From Dehalococcoidales bacterium (GTDB taxonomy: Bacteria > Chloroflexota > Dehalococcoidia > Dehalococcoidales > RBG-16-60-22): a DNA stretch of 64,000 bases. Positions within the stretch are counted from its first letter, which is position 1, and the number at the start of each line of letters is the position of its first letter. The stretch spans positions 4,034 through 68,033 of the forward strand of contig JAFGHK010000033.1 in the NCBI GenBank assembly GCA_016930185.1, written 5' to 3'. Shown here piece by piece: positions 1 to 64,000 of this stretch. Made by a program: the position numbers and the translations under genes. The notes beneath the pieces are model-generated. The model was given only the letters and a program-made list of their open reading frames with translations. It did not search any database and had not been told where the DNA came from.

Positions 1-234
1 GAGGCAATCAAGCTGGCGTCGGTCCTGCACGGGGCGGGCATCAGCGCCGCAACGGCAACGGGGAGTAAAAGCCTGAAAGCACAATTGCGGCAGGCCAACA
101 CGCTGGGGGCAAAGTACGCGGCGATAATCGGGGGGGATGAGGTAAAGGCAAAGACGGTAACTCTACGTAACATGACGGACGGGCAGCAGGAAACAATCGG
201 TGCTGGTGAACTAGCAGGAAAACTTACAGTATAG
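1..234 (+). CDS. hisS: histidine--tRNA ligase, C-terminal fragment (5' end lies outside the window)
   Basis: Frame 1 is open from the window edge to TAG at 232-234. The translation EAIKLASVLHGAGISA..SLKAQLRQANTLGAKYAAIIGGDEVKAKTVTLRNMTDGQQETI fits the class-II aaRS anticodon-binding domain pattern typical of HisRS C-termini. Confidence 0.6.
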   Translation, partial: EAIKLASVLHGAGISAATATGSKSLKAQLRQANTLGAKYAAIIGGDEVKAKTVTLRNMTDGQQETIGAGELAGKLTV

Positions 235-396
235 TATAATGAGAATATAAGCTTTTCTTTATATCCTCACATAAATATTTGGTCGTTTGTTGCCATCTTT
301 TTCGCAAAAAGAACGTTATTACAGGATAGAGGAAGCTGTTTGATAAAAACCCAAATAAATTTCTAGAAAATTACGTCGTTTTGTACGTACGGGGGG

Positions 397-424
397 TTGA
401 CAAAAAGGTTATTTATGCTATAGT
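397..424 (+). promoter_or_regulatory. candidate sigma70-type promoter (TTGACA-N16-TATAGT) upstream of the surface-protein gene
   Basis: TTGACA at 397-402 and TATAGT at 419-424 with a 16-nt spacer. It would give a leader of about 225 nt before the ATG at 650. Confidence 0.3.
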
Positions 425-649
425 TGAATAAAGTGTACCTTGCAAAAGGTGCGCAATACGTTATTTGTATTAAAAGGAGGTGATGCGATATTAAATCCCG
501 CCAAGGGGGACAGAGCTATGACGCTCTGACACTCGCTTCTAAGCTAGAATATCTCTGCAAACAAGATAAACTTAGAGGCATGCCTGTTATGCAGAGATAT
601 GGAATATTTGGAATACAAGGTAAATAACTAAGGAGAAAAATAAAAGTCG

Positions 650-3600
650 ATGAAAAAAATAATCAAAAAGTTCTGGGGAGTAGCGTTTGTAATAGTACTG
701 CTCTCCACGCTGTTGGTAGGAGCTATTCCGCAGGCCGCAGCAGGGAACTTCTTCCTCGGCGATTCGCTTAATACGCCGGGTAATGTAGTTTTCGCGACCA
801 CGGTCACCGCACCTGCTCCCGGCTTCGGCATCCTGGACGTAGCCCAAAGCGGAGCTACCATTTATGCCGTTGGCGATGCGGCCGGCGTTGAATACCTCTA
901 CAAGTCCACTGACGGCGGCAATACCTGGGTCCAAATAGCCACTCCTGCCGCACCCCTGGCCAACACCGCCCTTCTACCGAGCGGTGCCGGTATTACCTGG
1001 GGTCTGGTAGCGGTTGCTCCGGACGACCCGAATGTCGTCGTTGTGGTCAACACAGAGCCGTCGTTTGCTGACGTCGTATATCTGTCAATGAACGGCGGTA
1101 TCACCTTCAACGCCCTGCCTGCCACCGGCATGGACATCAACGCTGTCGATATCTCGATGCCGTTGATATTCCGGTATATAGCCATTGGCGGTAACACTGT
1201 CGCTCCCGCTGTGGCCTCCGGCGGCGGCGCCCTGCTCCACTGGAATATCGGGGCGGTAGCGCCTGCCTGGGCTGCGGTACCCAACTTTGCTAACCTCGGG
1301 GTCGACGATGTTGAGGATGTAGAATACTCCTCACAATTCATGGCCGACCAGTGCTTGCTGGCTATTACTGAAACCGTGGGCACATCGGTAGGCGCAGCAG
1401 GCGTTGACGGCCTTGTCGGTCTCCACGTTTACAGGTACGACCTGCTCGACTGGGACCAGAACGTCGATACCAGCTTCCCAAGATATATCACACGCCTGAC
1501 CAACCGTGAGATGGTGTGCGGCCATGCAAGCATGGTGCTGGATGGCAACTTCTACGTGGGCGATATATCTTCACAGATTGCCTTTATCGCCGCGAACATA
1601 ACCGCTAACACCACGGCTGTTGGGACACAGGTTGGTGGTATATACCGCGTTTACGGTTCGCCGGCAATTGTTACCGGTAACGCCACCGTTGCCCAGATTG
1701 ACACCGGCGGCGTACCCTACAACACCGTGGCCTGGGACGGCACCAACCTTATGGCCTCCCAACTTGGGCAAATGCCTACCGGTCTGGTTGTGCAGCGTTC
1801 CAGCGCTCCCCTGGCGCCATTCGTTACTTTCCTGCCGAACACGGCTGTAAAGACCCCCGGCACAGGCAACGCTACGATAGTCCTCTTCAACACTAGCAGC
1901 GGAAACGGCCTGGCCTTCTCGCAGGGTAACGGCAGCGCAATCTGCCGCACGCCCGATTACGGCAAGTCATGGAACGGTTTTGCGCTGGCGAATACCCGCT
2001 TAGCCCAATTCTTCAATCTCGGCACCTTTACGGATATGTGGTCCACTGCCGATGGTTCGACCAAGTACTTCATGGTCGATGACGCCGTCGACATAGCTGT
2101 CTGGAAACAGTCCGGCTTCACCTGGGAACGCGTGTTCATAAGGGCCGCTGCTACCGGCGAAAACTGGACCATCAACGCAGATGCCGATAACCCGGATTCT
2201 GTATTCATCGCCCGGGTAGGCGCTACAAGCATGTACAAGTCCACCGATGGTGGTAACACCGATTGGAACGTACGTACATCCTCGTTCAATATCTCGGATA
2301 TTGCCGTTCAGGATGCGAACACGGTCTATGTTGCGATCCAGGGCCAACCCTGGGTTCTTAAGGGAACCGGGCCCTTCACAATCTGGACCCTGATGGTCGT
2401 GCCCTTCACAGCCGGCGGCGGCAATTCTTACAGCCTCACCCTGCTTGCCGATGACCAGTTGATTGTCGGCGGAACGGCGGGCGGCGTAGCCTACACCACC
2501 GACGGAGGCACCACCTGGGTCTCCATGCTTAACCTCCTCGTTGCCGGTAATGTCGTGACTGCGGCAACCGGCCTGGCAACCGGAGACAGCGTCTATGCCG
2601 TTTCCAACGGCGGCGGCACTGTTTCACAGTGGACGTTTGGAACCAACCTGTTCATGTGGACGATAACCGGCCCGGCTATCTGGGCTGGCGGCCCTAAAGG
2701 CATCGCCCTCTCCAATGGCGTTCTATGGGTCATGGATAACAGGTCCAACAGGCTACACCGAATGCTGCGACCAGCAGTAGACTTTACCATAACGACTGGT
2801 AACCAGACATTACAGGTTACTGGCAACTACACCCATGGAATCAACACGTTACATGCACAGGAAGTAGGAACAACCTCAACAGTATGGGCAATCGATAATG
2901 CCGGTCTTGATCCTGTCGATAGCATCATTGATTACATACCCGTGCCCAGCACCGTTCCTACGCTGGTTTACCCGCTGGACGGCACCATGATACCGGTCAA
3001 CAGCTTAAACGGCGCGGTGTCAACCTTCATCTTCAAGTGGACATCGCCCCCGGTCGTTGTAATCCCGGTTCAAGCTTACAGCTATAACATCGAGATATAT
3101 CTCGACTCGGCCGGTTTGATACCGGTAGCCGGTTCCGCGGTTAATCCAATACCCGCAGTCGCCTCTGTACTGCCGGATCAGTCTTACGATTCAGCTACTG
3201 CCGGCTTAACAGGTGCAGTCGGCATTGCAGTTCCCGGTGAGACCTACTACTGGAGAGTAAGGGTTGAAATGGGTGCCCCGGTGGAAAGCTACTGGACAGA
3301 AATGCAGAGCTTCACTATCGAACAGCTGGTAGCTATCGTACCGGTCATCGCTTCACCGGTGAACGGTGGGGAAGTCAACACAACGACTCCAGGCTTCTCG
3401 TGGAGCCCGATTTCTGGGGCCACCAGCTATCGCTTCGAACTGGCAACCGACTCTGACTTCACCGATATTGTTTACACAGTTGATCCCTCGACCGCCGGTG
3501 CGCAGCTGCCTTCGACAATAACACTCGAACGCGGCATGCAGTACTTCTGGCGCGTCAAGACACTCACACCTACCGAGGGTGAATGGTCAACAGTTGCCAA

Positions 3601-3835
3601 CTTCGTAGTAGCTGAGCTTCCGCCCGAAACCACTCCAGTTACTATCACCACGGCTCCGCAACCCACAATTACTAATATCATCGAGCAGCCGGCAGCCACC
3701 ACCACGGTTATAACTGTCCCGCCTGTTGAAGAGAAGGTAGTCAATCCTTCTTACATCTGGGCCATTATCGTGGTTGGCGCGGTTCTGGTGATTGCGGTAA
3801 TCATCCTGATTGTCAGAACAAGACGAACAGTCTAA
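650..3835 (+). CDS. BNR/Asp-box repeat cell-surface (S-layer-like) protein with an N-terminal signal/anchor, two C-terminal FN3-like repeats, a Thr/Pro linker and a C-terminal TM anchor
   Basis: AAGGAG lies 13 nt upstream of the ATG. The hydrophobic N-terminus is FWGVAFVIVLLSTLLVGAIPQAAA. Asp-box motifs include YKSTDGGNTW, YKSTDGGNTDW, YTTDGGTTW and TPDYGKSW. The C-terminal repeats contain TPGFSWSPISGATSYRFELATDSDF..YFWRVKT. A PETTPVTITTAPQPT linker is followed by the TM helix IWAIIVVGAVLVIAVIILIV and the tail RTRRTV. Confidence 0.8.
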   Translation: MKKIIKKFWGVAFVIVLLSTLLVGAIPQAAAGNFFLGDSLNTPGNVVFATTVTAPAPGFGILDVAQSGATIYAVGDAAGVEYLYKSTDGGNTWVQIATPAAPLANTALLPSGAGITWGLVAVAPDDPNVVVVVNTEPSFADVVYLSMNGGITFNALPATGMDINAVDISMPLIFRYIAIGGNTVAPAVASGGGALLHWNIGAVAPAWAAVPNFANLGVDDVEDVEYSSQFMADQCLLAITETVGTSVGAAGVDGLVGLHVYRYDLLDWDQNVDTSFPRYITRLTNREMVCGHASMVLDGNFYVGDISSQIAFIAANITANTTAVGTQVGGIYRVYGSPAIVTGNATVAQIDTGGVPYNTVAWDGTNLMASQLGQMPTGLVVQRSSAPLAPFVTFLPNTAVKTPGTGNATIVLFNTSSGNGLAFSQGNGSAICRTPDYGKSWNGFALANTRLAQFFNLGTFTDMWSTADGSTKYFMVDDAVDIAVWKQSGFTWERVFIRAAATGENWTINADADNPDSVFIARVGATSMYKSTDGGNTDWNVRTSSFNISDIAVQDANTVYVAIQGQPWVLKGTGPFTIWTLMVVPFTAGGGNSYSLTLLADDQLIVGGTAGGVAYTTDGGTTWVSMLNLLVAGNVVTAATGLATGDSVYAVSNGGGTVSQWTFGTNLFMWTITGPAIWAGGPKGIALSNGVLWVMDNRSNRLHRMLRPAVDFTITTGNQTLQVTGNYTHGINTLHAQEVGTTSTVWAIDNAGLDPVDSIIDYIPVPSTVPTLVYPLDGTMIPVNSLNGAVSTFIFKWTSPPVVVIPVQAYSYNIEIYLDSAGLIPVAGSAVNPIPAVASVLPDQSYDSATAGLTGAVGIAVPGETYYWRVRVEMGAPVESYWTEMQSFTIEQLVAIVPVIASPVNGGEVNTTTPGFSWSPISGATSYRFELATDSDFTDIVYTVDPSTAGAQLPSTITLERGMQYFWRVKTLTPTEGEWSTVANFVVAELPPETTPVTITTAPQPTITNIIEQPAATTTVITVPPVEEKVVNPSYIWAIIVVGAVLVIAVIILIVRTRRTV

Positions 3836-3872
3836 AGGTCTGACCTGACGGATAGCCTTCTTACGAAGGAAC

Positions 3873-3908
3873 GAGAGCCCCGACGAATGTCGGGGCTCTC
3901 TCTTTTTC
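3873..3908. terminator. bidirectional rho-independent terminator between convergent genes
   Basis: A perfect 12-bp stem, GAGAGCCCCGAC (3873-3884) and GTCGGGGCTCTC (3889-3900), encloses a GAAT loop and is followed by TCTTTTT. It sits between the stop at 3835 (+) and the stop at 3949 (-). Confidence 0.7.
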
Positions 3909-3948
3909 AGGGAACATAGTGAAAGGTTAAAATTATATCAAAATCCGT

Positions 3949-5205
3949 TCAATCAGGGGGAATGAGTACCTGGACAGCTACCACCTCACCGGCCGATAAA
4001 GAGTTAATTCCTTCCGGGACGCAGAGAAGGCCGTTAGCGCTGGCGATTGCCTGCAAACGGCTTCGGTGTTTATAAAGCCGAACATGATAATCGCCTTGAG
4101 CATCGCGCGAGAGTATGGCATCTTTAAATTCCGTCCAGGCGGGGTGGCGGCCCTCAACATTTTCTCCAAGCCTGGCGGTAACGGTGGGGAGGGGATGTTT
4201 AGTATCGCCGCACATGCGGAGTAATCCCGGGAGGGCAAGCTGGATAAAAGCCATCTCATTACTGGCCGGTCCGCCGGGCAGACAGAAAATTGGCTTCCCT
4301 TCCAAAAATCCGAAGGCTATACCCTTGCCGGGACCCAGGCGCACGTGATGGAATATCTCGCGCCAGCCAAGCTCATCCAATACGCCTACAACAAGGTCCC
4401 GTTCGCTGCCCCAGGCTCCACCGCTGGTAAGAATAACATCGGCATCCTTAATATGCCTGGTTAATGCGTTTTTAATAGCGGCCCGATTATCATTGGCAAT
4501 TGAAGCAGTGCTGGATATACCGAAAGAAACCAGCCAGGCTTCCATGGTAACAAGGTTGCTGGCATAGAGCTGGCCGGGGTTAAGGTCGGCGCCGGGGGCA
4601 ACTACTTCATCACCCACACCGATTATCGCGGTAGCAGGCCGACGGTAAACGCCGACTTGATTGATACCAGCGGCCGCCGTCATTCCCAGATAGCCTGGTA
4701 AAAGCCTGCCCCCTTTTTTAACGATGATATGTCCTGCCCGCACTTCCCCTCCGGCAACCAGCACATTGCGTCCTCTGCCGGCATCGGCTTTAACCAGGAC
4801 CTCATCTGGAGAGATTTCCTCACAAAGCTCCTCTGATACTACCGCTTCAGCGCCCGATGGAATCGGCGCACCGGAACACACTTTAACCGTGCTGCCCGGC
4901 ATCACTTTAAGGTTATGACGGCTGCCAGCGTAGACAGAACCGGTAATTTTTAAACGGACAGGATGCCGCACCGAGGCTTTGGCAACGTCCGCAGAAACAA
5001 CGGCATATCCGTCTTTTAAAGTAACATCAGCCGAGGGATAGCTTACTGTGGCGATGACATCCTCGGCAGCGATACGGCCCACGCTTAAAGCCATGGGCAG
5101 TTCCTCTACGCCGACGGTTTTTACATTGTCGCAAATAAGCTTTAGGGCTTCTCCATAACCAACGTAGCCGATGCCTTCATCAATTTCATTGGTTTTTTCT
5201 TCCAT
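3949..5205 (-). CDS. moeA: molybdopterin molybdenumtransferase MoeA
   Basis: The 418-aa protein has the N-terminal pattern ..SVGRIAAEDVIATVSYPSADVTLKDGYAV and a central MoCF-biosynthesis domain (ILTSGGAWGSERDLV). Length and domain order are typical of MoeA. Confidence 0.85.
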   Translation of the reverse strand: MEEKTNEIDEGIGYVGYGEALKLICDNVKTVGVEELPMALSVGRIAAEDVIATVSYPSADVTLKDGYAVVSADVAKASVRHPVRLKITGSVYAGSRHNLKVMPGSTVKVCSGAPIPSGAEAVVSEELCEEISPDEVLVKADAGRGRNVLVAGGEVRAGHIIVKKGGRLLPGYLGMTAAAGINQVGVYRRPATAIIGVGDEVVAPGADLNPGQLYASNLVTMEAWLVSFGISSTASIANDNRAAIKNALTRHIKDADVILTSGGAWGSERDLVVGVLDELGWREIFHHVRLGPGKGIAFGFLEGKPIFCLPGGPASNEMAFIQLALPGLLRMCGDTKHPLPTVTARLGENVEGRHPAWTEFKDAILSRDAQGDYHVRLYKHRSRLQAIASANGLLCVPEGINSLSAGEVVAVQVLIPPD

Positions 5206-5284
5206 ATCCGCCGTGTTCCTCTATTGACTATGATTCATAGTATATACTCCAGAGATAAGCTTGTTCAAATAAACAAGAAAAAAA

Positions 5285-8200
5285 TTGACTTTGTTTTTTT
5301 TAAAGAGTAAAATTCGCCATGTGTCAAATAAACATAACGGCCGATATGTATTTTACACAGTATCCCTCACAACGATTACTATTATCCTATTACTGAACTT
5401 CACCGTTTTTTCACCGCATCCAGTACTTACCGCTACTCCCGAGGTTTTAAGATGGACAAGAGTTGACATCCCTGCCGAAGGGGAGGTGGGGGGTTGGGCA
5501 TTAGCCAGCGGCTCCGATATCAAACACCTGACTGCCGCTGCCGACGGCACCCTCTATGCTTACGGCGAGGGGCTTACATACACCCTGTATAAATCTACGG
5601 ACAGGGGCTTTAAGTGGACCTCCATCGGCAACGTACAGGACACAATAATAGATATCGCCGTTTCACCGTACGATGCCAATATCATCTATTACGCCACCGT
5701 AACAGCAATATACCGATCCGCTGACGGAGGTATGAGCTTTCAACTATTGCCTCCGAGTCCCGGCGGGGCCGGAACCGGCAATATAACCATAACGTCGATA
5801 GCAATAACCCAGCTAAATAATAACATCATCGCGGTTGGTACCAGAGACACCGATAATGGCGAATTCGGCGGGGTATACATATTAAACGAGGGAGATATTG
5901 TACCCAGCTGGACCGACAGCGGCATAGGGAGTTATGACGTATATGAATTAGCATTTTCGCCGAGCTATGTTATCGACCGGCAAATAATAGCCGTGGCAAC
6001 TGATGAAACAGATACATTTATACACAATAAAATAGGCAACGCGGACTGGGACGCTTTTATCGGTCCATCCAGATTGAATAGAGATAATTTCATTCCCCAA
6101 AACGCCGTTGTCGCCGAGGATGCTGTGATTACATTCCCAGCTAATTATTGTGCGGATACTTCTTCCGGAAACAGCTTTTTCTTCGTCGGCATTGATACAG
6201 AAACAGGGAATGGTGACGTATATAAGATAAACTGTGTCGATGCGCCGGGGGAGTCTATAGCTACCGACCTGAATTGCGGGGCAGCTTATGGTGAAACTAA
6301 TACCGATATCACGGGGCTAACGGTATACTACGACGGGCAGCACTCAATCATAATAGCCGGTGCCGCCTCAAGCTGCCATATCTATACTACCATCGACGGC
6401 GGTATATCATGGGAAAAGAGTAAAAAGACACCCACAGGCAATACGGACACAGTAGTAGTAGCGCCTGATTTTGCAACGACTGGCTTGATATATGCCGCTA
6501 CGAGTGGCAACGGGAGCGCTATATCCATTAGTCACGACATAGGGCAAAGCTGGAACCAGATAAGCCTGATTGACACAGCCATTACCAGTATAAACGACTT
6601 TACACCGTCTCCGAACTTAAATATAAGCAGCGATATATTCATGATTACTTTTGGAGGGGAATATAATCTCTGGCGTAGTGAGGATGACGGCTCTACCTGG
6701 GAAAGGATTTTGTCCAGCGATATACCCGGAGTGGACAGCCTGGACATGGTGGGGCTTCCTCCCCAATACGGAAGCAATTGCCAAACGTTATTCGCTGCCG
6801 GCAACAGCAACGGCCAGCCGGCCGTCTGGGAATCTAAAGACAGCGGCCAGAGCTTCCAGTGCCGCTTTACCCACGAACCCGGCACCGGTACAGCTTTTAC
6901 CATCTATGCCTGGGTGATTACCGGAGAGACCGCTTTTTATGCGGGCAGCTACAACGGTTCCCAGGCCAAGATTTACCGGACTATGAATAGTGGATTTTCT
7001 TATTCTGAAGGCGCCAGGGCGGGGACCGATTCATTCAATTCGCTGGTCGCATCTCCCGACTTTGAAGAAGATGGCACGCTGCTGGCGGGAAACGACAATG
7101 GGGGAATATATTATTCCAGTGATAACGGTTACTCATTTCAACCACTCCCGTTTTACACTACCACACCGCCGCTTACCGGTTTTATTTCAGTTGCTTTCGA
7201 CCCGGACTTCAAGACCAACCAAACCGTTTATGCCGCCAGCGATACCCCCGGCAGCGGGCTTTATCGTTTTATCATCGGCCAGAGCGATGAGTGGCAGAGT
7301 ATCGGCGGTAGCCTGCCGGCCGGGGCTGTAGTAAATCGACTAGCTGTTTCCGCTAGCGGCGTTCTTTATGCCGTAAGCTTAAATCCGGACGACGGCATGG
7401 AACGCTGCCTTAATCCCAGGTGGACAACCGGACCGACATTTGAAACGGTGACACTCGGTTTGAGTTCAGGCGCTACGCTGTCCGGCCTGTGGCAAAGCAC
7501 CGGCCGATTATGGTCGATAGATAGTGCAAATGGCAAACTTATGACCTATTACGACACACTGACATCGCCGGCAGTGCAGGTCACCCCGGAAAACGGAACA
7601 ACAGGTATGGGGAGTCTGGTCGACCACACCGTGAGGAATATAACCCTCGACTGGGAAACGATGAACGGGGCCACAAACTACGAATGGCAATGCACTTATA
7701 ATACCGATTTCTCCACCATCCCGGCGGGTCTTAACGGGACGACATCAGCCAGCTCTATTATCATCACAGCCCTCGAACCGGCCACCACCTATCACTGGCG
7801 GGTGCGGGCTCGCGCCCCCGTTTACAGTCCGTGGTCGCCTAAGTGGTCGTTCACGACCTGTATGGATACCGAAGGAGTGAATCTACAGCCGGAGATGCCC
7901 GCGGCCGGGGCCGAAGGAGTATCCGTAAGGCCCGTTTTCCAGTGGTCGGCGGTAATCGGGGCGGAGACATATGAACTGCTGGTAGCCACCGATGCCGATT
8001 TCATGCACCCCGTTATCGCTAAAATGAATGAGTATGCCCTCTCCACTAATGTATGGCAATGCGATGTCAGCCTGGACTACGCAACGCACTATTACTGGAA
8101 AATCAGGGCTACCACCGCCAGCACCAGCAGCGCCTGGAGCTCTGTGAGTGTATTTACCACGGAGTCGGCACCCGCTGCGGATGAAACCCCGCCGACGGAA

Positions 8201-8467
8201 GAGCCGGAAATCACACCGACAACCAACGAACCGGTAATGTCGCTATCTTCGCTAAGCAACATCCAGTCTTTTTCTAACAATCCTTCTTCAGAACAATCAG
8301 CACCGCTGCCTCCTGCATCGTCAACGGCACCAACTCCGACGACGATAATTAATCAGCTGCCCGATATACCTAGCTGGCTGATTTACCTTATCGGGGGGCT
8401 ACTGGGAATAGTCTTCATGGCGCTTCTGATAGTGCTTGTGATTGTGCTGAAAATAAGACGGTATTAA
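5285..8467 (+). CDS. BNR/Asp-box repeat cell-surface protein, architectural paralogue of 650..3835
   Basis: 1060 aa with a non-ATG start (TTG at 5285, so the exact start is uncertain). Signal anchor is VFYTVSLTTITIILLLNFTVFS. Asp-boxes include YKSTDRGFKW, YRSADGGMSF, TIDGGISW, SHDIGQSW, RSEDDGSTW and ESKDSGQSF. Two C-terminal repeats contain LDWETMNGATNYEWQ..YHWRVRA and FQWSAVIGAETYELLVATDADF..YYWKIRA. A Pro/Thr/Ser linker precedes the C-terminal TM helix and the tail KIRRY. Confidence 0.8.
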   Translation: MTLFFLKSKIRHVSNKHNGRYVFYTVSLTTITIILLLNFTVFSPHPVLTATPEVLRWTRVDIPAEGEVGGWALASGSDIKHLTAAADGTLYAYGEGLTYTLYKSTDRGFKWTSIGNVQDTIIDIAVSPYDANIIYYATVTAIYRSADGGMSFQLLPPSPGGAGTGNITITSIAITQLNNNIIAVGTRDTDNGEFGGVYILNEGDIVPSWTDSGIGSYDVYELAFSPSYVIDRQIIAVATDETDTFIHNKIGNADWDAFIGPSRLNRDNFIPQNAVVAEDAVITFPANYCADTSSGNSFFFVGIDTETGNGDVYKINCVDAPGESIATDLNCGAAYGETNTDITGLTVYYDGQHSIIIAGAASSCHIYTTIDGGISWEKSKKTPTGNTDTVVVAPDFATTGLIYAATSGNGSAISISHDIGQSWNQISLIDTAITSINDFTPSPNLNISSDIFMITFGGEYNLWRSEDDGSTWERILSSDIPGVDSLDMVGLPPQYGSNCQTLFAAGNSNGQPAVWESKDSGQSFQCRFTHEPGTGTAFTIYAWVITGETAFYAGSYNGSQAKIYRTMNSGFSYSEGARAGTDSFNSLVASPDFEEDGTLLAGNDNGGIYYSSDNGYSFQPLPFYTTTPPLTGFISVAFDPDFKTNQTVYAASDTPGSGLYRFIIGQSDEWQSIGGSLPAGAVVNRLAVSASGVLYAVSLNPDDGMERCLNPRWTTGPTFETVTLGLSSGATLSGLWQSTGRLWSIDSANGKLMTYYDTLTSPAVQVTPENGTTGMGSLVDHTVRNITLDWETMNGATNYEWQCTYNTDFSTIPAGLNGTTSASSIIITALEPATTYHWRVRARAPVYSPWSPKWSFTTCMDTEGVNLQPEMPAAGAEGVSVRPVFQWSAVIGAETYELLVATDADFMHPVIAKMNEYALSTNVWQCDVSLDYATHYYWKIRATTASTSSAWSSVSVFTTESAPAADETPPTEEPEITPTTNEPVMSLSSLSNIQSFSNNPSSEQSAPLPPASSTAPTPTTIINQLPDIPSWLIYLIGGLLGIVFMALLIVLVIVLKIRRY

Positions 8468-8550
8468 ATAGACCGGCAATTGATATCAGATTTGACGCGC
8501 CATCTATAAAGCATTACACTTTTTCAAAGAACAAAGCAAGGGAGGTCAAC

Positions 8551-8745
8551 ATGCCACTAGTAACGATAAAAATCATCGAAGGCAGGACAAAAGAACAGAA
8601 AAGAGGCTTGGCGAAAGACGTGACCGGGGCGATTGCTAAAAATATCGGTTGCCCGGATAGCGCAGTGACAATCGATATTGTTGAGATGAAACCAGAAAAC
8701 GTATCCCAGGGTGGTATACTTTTTTCCGATAAACCTCCGATGTAG
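8551..8745 (+). CDS. 4-oxalocrotonate tautomerase family protein
   Basis: 64 aa starting MPLVTIKIIEGRTKEQKRGLAKDVTGAI. The Pro-1, beta-alpha-beta signature and size match the tautomerase superfamily. GGAGG lies upstream. Confidence 0.8.
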   Translation: MPLVTIKIIEGRTKEQKRGLAKDVTGAIAKNIGCPDSAVTIDIVEMKPENVSQGGILFSDKPPM

Positions 8746-8795
8746 CCTTAAACCACTAATATTATAGATTCTCCAATGGACAACGGGAGGTAAAT

Positions 8796-9356
8796 ATGAA
8801 AGTCCTGGCTATGATGGCCAGCCCGCGTATCAAGGGCAACTCCGATATACTCCTCGACGAGGCTATAAAAGGGGCGCAGACCGCCGGGGCGGTAGTGGAA
8901 AAAATAGTCCTTGACAAGCTTAGGATTACGCCCTGTAAAGAAATATACCATTGCCTCAAGGACGGTACATGTCCCCTTAGAGACGACATGACCGGGATTT
9001 ACGATAAAATTCTCGCAACCGACGCCATCATCATCGCCACGCCTATTTTCTTCTACACCGTCAGCGCGCAGCTTATGGCATTTATCAGTCGGTGCCAAGC
9101 GTTCTGGTCGAGGAAATACGTATTGAAAAACCTGGACATTCCGTTAAAGAGGGGCGGCTTTATCTGCGTGGGGGCGACAAAGGGTATCAGGCTTTTCGAG
9201 GGACCCAAGCTGACGATGAAGTATTTCTTCCAGGCAATCAACGCCGAATACAAGGAAGAGCTGCTGATAAGAGGCGTCGATAAGAAGGGAGAAATCAACG
9301 ACCACCCCGAATATCTCACCGCCGCCTACGAACTCGGTAAGAAGCTGGTCTCTTAG
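8796..9356 (+). CDS. flavodoxin-like fold FMN reductase / iron-sulfur flavoprotein family protein
   Basis: 186 aa. The N-terminus MKVLAMMASPRIKGNSDILLDEAIKGA and the motif IIIATPIFFYTVSAQLMAFISR are typical of NADPH-dependent FMN reductase and iron-sulfur flavoproteins. Confidence 0.7.
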   Translation: MKVLAMMASPRIKGNSDILLDEAIKGAQTAGAVVEKIVLDKLRITPCKEIYHCLKDGTCPLRDDMTGIYDKILATDAIIIATPIFFYTVSAQLMAFISRCQAFWSRKYVLKNLDIPLKRGGFICVGATKGIRLFEGPKLTMKYFFQAINAEYKEELLIRGVDKKGEINDHPEYLTAAYELGKKLVS

Positions 9357-9588
9357 CCGGACTTCCGCTCGCCCCGGACGCTAATGGTGATATCTTATAG
9401 TTCCGGCTATCATTTAGCGCGTTCTTTTTTCACAACTATCTTAATCGGCCAGGGTTTCATGCACAGTCCGGACATGCTGCATGACTGTACACAGGAAATA
9501 CACCGTCTATTATCGCTTTTTATTTTTCCGGTTGGTTTAATTTTATTTTTACCTGATTTAAAAATCACAGTTCTCTCCCAAAATATAG

Positions 9589-9819
9589 CTATTTTTCTCC
9601 ATGAAGCGCTTTCCAGCGCTCTTCGCCGAGGCACTGTTTGGCGGAAGGACACCACTCTATACAGGAGGGGGTCTGTTCTTTATAAACATATTCGCCGCAC
9701 TTTTTACACTTGATTCTAAGTTCATCGGAGAACATCTCCACCTCGGCACCGCAATTGGGGCATTTATACATAGCGGCGCGTAGATTCCTCATGTCCTGAC
9801 CGGGGCATTTAGCTTCCAT
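9589..9819 (-). CDS. small cysteine-rich zinc-ribbon protein
   Basis: 76 aa with paired CxxC motifs (CPNCG..CKKCG) plus further Cys residues (CIEWCPSAKQC). GGAGGTG lies upstream of the ATG. Confidence 0.5.
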   Translation of the reverse strand: MEAKCPGQDMRNLRAAMYKCPNCGAEVEMFSDELRIKCKKCGEYVYKEQTPSCIEWCPSAKQCLGEERWKALHGEK

Positions 9820-9976
9820 GAGTTACACCTCCCCAAGCTGTAAAAATTATACAGGCAACTTAATTAGTAATCTAGGACATAAGTCACAGTGGATTCAGGT
9901 TTGACTTATCAAGGTTTTTGGTGCTAAATAGAAAGAGCATTTTCCAGAATTTTGTACGACAGCTGGAGGTAATCTT

Positions 9977-11149
9977 ATGAAAATCACCAGGATAGAGTGT
10001 ATACCGGTATCTCTTCCTTTCGTCAAGCCGATAGTAATGTCCGGCGGGCCGGCCAAATGTGCCGATGCCGTCGTACTTAAGATACATACCGACGAGGGCG
10101 TTACGGGGGTGGCGGAAACGGGAGACACCTCGCTGTGGTACATGGGCGAGAGCCAGGACTCCATCTTCTCCAACATCGTCAACGTTTTTGCGCCGCAGAT
10201 ACTGCTTGGAGAGGACCCCTTCAATATCGAGAAAATCGTGGCGAGAATGGACAAAGTCTGTAGGGCTAATAACCAGTCGAAAGCGGTCGTCGATTACGCG
10301 CTGCACGACCTGATGGGCAGGGCACTTGGGGTGCCTCTATACAAGATGCTGGGCGGGCTTTCCAACCCAAAGATAGCGCTGGCCTTCGTGATGTCTTCAG
10401 GCACGGCGGCGGAGGTGGAGGCGGAGGCGAAATCGTTGGTAAAAGCCGGCTTCAAGGGACTGAAACTGAAAGTCGGCGCGCGGACGCCGGACGAGGATAT
10501 CGAGACGGTGGGGGCTTTGAGGCAAGCAGTGGGGAGTGATATCAAGATAATGATAGACGCTAACGGCGGGTGGCTGTACCACCAGGCGCTCTACGTACTG
10601 CAAAGAGTGGCGAAATACGATGTTTACGTGGCGGAGCAGCCGGTGCCGTGGTGGGATATCGACGGTCTGGCAAGACTGCGGCGCAAGGTGGACGTGCCGG
10701 TATTTCCCGATGAGTCCGCTAAAGAACTAAATGACCTGATTAAAATTATCGAAAAGGATGCGGCAGACGGGCTGTTCCTTAAGGTTCCCAAAGCCGGGGG
10801 GATATTAAAATCGCAGAAGTGGGTAGCGATAGCGCAGGCGGCCAACCTACCGGTAATGTGCGGCTGCATGATAGATTCGGGCCTCGGGGCAGCATGCACG
10901 GCGCATTTCCTGGCGGCGACTGAATGGATAGGGAAAATAGAGCAGGAAGCCATCGGGCCGCTTAATCTGTACAACATCCCCGATACGGTCAGCACACCGC
11001 TCAAGGATGACCTGGCGGTGAAAGTGCCTCGCTACGAGAACGGTTTTCTCTACCCGCCGGAGGGGCCGGGCACGGGGGTGGAACTCAATGAAGGAGCAGT
11101 AAAGAAGTTTGCCACGCCGGGTAAAAAACCGATAGTAATTGGGAAATAA
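9977..11149 (+). CDS. enolase-superfamily enzyme (mandelate racemase / muconate lactonizing enzyme family)
   Basis: 390 aa. Capping domain begins MKITRIECIPVSLPF..VVLKIHTDEGVTGVAETG. Barrel motifs are KLKVG, MIDANGGW, AEQP and PDES. Confidence 0.85.
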   Translation: MKITRIECIPVSLPFVKPIVMSGGPAKCADAVVLKIHTDEGVTGVAETGDTSLWYMGESQDSIFSNIVNVFAPQILLGEDPFNIEKIVARMDKVCRANNQSKAVVDYALHDLMGRALGVPLYKMLGGLSNPKIALAFVMSSGTAAEVEAEAKSLVKAGFKGLKLKVGARTPDEDIETVGALRQAVGSDIKIMIDANGGWLYHQALYVLQRVAKYDVYVAEQPVPWWDIDGLARLRRKVDVPVFPDESAKELNDLIKIIEKDAADGLFLKVPKAGGILKSQKWVAIAQAANLPVMCGCMIDSGLGAACTAHFLAATEWIGKIEQEAIGPLNLYNIPDTVSTPLKDDLAVKVPRYENGFLYPPEGPGTGVELNEGAVKKFATPGKKPIVIGK

Positions 11150-11170
11150 GAACTTTTAACGAGCAGGACA

Positions 11171-12550
11171 ATGGAAGCTACCGCAATAGAAAGACTGGCA
11201 GCCAACGCACTGAAAACGCGCTTCGAGAACTTTGACAAAGACACGTTGGAAGCTACGAAATACCGCATCATCGATACGCTGGGATGCCTGATAGGCGGTG
11301 CTCTAGATACGGGCAATCTGGAACTGCTGAAACACCTGATAGAACAGGACGGTAAAAAGGAAGCTACGATTCTGGTGCACGGCGTCAAAGTTCCGGCGAC
11401 CAGCGCGGCTTTCCTGAACTGCATCATGGCACGTTCCTTCGACTTTGAGCCGGTAAGCCCGCTGTATGAAGGCGTAAGCTGCCCGGGGCATGTAAGCGGT
11501 ACTACCATACCTTCAGCATTCACTCTGGCCGAGATGGTCAATGCCAGTGGTAAGGAAATGATAGCCGCCCTGCTCGTGGGAGACGATATTGCCACCAGAA
11601 TACTGGCGGCTTCAGGTTTCGGCTTCACTTTAGGATGGGACGGCGTGGGCACGGTCAATACCTTCGGCGTCACCGCCATCGCCGGATGTCTCCTCGGTCT
11701 GGATGAATTACAGCTTCGGAATGCCTTCGGCATTGCCCTTAATCAGATAGGGACAACTTTCCAGTCTTTCTGGGACGGCACAACAGCGTTTAAGCTGCCA
11801 CAGGGGCTGGCAGCGCGGGCGGGGATACTCTCCGCGCAATTAGCTAAAGCGGGATGGACGGGACCAGAGGACGCGCTATTCGGCAAATTCGGGTACTACA
11901 AAATGTTCACCGAAGGCTGTGAGAAGCCGGAGGCACTGACGGACACCCTGGGGAAGAAATACTATTACGACGGCACCATAAAGCCCTACCCATGCTGCCG
12001 CATCCCTCACGCCGCCATCCAGTGCGCACTGGAGCTGGTGAAAAAGCATAACATCAAGCCAGACGATATAGAGTCGGTCAATCTTGACCTGGCGCAGGGC
12101 GGCATCGACCACGTATGCGGGCACCCGTTCAAAATCGGGGCCTTTCCGCACGGCAACGCCGCTTTCAGCTATGAATACGCGACGGCCACGGCTTTCCTTT
12201 TTGGCAGTGTCAGGCCGGAACACTTTACCGAGAAAGCGATACGCAACCCGCAAGTCACCGATTTTATCAAGAAAATAAAGCTGACACCCGCTAAAGATGT
12301 GGAGTTTGAAAAGGCGAGGATGACGGTGACGCTTAAGGACAGGCGAAAGCTGACGGAAACCTGCACCAGAGTCAAGGGCGACCCGCTGGATAACCCTATG
12401 ACCCATGAGGAAATTATTGAAAAGTTCTGGGTAAACGTTGAATTTTCCAAGAAGATAAGCCGTAAGAAAGCCTCGGAGCTACTGGAGAAGCTACTGAAAC
12501 TGGAAAAAGCGGACAGCGTGAGGAATCTTATTCCTTTACTGGTGGTATGA
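11171..12550 (+). CDS. MmgE/PrpD family protein (2-methylcitrate dehydratase-like)
   Basis: 459 aa. The N-terminus is typical for PrpD-family proteins (..AKYRIIDTLGCLIGGA..) and the size fits. It starts 21 nt after the enolase-family gene. Confidence 0.8.
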   Translation: MEATAIERLAANALKTRFENFDKDTLEATKYRIIDTLGCLIGGALDTGNLELLKHLIEQDGKKEATILVHGVKVPATSAAFLNCIMARSFDFEPVSPLYEGVSCPGHVSGTTIPSAFTLAEMVNASGKEMIAALLVGDDIATRILAASGFGFTLGWDGVGTVNTFGVTAIAGCLLGLDELQLRNAFGIALNQIGTTFQSFWDGTTAFKLPQGLAARAGILSAQLAKAGWTGPEDALFGKFGYYKMFTEGCEKPEALTDTLGKKYYYDGTIKPYPCCRIPHAAIQCALELVKKHNIKPDDIESVNLDLAQGGIDHVCGHPFKIGAFPHGNAAFSYEYATATAFLFGSVRPEHFTEKAIRNPQVTDFIKKIKLTPAKDVEFEKARMTVTLKDRRKLTETCTRVKGDPLDNPMTHEEIIEKFWVNVEFSKKISRKKASELLEKLLKLEKADSVRNLIPLLVV

Positions 12551-12559
12551 AAATAATTA

Positions 12560-13213
12560 CTATTTACTTGCTTTCAAGATGGCACAATTATGATGTTGCC
12601 GGATTTTTACTACTTTATTAAAGCCAGCTTTTTTCAACATACCAATCTGATTCTCTACGGTACACGGTGTATCATAATGATAAAATCCTACTTTTATACC
12701 TTGTTCAGCCCGGATGCGTTTATTTTCGGTGAAATGTAAATCCTCAAACTCCTGTGTAGGCGCGATATAATCTGCCTCAATGTAAAAACCATCTGGCTTT
12801 AAAGCAGAGTTGATTCTTTTATACAGTCCAATCTTTTTTCCATATGAAAAATGATGGAGCGTCTGAACGGATAAAGCAACATCAAATGTATTTTGCCCAA
12901 AATCATAATCAAAATAATTACCTAATACGAGATTAAGCTGGCTTTTTCTAGCAGCATGTTTCTGACCCAACCTTTCCAGTAACTTCTCTGCCATATTAAT
13001 CCCCGTAACCTGCACGGCAGGATTAACTCAAACTATTTCATCAAGCTCCAGTCCCGTCCCGCACCCTAAATCAAGAAGTTTGAGTCCTTTCGTAGGTGGT
13101 ATTAGCTTCGCAACTTCAATATAATCACCAGACCCAGTTAATTCTTTTAACATATGTTCCTCGTATCCATCAACACGAGTATTGAAAAAACTGCTCATTT
13201 CTTCTAAAGGCAT
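12560..13213 (-). pseudogene. class I SAM-dependent methyltransferase interrupted by one in-frame TGA
   Basis: ORFs 13028..13213 (ending ..KLLDLGCGTGLELDEIV) and 12560..13015 are in the same frame. They are separated only by TGA (13028-13030) plus 4 codons, so the read-through sequence is ..LELDEIV*VNPAVQVTGINMAEKLLE. That is a contiguous methyltransferase motif I/II region. The segment is much more AT-rich than its flanks. Confidence 0.7.
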
Positions 13214-13241
13214 GATTTTTTTCCTTTGGTATTATCTGATA

Positions 13242-13640
13242 CTATCCCCGCTCCACCAGCTCGATAAGGACGTTCTCGGCGGCGGAGGGGTGCACGAAAG
13301 CGATTTTAGCATCCGGCATCGATATAGGCTCTTCATTCTGGAGTTTTTTACCCTGCGCTTTCAGATTCTTGAGTTCTTTAACGATATCGTCGGTGGCAAA
13401 GGAGACGTGGTGTAAACCAGCGCCCTTTTCCTCAAAGAATCTGGAGAAGCTGTTGCCTGTTTTTAAGGGCTGGAACAACTCTAGTCTGATATCTCCGCAC
13501 TGCATCATTACAGAAACAAACTCGCCGCCCGGTCCCTCCCGCTTTTCCAACACTTTAAAGTCGAACATATCAGTGTAAGATTTAATAGCTTTATCTATGT
13601 CTTTGACGACGACGGCAATATGGTCGATTTTCTTTAGCAT
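13242..13640 (-). CDS. methylmalonyl-CoA epimerase / VOC (glyoxalase) family protein
   Basis: I use the internal start MLKKIDHIAVVVKDIDKAIKSYTDMFDF, whose ATG at 13638-13640 is preceded by AGGAGGAAAA. The upstream 51-codon extension of the track ORF is Arg/Pro-rich and overlaps the SDR gene. Confidence 0.8.
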   Translation of the reverse strand: MLKKIDHIAVVVKDIDKAIKSYTDMFDFKVLEKREGPGGEFVSVMMQCGDIRLELFQPLKTGNSFSRFFEEKGAGLHHVSFATDDIVKELKNLKAQGKKLQNEEPISMPDAKIAFVHPSAAENVLIELVERG

Positions 13641-13659
13641 TTTTCCTCCTGAATGATTA

Positions 13660-14598
13660 TTAAAACGGGAAAATGGCCGGCAAATCATGGGTCTTGTTCC
13701 TGGTAAGCGTGATGGGTATGGTCTCAACGAGCTCTTCAACCGTCCAGCGGCTTTCCTTCCAAAGCACCTGCTCGATGGGGGGCGGGTCAGCATAGATGCC
13801 GATATGCCCGTGCCAGACCTCGAAGACGCAACCGTTGACGTTATCAGCTTTCTCCGAAGCCAGGTAAACGACCAGTCCGGCGACGTCCTCCGGCTGGTTT
13901 AGCTCCAGCATTTGCTTCAAGCGCTTTTCCGCAAGCTCGGCTCCCCACATCCGGCTCCATGCCTCTTTAAGCCCTTTATCCTTCACCATATCAATAAATC
14001 CGCGCGTGCCGGCGACGGGGCGGATTACATTACAAGTAACGCCATAGCGCTGCATATCCCGCGCCACAGTGCGCGTCAGCCCCACGATGCCCTCCTTGGC
14101 AGCGCTATAATTAGCCTGCCCCATGTTGCCCAGTCCGGCATGGGAGGATGTGCTGATAATACGTCCGTAATTCTGCTGTTTCATCACGCGGCAGGCGGCG
14201 CGGGTGCAATAGAAAGTGCCGCTTAGATTGGTTTTAAGCACCGTTTCCCACTCTTCGTCGGTGGTGTTGTATATCATGCGGTCGCGGTTAAAGCCGGCAT
14301 TGTTCACCAGAATATCTAGTCGACCGAAGCTATCGAGGGCGGTCTTGATGATACTTTCCGCGCCGTCGACCACCGCCACGCTGGCATAGCTGGGAACAGC
14401 CTCGCCTCCAGCCTTCTTTATTGCTACGACTACCTCATCGGCGGGCCCGCGGGAAGTCCCGGAGCCGTCGGTAGCAGTTCCCAAATCGTTGACCACTACG
14501 CTTGCACCTTGGGCTGCCAGCGCGATAGCCTCGGCGCGTCCGAGACCTTTACCGGCCCCCGTGACCACAGCAACCTTGCCCTTCAGCAATTCACCCAT
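13660..14598 (-). CDS. SDR-family oxidoreductase (3-hydroxyacyl-CoA dehydrogenase-like, MFE-2 N-terminal type)
   Basis: 312 aa with the Rossmann motif GKVAVVTGAGKGLGRAEA, NNAG, and the catalytic YSAAK. Confidence 0.8.
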   Translation of the reverse strand: MGELLKGKVAVVTGAGKGLGRAEAIALAAQGASVVVNDLGTATDGSGTSRGPADEVVVAIKKAGGEAVPSYASVAVVDGAESIIKTALDSFGRLDILVNNAGFNRDRMIYNTTDEEWETVLKTNLSGTFYCTRAACRVMKQQNYGRIISTSSHAGLGNMGQANYSAAKEGIVGLTRTVARDMQRYGVTCNVIRPVAGTRGFIDMVKDKGLKEAWSRMWGAELAEKRLKQMLELNQPEDVAGLVVYLASEKADNVNGCVFEVWHGHIGIYADPPPIEQVLWKESRWTVEELVETIPITLTRNKTHDLPAIFPF

Positions 14599-14616
14599 AA
14601 CTGCCCTCCTTGTATA

Positions 14617-15831
14617 TCAAGCAATAACTTCTTTATCTTTTAAATCGGTAATCTCATCCCATGTTAGTCCGAGAACCCCGGTAAGAATCTCCTCCGTGTG
14701 CTGGCTGAACTCCGGGGCGGTGTTTCGTACAGTGGTAGGGGTCTTGCTAAACTGCCAGGGAGGCATGATTACCTTGAGTTTTTTCCCAGCGGGATGGTCG
14801 ATTTCCCTGAAATAGGTATCCGCCCAGGGGGTGGGGTCGATAGCGACCTCGCCGGGGGTCTTGACAACCGTCCAGATGATATTCTCTTTAGCCAGTCTCT
14901 CCGCCCATTCTTTTTGTGTTTTTTTCTTGAAAACTTCATCCAGAATCTTGATAAGCGGCACGTTATTTTCCATGCGTAACTCGTGAGTGGCATACTTCGG
15001 GTCTTGCTCCAGTTTACCTAACTCCAGCGACTTGCAGATGCCCGTCCAGTACCGGTCGCCCTGTATGCAGGCCAGCTGAATCCAGCGTCCGTCGGAGCAC
15101 TCGTAGCTGTTGAAAATTGGATTGCTTTGATTGGTACGCGATACACGCCCGTATTCCAGTCCGGTAGCCAGCACCGAGGAAAGCACGATGCCCATCGACC
15201 ATATGCCCCCGCCGTATAAAGAGACGCAGACCTCCTGGCCTTCGCCGGTACGCTCGCGGTGGAAGAGCGCCATCATGATGGCACAGGCTGCATACATGCC
15301 GGTGGTGTTATCACCGAAGCCCGGCACCTGGAAAGGCAAAGGCGTGCCCGGCTCGCCCAGCGAAGCCATGACACCACTGCGCGCCCAGTAACCGACGAAG
15401 TCGTAAGCGCCGACGTCTTTCTCCGGCCCGTGGAGTCCGTAGCCGGAAAGATGGGTGTAGATAATCTTGGGGTTAAGCTTAGAGATATCCTTATATTCCA
15501 GCTTTAAGTCTTTAAGCGCATGGGGACGGAAGTTGCACACAAAAACGTCCGATTTTTCCACCAGTTTATATAAAATATCCCTGCCCTCTTTCTTCTTCAG
15601 GTCGAGGGTGATGCCCTTTTTGTTGAGGTTATAAAACTCGAGGACGTAGTTGATATCGTAAATCGGCACATCGCCGCTGATCTTCAGGATACCGCGTGTC
15701 TGGTCGCCGCCCTGGGTACGCTCAACCTTGATGACTTCGGCGCCCATATCAGCCAGGATGCGGCAGCAAACGGGAGCCAGTCCCGCCTCGCTGACATCGA
15801 GGACGCGGATGCCTTCTAGAGCCATTTTCAT
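14617..15831 (-). CDS. family III CoA-transferase (CaiB/BaiF family)
   Basis: Start MKMALEGIRVLDVSEAGLAPVCCRILADMGAEVIKVER, with its ATG at 15829-15831 preceded by AGGAGGT. The N-terminus is a canonical CoA-transferase III sequence. Confidence 0.85.
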   Translation of the reverse strand: MKMALEGIRVLDVSEAGLAPVCCRILADMGAEVIKVERTQGGDQTRGILKISGDVPIYDINYVLEFYNLNKKGITLDLKKKEGRDILYKLVEKSDVFVCNFRPHALKDLKLEYKDISKLNPKIIYTHLSGYGLHGPEKDVGAYDFVGYWARSGVMASLGEPGTPLPFQVPGFGDNTTGMYAACAIMMALFHRERTGEGQEVCVSLYGGGIWSMGIVLSSVLATGLEYGRVSRTNQSNPIFNSYECSDGRWIQLACIQGDRYWTGICKSLELGKLEQDPKYATHELRMENNVPLIKILDEVFKKKTQKEWAERLAKENIIWTVVKTPGEVAIDPTPWADTYFREIDHPAGKKLKVIMPPWQFSKTPTTVRNTAPEFSQHTEEILTGVLGLTWDEITDLKDKEVIA

Positions 15832-15854
15832 GTTAAGTACCTCCTGGAAACGGG

Positions 15855-17045
15855 CTATTTTTCGTTGCCGACGATGTTGCAGCTGCAAACACCGGTGCCG
15901 GCATTGCCGCCAAGGTTGTGGGTTAAGCCCAAACGGGGGTTTTTCACCTGCCGCGGCCCGGCCTTGCCCTGGAGCTGCTTATAGACCTCGTACATCATGC
16001 GCAGGCCGCTGGCGCCCAGCGGGTGCCCGAAACACTTAAGTCCTCCGTCGGTATTGACGGGTAACTCACCCTCAAGCGTAAAAGCCCCGACCTCGATATC
16101 CTCCCGGGCGCGACCCCGCTTGCTGAAGCCGAGGTCCTCATAGACAATCATCTCGTGGATGGAAAAGCAGTCGTGCACCTCGGCGATGGATATTTCTTTG
16201 CGGGGGTCTTTCACACCGGCGGCGGCATAAGCCTGGCGTGAGCCGATTATATTCTCCTCGATATGTACGAAATCATAGTCCTGCCGCATGGCGCCCTGCC
16301 GCGCGCCTACGGTTATCTGCATAGCCTTAACGTAAATGGGGTCGGGGCGGAACTTTTTAGCCATGTCGGCACGGGTAACGACAGCTACAGCCGCGCCGTC
16401 ACTAACGCCACAGCAGTCGTAAAGTCCCAGCGGCCAGGCGATTATGGGGGCGTTCATCACCTGGTCGATGGTCAGTTCATTCTGGAAATGCGCCTTGGGA
16501 TTGAGGCTGCCGTTGTGATGGTTCTTGACGGCTATCTGCGCCAGAAGCCTTTTGCCTTCCTCCGGCTTGATATTGTAATCGTGGAAATAGCGGGTAGCGA
16601 GGTAGGCAAAAGAGGCCGGGGCGCTGTAACCGGGGCCTATGCCCGAACTGGCGTCCTGGTTATCGCCGACGATGCTTGGGCCCTTGAGCCCCGTAGCGCC
16701 GGAGTCCTTGAGCTTTTCCACCCCCACCGCCAGGGCAATATCAACGACGCCAGCGGCGACGGCATAACTGGCAGCCCGTAGCGCCTCGGAGCCGGTAGCG
16801 CACATGTTTTCCACACGGGTCATGGGAATATATTGAAGCTGGAGGGGTGATAGGGTAATTGCGGAAATACCGGAAAAAACAGTACCTATCCAGGCCGCCT
16901 GGATGTCCTTGGGTTCGATACCGGCATCTTCGAAAGCCTCGTAGGCGGCTTCGACAATCAGGTCCTCCACTCCCTTATCCCACCGCTCCCCGAACTTGGT
17001 GCAGCCCATGCCCACGATGGCAACTTTATCTTTAATGCTTTCCAT
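15855..17045 (-). CDS. thiolase-fold protein (SCP-x / archaeal acetoacetyl-CoA thiolase type)
   Basis: 396 aa starting KVAIVGMGCTKFGE. The nucleophile motif is VENMCATGSEAL, and GHPLGASG lies near the C-terminus. Confidence 0.85.
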   Translation of the reverse strand: MESIKDKVAIVGMGCTKFGERWDKGVEDLIVEAAYEAFEDAGIEPKDIQAAWIGTVFSGISAITLSPLQLQYIPMTRVENMCATGSEALRAASYAVAAGVVDIALAVGVEKLKDSGATGLKGPSIVGDNQDASSGIGPGYSAPASFAYLATRYFHDYNIKPEEGKRLLAQIAVKNHHNGSLNPKAHFQNELTIDQVMNAPIIAWPLGLYDCCGVSDGAAVAVVTRADMAKKFRPDPIYVKAMQITVGARQGAMRQDYDFVHIEENIIGSRQAYAAAGVKDPRKEISIAEVHDCFSIHEMIVYEDLGFSKRGRAREDIEVGAFTLEGELPVNTDGGLKCFGHPLGASGLRMMYEVYKQLQGKAGPRQVKNPRLGLTHNLGGNAGTGVCSCNIVGNEK

Positions 17046-17075
17046 GGTCTTTCCTCCAGAAGGTAAACTGATTAA

Positions 17076-18497
17076 TTAATCCGCAACAGGCTTTGCTTTC
17101 CAGAAATAGTTATGGATTCCGCGACTATAAAACATCTTGCGGAAGGTCATCTCCAGCGGCATGCCGACCCTAAGTTTATCCACATCGCAGTCGGTAAGCT
17201 CGCAGATAAGCCGACCGCCTTCTTCAAAGTCGATAACGCCGCTGACGCCGGGGGGATTAAGGGTGGGCATAAGCTGGTCGACACTGTATGTGAAGAGTTG
17301 TGCCTTTTTACCGGAAAACTTATAAGGCTCGAACTGGTCTTTAGCCTGGCAGTTGACGCACACACGTGATGTCTGGCCGATTTGAGAAATCTGGAGAGCG
17401 CCGCATTTTTTACATTTAGCCCCGTACAGGGCATAGATGGCTTTTCTTTCCCGCCAGCGACTCTGCAAAGAGATAGGAGAGCGCTCCGGCAGAGTGGAAG
17501 CTTCCACCGGCACGAGACCCCGCCAGGTAAGGTACTGCCCGTAGCTGATGGTGATTTTTCCCGCCAGCTGGTGCGAGATAACCGGTTTTTTCTGGAATTT
17601 CTTGATTTCATCGGTGACACGCAGAATAAAGGCATCAGCGCCGTCGCCGTAACTCAAGAAGAGAATTCTATCTCCCTGCTTTGCCTTTTCCAAGGCGGAC
17701 GCCAGCATCAGGAACGCCGCCGCCGACCCCGTATTGCCGATATCTTTATACAGTGGGTCCTGAACCTGCGATTTATCAAGTTTAAGTCGGCGCGCCAGGG
17801 CAGCGTGTTGGCGGGCATCCGAAGCGTAATATACGACTTTAGCACAATCACCCGGATTGAGCTTGTATTTCTTAAGCAGTCCGTCAATAACCGACTGCAT
17901 CGTAGGTATATAGCCCACCTCGTCGATAAAGCGCCCCTCGGCGGAGCGGGGGAATTTATCTTCCTCGGAGCGCCAGATATCCGTGAAGTCGTTATATACG
18001 GAATAACTGCCTTCGACCTCCGCGATGACTTTTTCCGAGCTGACTGTTATAGCAGCAGCACCGTCGCCGAGGACCTGCTCCAGCGCGCCCTTGGTGGCAC
18101 CCTGTCGGGTATCCGCAGCCGCCACCATCACACTTTTCACCGAGCCGGCCGCAACGGCATCAAGAGCAGCCTTTAGCGCTACTGTCCCCGAACGCAAAGA
18201 GTCGGCAAAATCAGCAACATGGCACCCCTCTTGGAGGTCGGCGGCGCTGGCAACGATAGCCGACGAGAGCTTTTCCCGGTAAGGCGCAGTGGTGGTGGCT
18301 AAAAACAATCCGTCAGCCTCCCCTCCCCCTTTTAAGCAGTCGAGCGCGGCCGCCACTGCCATGGTTATAGTATCCTCGTCATACCCGGCCATGGCTTTAG
18401 TGCCGCCTATACTCCGACCGCCCCACATCCTGCCGATTTCATCGCGGTTTAGCCGGTAGATGGGAACGTAAGCCCCGATTGATGTAATTCCTGCCAT
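17076..18497 (-). CDS. HMG-CoA-synthase-like domain fused to a C-terminal DUF35 (zinc-ribbon plus OB-fold) domain
   Basis: 473 aa. The N-terminal ~340 aa resemble archaeal HMGCS/KAS-III fold proteins (GITSIGAYVPIYRL..DEDTITMAV). The C-terminal ~130 aa carry the zinc ribbon CKKCGALQ..CVNCQ followed by an OB-fold-like segment (GVIDFEEGGRLICELTD), the hallmark of DUF35. Confidence 0.75.
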   Translation of the reverse strand: MAGITSIGAYVPIYRLNRDEIGRMWGGRSIGGTKAMAGYDEDTITMAVAAALDCLKGGGEADGLFLATTTAPYREKLSSAIVASAADLQEGCHVADFADSLRSGTVALKAALDAVAAGSVKSVMVAAADTRQGATKGALEQVLGDGAAAITVSSEKVIAEVEGSYSVYNDFTDIWRSEEDKFPRSAEGRFIDEVGYIPTMQSVIDGLLKKYKLNPGDCAKVVYYASDARQHAALARRLKLDKSQVQDPLYKDIGNTGSAAAFLMLASALEKAKQGDRILFLSYGDGADAFILRVTDEIKKFQKKPVISHQLAGKITISYGQYLTWRGLVPVEASTLPERSPISLQSRWRERKAIYALYGAKCKKCGALQISQIGQTSRVCVNCQAKDQFEPYKFSGKKAQLFTYSVDQLMPTLNPPGVSGVIDFEEGGRLICELTDCDVDKLRVGMPLEMTFRKMFYSRGIHNYFWKAKPVAD

Positions 18498-18839
18498 CTC
18501 CCGTTTTCCCTTTCTTTCAGCGTGACGTAATAATTTACCGGGAATTAATTAAAACATGTGGTTATAAACGTGTTTTCTACTTAAAATATCTTAAGCTGTG
18601 GGATAGGTAGTGTCAAATTAGTATAATGCTGGGACGACTAGATAAACCGCCAGAAAGTTGCCACTTTCTTCCATAGTAGCACTGGCGCGGGGCACTCACC
18701 ATCCTGTTGACCCAAAAGATAGTACTTAAGACTCATTGATTTTGAACGGAATATAGTATATTATATAAACTGTATAATATATAAACTATATAAATTCTAT
18801 ACCAACTCGACTCCATTACGATGAGGAGGAAAATAGAAT

Positions 18840-19298
18840 ATGCATGACGATGTTCAGAGAAGGGTTGCTTTAGATATACTTTCAGTACCGCCGCTGGTCT
18901 TCCGTATGGTACGCCGCAGATTGATAAGTATGACGCTTGCCGATACCAATCTGGATATAAAGCTGCTGCACTTCGAGATAATGCGGGTTCTGAAAGACGA
19001 GGGAACGCTGCACCCAGCTAAAATCGGCGAAAAACTACTCATAGCTAAAGCCCAGATGACCCACCTCATCGATAAACTCGTAGAGCTGGAATTTGTGAAA
19101 AGGGAAATGTGTTCCGACGACCGCCGGACGATTAACATTACCCTTACCGATAAAGGCCGCGAGGTCCTTGAAGAGCAGGACAACCTGGTAATAAACGCCA
19201 TGCAGGAAAATATGTCCTCGTTGACGGATGCAGAGCTGGAAGACTTATCGGGCTCCCTGCGGAAGCTGCGGGATATTTTATTTAAACTGGAGCAATAG
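18840..19298 (+). CDS. MarR family transcriptional regulator
   Basis: 152 aa with a winged-HTH pattern (..LHFEIMRVLKDEGTLHPAKIGEKLLIAKAQMTHLIDKLVELEFVKREMCSDDRRTINITLTDKG). Confidence 0.85.
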   Translation: MHDDVQRRVALDILSVPPLVFRMVRRRLISMTLADTNLDIKLLHFEIMRVLKDEGTLHPAKIGEKLLIAKAQMTHLIDKLVELEFVKREMCSDDRRTINITLTDKGREVLEEQDNLVINAMQENMSSLTDAELEDLSGSLRKLRDILFKLEQ

Positions 19299-19349
19299 AG
19301 GAAAACCTGCTGCATTTTTACCCGCTTAATAGAAAGAGCGATTCAATAA

Positions 19350-20774
19350 ATGGCAAAACAGGTCCATAATCCAAACGTACTTGATACCGAACATATCGCC
19401 CGACTGCTGGTCAAGCTGACGACGCCGGCGTTTTTCGGAATGTTCGTTCATACGCTCTACAATGTAATTAATACCATTTTTATCGGTCATTACGTCGGGT
19501 CTTTGGGTATCGCCGGTCTTTCCATTGTCTTCCCGCTTCAAATGCTGACATTCGGCATCGGGATGATGGTGGGCATGGGCGGTTCGTCACTAATATCAAG
19601 GGCGATAGGCTCCGGCCGAACCGAGGAAGCCGAACGTACTGTCGGCAATGGAGTCAGCTTAAGCATTTTCGTCACCATCGTCTTTATGATCATCGTGCTG
19701 CCTTTCACCGAGTTTTGGCTGCGACTGATAGGCGCCTCGGATGCAGTGATGCCTTACGCCAGCACTTACCTGATTATAATTATCAGCGGCACCATTTTTA
19801 ATGTTCTGACGATGACTTTGTTGAACTTCGCCCGGGCGGAAGGTAATGCCAGGGTGGGCATGGTTGCCATGATAATCGGGGCGGTGCTTAATATTATCCT
19901 CGATGCCATATTTATCATAGTTCTGGAAATGGGTGTGACGGGTGCAGGCCTGGCAACGATTATAGCGCAATTCACATCGATGATTTATCTACTCAGCTAC
20001 TATTATTCCGGTAACAGCTACCTGAAAATACGCTGGAATAACCTTCGTCCGGATTTTTCAATATTAAAACAGATGCTGGCTATAGGCGTAGGCTCCTTTG
20101 TACAGACTATGGCAGGCAGTATATCGGCAATGCTGCTGATAAATATGGTGGTCAAATACGGCGGCGATATTGCGCTAGGCGCCTTCGGAATAGTACAGCG
20201 GGTGATGATGTTTTCCAACATGCCGGCAATGGTCCTCGGGCAGGGTATGCAGCCGATACTGGGCTACAATTATGGCGCTAAGCGTTATAATCTATCCATT
20301 AAGGCGGTAAAGATAACCATCATGGTAGCAACTTCATTGAGTCTGCTGGCTTTCGCCGTTCTCTATCTCATACCCGGTCCTATCGTTGGGATATTCACCG
20401 ACGACGCAGCACTGATTGATACGGGCGTTCATATTTCCAAACTTATCTTTTTATCTTTACCGTTTATGGGTCTGGTAATGGTGGGGCAGATGATTTTCCA
20501 GTCAATCGGCAAAGCACTACAGACCTTTATACTCGCCAGCGTCAGGCCAGTAGCGTTTTTAATCCCGCTGGTGTTTTTGTTATCACATTACTGGCAGCTA
20601 GACGGTGTTTTCCTGGCGTTTCCCATATCTGATATCCTGACCTTGCTACTGACTTTCATACTCGTGGTACCGATATACCGTCAGTTCCGCACCGCCATTA
20701 CAGAACAAAAAGCAGAATCTACTATAAAAAATCGATCAGCCAAGTCGGTAGAAAGCCACAGCACGATAAAATAG
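19350..20774 (+). CDS. MATE family efflux transporter
   Basis: 474 aa and about 12 TM helices. The N-terminus LLVKLTTPAFFGMFVHTLYNVINTIFIGH is typical of MATE proteins. It lies directly downstream of marR. Confidence 0.85.
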   Translation: MAKQVHNPNVLDTEHIARLLVKLTTPAFFGMFVHTLYNVINTIFIGHYVGSLGIAGLSIVFPLQMLTFGIGMMVGMGGSSLISRAIGSGRTEEAERTVGNGVSLSIFVTIVFMIIVLPFTEFWLRLIGASDAVMPYASTYLIIIISGTIFNVLTMTLLNFARAEGNARVGMVAMIIGAVLNIILDAIFIIVLEMGVTGAGLATIIAQFTSMIYLLSYYYSGNSYLKIRWNNLRPDFSILKQMLAIGVGSFVQTMAGSISAMLLINMVVKYGGDIALGAFGIVQRVMMFSNMPAMVLGQGMQPILGYNYGAKRYNLSIKAVKITIMVATSLSLLAFAVLYLIPGPIVGIFTDDAALIDTGVHISKLIFLSLPFMGLVMVGQMIFQSIGKALQTFILASVRPVAFLIPLVFLLSHYWQLDGVFLAFPISDILTLLLTFILVVPIYRQFRTAITEQKAESTIKNRSAKSVESHSTIK

Positions 20775-20819
20775 TGATTAGGATTAAGGATATTCCACCA
20801 CAAGTGAAATGATTCGTTG

Positions 20820-21041
20820 CTAACCAGTGACCCTTAGCGACACTATCGATAAGACAATGAAAATAACAACCAGGACGATGGTAAGCTGAAAGAGGGTCTT
20901 TTCCACGCCCCGCTTGGTGCGGTAAACGGTATCCGCCTGGCCGAAGATGCCACCAAGCCCGCCGCCCCTTACCTGTAACAGAGCCAGTAATATCAAAACA
21001 ACAGCAACGACTATCTGCGCAATATATAAATAAGTTTCCAT
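20820..21041 (-). CDS. secG: preprotein translocase subunit SecG
   Basis: 73 aa with two TM helices and the Gly-rich loop LLQVRGGGLGGIFG typical of SecG. Confidence 0.75.
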   Translation of the reverse strand: METYLYIAQIVVAVVLILLALLQVRGGGLGGIFGQADTVYRTKRGVEKTLFQLTIVLVVIFIVLSIVSLRVTG

Positions 21042-21066
21042 TTATAACTTCCCAACCAATTACCGG

Positions 21067-22518
21067 CTACCCTTCAGCCAGTTTCTTTTTCAGTACTTCA
21101 TTGACGAGTTGCGGATTAGCCTGCCCCTTACTTGCCCTCATCACCTGCCCGACCAGGAACTTGAGCGCCGTTTCCTTCCCGGCCTTGTAATCGGCCACAG
21201 GCTGCACATTTGATTTTATCACTTCCGCGACCATTTTCTCAAGCTCGCCCGTATCGCTTATCTGACTTAGGCCGCGTTTCTGGATGATTTCAGCGGCGCT
21301 CTGGCCAGAACTAAACATCTCTTCAAGGACCGACTTAGCGGTGGCAGTGTTTATCGTGCCGTGTGAGTTTGAGATGAGAGAAGACAGCATATCGGGGCTT
21401 ACTTTCTTGCGGAATTTTTCAATATCGATACCGCCGGCGTTGATGATGCGGCTTACTTCGCCCAGCAGCCAGTTGGCGACCTCTTTGGGGGAGGCTTCTT
21501 TACTTGCTTTAACGCCCTCTTCAAAATAATCGGCCATGGCCTTGGAGCCGGTCAGTAAATCGGCGTCGTATTTCGTCAGGCTGTATTCCGCCATGAATCT
21601 ATCGCGTCGGGCTTCCGGCATCTCGGGAAGTTTCTTTCTGACTGCTTCCACCCAGTCGCGACTAATCGTCACCGGCGGGAGGTCGGGCTCGGGGAAATAT
21701 CTGTAGTCGTGGGCATATTCCTTACTGCGCTGCGAGACGGTCTTGCCCCCGTCTTCCACCCATCCCCGTGTTTCCTGCACGAGTTTTTTCCCGTCATTGA
21801 CGGCTTTACGCTGTCGTTTCGCCTCGTACTCCATGGCAAGGAACACGGCTTTAAAGCTATTAAGATTCTTTACTTCCACCTTAGACCCAAGTTCTTTACT
21901 GCCAACAGGCCGTATGCTGATATTGGCATCGCACCGAAAGGCGCCCTCCTCCATGTTGCCGGTGGAAATGCCCAGGTATTGCAATATGCTGTGCAGCTTG
22001 ATGAGGTACTGGCGCGCTTCCTCCGCCGAGCGCAGATCCGGCTCGCTGACGATTTCCATCAGCGGTACGCCGGAGCGGTTGATATCCACCAGACTGCAGT
22101 CTTCTCCGCCGACGCTGCGGTGCAGAAGTTTGGCGACATCCTCCTCCAAGTGTATGTGGTTTATGCCGATGCGCCTTGTAGTATCATCAACTTCAATATT
22201 AATATATCCCTTTTTGCTGATGGGAGCGTAGGCCTGTGATATCTGGTAGCCTTTCACGAGGTCGGGATAAGGGTAGTTCTTGCGGTCGAACCTTGTGTAA
22301 TCGGCTACCGGGCAGTTTAAAGCGATGGCGGTCATTATAGTGTATTCCACGGCCTGTTTATTGATGACCGGCAGCACACCAGGCATACCCAGGCACACCG
22401 GGCAAACGTGGGTATTCGGCTCCGCGCTGGCGTAATCCGCACTACAGGAGCAGTACATCTTACTTTTGGTCAGTAGCTGGGCGTGGACTTCCAGCCCGAT
22501 AACAGTTTCGTATTCCAT
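21067..22518 (-). CDS. gatB: Asp-tRNA(Asn)/Glu-tRNA(Gln) amidotransferase subunit B
   Basis: I use the start MEYETVIGLEVHAQLLTKSKMYCSC (ATG 22516-22518), the canonical GatB N-terminus. The C-terminal GatB/YqeY domain reads ..ALKFLVGQVMRASKGQANPQLV. The 16 extra upstream codons in the track ORF are rejected. Confidence 0.9.
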   Translation of the reverse strand: MEYETVIGLEVHAQLLTKSKMYCSCSADYASAEPNTHVCPVCLGMPGVLPVINKQAVEYTIMTAIALNCPVADYTRFDRKNYPYPDLVKGYQISQAYAPISKKGYINIEVDDTTRRIGINHIHLEEDVAKLLHRSVGGEDCSLVDINRSGVPLMEIVSEPDLRSAEEARQYLIKLHSILQYLGISTGNMEEGAFRCDANISIRPVGSKELGSKVEVKNLNSFKAVFLAMEYEAKRQRKAVNDGKKLVQETRGWVEDGGKTVSQRSKEYAHDYRYFPEPDLPPVTISRDWVEAVRKKLPEMPEARRDRFMAEYSLTKYDADLLTGSKAMADYFEEGVKASKEASPKEVANWLLGEVSRIINAGGIDIEKFRKKVSPDMLSSLISNSHGTINTATAKSVLEEMFSSGQSAAEIIQKRGLSQISDTGELEKMVAEVIKSNVQPVADYKAGKETALKFLVGQVMRASKGQANPQLVNEVLKKKLAEG

Positions 22519-22613
22519 AGCTAAAAAAGACATATAAAGTATAGCAACAATGTGTGAGGGTAGCAAGGAATATGGAGAGGGGTAAAAAGTATGTTATAAT
22601 TTTTCTGTAGCAC

Positions 22614-22689
22614 GGGGCCGTAGTTCAATTGGGAGAACGCCTGCTTTGCACGCAGGAGGTAGGGGGTTCGAATCCCCCCGGCTCCACCA
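22614..22689 (+). tRNA. tRNA-Ala (anticodon UGC), with encoded CCA
   Basis: GGGGCCGTAGTTCAATTGGGAGAACGCCTGCTTTGCACGCAGGAGGTAGGGGGTTCGAATCCCCCCGGCTCCACCA. It folds as a cloverleaf with anticodon stem CCTGC/GCAGG, loop TTTGCAC, the G3:U70 alanine identity pair and T-loop GGTTCGAATCC. Confidence 0.95.
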
Positions 22690-22728
22690 GATTATCCACA
22701 GGAATAAATATCCACCGGAGGTAAAGAA

Positions 22729-23544
22729 ATGGCTGACAAGGGGATATTCGACCTTTCCGGCAAGGTAGCCTTGATTACCGGCGCCAGCCGGGGCCTGGGA
22801 CGTGCTTTCGCCGAGGCGATGGCAGAATTCGGCGCTGACGTAGCCTGTGTAGGCCGCGATACCACCAAGCTTGACGAAACCTTAAAGATAATCGGGAAAC
22901 ACGGCCACCGAAACATCGCTATCAAAGCGGACGTCACGCAGGAAGAGGAAGTCAAGCGCATGGTCGATGAGACGGTCCGCCAGCTTGGGAAAATAGAAAT
23001 CTTTTTCAATAACGCCGGTATCGCCAGACCGCCGCGAAAGATTCATGAGACCCCCACCGAGGAATGGGATGTCATCATCAATACCAATTTGCGCGGCGCG
23101 TTCCTCGCTTTGAAACACGTTCTCGCGGAAATGGTCAAGCATAAAAAAGGCTCCATTATCAACATTTCATCGATTGCCGGCCTCCGTGCCGAGGTACCGG
23201 AGGTAGGCCCCGCCGCTTACGGCGCCTCCAAGGCAGGTCTTATTCTCCTCACCCAAATTGCCGCCATGGAATATGCCAGGGACGGCATCCGCGTTAACAG
23301 TATCGCTCCGGGGATGCATAAGTCAGAGCTGGGGCAGAACAATCCCGGCCCCAAGCCCGACCCAGCGATGATGAAGACGATGGAAAAGATGATGGCGAAG
23401 TATTTCGACGAGGAAATCCCCATGGGGCGCATGGCGGAGGCGAGCGAGCTTAAAGGACTGGCAGTACTTCTGGCTTCGGATGCCTCCAGCTATATCACCG
23501 GCCAGGTTTTCGTCGAGGACGGCGGACAGTCCGCCCGGTTATAA
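22729..23544 (+). CDS. SDR-family oxidoreductase
   Basis: 271 aa with GKVALITGASRGLGRAFA, NNAG and YGASKAG motifs. Confidence 0.85.
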   Translation: MADKGIFDLSGKVALITGASRGLGRAFAEAMAEFGADVACVGRDTTKLDETLKIIGKHGHRNIAIKADVTQEEEVKRMVDETVRQLGKIEIFFNNAGIARPPRKIHETPTEEWDVIINTNLRGAFLALKHVLAEMVKHKKGSIINISSIAGLRAEVPEVGPAAYGASKAGLILLTQIAAMEYARDGIRVNSIAPGMHKSELGQNNPGPKPDPAMMKTMEKMMAKYFDEEIPMGRMAEASELKGLAVLLASDASSYITGQVFVEDGGQSARL

Positions 23545-23725
23545 TTTTGAACTTGAACTCCTAACGGTTTTGAATGTCGTCTTCCTTTCTCCACTCCCGG
23601 TCCGCGCTTATTCCTGCTTCCCATATGTCAGAAAACAAATAACGCTAAAATCCACCCGGCACACGTAACCTTTTTACACTAGTTACGTTTAAATATATGA
23701 AAACGGTTAATCAGAAAGGGAGATT

Positions 23726-25024
23726 ATGAAGAAATCGAGCTTCTTCTTAGCTTTTATTACTGTAACGATACTTCTGGTAACATCATGCAGCGCGCCTGCC
23801 GGTGAGACCACACCTGCACATACATCGCCCCCGCCGACTACTCCCGGAGACGATATCTCAATACTGGTTGACGGCAATACCGAATTTACGTTCGACCTTT
23901 ACCGCGAATTGAAGGATTCGGAAGGTAATTTCTTTTTCTCTCCCTACAGTATCTCCACCGCTCTGGCGATGACCTATGCTGGCGCCCGTGGTGAAACGGA
24001 GCAGCAGATGGCGGACACCCTGTACTTTACACTTCCTCAAGAACGACTGCATGCCGCTTTCAGCGCACTGGAGAACTCGATAAAAGAACGGGGGAGAGCA
24101 ATTACGACCGTTCTCTCACCGGAGGGGGAGACTATTCAGGAAGAGGTGGACGGCTTCCGCCTGAACATCGCCAATGCCCTCTGGGGACAAAAAGACTACA
24201 GCTTTTTACAGGATTTTCTGGACTTGCTGCAGGCATATTACGGCAGCGGACTTAGCGCGCTCGACTTCATCAATGAGCCCGAAGAGTCACGCCTGGCTAT
24301 CAACCAATGGGCCAGCGAGCAAACCGAAGGCCGCATTGAAGATATCATTCCACCCGGAGTTATCGATGCTTTTACGAGGCTTGTCCTGGCGAATGCTATC
24401 TACTTCAACGCCCACTGGCAGCACCAGTTTTCTGAAAGCGCCACCCACGACGGTGTTTTCCACCTGCTTGATGGCGACAATGTTAACGTACCGATGATGC
24501 ACCAGGAAGAACAATTTGATTATGCCGAAGGTGACAACTATCAGGCTATAAGACTACCCTACCTCGGCAATGAATTCGCTATGACCGTACTTTTGCCAGT
24601 AGAAGGGCAATTTGAAGATTTTGATAATTCACTTGATGCTCAAATATTGAACGACATCACCAGTAAATTCGAATCACAACGGGTTGCTTTGACGCTGCCC
24701 CGGTTCCAATTCGAGTCCAGCTTCCAGTTAAACCAGGCTTTATCAGATATGGGTATGCCGAACGCTTTTTCAGGCGGAGCCGATTTCTCCGGCATGACCG
24801 GCAATACGGACCTCTTCATCGGGTCGGTACTGCATAAGTCATTTGTGGCTGTTGATGAGGAGGGTACGGAAGCAGCGGCAGTCACTGCAGTAATCATGGT
24901 GTTATCCGCACCACCTCCCGCCACCTTTAACTTTACGGCTGACCGGCCATTCATCTTTCTGATTCAGGATATAGAAACAGAGTCGATTTTATTCATGGGA
25001 CGTGTCCTGAACCCAGCCGCCTGA
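23726..25024 (+). CDS. serpin-family protease inhibitor, predicted lipoprotein
   Basis: 432 aa. The lipobox is LLVTSC. The serpin core motif is FFFSPYSISTALAMTYAGARGETEQQM. Hinge and reactive-centre loop read EEGTEAAAVTAVIMVLSAPPPATFNFTADRPFIFLI. Confidence 0.85.
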   Translation: MKKSSFFLAFITVTILLVTSCSAPAGETTPAHTSPPPTTPGDDISILVDGNTEFTFDLYRELKDSEGNFFFSPYSISTALAMTYAGARGETEQQMADTLYFTLPQERLHAAFSALENSIKERGRAITTVLSPEGETIQEEVDGFRLNIANALWGQKDYSFLQDFLDLLQAYYGSGLSALDFINEPEESRLAINQWASEQTEGRIEDIIPPGVIDAFTRLVLANAIYFNAHWQHQFSESATHDGVFHLLDGDNVNVPMMHQEEQFDYAEGDNYQAIRLPYLGNEFAMTVLLPVEGQFEDFDNSLDAQILNDITSKFESQRVALTLPRFQFESSFQLNQALSDMGMPNAFSGGADFSGMTGNTDLFIGSVLHKSFVAVDEEGTEAAAVTAVIMVLSAPPPATFNFTADRPFIFLIQDIETESILFMGRVLNPAA

Positions 25025-25166
25025 GTCGGAAAAAACCAATAGAAATCGCGTTTCCCTGATGTTGCATGGCCACATTAAGACCCGCTAACACCCCTTATCC
25101 ACCCTTATTATACGGATAGAGCCCCCACGTTATCGTCCTTAGTTTCCTTCAAGTTGCATCCCGTAC

Positions 25167-26636
25167 GTGATAGGTTTAAAATGTGAACCGATAATGAGAG
25201 ACAAAGCCGGGGGCAAAAGCCCGCTTTTTATTAATAAACTTGGCAGGTGGCTGAATCTATTCTCTCCCGAACCGTCGCCGCGCAAACTGCTGTTTTTCCT
25301 GGCCATACTGCTTCAGCTTGTTGCCCTGGCGGTCTCCGGCACCGGCTACGCTACCGGCGATGCTGTTTACTGGGTGTCGGGAATAGTTCTCTGGCTGCTC
25401 TGGTTCTTTATCATGTTCCTTATCGTTACACCCCGTACGGATATTCTTCTGCAGCGCTCGCGGTCGTGGTTGAGGCCCTTATCCAAAACTTTTTTTTACT
25501 TTCTGTTGATTGTGGGCGTTGCCGAAGGAGCGCTTTTAGGCGTCTTCGTGCCCGGTTATTTAAGCAGCGGCGCGGATAACGATTTCGCGCAGGCGCTTAA
25601 AGAACTGGAATACGGATTCCAGTATAACGACGGTGCGGCGCTAATCCATCAGGCGGCAGATAACCTCCTCGACGGCAAGAACCCTTACGGCAACGGTAAT
25701 ATCATCGAAGCTTTTCTTGAGTTCGATGGCTCTTACGAACGCACGACACCGCTGCAGGTGGGCAGGTTTGCCGATGTGTTCCCCTATCCTACGAAGGAGC
25801 AGTTCAAGCAAATATGGGAATCTGCCGTACAAAATCCCTCGCCACCTCCCCCGGAAATGGTGTCCGACGTCTGCTACCCAGCCGGTTCTTTCCTCCTTGT
25901 AACCCCGTTCATCGCGGCCGGCATCAAGGACATCAGGTTTATCTATCTTATCTTTGTCATCGGTGGCTTGCTTTACACGACGTGGCAGATACCCGGGAGA
26001 AGACGCCTGCTTTTCATTGGTGTCGCTCTCATCAGCCTTGAGCTATGGAACGGGATTGCCATCGGTGAGACAGGCAGCCTGATCTTTCCTTTCCTGCTAA
26101 TCGCCTGGGTTGCCCTAGGTGAGAAGAACTGGCTTTCGGCTATATTCATGGGGCTGGCGGTAGCCACCAAGCAGACGGCCTGGTTCTTCCTGCCTTTTTA
26201 CCTGATACTGCTGTGGCGGACAACACAGCCCAAGACCGTCGCTGCCACGATAGGAATTATTGCCGCGGTATTCGTTGCTTTTAATGCCTACTTCATCGTC
26301 AGCGACCCTTCACTGTGGCTGCAGTCAATCGCCTCGCCAATGACGGAGCCCATGTTCCCGCTGGGTGTAGGATTCATCTCCCTGGCAACAAGCGGGTTAA
26401 TCAACATCCAGACATCACTGCCCTTCACGATAATGGAATTGGTGGTTTTGATAGTAGGGGCTATCTGGTATTTCCGCAACTGCAGGCGCTACCCGGAGGC
26501 GGGGCTTCTGCTATCGGTCTTGCCGCTCTTTTTCGCCTGGCGCAGCCTCTGGACTTACTTTTTCTACGTGACGATTATCATTCTGGCCAGAATCCTTATC
26601 AAAGAGCCAGACAATTATTACGAATCGCTGGAATAA
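25167..26636 (+). CDS. polytopic membrane protein, possibly a GT-C-fold glycosyltransferase (DUF2029-like)
   Basis: 489 aa (start uncertain) with at least 10 predicted TM helices. One large loop contains ..HQAADNLLDGKNPYG.., which is reminiscent of GT-C first-loop motifs. The function is not established. Confidence 0.4.
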   Translation: MIGLKCEPIMRDKAGGKSPLFINKLGRWLNLFSPEPSPRKLLFFLAILLQLVALAVSGTGYATGDAVYWVSGIVLWLLWFFIMFLIVTPRTDILLQRSRSWLRPLSKTFFYFLLIVGVAEGALLGVFVPGYLSSGADNDFAQALKELEYGFQYNDGAALIHQAADNLLDGKNPYGNGNIIEAFLEFDGSYERTTPLQVGRFADVFPYPTKEQFKQIWESAVQNPSPPPPEMVSDVCYPAGSFLLVTPFIAAGIKDIRFIYLIFVIGGLLYTTWQIPGRRRLLFIGVALISLELWNGIAIGETGSLIFPFLLIAWVALGEKNWLSAIFMGLAVATKQTAWFFLPFYLILLWRTTQPKTVAATIGIIAAVFVAFNAYFIVSDPSLWLQSIASPMTEPMFPLGVGFISLATSGLINIQTSLPFTIMELVVLIVGAIWYFRNCRRYPEAGLLLSVLPLFFAWRSLWTYFFYVTIIILARILIKEPDNYYESLE

Positions 26637-26666
26637 AGCGTAATATACACTGGCAGGAAAACTTGA

Positions 26667-27752
26667 TTATTTAACCGGTACTGTAACCATAAGAGCGGTG
26701 CCCTTGCCCGGTCCCGTATCTATTTCCAGCAACCCTTTTAAAAGCCACACTCTCTCTCTTATCCCCATCAATCCGAGCATGCCGCTGCGGGGGAGGCTAT
26801 CCATACTCTTGGGTAAATTAAAGCCTCTACCGTTATCAATTACATTAAGTTGAATCCCATCTCCGTGAAATTCGGCCGATACGCGGACTTCAGAGGCTTG
26901 GGCGTGCTTTTTTACGTTATTAAGCGCCTCCTGGACGATACGGAAGAGAGATAATTCTAGTTCACCATCGAGACGTTTTTGTTCACCCGTGGCGGTAAAT
27001 TCGGTAATTATGCCGTCCGTTTCCTCAAGACTGTTTGTCAGCGACCGTAAAGCAGGCACCAGGCCGAGGTCGTCCAGCAGGGAGGGCCGCAGGTTCTTAA
27101 TGAAGCGCTGCACTGATTTCAATCCGTCATTAAGGTGAAGCTGCACATCATTCAAATCTTCTATAATAGCCGATTCGAGACTCTGGTTCTGACGCAGCGT
27201 GTTATCCAGCTTCCGTGAAAGCGAGCCCATTATCTGCGCTATATCGTCGTGGAGTTCACGTGCGATAAATTTCCGTTCTTCCTCGTGAGCCCGTGTGGTT
27301 TGCTGTAAAAAGTAGCGCAGGTCGTTTTCCAGCTCCTTGCGCTCGGTGATATCCAGAAGCGTCTCTATTGCGCCTATCATCTCTCCATTATCATCTATAA
27401 GCGGACTTGCGGTGAAATGCAGCCATTTACCGGTGTTGTTAAGCTCCGGGAAATAGTCCTCGGCTTCATACGCCCCCTCGATTAGCGGAGATGTGCGGTA
27501 TTTGTCCTGATAGTGCTTCTCAATCTCTTCGGGAGAAGACCGGCTGACAATCAAATCGGCCATGGTGGGCCTTTTATAGCCGTAAAATACCTCGGAGCAG
27601 CCCTCTTTACCGACCATTTGCTCCCTTCTTATACCGCAAAGGTTCTCCATGGCGGTATTCCAGTGAGTAACTACATGGTCCTGATTGAGAACAAAAGAGG
27701 CTACGGCTGAACCATCGATTATTTTTGCTAGTAACTTTGAACTTAACGGCAT
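26667..27752 (-). CDS. PAS-domain sensor histidine kinase (HisKA_3 / NarL-partner type), soluble
   Basis: 361 aa. An N-terminal PAS-like region is followed by the H-box ARELHDDIAQIMGSL and a HATPase_c domain (NVKKHA..DNGRGF..GLMGIRERV). Confidence 0.85.
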   Translation of the reverse strand: MPLSSKLLAKIIDGSAVASFVLNQDHVVTHWNTAMENLCGIRREQMVGKEGCSEVFYGYKRPTMADLIVSRSSPEEIEKHYQDKYRTSPLIEGAYEAEDYFPELNNTGKWLHFTASPLIDDNGEMIGAIETLLDITERKELENDLRYFLQQTTRAHEEERKFIARELHDDIAQIMGSLSRKLDNTLRQNQSLESAIIEDLNDVQLHLNDGLKSVQRFIKNLRPSLLDDLGLVPALRSLTNSLEETDGIITEFTATGEQKRLDGELELSLFRIVQEALNNVKKHAQASEVRVSAEFHGDGIQLNVIDNGRGFNLPKSMDSLPRSGMLGLMGIRERVWLLKGLLEIDTGPGKGTALMVTVPVK

Positions 27753-27787
27753 ATTCTTTTAGTAATAAAAAGATCCAAATATCCCAG

Positions 27788-28453
27788 CTAGACCAGTTCT
27801 TCCAGTGTAAACCAGCCCATCCTAAGGCCCTGTAATACCGCCTCTGTGCGCGACCCTACCCCGAGTTTATTGAAAATATCCCTCAAGTGACCTTCAACGG
27901 TGCGGTAACTCAAGTGCAGGTTTTCCGCGATATCTTTATTCGTCAGGCCCTTTGCAGCCAGCCTGATAATGCTTAACTCCCTTTCGCTCAATTTGGCGGC
28001 ATCATCTGCTGTTGGTATCTTGTTCTCACCTAAGCGAAAATAATTAACTACCTTCTTAGCCACCACAGGATTAAGCACGGGTTCGCCTTTGTGGACGGCT
28101 TTGATGGCTCTTACCAGTTCGCTGCCGCTGACATTCTTAAGTAAATATCCATTGGCGCCGGCCTTTAATAATGCAAAAACATACTCATCGTCATCATACG
28201 CGCTAAGTATCAGGATATTCGTTTTGGGGCTGATTATCTTGATTTGACGCGTTGCATCTATGCCGTTTAACTTGGGCATAGCTATATCCATCAGAATAAC
28301 ATCCGGTTTGATTTCATTGACCAGCTGTATTACTTCTTCACCATTGCTGGCTTCACCAACAACTTCCAGCCCCTTTTCATCCTCAAGCAGGCGGCGGATA
28401 CCCTGGCGGGTAATCAAGTGGTCTTCACAGAGAACAACCCGAATATCAGTCAT
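27788..28453 (-). CDS. NarL/LuxR-family response regulator
   Basis: 221 aa. The receiver domain has VILMDIAMPKLNG. The C-terminal LuxR HTH reads LSERELSIIRLAAKGLTNKDIAENLHLSYRTVEGHL. Confidence 0.9.
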   Translation of the reverse strand: MTDIRVVLCEDHLITRQGIRRLLEDEKGLEVVGEASNGEEVIQLVNEIKPDVILMDIAMPKLNGIDATRQIKIISPKTNILILSAYDDDEYVFALLKAGANGYLLKNVSGSELVRAIKAVHKGEPVLNPVVAKKVVNYFRLGENKIPTADDAAKLSERELSIIRLAAKGLTNKDIAENLHLSYRTVEGHLRDIFNKLGVGSRTEAVLQGLRMGWFTLEELV

Positions 28454-28675
28454 ATATCTTAATTATCAGCTACAAATTCCAATGGTACATCGTACCATAG
28501 GTCTATATCTTTGCGCATTACACCTGTTTTAACAGGTGTATTTACGCTTATTATCTGCGGAATAAACTGGACAATACAGGTGCTTTACGTACCATAGATA
28601 GGTGTATTAACAGTGGGCAGGAAATCCTGTAAGACTTAGGCTTAAATAAGGGAGACTGAAAAGGGAGGTACCATA

Positions 28676-29173
28676 GTGGATAATACACTTGATTTAGCTG
28701 CAATCCAGACAGCTTTAGAGAAAAGCTCTGCAAAGGTCGAAGCCCTTATCAATAGCTATGTTGATAAAAAAGAGCAGCTGATATCTTTATTGCAGGATAT
28801 CCAGGCAGAGTTCGATTACCTCCCACAGGAAACCCTGGTGAAAATCAGCCGGACACTGGATATACCCTTGAGCCAGGTTTTCAGCGTAGCCACATTTTTC
28901 CAGTCGTTCAGCTTAAAACCAAGGGGCCGCCACACGATTACCGTTTGCCTGGGCACTGCCTGTCATGTCAAGGGCGGGCAAAGACTCGTCGATAAAATCT
29001 CTAGGGATTATAAAATAGGCCCCGGTGAAACAACCCAGGACGAGAGATTCACGCTGGAAACAGCCAACTGCTTGGGCTGCTGTGCTCTCGGGCCGGTGGT
29101 AGTCGTTGACGGCAAATACGAGGGCCACATGACACCAGATAAGCTGGACAAAATTCTTAAGAAATACGAATAA
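28676..29173 (+). CDS. NuoE/HoxE/HydC-like [2Fe-2S] thioredoxin-fold subunit
   Basis: GTG start preceded by GGGAGG. The 165-aa protein has the motifs CLGTACHVKG and CLGCCALGPVVVVDG. Confidence 0.85.
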   Translation: MDNTLDLAAIQTALEKSSAKVEALINSYVDKKEQLISLLQDIQAEFDYLPQETLVKISRTLDIPLSQVFSVATFFQSFSLKPRGRHTITVCLGTACHVKGGQRLVDKISRDYKIGPGETTQDERFTLETANCLGCCALGPVVVVDGKYEGHMTPDKLDKILKKYE

Positions 29174-29191
29174 ACGGCAGAAAGGCAAAAA

Positions 29192-31072
29192 ATGGTCGAA
29201 CAAGTTAGGAAACTGTTAGACAGGAAGCTAAAGAATGTTCAGGAACTGGAGCAGTTCCAGCAGACGATATTGAAAGATAAAGACTCAAGTCAAGTGACTG
29301 TTTCCGTATGCGGCGGCACCGGCTGCCGCGCTTCTGGCGCTCAAGACGTCGTCGATGCCTTTTCCGAAGAAATAGAGAAACGGGAACTACAGGTCAAGAT
29401 AGATTTCAAGGAAACGGGCTGCCACGGCTTCTGCGAAAGAGGCCCGGTGGTAGTCATCGGCCCTAAAAAAATATTCTACCAGCACGTTAAGCCGGAAGAC
29501 GTACCGGAAATTATTTCCGAAACCGTTTTAAACGGTAAGGTTGTCCCGCGCCTGCTATATACAGACCCTGCCACCGAAAAACAAATCACTCACGAATCGG
29601 ATGTTCCTTTCTACGCCAGGCAGATGCGCCTGATCATGGGCACCAACGGAGAGATAGATCCCACGGAAATCGCGCAGTACATTGCTGCTGGAGGCTACTC
29701 CGCACTCGCTAAAGTCTTCCAGCAAATGAACCCGGACAAGATAATCAATGAAATCACTAAGTCCGGCCTGCGGGGAAGAGGCGGCGGAGGTTTCCCTACC
29801 GGCCGCAAATGGCAATCCTGCCGCACCGCCGAGGGAGATACTAAATATGTTATCTGCAATGCCGATGAAGGCGATCCCGGCGCCTACCCGGACCGCAGCA
29901 TCCTGGAAGGAAACCCCCACAGCATCATCGAAGGGATGATTATCGGCGCCTACGCTATCGGCGCGCACCAGGGTATTATCTACGTGCGTAATGAATATCC
30001 TCTGGCGGTTGAGCATGCCAGGACAGCTATCGACCAGGCAACCGATTACGGACTTCTCGGTGAGAATATATTAGGCTCCGGCTTCGATTTCAGGATAACG
30101 ATAAATAAAGGGGGCGGGGCTTTCGTCTGCGGCGAGTCAAGCGCCTTGATAGCATCGCTGGAGGGTAAAGTTGGCGAGCCCAAGGCTAAATACACGCACA
30201 TGTCGGAAAGAGGCCTCTGGGATGAGCCCAGCCTTCTTAATAACGTCAAGACCTGGGCCAACGTGCCCCTGATAATCAATAAGGGCGCTGACTGGTATTC
30301 AAAAATCGGCACCGCCGGCAGCAAGGGAACGATGATATTTTCGCTGGTTGGCAAGATTAATAACTCCGGCCTGGTGGAAGTCCCCATGGGCATTACCTTG
30401 CGGGAGATGATATACGATATCGGTGGAGGCATCCCGGGCGGCAAGAAGTTTAAAGCCGTCCAAACAGGCGGGCCTTCAGGCGGGTGCATCCCGGAAGATT
30501 ACCTTGATACCCCGGTGGACTTCGACGAATTAACTAAACTGGGGTCAATGATGGGTTCCGGCGGCATGATTGTGATGGACGAAGATACCTGCATGGTGGA
30601 TGTCGCCCGTTATTTCATCGATTTCCTCAAGGGGGAATCCTGCGGTAAGTGCACGCCCTGTCGTGAAGGGCTTGCCACGCTTAGCGAGATTTTAAACAGG
30701 ATTACCCACGGCGAGGGCAAAATGGAAGACCTCCAGACTATGGAGGACATCGGGGAAATACTGAAAATAGGCGCTTTATGCGCCCTGGGTCGTACCGCCA
30801 CCAACCCTGTTTCAAGCACACTTAAATATTTCAAAGACGAATATGTAGCGCATATCAAAGACAAGAAATGTCCTGCCGGCGTATGCCGCGAGCTTATCGA
30901 ATATGAAATCGATACTGATAAATGCACCGGCTGCGGTGTCTGCGCGCGGGCCTGCTCCACCGGCGCCATTACCGGAGAAAAGCGCGAGCCTCACGTGATA
31001 AATAAAGGGCTGTGCATAAAATGCGGAGCCTGTTTCGATGTCTGTAAATTCGACGCAGTGGTAAAGCACTAG
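29192..31072 (+). CDS. NuoF/HydB-like NAD(P)H-binding FMN/FeS flavoprotein subunit
   Basis: 626 aa. It has an N-terminal extra 2Fe-2S domain ([15 protein letters not shown]), an FMN/NADH site ([16 protein letters not shown]), the N3 cluster motif [12 protein letters not shown], and a C-terminal 2x[4Fe-4S] region ([22 protein letters not shown]). Confidence 0.9.
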
Positions 31073-31092
31073 AAAACTAAAGGAGAAGTAAA

Positions 31093-31809
31093 ATGACCAA
31101 GTACTGGATAAACGGCGAAACTGCTATTGAAATGAACGATGCGGAAGATGTAAATACAGTGCACTTCACCGTCGATGATAAAGACGTCCTGGTATCCGCC
31201 GGGCAGACTATCTATGAATCCCTGCGGCACATGGACGGCATCGGGGTAATTCCGGCTCTCTGTTACCATCCCGCCGTCCGACCTTACGGAGCGTGCCGCT
31301 TATGTACCGTGGAGGTCAGCGAGGACCAGGGTAAATCCTTCAAGTTCGTAGCTTCCTGTTTATACCCGGCGAAGAACGGCCAGATTATCAAGACCAACAC
31401 CGAGAAGATAAGAAAACTCCGCAAGGGAATCATTGAGTTTCTGCTGGCAAGATGTCCTGACGTCAAAGTCATCCAGGAACTGGCTAAGGAATACGGCGTG
31501 GAAAAGCCCAGATTTTCACTTGGCAATAATGAGTGTATTCTATGCGGTTTGTGTGTGAGAATATGTCAGGAAAATATGGGAAAATCAGCTATCAGCCTAG
31601 TTAACCGTGGTATTTATAAAGAAGTCGCCGCTCCTTTTTATGCTTATGAGCTGGGTTCCGAATGCATCGGCTGTGGTGACTGTGCCTTCGTTTGCCCCAC
31701 TGGCGCCATTACCATTGGACCGGACGGCAAGCCGATTTTGCCCAAGGTGAAAATCCCTCAAGCTGAAGTGGAAGCTATGATGTCTGAAGAGAAGCTCTCC
31801 AAGTCCTGA
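31093..31809 (+). CDS. 2Fe-2S plus 2x[4Fe-4S] ferredoxin-like subunit (N-terminal NuoG/HydA-like module without a catalytic domain)
   Basis: 238 aa with CYHP..CRLC (plant-type 2Fe-2S), CILCGLCVRIC and CIGCGDCAFVCP. There is no H-cluster or molybdopterin domain. Confidence 0.8.
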   Translation: MTKYWINGETAIEMNDAEDVNTVHFTVDDKDVLVSAGQTIYESLRHMDGIGVIPALCYHPAVRPYGACRLCTVEVSEDQGKSFKFVASCLYPAKNGQIIKTNTEKIRKLRKGIIEFLLARCPDVKVIQELAKEYGVEKPRFSLGNNECILCGLCVRICQENMGKSAISLVNRGIYKEVAAPFYAYELGSECIGCGDCAFVCPTGAITIGPDGKPILPKVKIPQAEVEAMMSEEKLSKS

Positions 31810-32084
31810 CGATACAGCTGTTAAATTTACACTTGAATTTATCATGGCTTGCACACATAGAGTACCCAACCGCTAATCTATTTGATTATCCGGTCTGTTA
31901 TATCCGCTTGAATTTTATGGTTCTCCCACAATAGGCCCTGTCATGAGCCATTTCCTTATCGCTTTGTCCTTTTAATCCTATGTTACTCATAATATTGTAA
32001 TTTTCCTTCGTTTGACTTACAAATTTATATTGGGTTATCATGAAACACACCGGAGAACAGGAAAAAGTGTTTAAGGGATAATTC

Positions 32085-33257
32085 ATGTTGAAATCATTAA
32101 AATGGTTCGCCCTACTCTTAGTATTGCTTCTTTTCGTAACGTCGTGCGGAGGAGCCGTCAATGAATCAACTACGCAGGCAACGCCCACACAGACAACACC
32201 TCCACAAACACCAACAACATCAACGGCAGTCACACCAACAAATGGTGTTGGAGATGAACCTACTGAAGAACCATCTGATTCAGAACCGCTAATTACGTTT
32301 AAGGCGGCGGGGGTTGGGTCACACAACTATTTTACCTTCGAGATTGTAAATAACAGATTGTTATATCAGGCAATCAGGTACGATTACTACCCATTGGACA
32401 GCGACTCTATCAATAATATCAGGCCGGGTAACTATATCGCTTATGTCGGTCAGCTCTTTAATACGAGTAACGACTGCTTCATGGTTTATGTTTCCAACGG
32501 CAAGCTTTACTATAAGGTAATCGACCCCTATGCCATTCCTGGACCCGAGCCGGTAGACAGCATGGGCGCAGTCCACGAGGGAATACTCGAAGGCTATGCG
32601 ACGTCTATTACCATGAACTACGTAAGGTTCACCGACCGGGAGGAATATGGTGTACGGGTGAACTGGACGGATAATTACGGAAAAGGCCATTATGCGGTAA
32701 TCGACCAGTGGGAAGGGATTACCGAACAGGGCTCCTCGGTAGCCGACGACCGACCCCAGTTAGTTGACCCTATCGCTCAAGGCCGGGTAGTGCGCCCAGC
32801 CGAATACCTAGAAGACTGGAAACAAACACAAGAGTCGGCAGCGCCGGGCGTTGTCGTTAACTGGGTAAAGGAAGACGAAAATCATCTCGAGCTGAAGTTT
32901 GATAGCGATGGAGGTACTGTTACCGGTTCGTACTGGTGGCGACATTCTATGGACTTCATGTACCCATATGCAGAAGCCGGCTGGCCTACCACGACTATTA
33001 TCATGACTCAAATTGGCGACTTAACCGGTACTTACTCAGGAGGCGAAACAGGCCACTTCGAAGGTTACGTCACTGGGACCAGAACCGGAGCCTTTAATGG
33101 CGTCATCACCGAAAAAGCCAACGGTATTATTGAGGGCACCTGGACGGCGGAGATGGATGCCGCTGGGCATATTACAGGAGTGATGCACTACATGGTTATC
33201 TGTACCGAAGAAACCTATGAAGATTGGCTGGATTTCGAGGCCACACTGTTAGAATAA
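32085..33257 (+). CDS. hypothetical lipoprotein with a Thr/Pro-rich linker
   Basis: 390 aa with the lipobox LLFVTSCGG followed by TQATPTQTTPPQTPTTSTAVTPT. I recognise no domain. Confidence 0.5.
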   Translation: MLKSLKWFALLLVLLLFVTSCGGAVNESTTQATPTQTTPPQTPTTSTAVTPTNGVGDEPTEEPSDSEPLITFKAAGVGSHNYFTFEIVNNRLLYQAIRYDYYPLDSDSINNIRPGNYIAYVGQLFNTSNDCFMVYVSNGKLYYKVIDPYAIPGPEPVDSMGAVHEGILEGYATSITMNYVRFTDREEYGVRVNWTDNYGKGHYAVIDQWEGITEQGSSVADDRPQLVDPIAQGRVVRPAEYLEDWKQTQESAAPGVVVNWVKEDENHLELKFDSDGGTVTGSYWWRHSMDFMYPYAEAGWPTTTIIMTQIGDLTGTYSGGETGHFEGYVTGTRTGAFNGVITEKANGIIEGTWTAEMDAAGHITGVMHYMVICTEETYEDWLDFEATLLE

Positions 33258-33585
33258 TAATTTCCAAAGTATTTAGTGCATTGCGTATATCTATACGACA
33301 TTCCTGTTCTTTTTTACAACTTTTCAGGGAACAACCAGCATAATGCGCACCTCTGTTTGACACTTTTACGCTTTTCTGGTATTTTATAGACTAGAGATTT
33401 GTTTATATAACAATATTAATATTTATATAAATCATTATGCGAGTTTAACTTTGTTCTTTCTTTCAAGAGTCGTATGCGGTAAGTCCTTCACCTTAACTAA
33501 AAACTCTTTGTATGAATCAGTAAGGCTCGCGGCCGATTCTTCCACTTACCGGACATGGGAAAGGGCATAAGAAGGAGTTTTTAAG

Positions 33586-34347
33586 ATGAGATGGGGTATG
33601 GTCATCAACCTGAAAAAATGCACTCGCTGCCACGCATGCATCGCTGCTTGCCGAATTGAACACTTTCTACCTATGGGCATGAACTGGCCACGCCTGATTG
33701 CCTGGGAAACCGATGTCCCCGGCGAAGAACTCACGACCATCCCCGTTCGCTGCAATCAATGCAAGGATGCCCCCTGTGTCGAGGTGTGCCCTGCCGAGGC
33801 TACCAAGAAACGCGAGGACGGCATTGTGTATGTCGATAATGATATTTGTGTCGGCTGCCGCTACTGTATTATCGCCTGCCCTTACCAGAACCGCACCTTC
33901 TTATCCCGCGATAAAGACCCCGGTTACTTCCCGGGTTATGAGCGGACGCGCTTTGAGAAGGCCGGCCGTAAGATTTATCCGCATGTTGTCGGGACGACCG
34001 AAAAATGTGATTTCTGCATGGAAAGAATCGATGCCGGTCTGGCAAAAGGGTTGGTCCCGGGCAAGGACCGTGAGGCTACACCGGCCTGCGTAAACACCTG
34101 CCAGTCGAGGGCACTAACCTTCGGCGATCTTGACGACCCGGAATCGGAAGTGTCAAAACTGATTAAAGAGCAAAACGCTTTTCAGCTTCATCCCGAGTAC
34201 GGCACCGACCCCGCCGTATATTATATCGATGGTAAAATAGGCAATGCGCCTTCTAATATCGCCCCCCGGGAGGAACAGACCGCTTCGCACATACAACACC
34301 TAAGCACAATGGAGGAACGGGCGAAACAGATCTTCGGTAAAAAATAA
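33586..34347 (+). CDS. 4Fe-4S ferredoxin-type electron-transfer subunit (DmsB/PsrB-like) of a complex iron-sulfur molybdoenzyme
   Basis: 253 aa with four Cys clusters (CTRCHACIAAC, CNQCKDAPCVEVCP, CVGCRYCIIACP, CDFC..CVNTC). No signal peptide is present. Confidence 0.85.
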   Translation: MRWGMVINLKKCTRCHACIAACRIEHFLPMGMNWPRLIAWETDVPGEELTTIPVRCNQCKDAPCVEVCPAEATKKREDGIVYVDNDICVGCRYCIIACPYQNRTFLSRDKDPGYFPGYERTRFEKAGRKIYPHVVGTTEKCDFCMERIDAGLAKGLVPGKDREATPACVNTCQSRALTFGDLDDPESEVSKLIKEQNAFQLHPEYGTDPAVYYIDGKIGNAPSNIAPREEQTASHIQHLSTMEERAKQIFGKK

Positions 34348-34359
34348 GGAGGGCTTACA

Positions 34360-35304
34360 ATGTCCCAAATGGCAACTCGCCAGTGGATGACCACCCATGA
34401 GTGGATGGTAAAACCCATGCACCAGAGAGAGTGGATTGAAAGACGCGGTATCATGATATGGATTGCCGAGACCTTTACCAGCTTGGGCGCAGGTTTATAC
34501 CTTGTCTCGCTGTTTATCAACAGCTGGTGGGGCCTACTCGTGGGGTGGTTGATTATCATGTTCCTTAAACTCCCCCTCCATATTGCCTACTTCGGCAAGC
34601 CCTTGCGGTTCTATCGCACGTTACCGCCTTTTTCAAATGCCTGGAAAACATCCTGGTTCGCCCGGGGCATCCTGTTTTCCGTCTTTTTCGGCACTTTCGG
34701 CTTTGTTCAACTTGTCTTTGGCCAGCCTGACCTCGCCAATCTAATCGGGAATTCGATAGCTAATCCCATTTATTATACCTTCGGTGTGCTGGCCGGTATT
34801 AGCGCCGTAGGCGTAGGCATCTATGGCGGATTCATCATGAACTATGTTAAAGGGATTCCGTTCTGGAACCAGGGACTTCTGCCTGTAGTGTTCATACTAG
34901 CCGGAGTTGCCGACGGATTCGGCCTGGCGATGGCTGTCGGCTTGGCAGGCGGCGATGCTAGCGTGTCGTGGGCAGAAACTGGCAGCAGCTATCTGCTGAT
35001 TATCAATGTGCTATTGATAATAGTCTATCTTATCAGTGCCCGATATACCTCTGAAGTGGCTAAAATATCAGTTAAAGAGCTTCTCACCGGCCCGTCAGCC
35101 TTTATGTTCTGGGGGGGACTGGTAACGCTCGGGATGGTTGTACCTGCGGCGATTTCAGTGGTTAGTCTTTTCAGCGGAGAGATCCCCACCGTGCTGCTGA
35201 TAATCGCCATCGTTGCGCATACATTGGGAGCCTTTGCCCTTAAATACTGCCTTTTGAAAGAAGGAATTTACCGGCCTCTATTACCGAGAGTTGCCGCATA
35301 TTAA
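34360..35304 (+). CDS. NrfD/PsrC-like polytopic membrane anchor subunit
   Basis: 314 aa and about 8 TM helices. It sits between the FeS and molybdopterin subunit genes, and its size and hydropathy are typical of the NrfD family. Confidence 0.7.
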   Translation: MSQMATRQWMTTHEWMVKPMHQREWIERRGIMIWIAETFTSLGAGLYLVSLFINSWWGLLVGWLIIMFLKLPLHIAYFGKPLRFYRTLPPFSNAWKTSWFARGILFSVFFGTFGFVQLVFGQPDLANLIGNSIANPIYYTFGVLAGISAVGVGIYGGFIMNYVKGIPFWNQGLLPVVFILAGVADGFGLAMAVGLAGGDASVSWAETGSSYLLIINVLLIIVYLISARYTSEVAKISVKELLTGPSAFMFWGGLVTLGMVVPAAISVVSLFSGEIPTVLLIIAIVAHTLGAFALKYCLLKEGIYRPLLPRVAAY

Positions 35305-35363
35305 GACCATTAACGTTAATAAAAATATAGGTATCATATTTGATATGCAGTCTGGAGTTATAA

Positions 35364-37562
35364 ATGGCTGAAAAGAAAATTATAAAAACCACCTGTAAGA
35401 GTTGCCACGGTGGCTGCGGGGTTTTGGTTGAAGTCACCGACGGTGTAATCACACACATAGAAGGGAACCCGGAATCCGCCACCCGCGGCACGATGTGCGC
35501 TAAGGGCTTGTCCAGTATCCAGCACATCGATAACCCCTACCGTATTACCCACCCTTACAAGAGGACCGGCGAGAAGGGCGAAGGTAAGTGGAAACAGATA
35601 AGCTGGGACGAAGCGCTGGACACGATTGCCGCTAAAATCAAAGAGGCCTCCGAAAAATACGGCCCCTGGACGGTAGCTACCTCACAGGGGACTGGCCGGG
35701 GCTATAACCGCTATGTCCACCGCTTTTCCCGCTCGATGGGCTCCGCCAATGTTATTTCACCGGGCTACATTTGCCACAGTCCCCGCATAGGCCTTTATGG
35801 CCTGATTACCGGCTACGGTCGGCTTTACTGCGATTATCATGGGTGGGGCGGTGTATTCCCCAAAACGCAGATATCCTGGGCCAAGCAGCTTGAAATCAGC
35901 AGCGCAGACTCCGAGATGGCCTACTGGTATACAAAATCGCTGGACTACTGTAAAAATCTTATAATAGTAGACCCACGAGCGACCGCATTTACGTCACGAG
36001 CTACACTTTGGCTACAAATCCGTCCCGGCACGGATGCCGCTCTCGCCCTGGGCATGATTAACATCATAATTCAGGAAGGCCTTTGGGATAAAGAATTCGT
36101 AGAAAATTGGACCTACGGTTTTGAGGAACTTAAAAACCGTGCGGCGGAGTACCCGGTTGATAAAGTCTCGGAAATAACCTGGATACCCAAGGAAAAAATA
36201 ATTCAGGCAGCTCGCCTGTTCGCCCAGGACACCCCGGGTGTTATTCAAATCGGCAGCTCTTTAGAGCGGCAGGCTAACTGCGGCCAAACCATACGCGCTA
36301 TTATCAACCTGCTCGGCATCACCGGCAATATAGAAAGACCCGGCAGTATGATAAGCTGGGTACTGCCAGAGACCGGCCTGATTGAAGATGTTTTCAATGA
36401 AATCCCCCTTACCGATGAAATGAGGTCGCACATCTACGGCGGCGATAAATTTAAAATGGGTGCGGCGCGTACCTGTAATCCAGACACCATTATCAGAGAG
36501 TTAAATAAGGGAGAAAAGCCTATCCGCGTCTGGATAAGCGTCGGCGGCCAGCAGATTGTACACCTGGCCAGCACCCAGCAAGTCGTAGAAGGTCTAAAAA
36601 ATCTAGATTTTCTGGTGCAGGTCGACCAGTTCTGGGGCCCGATGGCTGAAATGGCGGATATAGTCCTGCCTTCCGCACACTGGCTGGAGTTAGACGATAT
36701 TTACGATATGCACCCTCGTTTCATGATAGAAGCGCATAATAAGTGCGTAGAACCGCCGGGCGAAGCCATGTCCGACGCCTGGATTTTTAATGAAATCGGG
36801 CGGCGCGTTGTACCCGAATACTGGTTTAAAGACGTCGAGACCTTGCTCGATCATGAGCTAAGAAAAGCGCCTATCACCTGGAAGAAGTTCAGTGAGCGAA
36901 CCGTTTCCGGCTGCTTTGGCCCGGACCAGAAATATTATAAATATAAGACCGACTACTGGCGCAAGGGGGGAGGCTTCCCCACGCCCACCGGCAAGATGGA
37001 GCTTTATTCGACAGTGCTGGAAAACCTGGGCTATGACCCGCTGCCTTTCTTTAAAGAGCCTGGCGAGAGTCCCTATTCAACACCGGAACTAGCCAAGGAA
37101 TACCCATTGGTGCTGACCACCGGGTTCCGTTCACCGTTCTATTTCCTAGCACAATACCGCAACATCCCCTGGCTGCGTACCTTTATGGAATATCCCACGA
37201 TGCAGATTAATCCTAAAACCGCCAAAGAGCTGGGTATTGAAGACGGCGATTTCGTATGGTTAGAGTCTCCGCGCGGTAAAATTATACAGAAAGCCAGGCT
37301 GTTCCCGGGTATCGACCCGCGAGTCGTGGCGGCCACTGCCAACTGGTTCTATCCTGAAGCGCCGGCACAGGGTTACCGCGGCGTGTTTATTTCCAACCCC
37401 AATATTCTTACTAATGCCAATTACCAGGACCCCATGTACGGTTCACCGGACCTGACGTGCCTGATATGCAAGGTATATAAATGCAAACCGGAGGAACTGA
37501 AAGACCCGAAATATTCGGATATCTTCATCAAGGAACATGGGGGCAAGCCGTGGGCATGGTAG
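35364..37562 (+). CDS. molybdopterin (bis-MGD) oxidoreductase catalytic subunit, no Tat signal
   Basis: 732 aa. The N-terminal [4Fe-4S] motif is CKSCHGGCGVLVEV..GTMCAKG. The molybdopterin oxidoreductase body and the C-terminal MopB_CT-like barrel (..VWLESPRGKIIQKARLFPGIDPRVV) are present. There is no RR-motif leader. Confidence 0.85.
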   Translation: MAEKKIIKTTCKSCHGGCGVLVEVTDGVITHIEGNPESATRGTMCAKGLSSIQHIDNPYRITHPYKRTGEKGEGKWKQISWDEALDTIAAKIKEASEKYGPWTVATSQGTGRGYNRYVHRFSRSMGSANVISPGYICHSPRIGLYGLITGYGRLYCDYHGWGGVFPKTQISWAKQLEISSADSEMAYWYTKSLDYCKNLIIVDPRATAFTSRATLWLQIRPGTDAALALGMINIIIQEGLWDKEFVENWTYGFEELKNRAAEYPVDKVSEITWIPKEKIIQAARLFAQDTPGVIQIGSSLERQANCGQTIRAIINLLGITGNIERPGSMISWVLPETGLIEDVFNEIPLTDEMRSHIYGGDKFKMGAARTCNPDTIIRELNKGEKPIRVWISVGGQQIVHLASTQQVVEGLKNLDFLVQVDQFWGPMAEMADIVLPSAHWLELDDIYDMHPRFMIEAHNKCVEPPGEAMSDAWIFNEIGRRVVPEYWFKDVETLLDHELRKAPITWKKFSERTVSGCFGPDQKYYKYKTDYWRKGGGFPTPTGKMELYSTVLENLGYDPLPFFKEPGESPYSTPELAKEYPLVLTTGFRSPFYFLAQYRNIPWLRTFMEYPTMQINPKTAKELGIEDGDFVWLESPRGKIIQKARLFPGIDPRVVAATANWFYPEAPAQGYRGVFISNPNILTNANYQDPMYGSPDLTCLICKVYKCKPEELKDPKYSDIFIKEHGGKPWAW

Positions 37563-38671
37563 ACAATTCCGAAATCATCTTCGATAGCACGAAGATGAAA
37601 AATATAGGCGGGCCTAAGAAAAAAGCCTTGCCCCGCTACTACTTTCCGCTCATAATCGGCATCATTATCGCCGAAGCGGTTATCCTGGGTTTTGTACTCT
37701 TCGACATTTTTCCACTCACGCATGATTTTGTAGTTCATTCCTATTCACAGCACGCTTCTTATGTTGAGGCTTCCGATGTCACACAAATATCGGTAACTAT
37801 CACCAGGTGGTTTTTCTTCCTGCTGACCGCAGGCGTCCTCATCCCCACGACCCTGATTATTATCATGGAGGTTACCCGCCGTGTAATAATAGCCCGCAAA
37901 GGTAAAGCCAGCGCCTGGGACGATGAATACTCCTGGCTGGATAAACTCGACCGTACACCAAAGACTCCAGCTGATGCAAAAACCCGCGTGGAAGGCGACT
38001 ACATCCGGCGCTTCGATACCCACCAGCGTATCCAGCATTTCGCTTTGATGGTCTCATTTATCGTACTGGCGATAACCGGTTTCTTAAGGGGCTTTCCGGA
38101 CTGGCCGACTTTTCAGTGGTTTACCAGCATCTTCGGCGGCACCGAGGTATTGCGTCTCATCCATGATATCGCCGCCTTTGTCATGATTGCCGACGGTATC
38201 TATCACCTCGGGTATATAGCCTATGGGTATTTCGTGAAACATAAGTCTCCGGTAGCAATGTTCCCAAGCTGGAAAGACCTCAAAGATATCATCCATACTT
38301 TTCTCTGGATATTAGGCATGCACCGGCACGAACCGCAGTACGACCGTTTCCAATACGGCCAGAAGATAGATTACTGGGCGATATTCTGGGGCATGCCGGT
38401 AATGGTAATAACGGGCATAATCATGATGTTCCCCTCCGTTTTCGGCCAGATGGACGGCCAGTGGTTCGCCGTGGTTGCCGCCGCCCACCGCGATGAAGCG
38501 GTCCTCGCCGTTGGATTTATTCTCATCGTGCATATGTATTACGGCCACCTGCAAAAGAGCGCCTTTCCCTTTAATACGGTCATATTCACCGGCAGGATGC
38601 TGAAATCAAAATATAAAGAATGGTTTGGTCGGGAATACGCGCAGATAACTGGCGAAAAAGACCGGGAATAA
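37556..38671 (+). CDS. membrane di-haem cytochrome b-like subunit (FdnI/PhsC-like) with an N-terminal TM extension
   Basis: I prefer the ATG at 37556, which overlaps the upstream TAG (ATGGTAG). The C-terminal ~220 aa read THQRIQHFALMVSFIVLAITGF..IHDIAAFVMIADGIYHLGY..VGFILIVHMYYGHL and carry conserved His in TM helices as in cytochrome b subunits. Confidence 0.65.
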   Translation: MVDNSEIIFDSTKMKNIGGPKKKALPRYYFPLIIGIIIAEAVILGFVLFDIFPLTHDFVVHSYSQHASYVEASDVTQISVTITRWFFFLLTAGVLIPTTLIIIMEVTRRVIIARKGKASAWDDEYSWLDKLDRTPKTPADAKTRVEGDYIRRFDTHQRIQHFALMVSFIVLAITGFLRGFPDWPTFQWFTSIFGGTEVLRLIHDIAAFVMIADGIYHLGYIAYGYFVKHKSPVAMFPSWKDLKDIIHTFLWILGMHRHEPQYDRFQYGQKIDYWAIFWGMPVMVITGIIMMFPSVFGQMDGQWFAVVAAAHRDEAVLAVGFILIVHMYYGHLQKSAFPFNTVIFTGRMLKSKYKEWFGREYAQITGEKDRE

Positions 38672-38704
38672 CTATACTTAATTCATATAACAAGGCAGGT
38701 AAAA

Positions 38705-39640
38705 ATGGCTGGCATCATGCAGCGCTGGATGGGGCAGGGGAACGAGGTGAAATCAAGCTATACCGCCGGCGACCGGCTGGCTGGAGCGCTCGATATTACC
38801 CGGCCTGTCCTTTCGGGGATGGGAGCGCTTGGCGTTGCCGGCGCCGCTGCCCTCGCTAACGGGGGATTTCCTTCCTGGAGTCAGGCGGTTCCAGGTGTTA
38901 TCACCGCCCTGCTGGCTTTTGCCGGCATTCATGCCTTTAACGACTTCGTGGACCAGCGCCGTGACGTGGTCTGCTGGCCTGGCCGGCCGATACCGAGCCA
39001 GCGATTGGCACCGCGCCAGGCTTTACTGCTGACTCTCGCGTCTTTTGCTGCTGCTCTGGTTATCGTGTGGTTCGTTTTTAATCCCACCTGCTTTGTTGTC
39101 TCGGTAGTTGCCATCGCCTTAAGCTGTCTCTATTCAGGTTATCTAAGGGACAGGGTCGGCTATCTTATCCTCCCCCCTATTGAGGCGATGCTCTGGCTCT
39201 GCGGCTGGACGGCCTTCTCGCCGAATACACTGTTTACCTCCTGGGAACCGTGGGCATTGTGGCTGTTCTCGGTAACCTGGCAGGCCGGGCACATCATGGT
39301 TTATTCTCCTCTGCACCCCATACAGCACGTCAAGGGTGCAAAACTAACTCAAGTGCCGGCTTTCATTAAAAGGACGTCTCCGAAAGCGGCAACCGTTTTG
39401 GGTTTTATCTTTTTATGTATGGCTGCCGGGGTAGGCATCTACCTGGGCTTCCTGTTCAACCTGGGTCTGCTTTACCTGATACCGACGGGCATGATGGCTT
39501 TGCTTGCGCTGGTAATCAGCTTTAACTTTATGCAGGACTCCGAGAATTTCAACAAGGGGATTAAAGCTTTTTCTTTCGCAACCTATTTCATGCTTGTTGC
39601 CCGTATTTTAATCCTGCTAAGCGTTTTCTTATTATATTAG
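38705..39640 (+). CDS. UbiA-family aromatic prenyltransferase
   Basis: 311 aa and about 8-9 TM helices, with the first Asp-rich motif HAFNDFVDQRRD (NDxxDxxxD). Confidence 0.8.
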   Translation: MAGIMQRWMGQGNEVKSSYTAGDRLAGALDITRPVLSGMGALGVAGAAALANGGFPSWSQAVPGVITALLAFAGIHAFNDFVDQRRDVVCWPGRPIPSQRLAPRQALLLTLASFAAALVIVWFVFNPTCFVVSVVAIALSCLYSGYLRDRVGYLILPPIEAMLWLCGWTAFSPNTLFTSWEPWALWLFSVTWQAGHIMVYSPLHPIQHVKGAKLTQVPAFIKRTSPKAATVLGFIFLCMAAGVGIYLGFLFNLGLLYLIPTGMMALLALVISFNFMQDSENFNKGIKAFSFATYFMLVARILILLSVFLLY

Positions 39641-39649
39641 GAGATTTTT

Positions 39650-40849
39650 TTGGCAAACTCCAAGCCCGGAAGACGGGTAAAGTCACTCTATAATCCTCCT
39701 TCGCTGCTATTCAAACAGGCCTTTTCTATTGCATACCATGGATGGATTAGCGGATGGGCCGGACTCCCCGGCTGGATGCTTAAGGGCAAAAAAGTCCTCG
39801 CCACATCCGCCGGCGCCACCGCCATCGGCTGTACCGGTTATCCCACTCATGTAGTCTGGGAGGTGACCACACGCTGTAATCTTAACTGCATCCACTGCTA
39901 CGCGAGTTCGGTGGACTCAATACAGGCGGAGCTAACGACCGCCGAGGGTAAAAAGCTACTGGATCAAATAGCCATAGTCGAAGATATACGCATGATTGTC
40001 ATCACTGGCGGCGAGCCTCTCTTAAGAGAGGACATCTTTGAGCTCATGGAGCATGCCGGGAAGTTAGGTTTTCATATCGTCTTCAGCACCAACGGGACAC
40101 TGCTGACACCGGATATGGCTAAAGACCTGGCACGGCTGGGCGTAGCCAATTTTTCTATCAGTCTGGACGGTTTTACCAGCGATTGTCACGAGTCGATACG
40201 ACGCAAGGAGGGCTGTTTTCAGGGCGCACTGGATGGCATCAAGGCCGCCGCACAGACCGGCGTCTGCCTGCAGGTCAATTTCACGGCGATGAAACAGAAC
40301 CTGGCCGAGTTGCCCGGTGTAATCGACCTTGCCGAATCACTGAAAGCGGATATCATCATGATTTTTCAGGCTATCCCTCCTCAAAAAGAAGGAGTGTCTC
40401 TTGAACTGGATGCGGAAGAACAAATGCACCTCATCAGGACAATCGCGGAAAAACAGAAAAAGACCCGCGCCCTGATAATGCCGGTCTGCTGCCCCGAGTA
40501 CTGGCCCTGGCTAGTGGAACAAAAGCGGTTTTCGCTAGGTAAGAGTATCCGGGAGAAAGCACTCGCCGGCTGCGGTGCCGGCCGCGGCTTTAGCTACATC
40601 AGGTTCGACGGCGAAGTATGGCCGTGCAATTTTATCCCCCTTTCAGCGGGTAACGTACGCCTGACGCCGTTCCAGGATATCTGGAACAACTCTCCGCTGC
40701 TGCAGGAGTTCCGCGGACAAACGCGGCGGTTGAAAGATACCTGCGGAGAATGCAGACATCAGAGTATCTGCGGCGGCTGCCGCGGTCGGGCCTTTGCCCA
40801 CACGTCAGACCCCTTTGCAGCCGACTCCGCCTGCCTGTTGGATCACTGA
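39650..40849 (+). CDS. radical SAM protein with a C-terminal SPASM domain
   Basis: 399 aa. The radical-SAM motif is CNLNCIHCY. The auxiliary-cluster region reads CGAGRGFSYIRFDGEVWPCNF..CGECRHQSICGGCRGRAF. Confidence 0.85.
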   Translation: MANSKPGRRVKSLYNPPSLLFKQAFSIAYHGWISGWAGLPGWMLKGKKVLATSAGATAIGCTGYPTHVVWEVTTRCNLNCIHCYASSVDSIQAELTTAEGKKLLDQIAIVEDIRMIVITGGEPLLREDIFELMEHAGKLGFHIVFSTNGTLLTPDMAKDLARLGVANFSISLDGFTSDCHESIRRKEGCFQGALDGIKAAAQTGVCLQVNFTAMKQNLAELPGVIDLAESLKADIIMIFQAIPPQKEGVSLELDAEEQMHLIRTIAEKQKKTRALIMPVCCPEYWPWLVEQKRFSLGKSIREKALAGCGAGRGFSYIRFDGEVWPCNFIPLSAGNVRLTPFQDIWNNSPLLQEFRGQTRRLKDTCGECRHQSICGGCRGRAFAHTSDPFAADSACLLDH

Positions 40850-40864
40850 AAACGGATTTAGTGT

Positions 40865-41554
40865 ATGATAAGGTTTATTCAAGGTGAACGCATCCCCTTA
40901 AGCGAAGACTCCTTTATCAACACCAGCACTGCGCAATTTTACGATGAACACGCCCGGCGCTTCATGGGGTCGGTCTATCGCCGGTTTGCCGTAAAGGCCG
41001 CGGGTATTAAAACTCCTGGAAAGCGGGTTCTGGACCTCGGCACCGGCAGCGGCCGTTTGGCAATCGAGCTGGCAAAAGCCCGCCCCGACTGGTTTATTAC
41101 AGGCAGCGATATCTCGGAAGAAATGCTGAAAATCGCCCGAACGAATGCCTCCCAAGCCGCTTTAACTGATAGAATCGATTTTCACCAGACCCCTGCGGAA
41201 TCGCTTCTCTTCACCGACGGCTGTTTCGACCTGGTGGTTAGCAACTCATCTCTCCATCTCTGGTCAGACCCCATCAAAGTATTTAACGAAATCGCCAGAG
41301 TAACCATGCCGGGCAGGTATTGCTTAATCTGGGATAATATGAGGTGTAACATACTTAATCCGTTCTTAAACCTGCTTGGATATGCAATGGGCATGAGTTC
41401 ATCGCAGCGCCGACTTTGGTTGCAGGCCATCCGTTCGTCTTACACTATCGGGGAGGTGAAGGCGCTCTTAAGAGAATCGGACCTCAAAGATGCCCGCGCG
41501 AAAATAGAACCCAGGTTTCTTGAGATTAGCATACAATGGAAAAAGCCCGTGTAA
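40865..41554 (+). CDS. class I SAM-dependent methyltransferase
   Basis: 229 aa with motif I VLDLGTGSGRLAIELA and a post-I acidic residue in GSDISEEML. Confidence 0.8.
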   Translation: MIRFIQGERIPLSEDSFINTSTAQFYDEHARRFMGSVYRRFAVKAAGIKTPGKRVLDLGTGSGRLAIELAKARPDWFITGSDISEEMLKIARTNASQAALTDRIDFHQTPAESLLFTDGCFDLVVSNSSLHLWSDPIKVFNEIARVTMPGRYCLIWDNMRCNILNPFLNLLGYAMGMSSSQRRLWLQAIRSSYTIGEVKALLRESDLKDARAKIEPRFLEISIQWKKPV

Positions 41555-41650
41555 TAATCATCCAGATATCTTTTCACTTAAAGCCTCCAAAATAAGTGAC
41601 AACTGGGCACTTTTTACCAATCTTTGTAAATGGCAACGTTCATGCAGGTG

Positions 41651-41680
41651 TTGACAATAATAAGCACTCTATTTTATAAT
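41651..41680 (+). promoter_or_regulatory. candidate promoter of the fur/zur-family gene (TTGACA-N18-TATAAT)
   Basis: TTGACA at 41651-41656 and TATAAT at 41675-41680. It is followed immediately by the repeat element at 41681-41699. Confidence 0.45.
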
Positions 41681-41699
41681 TGCAACCAGGTGCAATAAC
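41681..41699 (+). promoter_or_regulatory. candidate Fur/Zur operator copy 1 (TGCAA-N5-TGCAATAAC)
   Basis: TGCAAccaggTGCAATAAC lies directly downstream of the -10 box. The same architecture recurs at 42132-42150 upstream of the metal ABC importer. Confidence 0.45.
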
Positions 41700-41700
41700 A

Positions 41701-42114
41701 ATGAGTTGTGTTTCAACACTAAAGGCAAAAGGACTAAAACTGACTCCGCAAAGGATGATGATTGTTGATATCATCCACGACGCTAAGGAGCATCTAACCG
41801 CTGATGAGATAATTAGGCATATCCAGGCGAATATGCCCGGGGTCAATAAATCAACTGTCTATCGTACTCTATCACTTCTGGAACAATACGGCTGTGTATA
41901 TAAAAGTGAACTCAGTGAAGAATTGATATATCACCATGATGAAGTAGGCCACCATCATCACCTGATGTGCAGTCGGTGCGGAAATATAATCAAATGTGAT
42001 GAAGACCTGTTTATACCTTTAAAAAATCTGCTTATGGAGAAATATGGGTTCGACGCGAATTTCAAGCACATAGTAATGAGCGGATTTTGCGAAAAATGTA
42101 AAAATAATAATTAA
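41701..42114 (+). CDS. Fur-family metal-responsive repressor (Zur-like)
   Basis: The ATG at 41701 gives MSCVSTLKAKGLKLTPQRMMIVDIIHD..LTADEI..VNKSTVYRTL. The C-terminal region has HHHH..CSRCG..CEKC metal sites. Confidence 0.85.
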   Translation: MSCVSTLKAKGLKLTPQRMMIVDIIHDAKEHLTADEIIRHIQANMPGVNKSTVYRTLSLLEQYGCVYKSELSEELIYHHDEVGHHHHLMCSRCGNIIKCDEDLFIPLKNLLMEKYGFDANFKHIVMSGFCEKCKNNN

Positions 42115-42131
42115 ATTTTTTTCCTTATTAC

Positions 42132-42150
42132 TGCAATTTGTTGCAATAAC
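42132..42150 (+). promoter_or_regulatory. candidate Fur/Zur operator copy 2 (TGCAA-N5-TGCAATAAC)
   Basis: TGCAAtttgtTGCAATAAC lies 76 nt upstream of the substrate-binding protein ATG. The inner TGCAATTTGTTGCA is also an inverted repeat, and TATGAT follows at 42151-42156. Confidence 0.45.
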
Positions 42151-42225
42151 TATGATATGCAAATTTCCCTGGAGGCATATCAGGATAAAGCAAGTACTAA
42201 GTAAAGTTTGAGAGGAGAAAAAGGT

Positions 42226-43071
42226 ATGAAGAAATTAGGGTTTATTTTTGCCGTTATTCTGGTTTTAAGTCTGTCAGTGGGTATTTTCTTTAGCGGATGC
42301 GCCGCAGAAGACTCCGCAAAATTAAAGGTGGTAACCAGCACATCCCTGATTGCCCAGATAGCTGAACGTATCGGTGGCGATATGGTCAGCGTAACTAATG
42401 TAGTTCCTCCGGCGCAATGTCCCGGTCATTTTGATATCAAGCCGGGTGATGTTCAGATGCTGGCTAACGCACAGCTTTTCATTATCCATAACTGGCAGGG
42501 AGAAAAGTTCTCCGATGAATTGATTGCCTCGGCTAATAACGAAGACCTTGTTAAGGTTATGATTGAAGTGCCGGGCAACTGGATGACACCTCAGGTACAG
42601 CGTGAAGCCGCTGACAAAATCGCCGAAGCTCTTATTCAAATAGACCCCGATAACAGTACTTACTATCAAAATTCCGCTGATGAATATAAGGCCGAGGTAA
42701 CGGCCAAAGAATCGGAAATAAATTCAAGGCTAAGCCAGGTAAATTTATCAGCAATCAATGTCCTGTGCGATGAGCAGCAGACAGGTTTCGTTACGTGGAC
42801 AGGTCTTAATATAATCGCCACCTACGGCAGACCGGAGACATTCACTCCACAGGTGATCATAGACCTGGTTGACCAGGGTAGAGAAGGCAATGTTACCCTG
42901 ATTATCGACAACATGCAGTCGGGTGGAGAATCAGGCAAGTCCCTGGCAGAAGAACTCGGGGTAGCGCACATCGTACTTTCAAATTTCCCCGGTGGCTATG
43001 AGAATACCGATACATGGGAACAGGCTATCGATTTCAACATCGATTTGATTTTAAATGCAATCAATGATTAG
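42226..43071 (+). CDS. metal (Zn/Mn-type) ABC transporter substrate-binding lipoprotein, ZnuA/TroA family
   Basis: The ATG at 42226 gives MKKLGFIFAVILVLSLSVGIFFSGC, which contains a lipobox. The core motif VVTSTSLIAQIAERIGGD..CPGHFDIKPGD is typical of cluster A-I binding proteins. Confidence 0.75.
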   Translation: MKKLGFIFAVILVLSLSVGIFFSGCAAEDSAKLKVVTSTSLIAQIAERIGGDMVSVTNVVPPAQCPGHFDIKPGDVQMLANAQLFIIHNWQGEKFSDELIASANNEDLVKVMIEVPGNWMTPQVQREAADKIAEALIQIDPDNSTYYQNSADEYKAEVTAKESEINSRLSQVNLSAINVLCDEQQTGFVTWTGLNIIATYGRPETFTPQVIIDLVDQGREGNVTLIIDNMQSGGESGKSLAEELGVAHIVLSNFPGGYENTDTWEQAIDFNIDLILNAIND

Positions 43072-43080
43072 GATGCAATT

Positions 43081-43875
43081 ATGTTAGACACAAATAACAC
43101 AAACAGCTACTCCATAGACATCAATAACGCCGTAGTCTCTTTCCGAGAGGATATTGCGTTAAGAGGTGTTTCTCTCAAAGTAAAACATGGTGAATTCATT
43201 GGAGTCGTCGGTCCCAACGGAGCCGGCAAGACCACGTTACTTACTATCGTTAATGGGATGGGCAAGTTGCTCCACGGTCAGGTGATTGTACTCGGCCAAA
43301 ATCTGACTTCTGGTAACGGTCATTCACTGCGGAAAAAGGTCGGCTATGTAGCGCAGGTGGAGAGCATAGACCCCAGAATGCCGATGATTGTTCGCGAGGT
43401 AGCGATGATAGGTCGCTACGGCCGCCTTGGTTTGTTCAAGAGGCCGGGGAAAACCGATTGGGAAATTGTGGACAAGGCTCTAGAGTTGGTAGGCATGACG
43501 CATCTGGCAAGGCGTCCCATCGGGCATTTGTCCGGAGGAGAACAGCAGCGAGTCGCCATTGCACGCTGTCTGGTGCAGGAGCCTGAAATTTTCCTGCTTG
43601 ACGAGCCTACGGCCGCGCTGGATTGGAAAGCGAAAACCGACATCATGGAATTAGTCAAGCGTATACACGACTTGAGGGGACTGACCACTCTGTTTGTGAC
43701 TCATGATTTAAGCGCTCTGCCCATTGCCTGCGACCGTGTCATTCTGATGAAAGACGGCCTTATCTGGAACGAAGGTCCGCCCAAGGGTTTGCTGACCGAT
43801 GAAAAACTCGGGCAGCTTTATGATTTACCCGTTTCCGAGGTGGAAAAAAGGCGCCGAGAAGCTGTAATAATCTAG
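43081..43875 (+). CDS. metal ABC transporter ATP-binding protein (ZnuC-like)
   Basis: Walker A GPNGAGKTT, signature LSGGEQQRVAIARCL, Walker B FLLDEP. Confidence 0.85.
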   Translation: MLDTNNTNSYSIDINNAVVSFREDIALRGVSLKVKHGEFIGVVGPNGAGKTTLLTIVNGMGKLLHGQVIVLGQNLTSGNGHSLRKKVGYVAQVESIDPRMPMIVREVAMIGRYGRLGLFKRPGKTDWEIVDKALELVGMTHLARRPIGHLSGGEQQRVAIARCLVQEPEIFLLDEPTAALDWKAKTDIMELVKRIHDLRGLTTLFVTHDLSALPIACDRVILMKDGLIWNEGPPKGLLTDEKLGQLYDLPVSEVEKRRREAVII

Positions 43876-43894
43876 TATTATAAGGTCTGAATTT

Positions 43895-44743
43895 ATGGAT
43901 TTATCTATTTTTACTTACCCATTTATGCAGAACGCTATTCTTTCCGCCTTTCTCGGAGGCATCGCCTGCTCCGTTATCGGCGTTTTCGTAGTCCTGCTGC
44001 ATATGCCATTTATCGGTGTCTGCATGTCCCATGCCGCTTTCGCCGGGGCGCTCCTGGGTCTATGGCTGGGCTTTAATCCAATGATAGGGGCTTTTGTCTT
44101 TAGTCTCGGCGCCGCCGCTATCGTCGGTCCTCTTGCCGACCGCGGCGAACTGAATCCGGAGACATCGGTCGGGGTTATTTTTTCTCTCATGCTTGGCCTT
44201 GCCTTCCTCTTCATGGGGCTGATGTCCGGCCCTAAATCCGCGGCACTTGAGCTCCTTTGGGGCAGCATCCTTACTAACACACGCGGCGATATCGTGGTCC
44301 TGGCAATAGTAGCTGTACTGGTGGTAGGCATTATATTCGTATTTTATAAAGAGATTCAGGCAACGGTGTTTCAGCGTGACATGGCGCGCGCCGTAGGCAT
44401 ACCGGCAACGGTGATGCTTTACAGTATCCTTTTTCTGATGGGCGCTACCATCACCGCTTCGTTCAGTTCTATCGGCGGACTGCTTATCTTTAGCCTGATT
44501 CTCAATCCTGCCGCGGCGGCATACCAGCTTACTTACAGCATGAAAAAGATGTTTATCCTTTCCGCGGTATTCGGTGTTTTATCAGGCTGGATCGGGCTGC
44601 TTATTTCCTATTTTTTTAATATTCCCAGCGGCGCTACCATCGTGGTGACTTCATCGGTAATATTCTTACTCGCGGTAGTCTTCTCGCCCAAGCGTAAGGT
44701 GAAACGCTGGCAGACGAAACCTTTGGGAGATAATACACCTTGA
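43895..44743 (+). CDS. metal ABC transporter permease (ABC-3 / ZnuB-like)
   Basis: 282 aa and about 8 TM helices, with a typical ABC-3 family N-terminus (PFMQNAILSAFLGGIACSVIGVFVVL). Confidence 0.85.
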   Translation: MDLSIFTYPFMQNAILSAFLGGIACSVIGVFVVLLHMPFIGVCMSHAAFAGALLGLWLGFNPMIGAFVFSLGAAAIVGPLADRGELNPETSVGVIFSLMLGLAFLFMGLMSGPKSAALELLWGSILTNTRGDIVVLAIVAVLVVGIIFVFYKEIQATVFQRDMARAVGIPATVMLYSILFLMGATITASFSSIGGLLIFSLILNPAAAAYQLTYSMKKMFILSAVFGVLSGWIGLLISYFFNIPSGATIVVTSSVIFLLAVVFSPKRKVKRWQTKPLGDNTP

Positions 44744-45339
44744 GCAGGGATTTCTTTAATTCGAGAGCCGCTACCTGGGATGACGAAGTAGCGGAAAAAG
44801 ATGCATCCAGGTTGGAGGCCATGGCAGAACGCCTCGATATTAGGCTCGGAGCTTCCGTACTGGATATCGGCACAGGCACGGGAGTATTCGTGCCTTTTCT
44901 CCTCAACAAGATAGGCAGCGAGGGTAAGCTCGTTTGCCTCGACTTTGCCGAAGAGATGCTCAAGATAGCTAAGACAAAAGGCTTCAAGGGTAAAATCAGT
45001 TATTTATGTACCGACATCGAAAACAACCGCCTGGCCGACAATTCCTTTGATGCCGTTGTTTGCTATTCCGTCTTCCCGCACTTTAACGACAAAGTGAAAG
45101 CTTTCAAAGAAATCTACCGCTTACTTAAAAAAGGCGGTAACCTATTTATCTGCCATACTTCCAGTCGGCAGGCCATAAATGAAGTTCATCAAAGCATACC
45201 GGAGGTATGCAACCATCTCTTTCCAGAGAACGAAGATACGCGACGGATGTTATCCGAGGTTGGATTTGAAGACATCATTATTAACGACGGCAAAGATAAT
45301 TATATGGTCATTGCCCGAAAATTAGTAGTCGTTGTGTGA
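44740..45339 (+). CDS. class I SAM-dependent methyltransferase
   Basis: The TTG start overlaps the znuB-like stop (cTTGAg). The 199-aa protein has motif I VLDIGTGTGVF and the N-terminus FFNSRAATWD. Confidence 0.7.
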   Translation: MSRDFFNSRAATWDDEVAEKDASRLEAMAERLDIRLGASVLDIGTGTGVFVPFLLNKIGSEGKLVCLDFAEEMLKIAKTKGFKGKISYLCTDIENNRLADNSFDAVVCYSVFPHFNDKVKAFKEIYRLLKKGGNLFICHTSSRQAINEVHQSIPEVCNHLFPENEDTRRMLSEVGFEDIIINDGKDNYMVIARKLVVVV

Positions 45340-45629
45340 TATTCCCTACTCTGGTAGACTTACTTCAGAAATTCCCAGGTTACCGGTGAGTTGATATAGT
45401 GACTCATTTTTCCAACTTGACACCTATAATAAATGGGAGAGAGGTACGCATAATGAAGGCGATGGTTCTGAAGGAGATTTGTGAAATCAAGCTCGAAGGA
45501 AGAAGACGGCAAAGAGAAGACCTACCGCTGAAAGCAGAGCCTCTCGATTTTACCGGATTCTGTAGCCACAACAGGATTGTTTCTTTCACCCATAGGACTC
45601 TCCTTCTAGTAGGTTTTAATAAGTAAAAA

Positions 45630-46601
45630 TTAACTGTGTAAAGCCCGTTTTAGTGCCCGGTGTATATCAGAGACAAACCGTTTGGTAATATCAGCATTAG
45701 GCACGAGTATATCAAACGCATGGCAGCCGCCGGGATAGACATGGAGTTCAGTGGGGACGCCGGCGGTAATCAGTCTCCGCGCGTAATCAACGTCTTCCTC
45801 GGCAAACAGGTCGATATCTCCAACCGCGATATATGCCGGGGGAAGCCCTTCCAGACTTTCCGCTCTAAAAGCCGCCGCATAGCAGGCAATTCCAGCGCTA
45901 CCCGGCTCACAGCCGAGATAGGAACGCCATCCCTGCAGGCTATTTTCACGGGTCCAGAAGAGCGTATCCGGCAGGGCATCGCTGGCAGGAGTAACATTAC
46001 AGTCGTTAATCATGGGATAAATCAGCAATTGAAATGTTATTTGTAGTTCAGCCCGTTCACGTGCCAGAAGAGCCAGCCCGGCCGCAAGCCCACCACCCGC
46101 GCTAGCACCACCGACAGCAATGTGGGATGGGTCAAACTTTAGTTCGCGGGTATGAGCTGCCATCCATTTAAGGGCAGCGTAACAGTCTTCCAGAGGGGCG
46201 GGATAGGGGTTTTCCGGTGCCAGCCGGTATTCTACGGAGACGACTATGCAATCACCAGTTAAAGAGAATTGTTTAGCGGTAAAATCCTCCTGGTCGATTT
46301 CACCCAGCATATAACCACCGCCGTGAATCCAGAGCAGGGCAGGGAGCAGTCCCGATTGTTTTTCCGGCCAGTAGATTCTAACGGTAACGTCAGGTGCGCC
46401 TTTGGGGCCTGGAATAATTTTATCTTCTATAGTGACTCCCGGGATGACCGGTAATTGTGATTTCATTGCCGCCATCATTTGCTTAGAAGCAGCACGCGCG
46501 GCCGGTATATCATTAAAATCCGTTGGCGGCATCTGGCTTAACATCATCTTGATAGGGCCTTTGAGTTCCGGGTCTAATAGCTCGGTCAAATCACGCACCA
46601 C
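45630..46601 (-). CDS. alpha/beta hydrolase, hormone-sensitive-lipase-type esterase
   Basis: 323 aa with the oxyanion motif WIHGGGY, the nucleophile elbow GGASAGG and a C-terminal His (GGCHAF). Confidence 0.85.
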   Translation of the reverse strand: MVRDLTELLDPELKGPIKMMLSQMPPTDFNDIPAARAASKQMMAAMKSQLPVIPGVTIEDKIIPGPKGAPDVTVRIYWPEKQSGLLPALLWIHGGGYMLGEIDQEDFTAKQFSLTGDCIVVSVEYRLAPENPYPAPLEDCYAALKWMAAHTRELKFDPSHIAVGGASAGGGLAAGLALLARERAELQITFQLLIYPMINDCNVTPASDALPDTLFWTRENSLQGWRSYLGCEPGSAGIACYAAAFRAESLEGLPPAYIAVGDIDLFAEEDVDYARRLITAGVPTELHVYPGGCHAFDILVPNADITKRFVSDIHRALKRALHS

Positions 46602-46634
46602 ATATTCACTCCTGTTTCTATTAATAAGATATTC

Positions 46635-46812
46635 CTAACAACCCTGTGTGCTTCTGTATATGATGTCGTCCTGGATTTCCGGGGAAAGCATAACAAAGTA
46701 GGCGCTGAAGCCTCCCACCCTGACCACTAGGTCGCGGTGTTTCTCCGGATGGACTTTAGCATCGAGCAATTCTTCAGTATCCACCATATTGTACTGAATG
46801 TGCTGTCCGCCC
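46635..46812 (-). pseudogene. C-terminal remnant of a glycyl-radical enzyme (PFL-family Gly-radical domain only)
   Basis: The minus-strand translation is GGQHIQYNMVDTEELLDAKVHPEKHRDLVVRVGGFSAYFVMLSPEIQDDIIYRSTQGC*. It carries the glycyl-radical fingerprint RVxG[FY]SA.F. The frame is closed by TAG immediately upstream, at the point where the att-like repeat begins. Confidence 0.7.
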
Positions 46813-46822
46813 TATTTTCAAA

Positions 46823-46883
46823 GTATCAGAAGGTCGTCAATAGATTCGACCACTCGTGGCACTATTAAGGTATCAGAAGGTCG
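46823..46883 (+). repeat. two direct copies of GTATCAGAAGGTCG (46823-36 and 46870-83), related to the tRNA fragment
   Basis: The two 14-bp copies are exact and 47 bp apart. An 11-bp inverted match (CGACCTTCTGA, 46932-46942) lies inside the adjacent tRNA 3' fragment. Confidence 0.6.
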
Positions 46884-46907
46884 CGACCAAAAATTTCATA
46901 GCTAAAG

Positions 46908-46945
46908 TCGGGGCGGGCGGATTCGAACCGCCGACCTTCTGAACC
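46908..46945 (-). pseudogene. 3' fragment of a tRNA gene (tRNA-Pro-like T-arm and acceptor 3' strand); the 5' half is missing
   Basis: The minus strand reads ..TTCAGAAGGTCGGCGGTTCGAATCCGCCCGCCCCGA. This gives variable loop GGTC, T-arm GGCGG-TTCGAAT-CCGCC and acceptor 3' strand CGCCCCG plus A. No complementary CGGGGCG 5' strand or anticodon arm lies upstream. Confidence 0.65.
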
Positions 46946-47172
46946 CCATGTGTGCCCTGAAAAAGGCAGAGGCCGCTTGCCTCCTTTTCAAAGGAAATTA
47001 TAGACAGAATATTATCCTCAAGTCAATATCTCCAGTACATTTTATATTACATCTTAGTAGTTCCATATTCTTTTGGAGGATAATATATTCATTCTATCAG
47101 CGAACCTCTCGAAGATATGTTTTTCTCTTAGCTACAATCTGGGGAAAAAACTGATAATGTGACAAATTTATA

Positions 47173-47201
47173 TTGACAAACTGATTAAAAAATTATAGAA
47201 T
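47173..47201 (+). promoter_or_regulatory. candidate promoter of the Rhs toxin gene (TTGACA-N17-TAGAAT)
   Basis: TTGACA at 47173-47178 and TAGAAT at 47196-47201 with a 17-nt spacer, about 160 nt upstream of the ATG at 47362. Confidence 0.45.
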
Positions 47202-47361
47202 GCCCAATTAGTTACAGATTTAATCTTTTATACCAATTCCTCATTTTCTTCATTTCGTACTAATCCCCACCTTCAGACACTAAACCCGACACAGGCAGTA
47301 AGCCAATACCAGAGTAAATATTTGATTTTCTCGTTAAGTTTCCTGCTGTTAGGGGGAGTAT

Positions 47362-50300
47362 ATGAACGGTCGTATCAAGTTTTCACAAGGTTTAGGAATT
47401 TGTCTCTTTAATGTGGCACTAGCAATCATTTTAACATGTCTTCTCTTGCCTTATGGAGCTCCGAGTGTATTAGGGGCGCAAGACGAAAGAATCCCAAAGA
47501 AACCAACAATAATTGAAACACAAAATGCAATAGTTACTCCTGAAAACGAAACAGAACTCTCAACATCTGATAAAAAAATAAAGATAAAAATACCAAAGGG
47601 TACGGTAGATGAAACCGTAGACTTTCAACTCAACAAGAACTTAACGCCAGGCTCAACCGGTATGAAAATGGTCAACTTCTTCGAGCTTAACGTAAAAGAG
47701 CATAATAGCGAAAATAAAGTCCACCAATTTAAAAAAAATATAGAAATAACTATCCAGCACACACAGGAAGAACTAGCCGGATTGGATATTGATTCATTAT
47801 ATCTTTATTATTTGGATGAAGATAAAGGTGAGTGGATACCCATACCTTGTGAGTTTGACCGGAAGACACTAACCCTTACCGCAAAATTTAAACATTTCAG
47901 TTACTTCGGAGAGCAGGCTAATCCCTTACAAAGCGGGCCAGGCAAAGTAACGACCGCGCAGGTAGGGCTTCATTCCGGCACGGCAACCTATAGCTATCCA
48001 CTTGAGCTTCCTCCTGGTCCTGGTGGCTTCACACCATCTGTATCGTTGAATTATAACAGCGGCTCTGTCGATGGGATGAAGAACAAGCGGGACGTGGGCT
48101 CCTGGGTGGGGATCGGGTGGAGCTTGAATCTCGGTAGAATCAGCTACAACGCTGCCAGTGGCAATTATAACATTGACTTAAACGGTGTGTCCCACAAAAT
48201 CGTCCCGAATAGCGATAGTATTTTTTACACTCAACCGGAAGAATATCTTAAGATTACCAAAGATGGTAACACGTGGAGCGTATATGATAAGAGCGGTAAT
48301 TACTACCGTTTTGGTGGGACAACCGATTCGGAACAATATACGGATACTTCTGATTACTACCGCTGGGACTTAAGCTACTGGAAGGATACTAACGGTAACG
48401 AGGCTACGGTAACATACGTTCAAGATATCTGGAACAACTCGGTCCGCTCCGCGTATCCAGAGTATCTGCGTTATAACAATAACCTCGTCGAAGTACATTT
48501 CCTGTCCAGCTACTACGAAAACGGAGACTATGGTCCAGTAAGAAAAGACAACCCTATATCTTACGGTACTAACCCTGTACCTAAAAACATGGAGAACCGC
48601 CAGCTAGACTCTATTGAGATAAAGGTCAGCGGTAATCTTATCAGGAAATATAATTTTTCGTATATCACGACAGACCGTGTTTATTCTTCCGACTACGACG
48701 GTATTTACTATTCAGGAAAACACATGCTAATGTCAATAACCCAAATTGGGACGGACGGCGAGTCAAGTCTGTCGCCAACGAGTTTCGTCTACCAGTATCG
48801 GGAGGTTTTTCGATATGCAAATGAGACAGAGTACACAGGTAATCCCGGCAACCCGGCTTCAATCACCTGGCCATTCTTATCGGCTATCGACAGCGGTTAT
48901 GGAGGTAGTATCAGCTTTACCTATACCCAGATTCCGGATACCTCTGTCTTAAATACCTGGACACGTCAGGCTGTTACCCAAAAGATAATCAACGGTGGAA
49001 TGGGGACCACAGAAATATATAGTTACGCCTATACCCACAATCCACAATATAAAGGAGTAGACTGGGACCAGGAGTTCCGCGGCTGGAATGAGGTAATAGA
49101 GACCGATGCTGATGGTAACTACTTAAAACATTATTTTTATACCACTGGCACCATAAGCGGCAAGGATGCCGAGAAACTGACCGGAAAGGAATATCAAACA
49201 ATATGGTACGATAGCGCCAACACATTATTGAAAACTAAAAATTATGACTGGAACCGGATAGATACAAGCCAGAATTTTACAGGTTCAATGACATTCTATC
49301 CCGATGCCAGCCCGGAATCGTCTAGCGTGGATGGTATAGTAGGAGAGACTACAAAACAGTCGTTCGCTTCATTAGTTGCCGATGTTGGGGATGGTAGTAA
49401 TGACAGTATTGAAAGTTACTACATTTGCTCGCTCGCAGCTGATACTGTCAGCAACATCTGGTACAATATATTTCGGGGTATTTTTCTCTTTGATACATCT
49501 GGTTTGCCTGATAATGCTTCCATTACAGGTGCAACTCTTTCTATATATGGGTATTCTAAATTTGATACAGTAGGCTGGCTGCCAGATATTAACATCTATT
49601 CTTCAAATCCTGCGAGTAACACAACACTAGTAAACGGCGATTACGATTCTCTTGGCACGGTAGCCTTTGCTACAGCAATTGGATATAATGACTGGAATAC
49701 GTCTGGTTATAATGATTTTGCTTTCAATTCTGATGGACTAAATGCAATCAGTAAAACAGGTATATCAAAGTTCGGAACTCGCAATGCTAATTACGAGGTT
49801 GCAGGGTCTCCTCCAACTTGGGCTAGTGGTCAATATTACGCAATGATGGGGCGCTTCGCAGAGTCAGGTGAAGGCTACAAGCCCAAACTAGTTGTTACAT
49901 ATAATATGTCTTCTCTCTATAAAGTCTATCTATCTAATATAGAAGAAACTATCGGCACCAAGACCACCCGTACCGAATACGTTTATGATGACTACGGTAA
50001 TGTCATTACGGAAAAACGCCATGGAGATATCTCCACAACAGATGATGATTCAACTATACACCGAGTTTATTACGCCAATAACTCTACTGCTTATATAGTA
50101 AATAAACCCGCCAGAGAGCGAGTCTATGCTACCATCACCGAAGACGTCGGCGGAGCTAACCTTAAGAAAGAAACTTTCTATTACTACGATGGGAATAATG
50201 CCTTATTTACTACGCCTCCCACCAAAGGCAATCTTACCCGCCTGGAACAGAAGAAAGACGCCTCCAATTCGATAAGCAGCTACAGTACCTATGATACCTA

Positions 50301-53300
50301 CGGCAACCTACTCACCAGTCAGGATCCCAACGGCAATACAACCACCTGGGCATTCGATACCACCTATCATGTTTATCCACTCACTAAGACTATGCCTTTA
50401 ATCGGCTCTGAAAGTTACACTTACGCCCCAGGCACTACCAACCTGCTATCAATGACAGATGTTAATGGGCAGACGACCACCTATGAATATGATACATTCC
50501 AGCGCCTGACTAAAGTCATTAAACCAGGAGATTCTTCCGCCAGTCCGTCGGTGGAATACCAGTACAACAACTGGGGCACCATCAACTACCAGAACATTAA
50601 AACGATAACCAAGGTAGATGCTACCACCTTCCTCTGGCAGACCCAGTACTTTGACGGGCTGGGGCGGGTAGTTCAAGTACATACCAACGGCGAGAGCGGC
50701 AATACCATTATTGCCAGTACCACAACCTTTAACAACCGGGGCATGGTGGACAGGCAATATGTGAGTCAAGATATCGCATCTATTCTTACCAGTTATCAAT
50801 CACCTGACGCCAGTTGGAAATATTCCACCTCAACATATGATGCTCTGGGGAGAGTAGTAACGCAGACCGGTGCCGACGGTACATCAATCAGCCATGATCA
50901 CAGCGTTGCCTGGCAGGATACGGTGACCAACCAGCGCGGCTTCAAGACGAGGTTCCTCTACGATGCTTTCCAACGTCTCGTTAAGGTAGAGGAGCTAAAC
51001 GCCAGCCACCAACTGTACGCCACTACGACCTATTACTACGACATTCTCGGCAATCTCATAGAGGTTTACGATAACAACAATAACACTACAGTCATGTTGT
51101 ACGACTGGCTTTCCCGCAAGACCGCTATGTCCGACCCCGATATGGGCGTCTGGTCTTACGGGTACGATAACAATGGCAACCTCGTTACCCAGACTGATGC
51201 TAAGAGCCAGACAATCACTATGACTTACGACGCCCTGAACCGGCTCGTGAGTAAAGTCTATCCTGTCGGTTCTAATATGACTAACGTTTACTACGTCTAC
51301 GATAGCACCGCAGGCGGTAACTACGGCAAAGGCCTACGTACCTCCATGACCGACGCTTCTGGAAATACGACCTATGTGTACGATAATCGCGGGCGACTGG
51401 TACAGGAAACCCGCGTTATAGATTCGATTGCTTATATCACTTCATTCACTTATGACGGCGCCAACCGGCCCGTCACCATCACCTACCCCACCGGTGAAGT
51501 AGTCACACAGACATATAACGGGCAAGGCCTCCCCTATTCCCTCTCCGGTAGCGCGGCAGGGAATCTCGTTACCGGCACATATTACAATAATCTGGGGTCT
51601 TTAACAGAAATCGACTTCGGCAACGGACTCAAGACAACTTACGGATATTATGATATGAACGGTATCAACGATACTACCGGCGGCTATTACGGCAAGCTCT
51701 GGGAAATCAAGACCCTGCCGCAGGTCGGCGGGGATGCCTTACAGGACGTCCAGCATACATGGGATGCTGCCGGCAATCTGGTAACGAGAGAGGATAAGTT
51801 AAATTCCATTACCGAAAATTTTGAATATGATTTCCTTGATAGATTAGTCAGCGGCTACACAGGGGAAAAGGATAACTGGCTTACCGGCTGGGCAAACAGG
51901 GTAAAGATTACCATCGCCTCTTCACAATTAGAAGGAGACCCAATAAACATCCCGGTCCTTATCCACATTAGCGCTAGCTGTGGCCAGGGTGGCCAAGACC
52001 TTACCGCTATCTTCGATGAATTAGGTGCTAACTATAAAAAATTGGCTGTCACCACCGATGATGGGCAAACCCAGCTCTACGTGGTAGTGGAAAAATGGGA
52101 TGCCGTTAACGAAGATGCCTTGCTGCGAGTCAGTAAAGAGGGCTGGCAAATCTCCAGTTCCGAGGATACAATCATCTATCTCTACTTCGATAACACCCAT
52201 GAAGATAACTCGAGTTATGTAATAGGCGAGTACTTCATTAACTTTTCAGTAATTGAATCACGGTTAAGAGAAGATATCACGATATTCAGCTTTTCGGAAA
52301 TAGAATCGCGTCCAAAAGCAAATGTGCGTGCTATCCTGGATAAAAAAATCACGGGTCCCACTCTCATAACCGGTGTTATGATAGGTCTTGTTTTTGGTAT
52401 TACACGTGACGGAGGCTCGGCTTCCGGCAACTATACGGAGTCCTATACCTATAACGAAATCGGCAATATAATGTCAAGGAACGGCGTCACTTACACCTAC
52501 GGGACTAAGCCCCATGCCGTCACATCCGTCGGCTCGATGACTTACAGCTACGACGCTAACGGCAACATGATTACCCGCGGCGAACAGACCTTAACCTGGG
52601 ATGCGGAAAACCGCCTCATAGCCGTCTCTGGTAACGGCACTACAGCCTTCTTTATTTGCGACAGCGACGGCAACCGCGTGAAGAAGCTAGAAAACGGTGA
52701 GACCACCATCTACGTTAACAAATACTATGAGAAGAACCTCACCACCGGCAATGTCACAACCAGCTACTATCTAGGGGGCAGGCTGGTGGCAACTAAAGAA
52801 AACGAGGTCTTAAGGTATGTCCACCAGGACCACCTGACCGGCACCTCTTTAATGACAGATAACACCGGCGCGCAAATAGGCGAGACGATGAAATACCTGC
52901 CCTTTGGAGAAACCCTCTCCGGCGCCTTGCCCACCGATAAAAAGTTTACCGGCCAGAGGCTTGACGCTACCGGGCTTTACTGTTACGGCGCAAGATACTA
53001 TGACGCCACCATAGGGAGGTTTACAAGCGCAGATACAGTAGTACAGAGCTATATCAATCCGCAAAGTCTTAATAGGTATTCATATACTTTCAATAATCCT
53101 CTTAGGTATATAGACCCTAGTGGAAATATAGTTGAAATTGGGGGGGTAGATGTCAGGGTTACTGAAACTGTAATGTCAGAAGGGGCTGCCGGTTGTTTTA
53201 TACCACCAGATCTAGCGAGTTCAATAGTCGACGCAGCCGAATCACCACTTTATCAGGCGTATGAGACTCTTTCCGCAGTAGAACCGCAATTAACAGATTA

Positions 53301-53841
53301 TCTTGAAACGTCTGATCTGATAACTTCGATAGGCATTGACACTGATACGCGGTTTAATGGTGTTTGTAAGCAACCCGAAGCAGGGGCATCTGGTGATATA
53401 GCTGTTGGTATAAGACCCGAAATGCTTGGAGATAGCGATTTCTTGGTCACTTTGTTAGGTCATGAGTTATTTCACGCTGCTATCGCTGATGATATGATCC
53501 ATATGGGATTTACTGATGACTGGTGGCTAAGAACTCCTTCAATAGCAAATGAACTGCTTGCGTATTCGTTTCAAAATAGAATTGGTAACGAAATTGGATA
53601 TGTGTGGGATGAGAATAATCCATTACACAAAGCGGTAATTGCTTTCGGTGGTGTTACACCTGTTAATATTTATAGTAGATTTGAAAGCCTTACCCAATCT
53701 TATATGGATATGTTTGGGACATCCAATCTTTGGCCTAATTACGGACACTATATAGGAGGCGGTATGAGTTGTAACGGTCCAAAACCCGATAATAATATGA
53801 ACAGCGTATTTTTTACACTGGCTGCCTGTAAAGTATGGTAA
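47362..53841 (+). CDS. secreted SpvB-N / YD-repeat / Rhs-core polymorphic toxin with a C-terminal HExxH domain
   Basis: 2159 aa. GGGGGAG lies upstream and a signal peptide is present (..LLPYGAPSVLGAQD). The SpvB-like motif is GLHSGTATYSYPLELPPGPGGFTPSVSLNYNSGSVDG..GIGWSL. There are dozens of YD repeats (YxYDxxGNL). The Rhs core reads YVHQDHLTGTS..KYLPFGE..FTGQRLDATGLYCYGARYYDATIGRFTSAD..NRYSYTFNNPLRYIDPSG, followed by a ~237-aa unrelated tail. Confidence 0.9.
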   Translation: MNGRIKFSQGLGICLFNVALAIILTCLLLPYGAPSVLGAQDERIPKKPTIIETQNAIVTPENETELSTSDKKIKIKIPKGTVDETVDFQLNKNLTPGSTGMKMVNFFELNVKEHNSENKVHQFKKNIEITIQHTQEELAGLDIDSLYLYYLDEDKGEWIPIPCEFDRKTLTLTAKFKHFSYFGEQANPLQSGPGKVTTAQVGLHSGTATYSYPLELPPGPGGFTPSVSLNYNSGSVDGMKNKRDVGSWVGIGWSLNLGRISYNAASGNYNIDLNGVSHKIVPNSDSIFYTQPEEYLKITKDGNTWSVYDKSGNYYRFGGTTDSEQYTDTSDYYRWDLSYWKDTNGNEATVTYVQDIWNNSVRSAYPEYLRYNNNLVEVHFLSSYYENGDYGPVRKDNPISYGTNPVPKNMENRQLDSIEIKVSGNLIRKYNFSYITTDRVYSSDYDGIYYSGKHMLMSITQIGTDGESSLSPTSFVYQYREVFRYANETEYTGNPGNPASITWPFLSAIDSGYGGSISFTYTQIPDTSVLNTWTRQAVTQKIINGGMGTTEIYSYAYTHNPQYKGVDWDQEFRGWNEVIETDADGNYLKHYFYTTGTISGKDAEKLTGKEYQTIWYDSANTLLKTKNYDWNRIDTSQNFTGSMTFYPDASPESSSVDGIVGETTKQSFASLVADVGDGSNDSIESYYICSLAADTVSNIWYNIFRGIFLFDTSGLPDNASITGATLSIYGYSKFDTVGWLPDINIYSSNPASNTTLVNGDYDSLGTVAFATAIGYNDWNTSGYNDFAFNSDGLNAISKTGISKFGTRNANYEVAGSPPTWASGQYYAMMGRFAESGEGYKPKLVVTYNMSSLYKVYLSNIEETIGTKTTRTEYVYDDYGNVITEKRHGDISTTDDDSTIHRVYYANNSTAYIVNKPARERVYATITEDVGGANLKKETFYYYDGNNALFTTPPTKGNLTRLEQKKDASNSISSYSTYDTYGNLLTSQDPNGNTTTWAFDTTYHVYPLTKTMPLIGSESYTYAPGTTNLLSMTDVNGQTTTYEYDTFQRLTKVIKPGDSSASPSVEYQYNNWGTINYQNIKTITKVDATTFLWQTQYFDGLGRVVQVHTNGESGNTIIASTTTFNNRGMVDRQYVSQDIASILTSYQSPDASWKYSTSTYDALGRVVTQTGADGTSISHDHSVAWQDTVTNQRGFKTRFLYDAFQRLVKVEELNASHQLYATTTYYYDILGNLIEVYDNNNNTTVMLYDWLSRKTAMSDPDMGVWSYGYDNNGNLVTQTDAKSQTITMTYDALNRLVSKVYPVGSNMTNVYYVYDSTAGGNYGKGLRTSMTDASGNTTYVYDNRGRLVQETRVIDSIAYITSFTYDGANRPVTITYPTGEVVTQTYNGQGLPYSLSGSAAGNLVTGTYYNNLGSLTEIDFGNGLKTTYGYYDMNGINDTTGGYYGKLWEIKTLPQVGGDALQDVQHTWDAAGNLVTREDKLNSITENFEYDFLDRLVSGYTGEKDNWLTGWANRVKITIASSQLEGDPINIPVLIHISASCGQGGQDLTAIFDELGANYKKLAVTTDDGQTQLYVVVEKWDAVNEDALLRVSKEGWQISSSEDTIIYLYFDNTHEDNSSYVIGEYFINFSVIESRLREDITIFSFSEIESRPKANVRAILDKKITGPTLITGVMIGLVFGITRDGGSASGNYTESYTYNEIGNIMSRNGVTYTYGTKPHAVTSVGSMTYSYDANGNMITRGEQTLTWDAENRLIAVSGNGTTAFFICDSDGNRVKKLENGETTIYVNKYYEKNLTTGNVTTSYYLGGRLVATKENEVLRYVHQDHLTGTSLMTDNTGAQIGETMKYLPFGETLSGALPTDKKFTGQRLDATGLYCYGARYYDATIGRFTSADTVVQSYINPQSLNRYSYTFNNPLRYIDPSGNIVEIGGVDVRVTETVMSEGAAGCFIPPDLASSIVDAAESPLYQAYETLSAVEPQLTDYLETSDLITSIGIDTDTRFNGVCKQPEAGASGDIAVGIRPEMLGDSDFLVTLLGHELFHAAIADDMIHMGFTDDWWLRTPSIANELLAYSFQNRIGNEIGYVWDENNPLHKAVIAFGGVTPVNIYSRFESLTQSYMDMFGTSNLWPNYGHYIGGGMSCNGPKPDNNMNSVFFTLAACKVW
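53125..53838 (+). other. variable C-terminal toxin domain of the Rhs protein (putative zinc metallopeptidase)
   Basis: It begins right after the DPSG core boundary (GAC CCT AGT GGA at 53113-53124). It contains LLGHELFHAA (HExxH) with a downstream ANELLAY that could supply a third ligand. Confidence 0.55.
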
Positions 53842-53880
53842 TATATAAAATAATGTTCCGGGGGTTGAGGGCTATAAAAG

Positions 53881-54465
53881 ATGACAAGTATCAAAAGAGC
53901 CTCGTTTTTACACTCAATTTCAATATTTCTTATTATGGCTTTCTTCCTCGGTATTATCATGACCGGGTGCAGTGGATATAAAGAAGTCACCTTAACCAGA
54001 AAAGGAATTCAGTTTTCTTTCGAATACCCTTCATCATACGAAGAGTTCTGTTATAGCTTCCAAAGTGAAGATTTTTACGTAGGACTCGTGCGGTATTCAG
54101 TTGATAGCCAGGAAAGGTTAGTAGATAGAAAAATTGATATATATATTTTTAAGACAGATATAGGGCGCCCTGATGCGACCTCATCCTTAAATTCATTTCT
54201 TGAAAACAGAGTCTTCGACTATGAAGAATTCCAGCTGCTTGAAAGGTCTTCAGTGAAAGTCTCCGGTATTGATGGGGAATTGATAATTTATTCTGGATAT
54301 TACGATATTGGATATTTTATTTCAGAGCATTTAAAGGTTTGGGCAGTATACCTTGATTATAAAGACATTATATGGATTTTAATTATTTCCTCCGCCATCG
54401 ATACTTCAGATGGAGCTGAAGCTGAATTTCAGCACTTTATTGATACTTTTAGATTTCTAAATTAA
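53881..54465 (+). CDS. hypothetical lipoprotein; positional candidate for the Rhs immunity protein
   Basis: 194 aa, starting 40 nt after the toxin stop on the same strand. The lipobox is GIIMTGCSG. It is AT-rich with no recognisable domain. Confidence 0.45.
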   Translation: MTSIKRASFLHSISIFLIMAFFLGIIMTGCSGYKEVTLTRKGIQFSFEYPSSYEEFCYSFQSEDFYVGLVRYSVDSQERLVDRKIDIYIFKTDIGRPDATSSLNSFLENRVFDYEEFQLLERSSVKVSGIDGELIIYSGYYDIGYFISEHLKVWAVYLDYKDIIWILIISSAIDTSDGAEAEFQHFIDTFRFLN

Positions 54466-54625
54466 CTTATTTCAGCACTTATTAACCAAAAGTCCCCCTC
54501 TCTTCCCTCAGGGCCTTTCTTTGTTTCTGATGGATACGTGGGAGAGTAGAATTCCCCGTCCAGAAAAAGCTGTCTTGGACATCCTACAAGCTTAGTCAGC
54601 TTTCTAAAAAGGCGATTATCGGTCG

Positions 54626-55333
54626 CTAATTTTCTGATTTACCTGAACTATCTTCAAACCTATACTCTGGTGCCATTCCCATTTTCGCTTGAGCTATAGC
54701 ACTCTGGCTAAACTTTTTCAGTAACTTTAAATTTTCCTTGTTGGTTTCCGCCCTTTTAGCTATCCATTGAATTATCCGTTCCTCTGGGATACCGATTTCC
54801 TGGGCAACTTCAATGGTCCGTGATGTTACTATAGTCGAGCGTTTGTCAGTCAAGTCAAGCTTAACCTCTATACCGCTGGCGATAGCATCCAACTCATTTA
54901 GTTCCTTTTCTTTATAGCTAATACCAGTTCGTTTATTGATATTGGTCTTTGGGAATGGTTCTTTTTTCTTCTCTAACGCTGCGCTTATTCTTGAATTAAG
55001 CATATCAAGACTGAAAGGTTTGACTATATAATCCAAAGCCCCTAGCTTCATAGATTCAACAGCAGTATTGACATCATCAATAGCGGTTATCATTATTATA
55101 ATTATAGACGAATCATATTTAGACTTTATCTCTTTTAGGACATCAATTCCCGATATCTCCGGCAATCTTATATCCAACAATGCAATATCAAATATGTCCT
55201 TTTCCATCTTGCGCAAGGCACTGTTCCCGTCAGAAGCGACTTCACAAAAGTACCCCAGATCATTCAAGTCCTCGGAGATAAGATCACATATAACTGGTTC
55301 ATCATCAACGATAAGAACACGGGGTTTATTCAT
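54626..55333 (-). CDS. response regulator (receiver domain) with an uncharacterised C-terminal domain
   Basis: 235 aa. The receiver reads RVLIVDDEPVICDLI..DIALLDIRLPEISG..DYIVKP. The C-terminal ~100 aa have no LuxR, OmpR or other HTH that I can recognise. Confidence 0.8.
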   Translation of the reverse strand: MNKPRVLIVDDEPVICDLISEDLNDLGYFCEVASDGNSALRKMEKDIFDIALLDIRLPEISGIDVLKEIKSKYDSSIIIIMITAIDDVNTAVESMKLGALDYIVKPFSLDMLNSRISAALEKKKEPFPKTNINKRTGISYKEKELNELDAIASGIEVKLDLTDKRSTIVTSRTIEVAQEIGIPEERIIQWIAKRAETNKENLKLLKKFSQSAIAQAKMGMAPEYRFEDSSGKSEN

Positions 55334-55500
55334 AATTTATCACTCTTTATTTCGTATTATTCCAGAGTCTATCAGAGTACTTCTCCTATGTCAATAACTA
55401 AATAATGAGTCAATTTGAGTGACAAGTAGTGTCATCAAATGCATGGTAGTCCTCTAATAGATTACGCCTTTTTACATTATATATACTTGACTTTTGCCAT

Positions 55501-55929
55501 TTGTCTATGTATATTGTTTCCATAATGATACGCACCGGCAATAATTTAGGTAAACTAATCAAACAAAAGAGGGTTTCAGTTCCATTAACTTTATGTGAGT
55601 TGGGTAGCAGTTCGGGCGTTTCTCCATCCCATCTCGGTAGAATTGAGCGGGGTGAGCGTCTCCCTTCAGCACGAGTCCTGCGAAAGATTGCTAAGCCTTT
55701 GGGTTTTAAAGAAGAAGAATTATTTATGATAGCCGGATTTTTATCTAGTCCATCCAGCGATCAGAAAAATCCTTCTGGTAGCTATCATTATTCTTCTAAA
55801 CTTGACCCATTTGTTGCCAATGTATTATCTCAAGAACCTGCAGAAGTTCAACGTGCAGTAATAGGTATTCTCAGTATGCTTAAAGTCATTTCGAAAACCA
55901 ATAAAAATAAAGCCAAGCCAAATAATTGA
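55501..55929 (+). CDS. XRE-family helix-turn-helix transcriptional regulator
   Basis: The HTH reads LGKLIKQKRVSVPLTLCELGSSSGVSPSHLGRIERGERLPSARVLRKIAKPLG. The start codon is uncertain (TTG at 55501 or an internal ATG). Confidence 0.75.
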   Translation: MSMYIVSIMIRTGNNLGKLIKQKRVSVPLTLCELGSSSGVSPSHLGRIERGERLPSARVLRKIAKPLGFKEEELFMIAGFLSSPSSDQKNPSGSYHYSSKLDPFVANVLSQEPAEVQRAVIGILSMLKVISKTNKNKAKPNN

Positions 55930-55952
55930 ATTTATTAGGAGGTAGGCTACAC

Positions 55953-56171
55953 ATGAAATCCAAAGCACTAAAGCAGTTGGTCAGGGAAATCTTCAGTGAT
56001 GAAAAAACCAAACAGCAATTCTTATCAAATCCAGATAGTGTTATCTCGCAATACCCTTTAACTAAACAGGAGAAACAAGCAATATTAAATACACACGCTA
56101 AACTCGGATTAGCAACCTCCAATTCAGGGCAACTGGAAGCAGTCATTGGCCCTATGGGTACTTGGTCATAA
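55953..56171 (+). CDS. small ComX-like pheromone/RiPP precursor candidate (72 aa, single Trp at position -2)
   Basis: AGGAGG lies 8-10 nt upstream of the ATG at 55953. The product is MKSKALKQLVREIFSDEKTKQQFLSNPDSVISQYPLTKQEKQAILNTHAKLGLATSNSGQLEAVIGPMGTWS. It has a helical, charged leader-like N-terminus and a Gly/Ser/Thr-rich C-terminus ending in the only Trp. It lies 22 nt upstream of the ComQ-like gene. Confidence 0.55.
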   Translation: MKSKALKQLVREIFSDEKTKQQFLSNPDSVISQYPLTKQEKQAILNTHAKLGLATSNSGQLEAVIGPMGTWS

Positions 56172-56193
56172 TGTCGCGCCATCATCTTACTAA

Positions 56194-57153
56194 ATGTGGC
56201 AAGATAGGCAATCAAGGCTTCTCTCGGAAGAAATAATTACGATTTTATCGTCCTCAATTGACGAGGCTGATCTATACCATTTGGTTAAGGAATCCTTAAC
56301 TCAAACTGGGCGAGGATTTGCTATCAAATCCAAAACTCAAAATTATAAACCGTGGCCACTTTTAGTTCTAGTAGCATGCGAGGCTATTTCCGGAAAATAT
56401 GAACATGCACTACCGGCTGCTGCTGCTTTGCAACTACATATGGCCGCTGGTGATATCTTCGATGATATCGAAGATGCAGATTCGAAAGATTCAATACCAG
56501 CAAGATACGGTATTACCATAGCTACCAATATTGCTACTACTATTTTAACTTTAGCAGAGAAAGCGATCACGCAACTCAAGAAAAAAGGTATTGATGACCA
56601 CGTAATAGTCAGTATTATAGATATAGTAAATTCTCTTTGTATTACATCATGCGTCGGTCAACATTTAGATTTGTCTTTAGCCTCAAATATTACTCTTTCA
56701 GAAGACATGTATTTCAGAATTATAGGCATGAAATCGGCCTCGCAAATAGAATGTGCTTGTCATGTCGGGGCATTGTTGACTACTACAGATCAAGACTTAG
56801 TAGATACTTTCGCCAAATTCGGTCATAATCTCGGAATGGCATCTCAAATTGCGAATGACATCCAGGGTATTACTACTGGAATTGACCTTTTTAAAAAAAG
56901 AATGACTTTACCTGTAATATATGCTTTAAATCAGGCAAATAAAGAGGATCGCTATCAGCTAAAATTCATATTCAGCAGACAGTCTGGACCCATAACCGAT
57001 TTAGAAAAATTAAGAAATATGATAACCAATAATGGCGCTATCTATTATTCGATAATAAAGATGGAACTCTTCAAACAACAGGCTCTTGATATTCTCACCA
57101 AAATAAAGGAGAAAGGTATTAATATAGAACGAATGAAGTTATTTCTTGAATAA
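56194..57153 (+). CDS. divergent polyprenyl-synthetase-fold protein, ComQ-like (candidate peptide Trp prenyltransferase)
   Basis: 319 aa. The first Asp-rich motif is AAGDIFDDIEDADS, with no following RRG. GQHLDL is present. The second Asp-rich motif is degenerate (QIANDIQG instead of DDxxD). KKRMTLPVIYAL is also present. Confidence 0.6.
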   Translation: MWQDRQSRLLSEEIITILSSSIDEADLYHLVKESLTQTGRGFAIKSKTQNYKPWPLLVLVACEAISGKYEHALPAAAALQLHMAAGDIFDDIEDADSKDSIPARYGITIATNIATTILTLAEKAITQLKKKGIDDHVIVSIIDIVNSLCITSCVGQHLDLSLASNITLSEDMYFRIIGMKSASQIECACHVGALLTTTDQDLVDTFAKFGHNLGMASQIANDIQGITTGIDLFKKRMTLPVIYALNQANKEDRYQLKFIFSRQSGPITDLEKLRNMITNNGAIYYSIIKMELFKQQALDILTKIKEKGINIERMKLFLE

Positions 57154-57168
57154 ACAACCGAGGTATAT

Positions 57169-59580
57169 ATGAGTCGAGTCCATTATTTCTTCAATAAACT
57201 GTCCGCAGACCGTGGTTTGTTTAGAGGAGTACTAATTTCTTTATTCGCGTTCTGTATTTTAGTTATATCTCTGACATTCTTTGCTTTAAGTATTCCTGAA
57301 CCTTATATGGGTGCTATGCTCTCAAAAAGTACTCAAGGCTGGGTTGTCGAAAGCGTAGATACAAGTGGTCTAGCAAGCGAAGCTGGGATACAGGTAGGAG
57401 ATAAACCGACTATAATCAACGGTCAACCAGCCCAAGCATTCTTAGAAAAATATGAGAATGCCGAAGTGGTTTTTGGAAGATTAATTAATGAGTTAGCCGT
57501 GATTGATAACGATGGTCAAGTGAAATCGGTAACGCTTGAGAACGCTTCACCTCCTGCTAGGACTTTAGTTGAAATATTAACATGGTTTATTGTCTGTTTC
57601 GTGTGTTGGGCAACCGGATTCTATGTATTTTTTAAAAGACCAGGTAATCTTACAGCATTATTGTTGTGCTTTTGTGGGTTAGCTTTCGGATTGGCTCTTA
57701 GTGCGAACATGGCAGTAGAAAGGAGCATTCCTTCTGCACTTTGGTTTGAGATTACTGCATCTGTCATTGGACCTTGGTTGCTGCTACATTTTTTCCTAGT
57801 TATACCTGAAGAAAGAGCTTGGCCTCGCCACAATCCCCTCGTATATCTTATTTATATCCCTGCACTAATAACACTAATACTTTTTCCTATCATCGGTTAT
57901 GCAAATGGCCAACCTTTGCCAGGTTTTCGTATTTTCAGGCTTTTTGAATACTGCGCTGGATTTGTTTTGGTAGCTGGTGTAGCAGTAATTAATTACATAT
58001 ACTCTATCTCACCCAGAACACGACAACAAATGAAGATAGTTTTAATAAGCTGTCTAATAGCTCTGATTCCATTTCTAGTTTTTAATATTCTACCGTGGAC
58101 AATATCGGGACAAACTATCATAACACCGGGATTTAGTATGCTATTTCTTGCCTTCATACCATTAGGTATGGGATATGCTGTGATAACTCAAAAATTAATG
58201 GATATTGATATCGTCATTAGAAGAGGTATGATTTATGGTCTAATTACACTAATCATGGCAGCTATTGTATCCGCAGCTATCTTCTTGGTCGTAAATTTTA
58301 ATACATCAATTGGAACCCCAATACAAATTCTTGCGGCTCTGATAGTGGGAGGGCTAGCTGCGGTTCTCTTTGGACCCATAAAAAAGAGGATAGAAATTCT
58401 GATAGACAAGCTATTTTACAAAGACAGATATGATTATCGTCAGGTAATCCAAAGTCTAAGTAACGCTCTCAACTCCGCAAATAATCTGACCGGAATATCA
58501 CGTCTAATAGTCGGGACTACGGTAAATACTCTGAATTTATCAGGAGGCTGCCTATTCATCAAGAAACACCCGGACTCTTATAAGATCGCTGCTTCCCAAG
58601 GAATATTTATGGATGTTGTAAGGCAAGAATATCTGCGAAAATTGATATCTGATACATCTAGTACAAATAGCCTAGTTGAATTTCCTAATTTGGCAACAAC
58701 CATTGACTCGAATACTGCATTTATAGTTCGCCTAGCAATGGGTGGAAAAGAAATCGGTATCCTTTTACTTTCTCATAAAATATCTAAGCAACAATTTTCA
58801 TCCGATGACCTGTACCTAATACAAGGAATATCTTCTATTTCTTCTATAGCGTTATATAGTAATATGCTTATTCACGATGTTAGCATTAGAGATACTTTCG
58901 TCTCCATCGCATCTCATGAACTACGCACGCCGCTGACTGCTATAACTGGTTATGCCGAACTCCTATTACGACGAAATCCTCCTGAAGGTACTAGAAAGAA
59001 ATGGCTTGAGAATATCCTTGATAACGGGCAAAACATAAGTAGAATGGCCAATGATTTACTCAATGTCACTCGTATTCAATCAGGTAAGCTCGCTCTAAAG
59101 TTACAGCGTTTAAATGTATCCAAGATTTTAGATGAACGACTAAATTTAGCGCGAGAAAATTCTAATATACATAAGTTTTCTATTCAAATAGAACCCGATC
59201 TCCCTGATGTGGTGGTTGATCGGGATAAATTTGGTCAGATCATAACGAATCTTCTAAACAATGCTATAAAATATAGCCCTAAAGGTGGTCGGATTACTTT
59301 GTCAGCAAATTATAACTCATTAAATTTTTGCCTAGTCATAAGTGTTGCCGACGAAGGTATTGGTATTAGCCCGGATGATACAAAGTCTCTTTTCACAACT
59401 TTCCACCGGATACAAAGGTCGGAGACACAAAGTATTAGAGGAAGCGGTCTTGGACTTTTTATAGCCAAAGAATGGACTGAGGCTATGGCTGGTAAAATTT
59501 GGGTAGAAAGTGAGTTGAACAAAGGGTCAACATTCTTTGTTTCAATTCCGGTAGAAATGACCAATCCTTATATCTTATAA
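57169..59580 (+). CDS. polytopic membrane sensor histidine kinase with an extracytoplasmic PDZ-like domain (ComP-like position)
   Basis: 803 aa. An N-terminal TM helix is followed by a PDZ-like segment (GWVVESVDTSGLASEAGIQVGDKPTIINGQP) and about 9 further TM helices. A GAF-like linker precedes the H-box SHELRTPLTAITGY and a HATPase_c domain (NNAIKYSP..DEGIGI..GSGLGL). Confidence 0.85.
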   Translation: MSRVHYFFNKLSADRGLFRGVLISLFAFCILVISLTFFALSIPEPYMGAMLSKSTQGWVVESVDTSGLASEAGIQVGDKPTIINGQPAQAFLEKYENAEVVFGRLINELAVIDNDGQVKSVTLENASPPARTLVEILTWFIVCFVCWATGFYVFFKRPGNLTALLLCFCGLAFGLALSANMAVERSIPSALWFEITASVIGPWLLLHFFLVIPEERAWPRHNPLVYLIYIPALITLILFPIIGYANGQPLPGFRIFRLFEYCAGFVLVAGVAVINYIYSISPRTRQQMKIVLISCLIALIPFLVFNILPWTISGQTIITPGFSMLFLAFIPLGMGYAVITQKLMDIDIVIRRGMIYGLITLIMAAIVSAAIFLVVNFNTSIGTPIQILAALIVGGLAAVLFGPIKKRIEILIDKLFYKDRYDYRQVIQSLSNALNSANNLTGISRLIVGTTVNTLNLSGGCLFIKKHPDSYKIAASQGIFMDVVRQEYLRKLISDTSSTNSLVEFPNLATTIDSNTAFIVRLAMGGKEIGILLLSHKISKQQFSSDDLYLIQGISSISSIALYSNMLIHDVSIRDTFVSIASHELRTPLTAITGYAELLLRRNPPEGTRKKWLENILDNGQNISRMANDLLNVTRIQSGKLALKLQRLNVSKILDERLNLARENSNIHKFSIQIEPDLPDVVVDRDKFGQIITNLLNNAIKYSPKGGRITLSANYNSLNFCLVISVADEGIGISPDDTKSLFTTFHRIQRSETQSIRGSGLGLFIAKEWTEAMAGKIWVESELNKGSTFFVSIPVEMTNPYIL

Positions 59581-59901
59581 AGTTGCATATAAAAATTGTT
59601 TATTACCCAACACTGCCACGCTTAGCCATAACAAGATCAGTTTTTGATATGGCGAATATCGGTATTAACAGTCAATATAAAGTCAACCACCGCATAAACA
59701 ACATACTTATCCTTCTATCACCGGATTAGAAGGTTAGAAAATCAATCATTTAACAGGCCTCTAAAAGGGTGGGTGCTTGTCCACATTTAGTGACAGGTGT
59801 ATAATTAGCCATGCCAAAAAGACTTCTTTTATTGGAAAGGTTAAACTTTAACAGGTAAATTTAATCTATTATGAAAAGTACTTTTACATTGTGAGGTTTA
59901 A

Positions 59902-60384
59902 GTGAAACCATTAATATTGTTAATAGGAGGCATCAATTCTGGTAAGTCTACTATCATTTCCAGTTTAACAGGTTGTCCATCTCATAATTTCAGAGAATTA
60001 GTCAGAGATAGATCTACTGGGCGACAAATCTACGTCATTTCAAGTTCTCCACAAGAAGATAGTCTTTCCCAAGGAGAGCTTGACCAAATTTTAGAAACAG
60101 TCCATCGGCGACGAAGAGTTATCGGTCTGGTAATAAGCATCCAGCCAACATACCCCCGGACCCGTCTTTCTCTTGAGAATATTATCCAAACCGTACAAGT
60201 AAATAGTCACTTCACGATCTTCGCATTCATTCTTGATCCGCCGTATTCAAGTGATGGTTCGATTGACTTAACTGATACCATTAATAGGTTGGCTTCTTTT
60301 GGAGTTGTTTCCCGTTATCTTGATGGGCGTCGTTTCGCTTACCTAAATGCTTCAGACATAAGACAAATAGTAGGTGTACCATAA
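59902..60384 (+). CDS. hypothetical P-loop NTPase
   Basis: GTG start, 160 aa, Walker A LIGGINSGKST. No further assignment is possible. Confidence 0.45.
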   Translation: MKPLILLIGGINSGKSTIISSLTGCPSHNFRELVRDRSTGRQIYVISSSPQEDSLSQGELDQILETVHRRRRVIGLVISIQPTYPRTRLSLENIIQTVQVNSHFTIFAFILDPPYSSDGSIDLTDTINRLASFGVVSRYLDGRRFAYLNASDIRQIVGVP

Positions 60385-60433
60385 GTTTTCTCTTGTTTTT
60401 TATAGAAAGGCTATATATACTTTGTCTATCGAT

Positions 60434-60502
60434 AGATTTAATGAAAAAGTTGATTTTATATGGAGTGTAGCTAATTTATTGCGCGGTCCCTACAAACCAG
60501 CC
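60434..60502 (+). pseudogene. short N-terminal remnant of a type I restriction-modification methylase (hsdM-like)
   Basis: The translation RFNEKVDFIWSVANLLRGPYKPA matches the HsdM N-terminal signature (..FIWs.AdlLRG.yk..). The similarity stops abruptly about 50 nt before the convergent TetR gene. Confidence 0.4.
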
Positions 60503-60555
60503 CTTTTAAGTTATGAACCTGATATTTTTGAAATGAGGCATCAGAGGCATCAAAC

Positions 60556-61074
60556 TTATAAACTTAAACTTTTTATCAGAATATCCGTCCGTTTTTCTAA
60601 TATTTCGATTGAGGGTTTATCATCCAGTATTCCTTTGTAAGAGAATACGATAACCTCGGCCAAATCAAAACCGATTAATGGGACGAGTGATTTTATAAAG
60701 TCCCCCCTTAATAATTGTTCACTTGTCTGGATACTTTTAACAGGTTTAAGCCAGATATTTGGCAAGGGGGATTTATAAATGATCCGGTGAGGGTCTATTA
60801 TCCATATGTCGATTATCTTGCGTAATTTTTGCTTAGCCGGCAGATCAGAATCAAGTACTTCTTGAGATTGGCGCAGATAATTTTTATGTTTCTCGTCCAT
60901 CATGGCAAAGAAAAATTCCTGCTTGCTTTTGAAATAGGTATATATCAGGGCTCTTGATATCCCCGCTTTTTGGGCCACATCATCGAAGGTCGTCTTATCA
61001 TAACCGTACTCTGCAAAACAGGCAGATGCTGCATCGATAATTTGGCTTCGTGTGATGCTTCTTTTATCTTTCAT
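60556..61074 (-). CDS. TetR/AcrR family transcriptional regulator
   Basis: 172 aa with the N-terminal HTH TRSQIIDAASACFAEYGYDKTTFDDVAQKAGISRALIYTYFKSKQEFF. Confidence 0.85.
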   Translation of the reverse strand: MKDKRSITRSQIIDAASACFAEYGYDKTTFDDVAQKAGISRALIYTYFKSKQEFFFAMMDEKHKNYLRQSQEVLDSDLPAKQKLRKIIDIWIIDPHRIIYKSPLPNIWLKPVKSIQTSEQLLRGDFIKSLVPLIGFDLAEVIVFSYKGILDDKPSIEILEKRTDILIKSLSL

Positions 61075-61272
61075 CAGCAGGCCCCACTTTCGCGCGTTAG
61101 GTTTCTATATAATAATTAGACATATTGACAATATTTGTCTAATATGTAAACATAAATCAACATTCCCTTAATACTTAACAGTAGTTAAGACAGATTGTCA
61201 ATCCATTCATCAACTTATCCTAACAAAAAAGAAAAAACGGAAATTATACAAAGATAAAATAGGAGGGACGCG

Positions 61273-62058
61273 ATGAAACACCAGGAAGCTTTTTTTAAAG
61301 GATACAAGGATTATAATATTTACCATCAATCCTGGCTCCCTGAAAAGAAACCAACCGCTATTTTGCTTGTTGCCCACGGTTTTGGCGAGCATAGCGGCCG
61401 GTACCTTAATGTGGTGAACCATTTCGTGCCAAAAGGTTTTGCTGTTTACGCTTTGGACCACCGCGGTCACGGGCGGTCAGACGGCGAGCGTGTAAATGTA
61501 GATAGTTTCCAGGATTATGTTAAAGACCTCAAGACCTATTTTAATATGGTAAGGAAAGAAAACCCCAAAGAAAAAATATTCCTCATCGGGCACAGTATGG
61601 GGTCAGTTATTTCATTACTTTATACCATCGAATACCAAAAAGAGCTAAATGGATTGGTCACTTCCGGCGGCGGCCTCACAAAACCCACCGATCCTCCTAT
61701 GTCACTACCCAAACCCGGCGAAGGCCTATCCACAGCTATGCTTAGCCGGGATCCGGCAGTCATTAGTGCTTATGAAAACGACCCTCTGGTCTACCATGGG
61801 CCGGTACCTACCGGATTTGCCATGTTCAAAGAAATATCAACATTATATGACACGGTACCACAAATAAAGCTACCGATATTGGTCATGGCCGGCAACGGCG
61901 GCCCGGATGGTGCGCGGAGCCGTGTCTTGCATGAGCGTATTACCTCAAAAGACAAGACTCTCAAACTTTATGAAGGTCTGCTCCATGAAATTTTCAACGA
62001 ACCGGAATACCCGCAGGTCATGGCTGATATGGAGAAATGGCTAACCGCACATATTTAG
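61273..62058 (+). CDS. alpha/beta hydrolase (monoacylglycerol lipase / lysophospholipase type)
   Basis: 261 aa with HGFGEHSGRY, the nucleophile elbow GHSMGS and a C-terminal His (GLLHEI). Confidence 0.8.
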   Translation: MKHQEAFFKGYKDYNIYHQSWLPEKKPTAILLVAHGFGEHSGRYLNVVNHFVPKGFAVYALDHRGHGRSDGERVNVDSFQDYVKDLKTYFNMVRKENPKEKIFLIGHSMGSVISLLYTIEYQKELNGLVTSGGGLTKPTDPPMSLPKPGEGLSTAMLSRDPAVISAYENDPLVYHGPVPTGFAMFKEISTLYDTVPQIKLPILVMAGNGGPDGARSRVLHERITSKDKTLKLYEGLLHEIFNEPEYPQVMADMEKWLTAHI

Positions 62059-62068
62059 AAAGGACCCT

Positions 62069-63676
62069 GTGAAAAGAAATCTTAATGCCATTGGCAACCA
62101 GCTTTTTGACCTGATAATTATTGGTGGCGGAATAATTGGGGCGGGGGTTGCCCGGGATGCTGCGCTGCGCGGGCTAAGTGTTTTACTCCTTGAAAAAGAG
62201 GATTTTGCCTGCGGTACGACATCAAGTTCTACCCGCCTTATCCATGGCGGTTTACGCTACCTGCGCATGCTTGATTTCAAGCTGGTAAAACAAGATCTCA
62301 ATGAACGTGAAATCCTGCTCAAAATAGCACCCCACCTTGTCCGCCGCCTCGAGTTTGTTATCCCCTTGCTGAAAAGTGCACTTTTCTACCGGCTATCATT
62401 ACCTCCGGGTTTATGGCTCTATAACCGGTTTTCCCACGGTGCGAGTTTGCCTCACAGTTATCATCTTTCCGCTAAGGAAACAGTAACTCTAGAACCGTCA
62501 CTGGAAAATACAGATGGCCTCGTCGGCGCGTATCTGTATTACGACGCCCAGGTGGCTTATGCAGAGAGATTGTGTATTGAAAACCTTACGGACGCTGCCG
62601 CCAGGGGCGCTATAATTGTAAACCATGCACCGGTAACCGGGCTCGTCTCTAAAGATAATATCGTAAGCGGTGTCCGCGTCAAAGACGAATTATACGGAGA
62701 AGAATTCCAAGCCAGGGGGCACATCGTTTTAAATGCAACCGGACCCTGGACAGATACGATTCTTTACAAGTTTGAAGCCGGCCGTGGTTACATTATACGA
62801 AAAACCAAGGGCGTGCATCTGCTAACAGATAAAATCAGTAATAATGCTCTGGTGCTCTTCGCTAAAAGCGATGGAAGGCTTTTCTTTATTATTCCCTGGC
62901 TGGAACACTCGCTCATCGGTACCACTGATACCGATTATACTGCCGATATCGATAAAGTCTATGCGGATAAATCTGACGTAGATTACCTAGTTTCAGAACT
63001 CGGCCATTATTTCCCGGATTTCAAACGTAAAAATATCCATTTCACCTATGCCAGCTTGAGGCCGCTTGTCCCGAAAAATAATAAATCAGCATCCGATAAC
63101 TCGCGGGCGCACCGGCTCGTTGACCATGAACAACAGGATGGGATTAGAGGATTACTATCCATACTTGGCGGCAAAAACACCGCCTACCGCGGTATCGCCG
63201 AAGAAGCTGTCAACTTAATTACAAAAAAACTCGGTAAGAACGAGGCATGCATCACAGCCCATACGTTATTGCCGGGCGCACCGGGTGTAATCCCTGAAGA
63301 ACAGGAAAAGACAGCGCAAGCCAGCGGTCTTCCTATTACGACCGTCACTCACCTGGCATCTATCTACGGTTCAAGAATGGAAAAAGTGCTAAAATACGTC
63401 AATGAAGATAAAAGGCTGGGCAACCCCATTTCCGGTGGCGGGTGGGATATCCTGGCGCAGATAAAACACGCCGTCCGCGAAGAAGAAGCTTTGAGCGTAA
63501 ACGATTTTATGATGCGCCGGAGTTTAATCGGACTGCGCCCGGACCAGGGTCTAGATGCCGTAGACACCGTGGCCCGTGAAATGGCTGCCTTGCTAGGTTG
63601 GAACTCTACGGAAATACAAAAACAGATCGCTACCTTTCATACCGCGATGGCTCTCGGGCAGTTATACAAGCAATAG
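62069..63676 (+). CDS. glpD: FAD-dependent glycerol-3-phosphate dehydrogenase
   Basis: GTG start, 535 aa. The dinucleotide fold is FDLIIIGGGIIGAGVARDAALRG, followed by GTTSSSTRLIHGGLRYL. It lies next to glpK. Confidence 0.85.
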   Translation: MKRNLNAIGNQLFDLIIIGGGIIGAGVARDAALRGLSVLLLEKEDFACGTTSSSTRLIHGGLRYLRMLDFKLVKQDLNEREILLKIAPHLVRRLEFVIPLLKSALFYRLSLPPGLWLYNRFSHGASLPHSYHLSAKETVTLEPSLENTDGLVGAYLYYDAQVAYAERLCIENLTDAAARGAIIVNHAPVTGLVSKDNIVSGVRVKDELYGEEFQARGHIVLNATGPWTDTILYKFEAGRGYIIRKTKGVHLLTDKISNNALVLFAKSDGRLFFIIPWLEHSLIGTTDTDYTADIDKVYADKSDVDYLVSELGHYFPDFKRKNIHFTYASLRPLVPKNNKSASDNSRAHRLVDHEQQDGIRGLLSILGGKNTAYRGIAEEAVNLITKKLGKNEACITAHTLLPGAPGVIPEEQEKTAQASGLPITTVTHLASIYGSRMEKVLKYVNEDKRLGNPISGGGWDILAQIKHAVREEEALSVNDFMMRRSLIGLRPDQGLDAVDTVAREMAALLGWNSTEIQKQIATFHTAMALGQLYKQ

Positions 63677-63685
63677 GAGCGGCCT

Positions 63686-64000
63686 ATGCCTGTAAAAGGT
63701 TATATCTTAGCAATCGATGAAGGTACTACCGGAAGTACTGCATTGTTAATAGATAGAGAAGGTCAGGTAACCGGCCGCGCCTACCGTGAACTCCACCAAA
63801 TTTTTCCACAGCCCGGATGGGTTGAGCATGACCCTGGTGAAATATTGCGTAACTGTATCGCCATAATGCATGAAGTTGTGCAAAAAGCCTGCATTTCTTT
63901 CACGGACATTAAAGGTATCGGCATCACCAACCAACGTGAGACTACGGTTGTCTGGGAACGCGCAACAGGTAAACCCGTTTATAACGCCATCGTTTGGCAA
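63686..64000 (+). CDS. glpK: glycerol kinase, N-terminal fragment (continues beyond the window)
   Basis: The ATG at 63686 follows GGAG. The product [66 protein letters not shown] is the canonical FGGY/GlpK N-terminus. The frame is open to the window end, so it is absent from the ORF track. Confidence 0.9.

What the first reader, a model, noticed from the sequence alone, without database searches (positions are those of the whole stretch)
33586..41554. Cytoplasm-facing molybdoenzyme with two different membrane subunits, fused operonically to a UbiA/radical-SAM-SPASM/methyltransferase cassette
The gene order is FeS subunit, NrfD-like anchor, Mo subunit, cytochrome b-like protein, which is atypical compared with the usual A-B-C order. 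Neither the Mo subunit (MAEKKIIKTTCKSCHGGCG..) nor the FeS subunit has a Tat or Sec leader, so the catalytic dimer should sit on the cytoplasmic face. The Mo gene stop overlaps the cytochrome b start (ATGGTAG). Three biosynthetic-type genes then follow with gaps of only 33, 9 and 15 nt: a UbiA prenyltransferase (NDFVDQRRD), a radical SAM/SPASM enzyme and a SAM methyltransferase. Prenylation, radical chemistry and methylation are the logic of quinone or modified-haem biosynthesis. The operon may therefore encode an oxidoreductase together with its own lipid-soluble or haem-derived cofactor pathway.
Basis: partly seen in the sequence, partly recalled or inferred. Interest (0 to 1): 0.6.

Follow-up and report, generated by a model that had tools for sequence, protein, structure and literature searches.

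The report
Inward-facing molybdoenzyme plus prenyl-cofactor cassette
An uncultured Dehalococcoidales bacterium has one seven-gene operon that joins an inward-facing, membrane-anchored molybdenum/tungsten enzyme of a widespread untested family to a rare gene set (cytochrome b, odd prenyltransferase, methyltransferase, optional radical-SAM enzyme) that probably makes and uses an undescribed membrane electron carrier.

Summary
Seven co-directional genes (33586-41554) encode a four-cluster FeS protein, an NrfD-type anchor, a bis-MGD subunit, a dihaem cytochrome b, a UbiA-family enzyme, a radical-SAM/SPASM enzyme and a SAM methyltransferase. Gaps are 12, 59, -7, 33, 9 and 15 nt.

The complex faces the cytoplasm:
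- No upstream start is possible for the Mo or FeS gene.
- The NrfD anchor has 16 Lys/Arg on the N-terminal side and none on the other. This bias holds in 70 homologues.

The operon is a fusion of two separable modules.
- **Module A (FeS-NrfD-Mo):** it keeps this order in all 77 related loci that cover all three genes, across six phyla. Its closest solved relative is acetylene hydratase, but it lacks that enzyme's catalytic Asp. Elsewhere it sits beside polyphenol-degradation genes.
- **Module B (cytochrome b or FixCX, UbiA, methyltransferase, variable radical-SAM):** it is rare and also occurs without module A, always next to quinone-reactive proteins.

The SPASM gene is dispensable. None of nine genomes that carry the cassette has MenB, and only one has a partial MqnA/D hit.

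Best reading: a quinone-linked phenolic-transforming enzyme parked beside a pathway for a novel prenylated, methylated carrier. A haem-derived product is not excluded.

The parts
33357..33385 (+). Promoter-like site (TTGACA-17-TATTTT, with TG) in the 328-nt AT-rich spacer upstream of the operon
   Evidence: This is a consensus match only. No Rfam riboswitch was found in 33150-33700.
33586..34347 (+). Four-cluster [4Fe-4S] electron-transfer subunit (PsrB/DsrO-like) with no signal peptide
   Evidence: Fer4_11, and DsrO at 180.5 bits against a cut-off of 200, matching from profile position 43, which skips DsrO's leader. Four Cys groups are visible in the sequence. A stop lies five codons upstream of the ATG. 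It is 63-97% identical in all related loci.
34360..35304 (+). NrfD/PsrC-type eight-helix membrane anchor, predicted inverted (both termini in the cytoplasm)
   Evidence: PF03916, 59 bits. Lys+Arg count is 16 on the N-terminal-side loops and 0 on the other side. In 70 homologues the medians are 14 (range 10-23) and 0 (range 0-2). PsrC has its termini on the P side (PMC8076601). No PDB sequence match was found.
35364..37562 (+). Bis-MGD Mo/W catalytic subunit, acetylene-hydratase-like clade, Tat-less; predicted metal ligand Cys137
   Evidence: Best PDB match is 2e7z acetylene hydratase (337 bits), ahead of HDCR FdhF (219) and PsrA (185). Cys137 aligns with the W ligand Cys141. The catalytic Asp13 is His15 here, Ile142 is His138 and Trp179 is Ala181. 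C11, C14, H15, C18, C45, C137, H138 and the insert YCDYHGWGG are invariant in 12 sequences from four phyla. No NCBIfam equivalog cut-off is reached. The family is about 70% identical across six phyla.
37556..38671 (+). Dihaem cytochrome b (FdnI/HydC/CbcL type) with two extra N-terminal helices; its start overlaps the Mo stop (ATGGTAG)
   Evidence: PF01292, 59.7 bits. Six helices, with Lys+Arg 34 versus 1, so N-in. His161, His203, His311 and His326 are conserved in 19 sequences. It is the only PF01292 protein above cut-off in the genome. Homologues of about 40% identity in other Dehalococcoidia sit beside multihaem c cytochromes.
38705..39640 (+). Divergent UbiA-superfamily prenyltransferase of a rare subfamily
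   Evidence: PF01040, 93 bits. Best NCBIfam matches are PRK12884 (78 bits), DGGGP synthase (55) and haem O synthase (55), all far below cut-off; MenA does not match at all. The first motif N79/D83/D87 is intact. The second Asp-rich motif is missing. W192-Q-A-G-H196 aligns with CyoE's WQMPH. The AF2 model has pLDDT 83.9 and TM 0.64-0.67 to DGGGPS and ApUbiA. Only 19 of 1.84 billion representative proteins match at E<=1e-30, and 6 of 401 class genomes have it.
39650..40849 (+). Radical SAM/SPASM enzyme, AhbD/NirJ2-like, with an N-terminal extension of about 65 aa; an accessory member of the cassette
   Evidence: PF04055 and PF13186 match. AhbD scores 262.7 and NirJ2 256.6 against cut-offs of 500; TIGR04053 scores 252 against 395. 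It is present in 7 of 11 orthologous operons. Where it is missing there is no orthologue anywhere in the genome (best 31-37% identity).
40865..41554 (+). Class I SAM methyltransferase, only weakly UbiE-like
   Evidence: Methyltransf_31 scores 90 bits. MenG/UbiE subfamily scores 65.6 against a cut-off of 158. A genuine UbiE (216.8 bits) lies elsewhere in the genome. The gene is present in all 11 orthologous operons that reach this far, and in every cassette variant that extends far enough.
41651..41680 (+). Perfect sigma-70-type promoter of the next unit (fur and a metal ABC importer); marks the 3' boundary
   Evidence: and the sequence.

Best explanation
The seven genes form one operon built from two modules that are separable in evolution.

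**Module A (FeS-NrfD-Mo)** is a three-subunit complex iron-sulfur molybdo- or tungsto-enzyme.
- Its catalytic and FeS subunits sit on the cytoplasmic face, on an inverted NrfD anchor.
- It exchanges electrons between a cytoplasmic substrate and a membrane quinone-type carrier, through a Cys-ligated bis-MGD site, one FS0 cluster and four FeS clusters.
- The architecture is shown from sequence.
- The substrate is inferred from gene neighbourhoods in other phyla: a hydroxylated aromatic (tri- or tetrahydroxybenzene or catechol type) that is either hydroxylated with water or reductively dehydroxylated.

**Module B (cytochrome b, UbiA, optional SPASM radical-SAM, methyltransferase)** is inferred to do two things.
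- It makes a prenylated and then methylated lipid-soluble redox carrier from an imported or unknown head group.
- It supplies a dihaem cytochrome b that reacts with that carrier. This may move electrons across the membrane, as NarI does for nitrate reductase, so that the inward-facing enzyme can be coupled to proton-motive force.

The SPASM enzyme adds a non-essential tailoring step. The two modules have been placed next to each other at least twice in Dehalococcoidia. This suggests they work together, but neither depends strictly on the other.
For: **Operon**
- Gaps of 12, 59, -7, 33, 9 and 15 nt.
- Boundaries as.
- Synteny in 12 orthologous loci.

**Inward orientation**
- No possible leader on the Mo or FeS gene.
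- N-termini invariant in 12 homologues.
- NrfD Lys+Arg 16 versus 0; family medians 14 versus 0 in 70 sequences.
- This is opposite to PsrC and like the proposed SoeC.

**Clade**
- Acetylene hydratase is by far the best solved match, and Cys137 aligns with the metal ligand.
- Catechol dehydroxylases are reported to share that nearest neighbour (PMC7028382).

**Phenolic substrate**
- The triad is directly followed by an AhtL-like transhydroxylase plus FeS gene in 17 loci of Desulfobacterota, Acidobacteriota, SAR324 and others.
- In Actinomycetota it lies among IclR, SDR, BKACE, 3-hydroxyacyl-CoA dehydrogenase and AFOR genes, which matches the phloroglucinol pathway of PMC10470551.
- In the Dehalococcoidales paralogue it sits beside a carboxylesterase, a URO-D-like methyltransferase and a TPP enzyme.

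**Module B is a unit that sits next to quinone-reactive proteins**
- SdhC-SdhD-UbiA-2TM-CytB-MT in one f18 genome (L087). UbiA-small ORF-CytB-MT after MDH and fumarase in a second (L088). UbiA-CytB-MT on a short contig in a third (L089).
- FixC-FixX-CytB-UbiA-MT-rSAM-rSAM in a congener.
- UbiA, a NarI/CCG fusion and MT in another genome.
- The NrfD triad in this window.
- Related cytochromes b lacking UbiA pair with multihaem c cytochromes, so they act as quinol dehydrogenases.

**Need for a carrier**
- The window genome (92% complete) has no MqnA/D, no MenB above cut-off and no ALAD.
- None of the nine cassette genomes has MenB, and only one has a partial MqnA/D hit. A cassette-less relative in the same family does have MenB, at 363 bits.

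**Independent joinings**
- L021's Mo subunit is sister to the window clade, yet its UbiA groups with the FixCX type.
- The window UbiA is sister (support 99) to the triad-less CytB type.
Against: - No product, substrate or transcript has been observed.
- The UbiA is no closer to MenA, UbiA or MqnP than to DGGGP synthase or haem O synthase. It lacks the second Asp-rich motif, so even prenyl transfer to an aromatic ring is an inference.
- The methyltransferase match to UbiE covers only the Rossmann core.
- The genome also carries a MenA-like gene, a genuine UbiE and a HemN-like gene. An ordinary menaquinone made from scavenged DHNA could therefore serve NrfD and the cytochrome b without any new carrier.
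- Most triads have no cassette, and several cassettes have no triad. In the class sample only 2 of 6 UbiA-positive genomes have a true triad.
- The polyphenol link comes from other phyla and from the paralogue, not from this operon's own neighbours. Those are NuoEF-like genes, a lipoprotein, fur and a metal importer.
- Whether the cytochrome b binds the triad physically is unknown.
- The MenB/Mqn tally has few, related genomes and only three controls.
Confidence: 0.5

Rival explanations
1. The cassette makes a modified, prenylated haem rather than a quinone. In this reading the UbiA acts as a haem-O-synthase-like enzyme, the AhbD/NirJ-like radical-SAM enzyme and the methyltransferase remodel tetrapyrrole side chains, and the product is inserted into the adjacent cytochrome b.
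For: - W192-Q-x-x-H196 aligns with the CyoE WQMPH signature, and like CyoE the protein lacks a full second Asp-rich motif.
- The haem O synthase HMM aligns end to end, at 54.9 bits.
- Five of the six best NCBIfam hits of the radical-SAM enzyme are tetrapyrrole enzymes: AhbD, NirJ2, AhbC, NirJ and NirJ1.
- The only PF01292 cytochrome b in the genome lies directly upstream.
- In clade I the UbiA always travels with this cytochrome b.
Against: - The radical-SAM gene is dispensable: 4 of 11 operons lack it, with no orthologue elsewhere in those genomes.
- Four cassette loci have FixCX and no cytochrome b at all.
- Cytochrome b homologues are found in 27 of 401 class genomes but the UbiA in only 6, so the cytochrome does not generally need a special haem.
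- The genome has no haem-copper oxidase and no ALAD.
- Scores are far below the haem O synthase (210) and AhbD (500) cut-offs.
- The feature common to all cassette neighbours is quinone reactivity, not haem.
Confidence: 0.15
2. The two modules are only neighbours. The triad uses the cell's ordinary scavenged menaquinone. The cytB-UbiA-MT genes serve an unrelated membrane function, such as a lipid or another respiratory branch, and landed downstream by rearrangement.
For: - The modules occur apart in most genomes.
- The trees are incongruent.
- A MenA-like gene and a genuine UbiE exist elsewhere in the genome.
- The closest solved folds of the UbiA are the lipid-synthesis enzyme DGGGP synthase and an unassigned archaeal UbiA homologue.
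Against: - Two different cassette types (CytB type and FixCX type) sit directly downstream of triads from at least three to four distinct Mo lineages. This is hard to explain without selection.
- The Mo and cytB genes overlap by 7 nt, and the arrangement is kept in a clade of at least 12 loci down to about 75% protein identity.
Confidence: 0.2
3. The triad is an inward-facing enzyme for an inorganic sulfur, selenium or arsenic compound (SoeABC-like or Psr/Phs-like), not for aromatics.
For: - It has the same three-subunit, cytoplasm-facing design proposed for SoeABC.
- The FeS subunit is nearest to DsrO, QrcC, ArrB and TtrB.
- The Mo subunit matches PhsA at 267 bits.
Against: - Acetylene hydratase (337 bits) is well ahead of PsrA (185) among solved structures.
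- No sulfur-metabolism genes recur near the triad in 80 loci. Transhydroxylase, phloroglucinol-pathway-like, esterase and demethylase-like genes do recur.
- All NCBIfam scores are far below cut-off.
Confidence: 0.1

Closest known systems
SoeABC sulfite:quinone oxidoreductase (Allochromatium vinosum, Aquifex aeolicus)
   Same: Mo subunit, four-cluster FeS subunit and NrfD-type anchor, with both soluble subunits lacking Tat signals and proposed to face the cytoplasm on an inverted anchor (PMC8076601).
   Different: The gene order here is B-C-A. The catalytic subunit is acetylene-hydratase-like and 732 aa. The neighbourhoods point to aromatics rather than sulfur. A cytochrome b and a biosynthetic cassette are appended. 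No SoeA sequence was available for direct comparison.
Acetylene hydratase (Pelobacter/Syntrophotalea acetylenica, PDB 2e7z)
   Same: It is the best solved relative at 337 bits. It has the same size, the same N-terminal [4Fe-4S] motif, the same Cys metal ligand position and no Tat signal.
   Different: The catalytic Asp13 is His15 here, Ile142 is His138 and Trp179 is Ala181. The family has its own insert, YCDYHGWGG. It has FeS and membrane partners, so it is a redox enzyme rather than a stand-alone hydratase.
Catechol dehydroxylases of gut Actinobacteria (Dadh, Hcdh, Cadh of Eggerthella lenta; Dodh of Gordonibacter)
   Same: They are bis-MGD enzymes whose nearest characterised relative is also acetylene hydratase. 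The E. lenta type has FeS and membrane-anchor partners. They act on hydroxylated aromatics, and environmental homologues are reported in aromatic degraders (PMC7028382).
   Different: The E. lenta enzymes carry Tat signals, face outward and are larger (about 130 kDa for Hcdh). The Gordonibacter enzymes are Tat-less but soluble. This family is Tat-less and membrane-anchored. No dehydroxylase sequence was available, so clade membership is untested.
NarGHI nitrate reductase
   Same: An inward-facing Mo enzyme wired to a dihaem cytochrome b that oxidises quinol at the outer face. It is the model for how the cytochrome b here could make the complex electrogenic.
   Different: NarI belongs to a different cytochrome b family and NarGHI has no NrfD subunit. 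The analogy is functional only and was not tested.
CbcL/FdnI/HydC-type dihaem cytochromes b
   Same: PF01292 fold, four conserved His in the FdnI pattern, N-in topology. Homologues of about 40% identity in other Dehalococcoidia are paired with multihaem c cytochromes, as in CbcL-type quinol dehydrogenases.
   Different: The window protein has two extra N-terminal helices and no c-type cytochrome partner. It is encoded between a Mo enzyme and a UbiA gene.
MenA + MenG/UbiE (last two steps of menaquinone synthesis)
   Same: The same logic of a membrane prenyltransferase followed by a SAM methyltransferase.
   Different: MenA models do not match the window UbiA at all, and the methyltransferase scores 65.6 against a cut-off of 158. 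A MenA-like gene and a genuine UbiE lie elsewhere in the genome.
Haem O synthase (CyoE/CtaB) with AhbD-type radical SAM enzymes
   Same: The WQxxH motif, the weak second Asp motif and end-to-end HMM alignment. The radical-SAM enzyme is nearest to AhbD and NirJ2.
   Different: Scores are about a quarter to a half of the cut-offs. The genome has no haem-copper oxidase and no tetrapyrrole pathway. The radical-SAM gene is optional.

Membership tests
Complex iron-sulfur molybdoenzyme (Mo + FeS + NrfD anchor) | Bis-MGD catalytic subunit with an N-terminal FS0 Cys motif | tested here: met
   The three Pfam domains match. C11-x2-C14-x3-C18...C45 is invariant.
Complex iron-sulfur molybdoenzyme (Mo + FeS + NrfD anchor) | Four-cluster ferredoxin subunit and NrfD-type anchor encoded alongside | tested here: met
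   16 Cys in four groups. PF03916 scores 59 bits. All three genes are adjacent in all 77 loci that cover all three; three more are cut by a contig end.
Complex iron-sulfur molybdoenzyme (Mo + FeS + NrfD anchor) | Tat export of the soluble subunits to the outer face (the usual case) | tested here: not met
   No leader is possible. The anchor topology is inverted.
SoeABC | Cytoplasm-facing Mo and FeS subunits on an inverted NrfD-like subunit | tested here: met
   compared with PMC8076601. This is a prediction from sequence, not an experiment.
SoeABC | SoeA-type catalytic subunit and sulfite oxidation | not testable with these tools
   No SoeA reference sequence or model was at hand. The best matches are acetylene hydratase and PhsA.
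Acetylene hydratase | Cys ligand to W | tested here: met
   Cys137 aligns with Cys141.
Acetylene hydratase | Catalytic Asp13 next to the second cluster Cys | tested here: not met
   His15, invariant in the family.
Acetylene hydratase | Hydrophobic substrate ring (Ile142, Trp179 and others) and a stand-alone soluble enzyme | tested here: not met
   Ile142 is His138 and Trp179 is Ala181. FeS and NrfD partners are present.
Catechol dehydroxylase class (Dadh/Hcdh/Dodh) | Bis-MGD enzyme whose nearest characterised relative is acetylene hydratase | tested here: met
   for this protein; PMC7028382 for the class.
Catechol dehydroxylase class (Dadh/Hcdh/Dodh) | Falls inside the dehydroxylase clade; reductive dehydroxylation activity | not testable with these tools
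   No dehydroxylase sequences are held in the PDB or in any reachable collection. Architecture fits neither described subtype: the Tat-plus-anchor type or the Tat-less soluble type.
UbiA prenyltransferase superfamily | Pfam PF01040 above cut-off and the UbiA fold | tested here: met
   93 bits against a cut-off of 34.2. TM 0.64-0.67 to 7bpu, 6m31 and 4od4.
UbiA prenyltransferase superfamily | Two Asp-rich motifs (NxxxDxxxD and a second DxxxD) | tested here: inconclusive
   The first motif is intact (N79, D83, D87). The second is absent: no invariant Asp follows D149 and the region reads HPIQH. CyoE has only one Asp there.
Quinone prenyltransferases MenA / UbiA / MqnP | NCBIfam equivalog score above cut-off | tested here: not met
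   MenA gives no match. UbiA scores 35 against 275. MqnP_DT scores 29.6 against 430 in the lineage-2 homologue only.
Haem O synthase (CyoE/CtaB) | Equivalog score above cut-off; a haem-copper oxidase in the genome | tested here: not met
   54.9 against 210. No COX1 in the genome. The WQxxH motif is shared.
AhbD haem b synthase / NirJ | Radical-SAM CxxxCxxC motif plus SPASM domain | tested here: met
   PF04055 at 99.9 bits and PF13186 at 45.4 bits.
AhbD haem b synthase / NirJ | Equivalog score above cut-off; a tetrapyrrole pathway in the genome | tested here: not met
   262.7 and 256.6 against 500. No ALAD.
UbiE/MenG C-methyltransferase | Subfamily score above cut-off | tested here: not met
   65.6 against 158.35, covering the core only. 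The genome's real UbiE scores 216.8.
FdnI/HydC-type dihaem cytochrome b | PF01292 above cut-off and four haem-ligand His (one on each of core helices 1 and 2, two on helix 4) | tested here: met
   59.7 against 30.1. H161, H203, H311 and H326 are conserved in 19 sequences. The FdnI equivalog cut-offs are not reached.

The most novel reading that the evidence does not exclude
Some Dehalococcoidia lack the known routes to the naphthoquinone head group and to tetrapyrroles. In this reading they make a previously unknown prenylated, methylated membrane redox carrier from a scavenged or enzymatically tailored plant phenolic. The inward-facing acetylene-hydratase-like Mo/W enzyme would add or remove ring hydroxyls without oxygen. 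It would act either as a step in making the head group or as the main respiratory user of the new carrier. This would be an oxygen-independent route to a new class of quinone, tied directly to anaerobic polyphenol turnover.
Probability: 0.2. Interest if true: 0.9.

Novelty: new variant of a known kind. Interest (0 to 1): 0.6.

Why it matters
**The enzyme family**
- The FeS-NrfD-Mo family is about 70% identical across Chloroflexota, Actinomycetota, Desulfobacterota, Acidobacteriota, SAR324 and Proteobacteria. No member has a reported activity that I could find.
- Its neighbours place it in the oxygen-free breakdown of tannin- and lignin-derived phenolics. That process bears on carbon storage in peat and sediments.
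- It would be only the second proposed type of inward-facing NrfD-anchored molybdoenzyme, after SoeABC.

**The cassette**
- It could explain how non-dehalogenating Dehalococcoidia run quinone-type enzymes (NrfD, cytochrome b, SdhCD, FixCX) without a recognisable head-group pathway.
- The hypothesis is easy to test: express three or four genes and look for a new lipid.

**If the ordinary explanation holds**
- If scavenged DHNA and normal menaquinone suffice, the result still documents a recurrent, modular pairing that annotation pipelines now label only as 'molybdopterin oxidoreductase' and '4-hydroxybenzoate polyprenyltransferase'.

Tried and rejected
- **Riboswitch:** a Moco or other riboswitch in the 328-nt upstream spacer. 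None was found at gathering threshold or at E<=1.
- **PDB sequence search:** NrfD gave no hits and UbiA only noise.
- **UbiA acceptor from structure:** the AF2 model is good, but Foldseek returns only generic UbiA folds, and no haem O synthase structure is held. This did not discriminate.
- **Thauera and Azoarcus papers:** PMC4579451 and PMC6328779, on the 3,5-dihydroxybenzoate and resorcinol clusters, are not held. I could not check whether their homologue belongs to this family.
- **Placing the Mo subunit against Dadh, Dodh or SoeA:** no such sequences were reachable.
- **Phyletic co-occurrence:** UbiA and Mo-family hits coincide in 5 of 6 genomes (Fisher p = 1.5e-9). I rejected this as evidence for the triad. 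The f18 genomes' 54-58% homologues are not triads: they are soluble, alone or with a small FeS gene. The genomes also fall into only two or three lineages.
- **Automatic accessory labels on the Mo tree:** these were wrong for several loci because of my crude gene calling. The counts in this report use the tblastn maps.
- **NuoE/NuoF/HydC-like genes upstream:** I considered these as the enzyme's redox partner. They are syntenic only in the two closest relatives (L007, L008), so this remains unsupported.

Full report
**1. What is there.**

The window is a contig of a 1.8-Mb, 104-contig, 92%-complete Dehalococcoidales genome. The nearest public relatives are Dehalococcoidales MAGs with 91-94% identical proteins.

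Seven co-directional ORFs lie between 33586 and 41554, with the following assignments:

| Gene | Coordinates | Assignment |
|---|---|---|
| FeS | 33586-34347 | four-cluster ferredoxin-type subunit; nearest DsrO, 180 bits against cut-off 200 |
| NrfD | 34360-35304 | NrfD-type membrane protein |
| Mo | 35364-37562 | 732-aa bis-MGD subunit |
| CytB | 37556-38671 | PF01292 cytochrome b |
| UbiA | 38705-39640 | UbiA-superfamily protein |
| rSAM | 39650-40849 | radical-SAM/SPASM protein |
| MT | 40865-41554 | class I methyltransferase |

- No protein reaches the curated cut-off of any named NCBIfam equivalog.
- The gaps are 12, 59, -7 (ATGGTAG), 33, 9 and 15 nt.
- Upstream is a 328-nt AT-rich spacer with one promoter-like site.
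- Downstream, a perfect -35/-10 pair precedes fur.
- No riboswitch is present.

**2. Orientation.**

- An in-frame stop abuts the Mo start codon, and another lies five codons before the FeS start. No leader can be added.
- In an alignment of 12 family members from four phyla, M1 and the C11-K-S-C14-H15-G-G-C18 motif are invariant.
- The anchor has eight hydrophobic segments. Lys+Arg count is 16 on the N-terminal-side loops and 0 on the other side (18 versus 0 by my hand count of the loops). Across 70 homologues the medians are 14 (range 10-23) and 0 (range 0-2).
- PsrC has both termini on the positive side, and SoeC is thought to be the inverted exception (PMC8076601).
- Three independent sequence features therefore agree that the soluble dimer is cytoplasmic. 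This is a strong prediction, not a measurement.

**3. The Mo subunit.**

- The best solved relative is acetylene hydratase at 337 bits. HDCR FdhF scores 219, PsrA 185 and FdhH 168.
- Cys137 aligns with the tungsten ligand Cys141.
- The catalytic Asp13 is His15, Ile142 is His138 and Trp179 is Ala181.
- The family carries an invariant insert, YCDYHGWGG.
- It is therefore not an acetylene hydratase, but it belongs to the surrounding, largely uncharacterised radiation.
- Maini Rekdal et al. place the catechol dehydroxylases of gut Actinobacteria in that same radiation. They note many environmental homologues in aromatic degraders (PMC7028382).
- Hug et al. had already seen 'acetylene hydratase-like and pyrogallol hydroxytransferase' genes on Chloroflexi scaffolds.

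**4. The triad is a conserved unit with a polyphenol neighbourhood.**

A pattern scan of species-representative genomes returned 80 loci with 68-94% identical Mo subunits. They come from Chloroflexota, Actinomycetota, Desulfobacterota, Acidobacteriota, SAR324 and Proteobacteria.

FeS-NrfD-Mo occurs in that order in all 77 loci that cover all three genes; three more are cut by a contig end. The 'atypical order' is a family trait.

Clustering the neighbours gave three contexts:
- **Desulfobacterota, Acidobacteriota and others:** 17 loci have an AhtL-like (pyrogallol-phloroglucinol transhydroxylase-like) large subunit plus FeS gene immediately downstream, often with TRAP transporters.
- **Actinomycetota:** IclR, two SDRs, a BKACE enzyme, a 3-hydroxyacyl-CoA dehydrogenase, an AFOR and an ABC importer. 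This set matches the reductase, dehydrogenase and triacetate-lyase logic of the phloroglucinol pathway (PMC10470551).
- **The 72%-identical Dehalococcoidales paralogue** (a copy is on contig C48 of this genome): a carboxylesterase, a URO-D-like methyltransferase, a TPP enzyme, a Zn-ADH and LuxR.

I infer a hydroxylated aromatic substrate. The direction of the reaction is open.

**5. The downstream genes are a second module.**

Within the orthologous clade (at least 87% identity), among loci with enough downstream sequence:
- Twelve of 13 have cytochrome b plus UbiA. L019 does not.
- All 11 that reach further have the methyltransferase.
- Seven of those 11 have the SPASM gene.
- In the four without it, no orthologue exists anywhere in the genome; the best match is 31-37% identical.

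Four other Dehalococcoidia loci (L002, L021, L023, L062) follow the triad with a different set: FixC/FixX-like proteins, a 37-42% identical UbiA, usually two 'variant radical SAM' (MSMEG_0568-like) genes, and a 37-40% identical methyltransferase.

Searching from the UbiA side:
- Only 6 of 401 class genomes have this subfamily.
- Only 19 of 1.84 billion representative proteins match at E<=1e-30.

In the five other genomes the gene is not next to a triad:
- One family-f18 genome (L087) has IDH-MDH-fumarase-SdhC-SdhD-UbiA-(2-TM protein)-CytB-MT.
- A second (L088) shows IDH-MDH-fumarase, then UbiA, a small ORF, CytB and MT.
- A third (L089), on a short contig, has UbiA-CytB-MT.
- A congener of the window organism has MDH-OYE-like-FixC-FixX-CytB-UbiA-MT-rSAM-rSAM.
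- One genome has UbiA, a NarI/4Fe-4S/CCG fusion and MT.

**6. Trees.**

- *Mo tree.* The cytochrome-b-type operons form one clade. Its immediate relatives include L019, which has no cassette, and L021, which has the FixCX type. Other FixCX-type loci sit in two further parts of the tree.
- *UbiA tree.* The window clade is monophyletic (support 100) and sister (99) to the triad-less f18 CytB-type genes. L021's UbiA pairs (100) with the triad-less congener locus L091, inside the FixCX clade.

The two gene trees disagree. Module B has therefore been joined to the triad at least twice. This argues for a selective reason to place them together and against strict co-dependence.

**7. What module B might do.**

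*The UbiA protein*
- It has the first Asp-rich motif but no second one.
- It carries WQAGH where E. coli CyoE has WQMPH, UbiA has WAVAY and MenA has no counterpart.
- HMM scores are 78 (PRK12884, an unassigned prenyltransferase), 55 (DGGGP synthase) and 55 (haem O synthase). MenA gives nothing.
- The AF2 model (pLDDT 83.9) superposes equally on DGGGP synthase and ApUbiA.
- The acceptor cannot be read from the sequence.

*The cytochrome b*
- It has the four His of the FdnI pattern and N-in topology.
- Homologues of about 40% identity occur in 27 of 401 class genomes. In the seven such loci whose neighbours I examined they lie beside multihaem c cytochromes with 6-11 CxxCH motifs. This is the arrangement of CbcL-like quinol dehydrogenases.

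*The common thread*
- Every protein found next to UbiA+MT is quinone-reactive: NrfD triad, FdnI-type cytochrome b, FixCX, SdhCD, NarI/CCG fusion. Only some bind haem.

*Genome content*
- The genome lacks MqnA/D, MenB above cut-off, ALAD and COX1.
- It does have a MenA-like gene, a genuine UbiE and a HemN-like gene on contig C62.
- None of the nine cassette genomes checked has MenB, and one has a partial MqnA/D fragment. Of three cassette-less relatives, one has a genuine MenB.

I therefore favour a quinone-like carrier at roughly 50%. A haem-derived product stays open at about 15%, and mere adjacency at about 20%.

**8. Mechanism proposed.**

*Shown from sequence*
- An inward-facing Cys-ligated bis-MGD subunit with FS0.
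- A four-cluster wire.
- An inverted NrfD.
- A dihaem cytochrome b.
- A prenyltransferase-fold enzyme and a methyltransferase.

*Inferred*
- Electrons pass between a cytoplasmic phenolic and a membrane carrier at an N-side NrfD site.
- The cytochrome b reacts with the same carrier. Because its haems span the membrane, it could separate charge as NarI does.
- UbiA and the methyltransferase make the carrier, and the SPASM enzyme tailors it.

*Unknown*
- Substrate, direction, metal, head group, and whether the cytochrome b docks on the triad.

**9. Comparison and novelty.**

- In architecture the triad works like SoeABC.
- In sequence it is closest to acetylene hydratase.
- In likely chemistry it is closest to the catechol dehydroxylases or the Mo hydroxylases of phenols. 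It fails a defining test of each, or could not be tested (see the membership table).
- I found no paper describing this family or the cassette in eight full-text searches.
- Notes from other windows of this scan describe the same family and both cassette types. I treated these as leads.
- New here: the UbiA-side census, the two incongruent trees, the evidence that the SPASM gene is dispensable, the multihaem-cytochrome context of the cytochrome b, the CyoE-like motif, and the Men/Mqn/ALAD tallies.
- Verdict: a real, conserved, uncharacterised system. It is a new variant of a known kind, with a moderate chance of hiding a new membrane cofactor.

Noticed in passing
own genome contig C48:26706-30500 (locus L111:6010-9822, minus strand): A second FeS-NrfD-Mo triad in the same genome (Mo 72%, FeS 75%, NrfD 44% identical) with no cytochrome b, UbiA or methyltransferase beside it. 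It belongs to the Dehalococcoidales paralogue clade, whose neighbours elsewhere are a carboxylesterase, a URO-D-like methyltransferase, a TPP enzyme, a Zn-ADH and LuxR.
   Followed up: partly
own genome contig C62 (locus L086:7274-10148): A MenA-like prenyltransferase (154 bits, below cut-off), a genuine UbiE/MenG (216.8 bits) and a convergent HemN-like radical-SAM gene (PRK08629, 384 bits). The genome has no MenB and no MqnA/D, so the organism may depend on an external naphthoate head group. The HemN-like gene could be a menaquinone C-methylase.
   Followed up: partly
whole genome G000: No ALAD (HemB) and no haem-copper oxidase in a 92%-complete genome, yet it encodes a dihaem cytochrome b and an AhbD-like enzyme. 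This implies haem or precursor salvage.
   Followed up: partly
L095:7140-11366, L098:6177-11185, L101:7062-10964, L103:5987-10255, L104:8810-11772, L105:5467-8771: In other Dehalococcoidia, cytochromes b about 40% identical to the window one are flanked by secreted multihaem c cytochromes with 6-11 CxxCH motifs. These look like CbcL-type quinol-to-periplasm or extracellular electron-transfer modules.
   Followed up: partly
window 28676-31809: NuoE-like, NuoF-like (with extra FeS domains) and a 238-aa HydA-N-terminal-like FeS protein, with no catalytic partner in their operon. They are syntenic with the Mo operon only in the two closest relatives (L007, L008).
   Followed up: partly
window 32085-33257: A 390-aa predicted lipoprotein with a Thr/Pro-rich linker and no family match in Pfam. 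It lies between the NuoEF-like genes and the operon and is 76% identical in L007.
   Followed up: no
window 41651-45339: A perfect sigma-70 promoter followed by a Fur-family regulator, a ZnuA-like binding protein, an ABC ATPase and permease, and a second small methyltransferase. This marks the downstream boundary of the operon.
   Followed up: no
L056:19027-20824, L066:18447-19544, L081:19958-21466: Several archaeal-flagellin-family (PF01917) genes and a T2SSF-like gene lie downstream of the paralogous triad in Dehalococcoidales MAGs. This is an archaellum- or pilus-like cluster in a bacterial class.
   Followed up: no
L107:6014-8146, L108:3094-5655, L110:4214-6355: Family-f18 Dehalococcoidia carry 54-58% identical acetylene-hydratase-like Mo subunits with no NrfD anchor, alone or with a small FeS gene. 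This is a soluble version of the same enzyme clade, in genomes that also have the UbiA-CytB-MT cassette.
   Followed up: partly
L014:19006-20579: A further FeS (55%) and NrfD (32%) gene pair without an adjacent Mo subunit lies about 3 kb downstream of the cassette in one orthologous locus.
   Followed up: no

What the first reader, a model, noticed from the sequence alone, without database searches (positions are those of the whole stretch)
54626..59580. ComQXPA-like prenylated-peptide signalling locus in X-Q-P order with a different kinase class
Four genes are packed with 15-23 nt gaps on one strand. They are an XRE regulator (55501-55929), a 72-aa peptide ending ..GPMGTWS (55953-56171), a divergent polyprenyl-synthetase-fold protein (56194-57153) and an 803-aa polytopic histidine kinase (57169-59580). 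A response regulator is transcribed divergently (54626-55333). The only well-known system combining a small Trp-terminal peptide, an isoprenyl-synthase homologue, a multi-TM kinase and a response regulator is Bacillus ComQ-ComX-ComP-ComA. There ComQ prenylates a Trp near the ComX C-terminus. This locus differs in several ways. The peptide gene precedes the ComQ-like gene. The kinase has a classical HisKA H-box (SHELRTPL) plus a PDZ-like ectodomain rather than a HisKA_3 ComP. The response regulator lacks a LuxR output domain. The surrounding genome does not look like a Firmicute. If it functions, this would be a previously undescribed lineage of prenyl-peptide quorum sensing.
Basis: partly seen in the sequence, partly recalled or inferred. 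Interest (0 to 1): 0.88.

Follow-up and report, generated by a model that had tools for sequence, protein, structure and literature searches.

The report
Prenylated-peptide signalling locus in Dehalococcoidia
This stretch of an uncultured Dehalococcoidales genome encodes a small tryptophan-bearing peptide, a ComQ-type enzyme predicted to attach a lipid (prenyl) group to it, and a membrane sensor kinase related to Bacillus ComP. It looks like a Bacillus-style peptide pheromone system in a distant phylum, shared by many relatives in strain-specific "dialects".

Summary
The window comes from a Dehalococcoidales MAG (Chloroflexota).

- **Q (56194-57153)** is not an ordinary prenyl-diphosphate synthase. 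It keeps the first Asp-rich motif (FDDIEDAD). It carries the ComQ pseudo-second motif (QIANDIQG; Bacillus ComQ has QIANDHxG). It has lost the GGKRxRP isopentenyl-diphosphate site. It groups with Bacillus ComQ, apart from canonical synthases.
- **X (55953-56171)** is an NHLP/LigA-clan precursor. Across 73 distinct homologues the leader is conserved, one Trp is invariant and the residues around it are hypervariable.
- **Synteny:** X-Q-kinase order held in 76/76 loci with upstream DNA and 72/72 with downstream DNA.
- **Kinase:** its sensor (TM1, PDZ-like loop, about nine more TM helices) is homologous to the ComP sensor (hhalign 96%). It is fused to a HisKA core instead of HisKA_3.
- **Response regulator:** it carries an uncurated helix-turn-helix output domain.
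- **Divergence** is mosaic, as in Bacillus pherotypes. Signal, enzyme and sensor differ strongly, while the kinase core and the regulators stay conserved.

Prenylation and signalling remain untested. The concept has partial precedent in PalPXQ (2023) and StheQ/StheX (Chloroflexi, 2026 preprint). I therefore call this a new variant of a known kind.

The parts
54626..55333 (-). Response regulator (235 aa), divergently transcribed. It has a REC domain (residues 6-116, phospho-acceptor Asp54) and a helical C-terminal domain of about 95 aa with a helix-turn-helix-like motif (TIEVAQEIGIPEERIIQWIAKR).
   Evidence: Pfam Response_reg 8.6e-28. D10, D11, D54, T83 and K105 are invariant in 41 homologues. 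The AF2 model has REC pLDDT about 90 and C-terminal helices at 140-217 with pLDDT 65-84. A profile of the C-terminal domain hits homeodomains (best E about 1e-3) and assorted HTH families, all below curated cut-offs. The RR is 88% identical in L005 while Q in the same locus is 56%.
55334..55506 (.). Divergent intergenic region between the RR gene and the XRE-X-Q-P operon. It presumably holds the promoters and regulator binding sites.
   Evidence: Consensus promoter-like hexamers lie at 55487-55515 (+) and 55394-55366 (-). The number of such sites in the region equals the shuffled expectation, so this is not evidence of function.
55501..55929 (+). XRE-family HTH regulator (140-142 aa; the start is TTG 55501 or ATG 55507). 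It is the first gene of the operon.
   Evidence: Pfam HTH_3 3.5e-10. An orthologue sits in the same position in L004/L005, L025 and L049 and is 81% identical in L005.
55937..55942 (+). Shine-Dalgarno sequence AGGAGG, 10 nt upstream of the X start codon.
   Evidence: Read directly from the sequence.
55953..56171 (+). X: a 72-aa precursor peptide. The leader (about residues 1-60, NHLP/LigA clan) ends in the conserved QLEA motif. The core is VIGPMGTWS, with the invariant Trp71 (codon 56163-56165) second from the C-terminus.
   Evidence: One search gives the ORF. In 73 distinct homologues the Trp column is invariant, the flanking columns have entropy 2.4-3.6 bits and most leader columns are below 1.5. 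41/42 members match Pfam LigA, 32/42 NF038399 (NHLP clan), 13/42 TIGR04509 and 9/42 TIGR03793, all below threshold. The codon-position pattern is that of a coding gene, and there is a single copy in the window.
56194..57153 (+). Q: a ComQ-family (trans-isoprenyl-diphosphate-synthase-fold) enzyme of 319 aa, the predicted peptide tryptophan prenyltransferase.
   Evidence: polyprenyl_synt 2.9e-25; all NCBIfam synthase models score far below their cut-offs. 28% identity to Bacillus ComQ over 226 aa, E 9e-20 (28-31% by tblastn). NJ split of canonical synthases versus Q plus ComQ: 196/200, or 173/200 with the motif columns masked.
56458..56481 (+). First aspartate-rich motif, F89-DDIEDAD-96 (prenyl-diphosphate/Mg2+ site).
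   Evidence: F89, D90, D91, E93, D94 and D96 are invariant in 30 family members. Bacillus ComQ has IFDDIEDKDN.
56845..56868 (+). Pseudo-second aspartate-rich motif, Q218-IANDIQG-225 (the Asn replaces the first Asp of DDxxD).
   Evidence: Q218, N221, D222 and G225 are invariant. Bacillus ComQ has QIANDH(H/Y)G. The equivalent Asn-to-Asp mutants lose 90% (ComQ) and 98% (StheQ) of activity (10.64898/2026.08.29.745113).
57169..59580 (+). P: polytopic sensor histidine kinase (803 aa). Layout: TM1 (about 15-41), extracytoplasmic PDZ-like beta-rich loop (about 45-125), about nine further TM helices (130-400), a GAF-like linker (about 400-560), a HisKA DHp (574-639, His583, codon 58915-58917) and HATPase_c (684-796).
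   Evidence: Pfam. Hydropathy gives about 10 TM segments with the same layout as ComP. The AF2 model of residues 1-400 has pLDDT 80 and pTM 0.78. hhalign of the sensor region alone against the ComP sensor: Prob 95.9%, E 5e-9, 310 columns, against at most 2.3% for reversed or block-shuffled controls. Full-length collinear BLASTP to ComP: E 4e-15.

Best explanation
The locus is a ComQXPA-type peptide-pheromone module, arranged as RR <- | -> XRE-X-Q-P.

Proposed mechanism:
1. X is translated as a 72-aa precursor. Its NHLP-like leader docks on the Q homodimer.
2. Q binds a prenyl diphosphate (geranyl, farnesyl or geranylgeranyl; chain length unknown) through its first Asp-rich motif and Mg2+. It transfers the prenyl group to the indole of Trp71, probably at C3 with pyrroloindoline ring closure, as in ComX, PalX and StheX.
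3. An unidentified protease removes the leader near the conserved QLEA motif, and the short lipopeptide leaves the cell.
4. Outside, the lipopeptide is recognised by the ComP-type sensor of P (PDZ-like loop plus TM bundle).
5. P autophosphorylates on His583 and passes the phosphate to Asp54 of the divergently encoded regulator. That regulator's helix-turn-helix domain, together with the XRE protein, then sets transcription.

The signal core, Q and the sensor part of P co-diversify into strain-specific 'pherotypes', while the output half is conserved.

What is shown here: gene content, motifs, homologies, synteny and divergence patterns. What is inferred: prenylation, processing and export, ligand-receptor pairing, the kinase-regulator partnership, and density-dependent function.
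For: **Q is ComQ-like, not a synthase.**
- FARM and QxxNDxxG are invariant in the family and identical in pattern to Bacillus ComQ.
- The GGKRxRP IPP-binding region is replaced: Trp in 67/88 ND-type sequences and Phe in ComQ, whereas 28/37 DD-type sequences keep the Lys and Arg.
- Q and ComQ fall together on the non-canonical side of a split with 98% NJ bootstrap (86% with the motif columns masked).
- The pseudo-SARM Asn is functionally required in ComQ and StheQ.

**X is a genuine, conserved precursor.**
- The leader is conserved and belongs to the NHLP clan; the Trp is invariant; the core is hypervariable.
- 52 of 72 precursors contain only that one Trp.
- StheX, which is prenylated on its penultimate Trp, has the same overall design.

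**Linkage.** X-Q-P is present in 76/76 and 72/72 testable loci, embedded in different genomic neighbourhoods. The order also holds in distant relatives with Q at only 30-35% identity.

**Receptor.** The sensor is homologous to the ComP sensor and survives controls. JGI pipelines independently labelled homologues 'ComQ' (P0053) and 'ComP' (P0406 and P0412).

**Pherotype-like mosaic.**
- Window versus L005: RR 88%, XRE 81%, kinase residues 551-800 at 78-92% (mostly about 90%), kinase 1-150 at 40-54%, Q 56%, X cores unrelated.
- Family-wide mean pairwise difference: X core 0.67, Q 0.44, kinase DHp+CA 0.30.
- Within the kinase and X this repeats the Bacillus gradient: variable sensor N-terminus and ComX C-terminus, conserved kinase core and leader. 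The gene-level order resembles, but does not exactly match, ComA>ComP>ComQ>ComX (PMC4008528).
Against: - There is no experimental evidence for this locus or this family.
- No exporter or leader peptidase is encoded nearby. This is also true in Bacillus.
- X does not match Pfam ComX. A profile comparison of the X leader with a Bacillus ComX is insignificant (Prob 16%).
- All NHLP/LigA matches are below curated cut-offs.
- The kinase-regulator pairing is inferred only from adjacency. The regulator's DNA-binding assignment rests on weak matches.
- Raw similarity of Q to ComQ (75 bits) is no greater than to the best canonical synthase in the PDB (66 bits). The grouping therefore rests on shared derived motifs and on a neighbour-joining tree built from a query-biased sample.
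- PalX-type products have no proven signalling role either.
- Many homologues have five residues after the Trp, so the final product may differ between subfamilies.
Confidence: 0.68

Rival explanations
1. X and Q make a prenylated RiPP that is not an autoinducer, for example an antimicrobial, a surfactant-like lipopeptide or a membrane-anchored peptide. The adjacent kinase and regulator would then only control its production or immunity in response to another cue.
For: - The NHLP-type leader is typical of RiPP natural products.
- The PalPXQ cluster has the same composition, and no signalling role has been shown for it.
- Prenylated Trp peptides have membrane and antimicrobial activity (PMC13290415).
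- One homologue (L006) carries three tandem core repeats, like cyanobactin-type product precursors.
Against: - The kinase sensor is homologous specifically to the pheromone-binding module of ComP.
- The sensor diverges in step with X and Q while the kinase core does not. That is expected for a ligand-receptor pair and not for a kinase that senses an unrelated cue.
- No immunity, transporter or further tailoring genes are conserved next to X-Q-P.
Confidence: 0.2
2. Q is an ordinary short-chain prenyl-diphosphate synthase (annotated as GGPP synthase or 'polyprenyl synthetase'). On this reading the small ORF is an unrelated or spurious reading frame.
For: - The Pfam polyprenyl_synt match and the best NCBIfam hits are IdsA and GGPP synthases.
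- The top PDB sequence hits are synthases.
- Public annotations call the homologues GGPP synthases.
Against: - All NCBIfam equivalog scores are 4-5 times below their cut-offs.
- The SARM first Asp is Asn and the last is Gly, invariantly.
- The IPP-binding GGKRxRP motif is absent.
- Q separates from canonical synthases with 98% / 86% bootstrap.
- The small ORF is conserved in 76/76 loci with a coding-type substitution pattern.
Confidence: 0.03
3. The cassette in this particular genome is a recently acquired, possibly inactive, mobile island and not a working part of the cell's regulation.
For: - The locus lies in an AT-rich island of about 8 kb (GC 0.34-0.41, 53.5-61.4 kb) in a window of about 0.50 GC.
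- The flanking genes differ between related loci.
- At least one relative (L096) has a kinase split into two ORFs.
Against: - All five ORFs here are intact and keep all catalytic residues: FARM, pseudo-SARM, His583, Asp54.
- No integrase, transposase or repeat boundary was seen among the ORFs of the island.
- A lower GC content of the cassette is seen in only some relatives.
Confidence: 0.07

Closest known systems
Bacillus subtilis-group ComQXPA quorum-sensing locus
   Same: - The enzyme is of the ComQ type: FARM IFDDIEDxD and pseudo-SARM QIANDxxG, 28-31% identity.
- The precursor is about 70 aa, with the modified Trp close to a hypervariable C-terminus.
- The polytopic kinase has a homologous TM1 / PDZ-like-loop / multi-TM sensor.
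- A response regulator is present.
- The gradient of polymorphism is the same: signal, enzyme and sensor vary, the output half is conserved.
   Different: - Gene order is X-Q-P with a divergent regulator, instead of Q-X-P-A on one strand.
- The kinase core is HisKA (SHELRTPL), not HisKA_3.
- The regulator output is an uncurated HTH, not LuxR/GerE.
- An extra XRE regulator is present.
- The X leader is NHLP/LigA-clan and does not match Pfam ComX.
- The host is Dehalococcoidia rather than Firmicutes. The 2014 census found none outside Firmicutes (PMC4008528).
StheQ/StheX of Sphaerobacter thermophilus (Chloroflexi; bioRxiv 10.64898/2026.08.29.745113)
   Same: - Same phylum.
- A ComQ homologue with FARM, a pseudo-SARM (NDxxx) and a Gln one helical turn before the Asn.
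- A precursor of about 70 aa with an ordered leader and a short disordered core.
- The experimentally prenylated Trp is second from the C-terminus, as Trp71 is here. The residues named in the paper (I62, G63, T64, G66, W68 of 69) resemble IGPMGTWS.
   Different: - stheX lies downstream of stheQ.
- The paper mentions no kinase or regulator and states that the biological role is unknown.
- StheQ has NDxxD where this family has NDxxG.
PalP-PalX-PalQ cluster of Paenibacillus alvei (PMC10853753)
   Same: - A three-gene set of histidine kinase, NHLP-type precursor with a Trp acceptor, and synthase-fold prenyltransferase, with X immediately before Q.
- The leader enhances modification.
- A conserved Gln lies next to the second motif.
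   Different: - PalQ keeps Asp residues at the second motif (D200, D204) and forms its own sequence cluster.
- PalQ needs the Trp to be the very last residue. Here the Trp is followed by one residue (32 of 72 variants) or five (34 of 72).
- The kinase gene precedes X in the Pal cluster.
Canonical trans-isoprenyl diphosphate synthases (FPP/GGPP synthases; Pfam PF00348)
   Same: The all-helical fold family, the first DDxxD motif and a K..TLP region. These are the best sequence hits in the PDB.
   Different: The second DDxxD motif and the GGKRxRP IPP site are lost, and Q forms a separate clade.

Membership tests
ComQ-family / trans-IDS-like peptide tryptophan prenyltransferases | Isoprenyl-diphosphate-synthase fold with a conserved first aspartate-rich motif (DDxxD) | tested here: met
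   polyprenyl_synt 2.9e-25. F89-DDIEDAD is invariant.
ComQ-family / trans-IDS-like peptide tryptophan prenyltransferases | Pseudo-second motif: Asn replaces the first Asp (NDxxx), with a Gln one helical turn upstream | tested here: met
   Q218-IA-N221-D222-IQ-G225 is invariant in the family and has the same pattern as Bacillus ComQ. The feature is defined.
ComQ-family / trans-IDS-like peptide tryptophan prenyltransferases | Adjacent gene for a small precursor with an acceptor Trp near the C-terminus | tested here: met
   76/76 loci; the Trp is invariant.
ComQ-family / trans-IDS-like peptide tryptophan prenyltransferases | Catalyses prenyl transfer to the Trp indole of the peptide | not testable with these tools
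   Needs co-expression or an in vitro assay with LC-MS/MS.
Canonical chain-elongating trans-IPP synthase | Second DDxxD motif and the GGKRxRP IPP-binding region | tested here: not met
   NDIQG stands in place of DDxxD, and YKPWP in place of GKRxRP. All NCBIfam equivalog scores are far below their cut-offs.
ComX precursor (Pfam PF05952) | Match to the ComX family profile | tested here: not met
   No ComX hit for any of 42 members at E<=0.01. hhalign against Bacillus ComX gives Prob 16%.
NHLP-clan RiPP leader peptides (TIGR03793, TIGR04509, NF038399; Pfam LigA-like) | Leader matches the family profiles | tested here: inconclusive
   41/42 match LigA (best 9e-8), 32/42 NF038399 (best 3e-7), 13/42 TIGR04509 and 9/42 TIGR03793. 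All are below curated cut-offs.
ComP-type pheromone sensor kinase | N-terminal sensor: TM1, extracytoplasmic loop of about 90 aa, then about 9 further TM helices, homologous to ComP | tested here: met
   hhalign Prob 95.9%, E 5e-9 over 310 columns, against at most 2.3% in the controls. Matching hydropathy layout.
ComP-type pheromone sensor kinase | HisKA_3 (PF07730) dimerisation/phospho-acceptor domain | tested here: not met
   The domain is HisKA PF00512, 1.6e-17, with H-box SHELRTPL. A distant relative, L097, does have HisKA_3.
ComA-type response regulator | REC domain plus a LuxR/GerE HTH output | tested here: not met
   Pfam finds REC only. The C-terminal domain is an uncurated HTH-like helical domain.
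comQXPA locus as defined in the 2014 census (PMC4008528) | Four adjacent genes in the order Q-X-P-A on one strand | tested here: not met
   The order is (RR, minus strand) XRE-X-Q-P.
comQXPA locus as defined in the 2014 census (PMC4008528) | Polymorphism gradient: ComX C-terminus, ComQ and the ComP N-terminus variable; the ComP core and ComA conserved | tested here: met
   compared.
PalPXQ-type cluster | The acceptor Trp is the C-terminal residue, and the enzyme keeps the Asp residues of the second motif | tested here: not met
   The Trp is followed by at least one residue in all 72 variants. N221 stands at the Asp position.

The most novel reading that the evidence does not exclude
X-Q-P cassettes would form an ancient, cross-phylum family of prenyl-peptide pheromone systems. 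Bacillus ComQXPA would be one rearranged branch of it.

In uncultured Dehalococcoidia the cassette would be widespread: more than 120 clusters at 90% identity and 84 at 50%. It would have diversified into many mutually unintelligible pherotypes. That would give this environmentally dominant, hard-to-culture class its first identified cell-cell signalling system.

It would also show that the ComP-type lipopeptide sensor is a portable module, usable with either a HisKA or a HisKA_3 kinase core.
Probability: 0.5. Interest if true: 0.8.

Novelty: new variant of a known kind. Interest (0 to 1): 0.64.

Why it matters
ComX-type signalling was long thought to be confined to Bacillus and a few other Firmicutes.

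If this reading is right, three things follow.
- A complete signal-enzyme-receptor-regulator module of that type is common in Dehalococcoidia. These are abundant sediment and aquifer bacteria about whose social behaviour essentially nothing is known.
- The 73 natural peptide variants, each with a matched enzyme and sensor, would be a ready-made data set for studying how lipopeptide-receptor specificity evolves.
- The enzymes would be a panel of Trp prenyltransferases that tolerate one or five residues after the Trp, which is of interest for peptide lipidation.

Synthetic pheromones might also help cultivate or manipulate these organisms.

Tried and rejected
- **Fold searches.** The regulator model returned only receiver-domain hits. 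The sensor model (pLDDT 80) returned only weak GPCR-like helical-bundle matches (E>=0.003, TM<=0.37). Neither helped. The PDZ assignment therefore rests on weak Pfam hits and on the beta-rich loop in the model.
- **X leader versus Bacillus ComX.** The profile comparison is not significant. I do not claim homology of the leaders despite the similar L..EKEKKAIL stretch.
- **Strict monophyly of 'ND'-type enzymes.** This failed (0/100 bootstraps). Eight sequences with a DD second motif also lack the IPP site and sit among the ND-type. Their pattern (QxxDDxxD) fits what is reported for PalQ. The informative split is canonical versus all others.
- **Genome-collection scan.** With one protein as query it found only one close relative plus Bacillus ComQ genes. 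L013 (Paludibacter) turned out to be a canonical synthase with GGKRIRP, and I used it as the outgroup.
- **Promoter and terminator scan.** The counts do not exceed the shuffled expectation.
- **Literature.** Searches for ComQ, ComX or ComP together with Chloroflexota or Dehalococcoidia found nothing beyond the StheQ preprint.
- **Sequences I could not obtain.** StheQ, PalQ and ChrPC could not be fetched with the remaining caps.
- **Look-up of the NCBI protein P0001** by exact sequence failed.

Full report
**1. Observation**

All five ORFs are present at the stated coordinates. The peptide's real start is the ATG at 55953, which lies 10 nt after an AGGAGG.
- an XRE HTH;
- a polyprenyl_synt-fold protein;
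- a HisKA + HATPase_c kinase with weak PDZ matches near the N-terminus;
- a REC-only regulator.

Identical proteins in NCBI come from a Dehalococcoidales MAG (P0001; P0271). The locus sits in an AT-rich island of about 8 kb (GC 0.34-0.41, 53.5-61.4 kb) inside a window of about 0.50 GC.

**2. The enzyme Q**

Q has a large family. More than 120 clusters show 54-85% identity, nearly all of them 317 aa long. In the 50%-identity library, 84 representatives score E<1e-30.

In an alignment of 30 members, F89-DD-E-D-D96 and Q218..N221-D222..G225 are invariant.

A genome scan with peptide patterns from Q pulled out bona fide Bacillus comQXPA loci (ORFs). Bacillus ComQ reads IFDDIEDKDN and QIANDH(H/Y)G, against IFDDIEDADS and QIANDIQG here. 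Identity is 28% over 226 aa by BLASTP (E 9e-20) and 28-31% by tblastn.

The literature defines ComQ-family enzymes by exactly this FARM plus pseudo-SARM (NDxxx) pattern, with a Gln one turn upstream. The Asn-to-Asp mutants of ComQ and StheQ lose 90% and 98% of activity.

The GGKRxRP region I motif binds IPP in chain-elongating synthases (established knowledge of the family). It is kept in 28 of 37 DD-type hits. It is replaced in the ND-type sequences, with Trp in 67/88 and Phe in ComQ.

In a neighbour-joining tree of 126 sequences, the split '30 canonical synthases | 96 others including Q, its family, distant relatives and Bacillus ComQ' has 196/200 bootstrap support. With the three motif regions masked it has 173/200.

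Caveats:
- the tree is NJ only;
- the sample is biased towards the query;
- Q is about as similar overall to the best canonical synthase in the PDB as it is to ComQ.

**3. The peptide X**

A leader HMM found a homologous ORF immediately upstream of Q in every locus that has the DNA, 76/76. There are 73 distinct sequences.
- The leader (MKSQALQELVKKIF.DEKTK.QF.SNPDSVLSQF.LTEQEKKAVL.THAKLGL...QLEA) is conserved.
- One Trp column is invariant.
- The three residues before the Trp and the one after it are the most variable positions (2.4-3.6 bits).
- 52/72 precursors contain no other Trp.
- Two tail types exist: Trp plus one residue, as here (32 variants), and W-x-(A/S)-P-x-P (34 variants).
- Codon-position variability (0.27/0.18/0.52) shows purifying selection on a real protein.
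- The leader matches the NHLP/LigA-like clan of RiPP leaders in most members, always below curated thresholds. PalX is described as an NHLP-type precursor.

X does not match Pfam ComX, and comparison with Bacillus ComX is not significant.

StheX, from another Chloroflexi member, is 69 aa with an ordered leader and a disordered core. It is prenylated on its penultimate Trp, which is the design of the window peptide.

**4. The kinase P**

P aligns end to end with Bacillus ComP (E 4e-15).

When the comparison is restricted to the sensor region, with no catalytic domains, a profile of 30 family members matches the ComP sensor with Prob 95.9% and E 5e-9 over 310 columns. Reversed or block-shuffled ComP alignments reach at most 2.3%.

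Both proteins have TM1, a loop of about 90 aa and about nine further hydrophobic segments. The AF2 model (pLDDT 80) shows a beta-rich domain at residues 49-122 between TM1 and the bundle. No solved structure resembles it.

So the PDZ-like loop is shared with ComP. What differs is the DHp: HisKA here (SHELRTPL, His583) and HisKA_3 in ComP.

A distant relative (L097/L098, Q 30% identical, high GC) has X-Q-P with a HisKA_3 kinase followed by a REC-GerE regulator. Another (L096, 31%) has X-Q-P with HisKA. The sensor module evidently combines with either core.

**5. The regulators**

The RR has all the receiver-domain catalytic residues. Its conserved helical C-terminal domain has a motif, TIEVAQEIGIPEERIIQWIAKR, that resembles helix-turn-helix or homeodomain recognition helices. 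The matches are weak but consistent. No curated family covers this domain.

At least two cassette architectures exist:
- a divergent RR plus XRE (window, L004/5, L025, L049);
- a same-strand RR plus an HTH_17-REC protein, with an extra REC downstream (L001 and many others).

**6. Pherotype-like mosaic**

Comparison of the window with L005:

| Part | Identity |
|---|---|
| RR | 88% |
| XRE | 81% |
| Kinase 551-800 | 78-92%, mostly about 90% |
| Kinase 1-150 | 40-54% |
| Q | 56% |
| X leader | 69% |
| X core | unrelated |

. L025 has an RR that is 94-96% identical but a Q at only 58%.

Over 29 complete loci, the mean pairwise difference is 0.67 for the X core, 0.60 for TM1, 0.48 for the loop, 0.44 for Q, 0.30 for DHp+CA and 0.32 for the leader.

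Within the kinase and within X this is the gradient described for Bacillus: the ComX C-terminus and the ComP N-terminus are the most variable parts. The gene-level order resembles ComA>ComP>ComQ>ComX, though here Q as a whole diverges more than X as a whole. The pattern is the strongest indirect argument that X is the ligand of P.

**7. Interpretation and novelty**

The best reading is a ComQXPA-type prenyl-peptide pheromone module (confidence about 0.68). The main rival is a non-signalling prenylated RiPP (about 0.2).

The kind of system is known:
- ComQXPA;
- PalPXQ, 2023;
- StheQ/StheX, a 2026 preprint that explicitly extends ComQ-like systems to Chloroflexi.

The following were not found in the searchable literature:
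- this X-Q-P family in Dehalococcoidia;
- its size;
- the ComP-type sensor fused to a HisKA core;
- the novel regulator output;
- the pherotype-like diversification.

The 2014 census found no ComQXPA-like locus outside Firmicutes. I therefore rate the finding a new variant of a known kind, of solid but not extreme interest.

Noticed in passing
L006:5680-5973 (also L007:3-191): One homologous X precursor carries three tandem core units (MDGPWSAP / MEATLEGPWSAP / LEATLEGPWSAPEP), each preceded by the LEA-type motif. This is a multi-core precursor in the manner of cyanobactins. It suggests that LEA(T/A)L marks the processing or recognition site.
   Followed up: partly
window 53500-61400: An AT-rich island (GC 0.34-0.41, against about 0.50 elsewhere) contains the whole cassette plus a lipoprotein-like ORF, a small P-loop protein (59902-60384) and a TetR regulator (60556-61074). 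This may indicate horizontal acquisition. The cassette has lower GC than its flanks in only some related loci.
   Followed up: partly
window 47362-53841 and 53881-54465: A giant 2159-aa RHS-repeat protein with an SpvB-like N-terminal region and a divergent C-terminal end, so probably a polymorphic toxin. It is followed directly by a 194-aa ORF with a lipobox-like signal (…IMTGCSG) and no Pfam match, which may be its immunity protein.
   Followed up: partly
L097:1046-4887 and L098:1022-5192: A high-GC MAG has X-Q-P-A in that order, with a PDZ/GAF/HisKA_3 kinase and a REC-GerE regulator. That is ComP/ComA-type partners behind an X-before-Q pair. Its X ends in ...DSVRWP. This arrangement links the Dehalococcoidia cassette to the Bacillus one.
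   Followed up: partly
L001:4370-9770 and many other loci: A second cassette architecture. The RR with the same C-terminal domain is on the same strand, upstream. It is followed by an HTH_17-REC protein in place of the XRE, and a stand-alone REC protein overlaps the kinase stop codon.
   Followed up: no
window 56194-56280: The NCBI record annotates Q as 290 aa (P0001, 91% coverage). The first 29 residues (MWQ.RQ..L...) are nevertheless conserved across the family, so the 319-aa start at 56194 is the better call even though no obvious Shine-Dalgarno sequence precedes it.
   Followed up: partly
window 54626-54910 (RR residues about 140-235): The regulator's C-terminal domain defines a large uncurated family. 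458 full-length relatives score E<=1e-10, all with REC as their only Pfam hit. W190 is invariant, as is the terminal ...SEN/SQN tail.
   Followed up: partly
L096:4954-7109: In this distant relative the kinase is split into two ORFs (340 + 337 aa) at the end of the TM bundle. The cause is either a frameshift (pseudogene) or an assembly error.
   Followed up: no
P0129, P0164, P0212, P0227, P0229, P0230, P0245, P0269: Eight relatives keep a DD second motif (for example LIQIADDLSDF) but lack the IPP-binding region, and they cluster with the ND-type enzymes. Their QxxDDxxD pattern fits what is published for PalQ, so they may be PalQ-like peptide prenyltransferases.
   Followed up: no
P0087: One close Q homologue (56% identity) is labelled 'Candidatus Bathyarchaeia archaeon' in NCBI. 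On a 2-kb contig this is more likely a binning error than an archaeal occurrence.
   Followed up: no

What the first reader, a model, noticed from the sequence alone, without database searches (positions are those of the whole stretch)
55953..56171. Candidate pheromone precursor with a leader-like N-terminus and its only tryptophan two residues from the C-terminus
The 72-aa product has a strong SD (AGGAGG) and a charged amphipathic N-terminal ~45 aa (KQLVREIFSDEKTKQQFLSNPDSVISQYPLTKQEKQAIL), which is reminiscent of RiPP and ComX leaders. The tail is small-residue-rich (LGLATSNSGQLEAVIGPMGTWS). The protein has a single Trp, encoded by TGG at 56163-56165. In ComX pheromones the modified Trp also sits 2-4 residues from the C-terminus. 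There is no signal peptide, TM helix or double-glycine motif, which fits export and processing like ComX rather than a class II bacteriocin.
Basis: seen in the sequence. Interest (0 to 1): 0.7.

Follow-up and report, generated by a model that had tools for sequence, protein, structure and literature searches.

The report
Prenylated-tryptophan peptide signal precursor, Dehalococcoidia
This small gene very probably encodes the precursor of a lipid-tagged (tryptophan-prenylated) signalling peptide, next to its modifying enzyme and a membrane sensor: a ComX-like cell-to-cell signalling cassette in an uncultivated Dehalococcoidales bacterium, a group with no such system described.

Summary
ORF 55953-56171 (+) encodes 72 aa behind AGGAGG, with one Trp (TGG 56163-56165) at the penultimate position.

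It is a real, conserved gene:
- There are about 170 homologues, nearly all from Dehalococcoidia or Chloroflexi metagenomes.
- The 63-aa helical leader is conserved and the 8-14 aa tail is hypervariable.
- 146 of 147 full-length members keep a C-terminal Trp.

In every locus with enough sequence, the gene is followed by two others:
- A trans-isoprenyl-diphosphate-synthase-like enzyme. It has an invariant first Asp-rich motif (FARM, DDxxD). Its second Asp-rich motif (SARM) is degenerate, Q-x-x-N-D, the ComQ/StheQ "pseudo-SARM".
- A receptor built like ComP: TM1, a PDZ loop, about nine more TM helices, and a GAF-like region.

By sequence the peptide is not a Pfam ComX member. Its leader resembles the NHLP (nitrile hydratase leader peptide)/LigA type, as in PalX of Paenibacillus. 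The penultimate Trp matches StheX of Sphaerobacter, which was shown in vitro in 2026 to be farnesylated by StheQ.

The window's kinase is HisKA-type, not HisKA_3. Its regulator is not NarL-type, and the gene order is X-Q-P.

Verdict: a new member of a known kind. Prenylation is strongly inferred. The pheromone role is plausible but untested.

The parts
54626..55333 (-). Response regulator: a receiver domain plus a ~110-aa C-terminal domain with no family match. It is the probable cognate regulator and is divergently oriented here.
   Evidence: Response_reg hit at 8.6e-28. It is 40% identical over its full length to the 245-aa regulator conserved just upstream of the cassette in L007-L010, L016 and L005. 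The C-terminal domain has no PDB sequence hit.
55501..55929 (+). XRE-type helix-turn-helix (HTH) regulator, the first gene of the XRE-X-Q-HK operon. The exact start codon is uncertain.
   Evidence: HTH_3 hit at 3.5e-10. Its orthologue in the closest syntenic relative L015 is 71% identical and sits directly before X. In more distant relatives an HTH_17-receiver protein occupies this position.
55937..55942 (+). Shine-Dalgarno sequence AGGAGG, 10 nt before the ATG of X
   Evidence: GGAGG-like sites occupy the same place in most related loci.
55953..56141 (+). X leader, residues 1-63: a conserved helical domain of NHLP/LigA-like type that ends in S-x-Q-L-E-A
   Evidence: Mean column entropy is 0.66 bits. 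The AlphaFold2 model has helices at 4-56 with pLDDT about 90. 43 of 47 members hit NF038399, 39 of 47 hit TIGR03793, and 47 of 47 hit Pfam LigA, all below the curated cut-offs.
56142..56171 (+). X core or tail VIGPMGTWS plus the stop codon. The predicted acceptor Trp71 is encoded by TGG at 56163-56165.
   Evidence: The tail is hypervariable apart from P67 and the invariant W71. Model pLDDT is below 50 for residues 65-72. In multi-core relatives the LEA-type spacer is repeated before each core.
56194..57153 (+). Q: a trans-isoprenyl-diphosphate-synthase-like enzyme, the predicted peptide Trp prenyltransferase. FARM DDIED is at 56461-56475 and pseudo-SARM QIANDIQG at 56845-56868.
   Evidence: PF00348 hit at 2.9e-25. 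D90, D91, D94, Q218, N221 and D222 are invariant in 125 homologues. Aligned to canonical synthases, FQIxDDxxD becomes SQIANDIQG with a deletion after it, and the Arg before the conserved Pro is Trp. There are 551 homologues at E<1e-5.
57169..59580 (+). Sensor histidine kinase with a ComP-like sensor: TM1 (about residues 21-39), PDZ loop (about 44-130, nt 57298-57558), about nine more TM helices (136-402), a GAF-like region, HisKA (574-639) and HATPase_c (684-796)
   Evidence: Pfam. Hydropathy. A profile of the N-terminal 140 aa hits DegP/DegS/RseP PDZ domains, with a best E-value of 9.5e-8. The same sensor module is fused to HisKA_3 or to HD-GYP outputs in relatives.

Best explanation
The 72-aa product (X) is the precursor of a ribosomally made, Trp-prenylated peptide. 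It forms a three-part cassette with the next two genes: XRE regulator - X - Q - sensor kinase, with a divergent response regulator upstream.

Proposed mechanism:
1. X is translated from a strong Shine-Dalgarno sequence. Shown: the ORF, the SD and conservation.
2. Its helical NHLP/LigA-like leader (residues 1-~57) docks on Q, and the disordered tail enters Q's active site. Inferred, by analogy with the PalX-PalQ and StheX-StheQ complexes.
3. Q has kept the donor-binding FARM but lost the IPP-condensing SARM. It transfers a prenyl group (probably C10-C15; length unknown) to C3 of the Trp71 indole, with ring closure to a pyrroloindoline as in ComX, PalX and StheX. Inferred from motifs and from homologous chemistry.
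4. A protease cuts near the conserved Q-L-E-A, releasing a lipopeptide of about 9 residues, VIGPMGT(W*)S. Inferred from the conservation boundary and from multi-core relatives that repeat the LEA spacer. The protease and exporter are unknown.
5. The peptide is sensed outside the cell by the PDZ loop and 10-TM bundle of the adjacent kinase. The kinase signals to the 235-aa response regulator. Inferred. The regulated genes are unknown.
For: **Family anatomy**
- Conserved leader, variable tail and invariant Trp.

**Synteny**
- X is immediately followed by Q in all 11 distinct loci with downstream sequence. Q is followed by the receptor in all 10 loci that extend far enough.

**Q motifs**
- The FARM is invariant. 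Q-x-x-N-D replaces DDxxD in 125 of 125 homologues.
- The contrast with canonical synthases is visible in the HMMER alignments.
- This matches the ComQ/StheQ definition, where N215D abolishes 98% of StheQ activity (bioRxiv 10.64898/2026.08.29.745113).

**Precedents**
- StheX (69 aa, Chloroflexi) is farnesylated in vitro on the Trp second from its C-terminus. Its residues 1-59 are ordered and 60-69 disordered.
- The model of X shows the same pattern.
- PalPXQ combines a kinase, an NHLP-type precursor and a trans-IDS-like prenyltransferase, and the NHLP domain enhances prenylation (PMC10853753). The X leader gives consistent sub-threshold NHLP-clan hits.

**Receptor**
- The layout of TM1, PDZ and about nine TM helices matches the ComP model (PMC9620489).
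- The sensor module is homologous to receptors with HD-GYP output (E=2e-43) and with HisKA_3 output plus a NarL/GerE regulator (E=6e-22).

**Isoprenoid link**
- Relatives carry a type-1 IPP isomerase in the same gene string, above the curated cut-offs.

**Co-diversification**
- Against the closest syntenic relative L015, the kinase core is 91% identical. The PDZ loop is 64%, Q 60%, the X leader 79% and the X tail 44%.
- Over 26 X-Q pairs, Q divergence tracks tail divergence after controlling for the leader (partial Mantel r=0.42, p=2e-4).
Against: - There is no direct evidence of translation, modification, cleavage, export or sensing.
- X has no detectable similarity to Pfam ComX.
- NHLP and LigA hits are all below the curated cut-offs. 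For the window peptide, TIGR03793 scored 17 bits against a cut-off of 50.9.
- Foldseek matches of the model are not significant (E>=0.9).
- The third acidic residue of StheQ's pseudo-SARM (D219, whose mutation removes 83% of activity) is Gly in this family.
- No protease or exporter is conserved in the cassette.
- The window lacks the receiver-only regulator and the IPP isomerase found in relatives.
- The kinase is HisKA-type, not ComP's HisKA_3, and the regulator is not NarL-type.
Only three pairs were verified on DNA, and the sequences are phylogenetically related.
- I could not obtain the StheX/StheQ, PalX/PalQ or ComQ sequences for direct comparison.
Confidence: 0.68

Rival explanations
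1. X and Q make a prenylated RiPP natural product (for example a membrane-active or antimicrobial lipopeptide) rather than a quorum-sensing pheromone. The adjacent kinase only regulates production or immunity.
For: The biological role of PalX and StheX is also unknown. Prenylated Trp peptides can be membrane-active (PMC13290415). Multi-core precursors are typical of natural-product RiPPs such as cyanobactins.
Against: The receptor always sits next to Q. It has ComP's PDZ-plus-10-TM sensor, and the same sensor is re-used with three different output domains. The sensor, Q and the tail diverge faster than the kinase core. No transporter or immunity gene is conserved in the cassette.
Confidence: 0.2
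2. Q is a genuine polyprenyl diphosphate synthase, as annotated. X is a small non-catalytic partner subunit or an unrelated small helical protein, not a substrate.
For: NCBI and JGI annotate Q as polyprenyl or geranylgeranyl diphosphate synthase. Heteromeric trans-prenyl synthases with small subunits exist (for example PDB 3aqb and 9kp1). StheQ and StheX form a stable complex. X gives weak hits to LigA, a small accessory subunit.
Against: The SARM needed for IPP condensation is replaced by N-D-x-x-G in all 125 homologues, and the Arg before the conserved Pro is Trp. A structural partner would not need a hypervariable disordered tail with one invariant Trp. No LigB-type gene is nearby.
Confidence: 0.04
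3. The ORF is a chance open frame or an untranslated remnant.
For: It is small and has no Pfam family. JGI gives several homologues spurious names such as 'ApbE' and 'Mrr'.
Against: About 170 full-length homologues share start, length and motifs. The Shine-Dalgarno sequence is conserved and synteny is strict. The predicted fold is confident, with pLDDT about 90 over residues 1-50.
Confidence: 0.01

Closest known systems
StheQ/StheX of Sphaerobacter thermophilus (Chloroflexi; bioRxiv 10.64898/2026.08.29.745113, Aug 2026)
   Same: - Same phylum.
- The precursor is about 70 aa, with an ordered N-terminal ~59 residues and a disordered tail.
- The acceptor Trp is second from the C-terminus.
- The enzyme is of the trans-IPPS fold, with a FARM plus a pseudo-SARM N-D and a Gln three residues upstream.
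- The FARM-to-N spacing is 131 residues here and 130 in StheQ.
   Different: - Here X lies upstream of Q; stheX lies downstream of stheQ.
- The window's FARM is DDxxD (DExxD in StheQ), and the D219 equivalent is Gly.
- StheX has WW; the window has a single W.
- No receptor is described for Sthe, whereas a ComP-like kinase is always adjacent here.
- I could not compare sequences directly because they were not obtainable.
PalP/PalX/PalQ of Paenibacillus alvei (PMC10853753)
   Same: The cluster combines a histidine kinase, an NHLP-type precursor and a trans-IDS-like Trp prenyltransferase. The order is X then Q. The leader domain and the C-terminal Trp are conserved.
   Different: - PalQ requires Trp as the very last residue and keeps both SARM aspartates (D200, D204).
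- Here Trp is penultimate or followed by x-[AS]-P-x-P, and the motif is N-D-x-x-G.
- The NHLP similarity of X is sub-threshold.
- The phylum differs (Firmicutes).
ComQXPA of Bacillus subtilis and other Firmicutes (census in PMC4008528)
   Same: - A small precursor with Trp near its C-terminus and a hypervariable mature region.
- An isoprenyl transferase of about 300 aa with a FARM and an N-D pseudo-SARM.
- A receptor with TM1, a PDZ-like loop and nine more TM helices.
- Faster divergence of Q, the X tail and the sensor than of the kinase core.
   Different: - X has no ComX (PF05952) similarity.
- The order is X-Q-P, not Q-X-P-A.
- The kinase is HisKA rather than HisKA_3.
- The regulator is not NarL/GerE-type and lies upstream on the other strand.
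- More distant relatives (L013/L014) do have HisKA_3 plus a GerE regulator.
NHLP-leader RiPP precursors (TIGR03793; NHLP-clan NF038399/Os1348)
   Same: A helical leader of about 60 aa. Most family members give weak but consistent hits, and Foldseek lists Os1348 and SonA among its weak matches.
   Different: Scores fall below the curated cut-offs. There is no Gly-Gly cleavage site and no C39-peptidase ABC exporter. The partner enzyme is a prenyltransferase rather than a cyclodehydratase, lanthionine synthetase or radical-SAM enzyme.

Membership tests
ComQXPA (Bacillus type, criteria of PMC4008528) | ComQ: a single-domain PF00348 protein of about 290-310 aa | tested here: met
   PF00348 hit at 2.9e-25; the protein is 319 aa.
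ComQXPA (Bacillus type) | ComQ active site: FARM DDxxD plus pseudo-SARM NDxxx | tested here: met
   DDIED at residues 90-94 and Q218-x-x-N221-D222, invariant in 125 homologues.
ComQXPA (Bacillus type) | ComX: a match to Pfam PF05952 | tested here: not met
   No hit at E<=0.05 in 47 members. hhalign probability was 0.2% against a B. subtilis 168 ComX sequence recalled from memory.
ComQXPA (Bacillus type) | ComX: a 52-73 aa precursor with Trp within the last 5-10 residues and a variable mature part | tested here: met
   The precursor is 72 aa with W71. Tail entropy is 1.6-3.3 bits against 0.66 bits for the leader.
ComQXPA (Bacillus type) | Gene order Q-X-P-A on one strand | tested here: not met
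   The order is XRE-X-Q-P, and the regulator is upstream on the minus strand.
ComQXPA (Bacillus type) | ComP: a multi-TM sensor with a PDZ-like first loop | tested here: met
   About 10 hydrophobic segments. The PDZ profile hits DegP/DegS at about 1e-7. The ComP model is described in PMC9620489.
ComQXPA (Bacillus type) | ComP: a HisKA_3 (PF07730) phospho-acceptor domain | tested here: not met
   The window kinase has HisKA PF00512 at 1.6e-17. HisKA_3 is present only in distant relatives L013/L014.
ComQXPA (Bacillus type) | ComA: a receiver domain plus a GerE/LuxR HTH | tested here: not met
   The window regulator has a receiver domain plus a domain with no family match. A GerE regulator is present in L013/L014.
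ComQXPA (Bacillus type) | Trp C3 prenylation with ring closure, and an extracellular active peptide | not testable with these tools
   This needs mass spectrometry or a bioassay.
StheQ/StheX (Chloroflexi ComQ-like pair) | A precursor of about 69 aa with an ordered N-terminal domain, a disordered C-terminal ~10 residues, and the acceptor Trp second from the C-terminus | tested here: met
   The AlphaFold2 model has pLDDT about 90 for residues 1-50 and below 50 for 65-72. W71 of 72. The paper is cited.
StheQ/StheX (Chloroflexi ComQ-like pair) | Catalytic N215, D216 and D219 with Q212 | tested here: inconclusive
   The Q, N and D equivalents are invariant, but the D219 equivalent is Gly in 124 of 125 homologues.
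StheQ/StheX (Chloroflexi ComQ-like pair) | Sequence homology to StheX and StheQ themselves | not testable with these tools
   The sequences are not in the text. They were not retrieved by the profile search A2, and no closer PDB relative was found.
PalPXQ (Paenibacillus) | An NHLP-type leader domain | tested here: inconclusive
   TIGR03793 was hit by 39 of 47 members (best E-value 8.5e-6). NF038399 was hit by 43 of 47 (best 8.4e-8). All are below the curated cut-offs.
PalPXQ (Paenibacillus) | The acceptor Trp is the C-terminal residue | tested here: not met
   Trp is terminal in only 2 of 147 members. It is penultimate in the window.
PalPXQ (Paenibacillus) | SARM aspartates retained (D200, D204) | tested here: not met
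   The motif is N221...G225.
Canonical chain-elongating trans-IPPS (the public annotation of Q) | Second Asp-rich motif DDxxD and basic IPP-binding residues | tested here: not met
   FQIxDDxxD is replaced by SQIANDIQG with a deletion after it, and the Arg before the conserved Pro is Trp.
NHLP RiPP precursors with GG-cleaving export | A Gly-Gly site plus a C39-peptidase ABC transporter nearby | tested here: not met
   X has no GG. No transporter appears in the window cassette or in related loci.

The most novel reading that the evidence does not exclude
Dehalococcoidia and related Chloroflexi carry a widespread, undescribed family of prenyl-tryptophan peptide signalling cassettes. The evidence does not exclude the following features:
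- Pherotype-like co-diversification of the peptide core, the prenyltransferase and the PDZ/10-TM sensor.
- Precursors that carry two or three cores.
- A sensor module wired to different outputs: HisKA kinases, ComP/ComA-type HisKA_3-NarL pairs, or HD-GYP c-di-GMP phosphodiesterases.

If true, this would be the first cell-to-cell communication system for this largely uncultivated class, and a deep evolutionary link between ComX, PalX and StheX signalling.
Probability: 0.45. Interest if true: 0.7.

Novelty: new member of a known kind. Interest (0 to 1): 0.55.

Why it matters
**Distribution.** Trp-prenylated peptide pheromones were long thought to be confined to Bacillus and other Firmicutes; the 2014 census found none elsewhere. 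One Chloroflexi enzyme-substrate pair was characterised in vitro only in 2026, and no receptor or biology was attached to it.

**What this locus adds.** It and its roughly 170 peptide and more than 550 enzyme relatives show a complete precursor-enzyme-receptor cassette that is common in Dehalococcoidia metagenomes.

**Testable consequences.**
- Peptides such as VIGPMGT(W-prenyl)S can be synthesised and tried on enrichment cultures of a group that is hard to grow.
- The family offers a natural series of tails co-varying with enzymes for studying substrate specificity. That is useful for peptide lipidation biocatalysis.
- It provides a PDZ-containing sensor module for studying how lipopeptides are recognised.

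Tried and rejected
- **ComX homology.** No PF05952 hit. hhalign of the family profile against a ComX168 sequence recalled from memory gave 0.2% probability. The literature confirmed only the mature peptide ADPITRQWGD.
- **Retrieving StheX/StheQ.**
  - No supplement text is held.
  - A profile of the distant, high-GC family members (A2) returned 18 proteins, none ending in WWx and none with organism names.
  - The cluster look-up gave no taxonomy.
- **LigA small-subunit idea.** The hits are sub-threshold and there is no LigB partner nearby, so I rejected it.
- **Foldseek of the X model against PDB.** Only non-significant matches (DesB/LigA N-terminus, SonA, Os1348; E>=0.9). These agree with the sequence hits but are not evidence on their own.
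- **Phage-borne cassette.** L010 has capsid and portal genes on its flanks, but a scan of IMG/VR found no relative.
- **Promoter and terminator scan of 54.4-60 kb.** The counts were no better than shuffles.
- **C-terminal domain of the response regulator.** No PDB sequence relative.
- **IPP isomerase or receiver-only regulator in the window.** None found.

Full report
**1. Observation**

The ORF is exactly as described.
- ATG is at 55953 and TAA at 56169-56171; the product is 72 aa.
- AGGAGG is at 55937-55942, 10 nt upstream of the ATG.
- The single Trp codon, TGG, is at 56163-56165.
- Trp is residue 71 of 72, so it is penultimate.
- There is no Gly-Gly motif and no hydrophobic stretch.

The gene lies in a tight same-strand string:
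- an XRE-type HTH gene (55501-55929), then a 23-nt gap;
- X (55953-56171), then a 22-nt gap;
- a polyprenyl-synthase-like gene, Q (56194-57153), then a 15-nt gap;
- an 803-aa histidine kinase (57169-59580).

A response regulator (54626-55333) lies upstream on the minus strand. An identical protein in NCBI places the sequence in a Dehalococcoidales MAG.

**2. The gene is real and belongs to a large family**

- A word-indexed search found 79 full-length homologues at 53-76% identity.
- A profile search of 1.84 billion representatives found 106 hits at E<=1e-3 and 58 at E<=1e-10.
- A scan of GTDB species genomes found six loci. All are Dehalococcoidia or Chloroflexi MAGs, except one short contig binned as Syntrophaceae.
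- A GGAGG-type Shine-Dalgarno sequence is conserved in most loci.
- The window holds no paralogue.

**3. Anatomy of the peptide family**

In the 47-sequence alignment A1, residues 1-63 are highly conserved. Their mean column entropy is 0.66 bits, and the region ends in S58-x-Q60-L61-E62-A63. Positions 64-70 and 72 vary strongly (1.6-3.3 bits). P67 is nearly invariant and W71 is invariant.

Across 147 full-length members, including distant ones:
- 146 have a C-terminal Trp;
- 95 have exactly one residue after the Trp;
- 38 end in W-x-[AS]-P-x-P;
- only 2 have any Trp in the first 55 residues;
- there are 139 distinct 14-residue tails.

Five relatives carry two or three tandem cores, each preceded by an LEA-like spacer. 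An example is ...LEAATGPMGTWFAPVPFSKRLETAVGPMGTWFAPVPFS.... This suggests that the Q-L-E-A boundary is a recognition or cleavage element. The window's mature peptide would then be about VIGPMGTWS.

An AlphaFold2 model built on A1 gives confident helices over residues 4-56 (pLDDT about 90) and a disordered tail (residues 65-72, pLDDT below 50).

**4. The leader type**

- No member hits Pfam ComX.
- 47 of 47 members hit Pfam LigA (best E-value 7.4e-6).
- 43 of 47 hit the NHLP-clan model NF038399 (best 8.4e-8).
- 39 of 47 hit the NHLP leader model TIGR03793 (best 8.5e-6).
- 28 of 47 hit TIGR04509.
- All of these are below the curated cut-offs.
- Foldseek returns the same kinds of protein (DesB/LigA N-terminus, the RiPP precursor SonA, Os1348) but without significance.

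I read the leader as a divergent NHLP/LigA-like helical leader domain.

**5. The neighbouring enzyme**

Q matches PF00348 at 2.9e-25. NCBI annotates it as a polyprenyl synthetase; NCBI's version starts 29 codons late, although homologues conserve the N-terminus MWQxRQ.

In 125 aligned homologues, including two distant ones at 34-37% identity:
- the first Asp-rich motif D90-D91-x-x-D94 is invariant;
- the second motif is Q218-x-x-N221-D222-x-x-G225, with Q, N and D invariant.

HMMER alignments to canonical octaprenyl and geranylgeranyl synthases show FQI(K/W)DD(I/V)xD opposite SQIANDIQG, with a deletion after it. They also show Trp where the conserved Arg precedes Pro.

FARM plus an N-D "pseudo-SARM" is the signature used to define ComQ and StheQ. 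N215D removes 98% of StheQ activity. A Gln just before the SARM is shared by all trans-IDS-like Trp prenyltransferases (PMC13290415). One difference is that the equivalent of StheQ D219 is Gly here.

**6. The receptor**

Hydropathy gives TM1 at about residues 21-39, a loop of about 90 residues, and then about nine more hydrophobic segments up to residue 402.

A profile of the first 140 residues from eight loci hits the PDZ domains of DegP, DegS and RseP, with a best E-value of 9.5e-8. One relative passes Pfam's PDZ_6 threshold.

This is the architecture predicted for Bacillus ComP: a PDZ-like first extracellular loop and ten TM helices (PMC9620489).

The same sensor module is fused to other outputs:
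- an HD-GYP domain in L011/L012 (E=2e-43);
- HisKA_3-HATPase followed by a receiver-GerE regulator in L013/L014 (E=6e-22), which is a ComP/ComA-type pair.

A sensor module that keeps its position next to X-Q while its output domains are exchanged argues that it senses the X-Q product.

**7. Synteny**

- X is followed by Q in all 11 distinct loci with downstream sequence.
- Q is followed by the receptor in all 10 loci that extend far enough.
- Most Dehalococcoidia relatives also have, upstream, a 235-249-aa regulator and an HTH_17-receiver protein. The window's minus-strand regulator is the orthologue of that 235-249-aa regulator (40% identity over its full length).
- Downstream, those relatives have a receiver-only regulator and a bona fide type-1 IPP isomerase (156 bits against a cut-off of 127).
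- The window lacks the last two and has an XRE regulator instead of the HTH_17-receiver protein. Its closest syntenic relative L015 shares this arrangement (71% identical XRE, 75% nucleotide identity over 3.9 kb).

**8. Divergence pattern**

Comparing the window with L015 gives these identities:

| Region | Identity |
|---|---|
| Kinase catalytic core | 91% |
| GAF-like region | 78% |
| TM bundle | 72% |
| PDZ loop | 64% |
| Q | 60% |
| X leader | 79% |
| X tail | 44% |

The Q closest to the window's (85% identity) belongs to a locus whose X has an identical tail, although its leader is only 68% identical.

Over 26 X-Q pairs, Q divergence correlates with tail divergence after controlling for the leader (partial Mantel r=0.42, p=2e-4). 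There are caveats.

The pattern resembles the comQ / comX / 5'-comP polymorphism of Bacillus pherotypes. This comparison rests on established knowledge of that system.

**9. Comparison with known systems**

Three characterised relatives exist.
- **ComQXPA.** The 2014 census found none outside Firmicutes.
- **PalPXQ.** It combines a kinase, an NHLP-type precursor with a terminal Trp, and a trans-IDS-like prenyltransferase. The NHLP domain enhances prenylation.
[quoted passage not shown] That precursor's first 59 residues are ordered.

The window combines features of all three:
- a PalX-like leader type and X-then-Q order;
- StheX-like Trp position, length and phylum;
- the ComQ/StheQ pseudo-SARM;
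- a ComP-like sensor.

It fails several formal ComQXPA criteria: the ComX Pfam match, gene order, HisKA_3 and the GerE regulator. It also fails PalQ's terminal-Trp and retained-SARM features. I therefore describe it as working like these systems and as a new member of the trans-IDS-like Trp-prenylated peptide kind, not as a comQXPA locus.

**10. Mechanism and confidence**

- That X is the substrate precursor of Q, with Trp71 as acceptor: about 0.8.
- That the product is a secreted signal sensed by the adjacent kinase: about 0.6.

Shown: the ORF, its conservation, the motifs, the synteny and the domain architecture. Inferred: docking, the prenylation chemistry, the cleavage site, export and sensing. 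Unknown: the prenyl chain length, the protease and exporter, and the regulon.

**11. Verdict**

The novelty is moderate. The kind is known and has recently been extended to Chloroflexi. However, a complete cassette in Dehalococcoidia appears undescribed in the literature I could search. The same holds for its large metagenomic family, the multi-core precursors and the modular receptors.

Noticed in passing
window 53400-61200: The whole cassette sits in a low-GC block of about 8 kb (36-39% GC) between flanks of 47-52% GC. The block also holds a 194-aa putative lipoprotein, a 160-aa P-loop ORF and a TetR-like ORF. This suggests horizontal acquisition. In several relatives the cassette GC also differs from its flanks (L010: 41.6% against 52% and 47%; L013: 70% against 62% and 59%).
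   Followed up: partly
window 47362-53841 (+) and 53881-54465 (+): A 2159-aa YD/Rhs-repeat protein has a C-terminal region containing an HExxH motif (HELFH at residue 2034). A 194-aa ORF with a lipobox-like MTGCSG and no family hit follows it directly. Together they look like a polymorphic toxin with its immunity protein.
   Followed up: no
proteins P0206, P0208, P0221, P0241, P0243: These relatives of X carry two or three tandem cores, each with its own Trp and preceded by an LEA-like spacer. One example has 3x (L/M)(E/D)GPWSAP. I know of no multi-core precursors described for ComX, PalX or StheX.
   Followed up: partly
L011/L012 7249-9606; L013/L014 7195-10235: The same PDZ-plus-multi-TM-plus-GAF sensor found next to X-Q is fused to an HD-GYP domain in one lineage. 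In another lineage it is fused to HisKA_3-HATPase and followed by a receiver-GerE regulator, a ComP/ComA-like pair.
   Followed up: partly
L007 11596-12569, L001 3987-4922, L010 11647-12569: In relatives the kinase is followed by a receiver-only regulator and a type-1 isopentenyl-diphosphate isomerase that scores above the NCBIfam cut-offs. Both are absent from the 64-kb window.
   Followed up: yes
L010 5097-5777 and 14872-16231: In one relative the cassette is flanked by phage-like genes (an SU10-type major capsid protein and an SPP1-type portal). A scan of IMG/VR viral contigs with the X profile found no relative.
   Followed up: partly
L016 12078-13019: A signal-peptide-peptidase-family (PF06550) intramembrane protease gene follows the kinase in one relative. 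It is a possible processing enzyme but is not conserved in other loci.
   Followed up: no
window 54626-55333 (-), residues ~125-235: The C-terminal ~110 aa of the response regulator has no Pfam, NCBIfam or PDB sequence match. It is nevertheless conserved (40% identity over the full length) in the regulators upstream of related cassettes. It may be an undescribed output domain.
   Followed up: partly
window 56194-57153: The public annotation of Q starts 29 codons downstream (290 aa) and calls it a polyprenyl synthetase. Homologues conserve the longer N-terminus MWQxRQ. JGI gives several X homologues spurious names such as 'ApbE lipoprotein', 'Mrr' and 'LimK'.
   Followed up: yes
window 59902-60384 (+): A 160-aa ORF with a P-loop (GGINSGKS) lies directly after the kinase. 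It has no family match beyond a weak AAA_23 hit, and it occupies the position where relatives have the receiver-only regulator.
   Followed up: no
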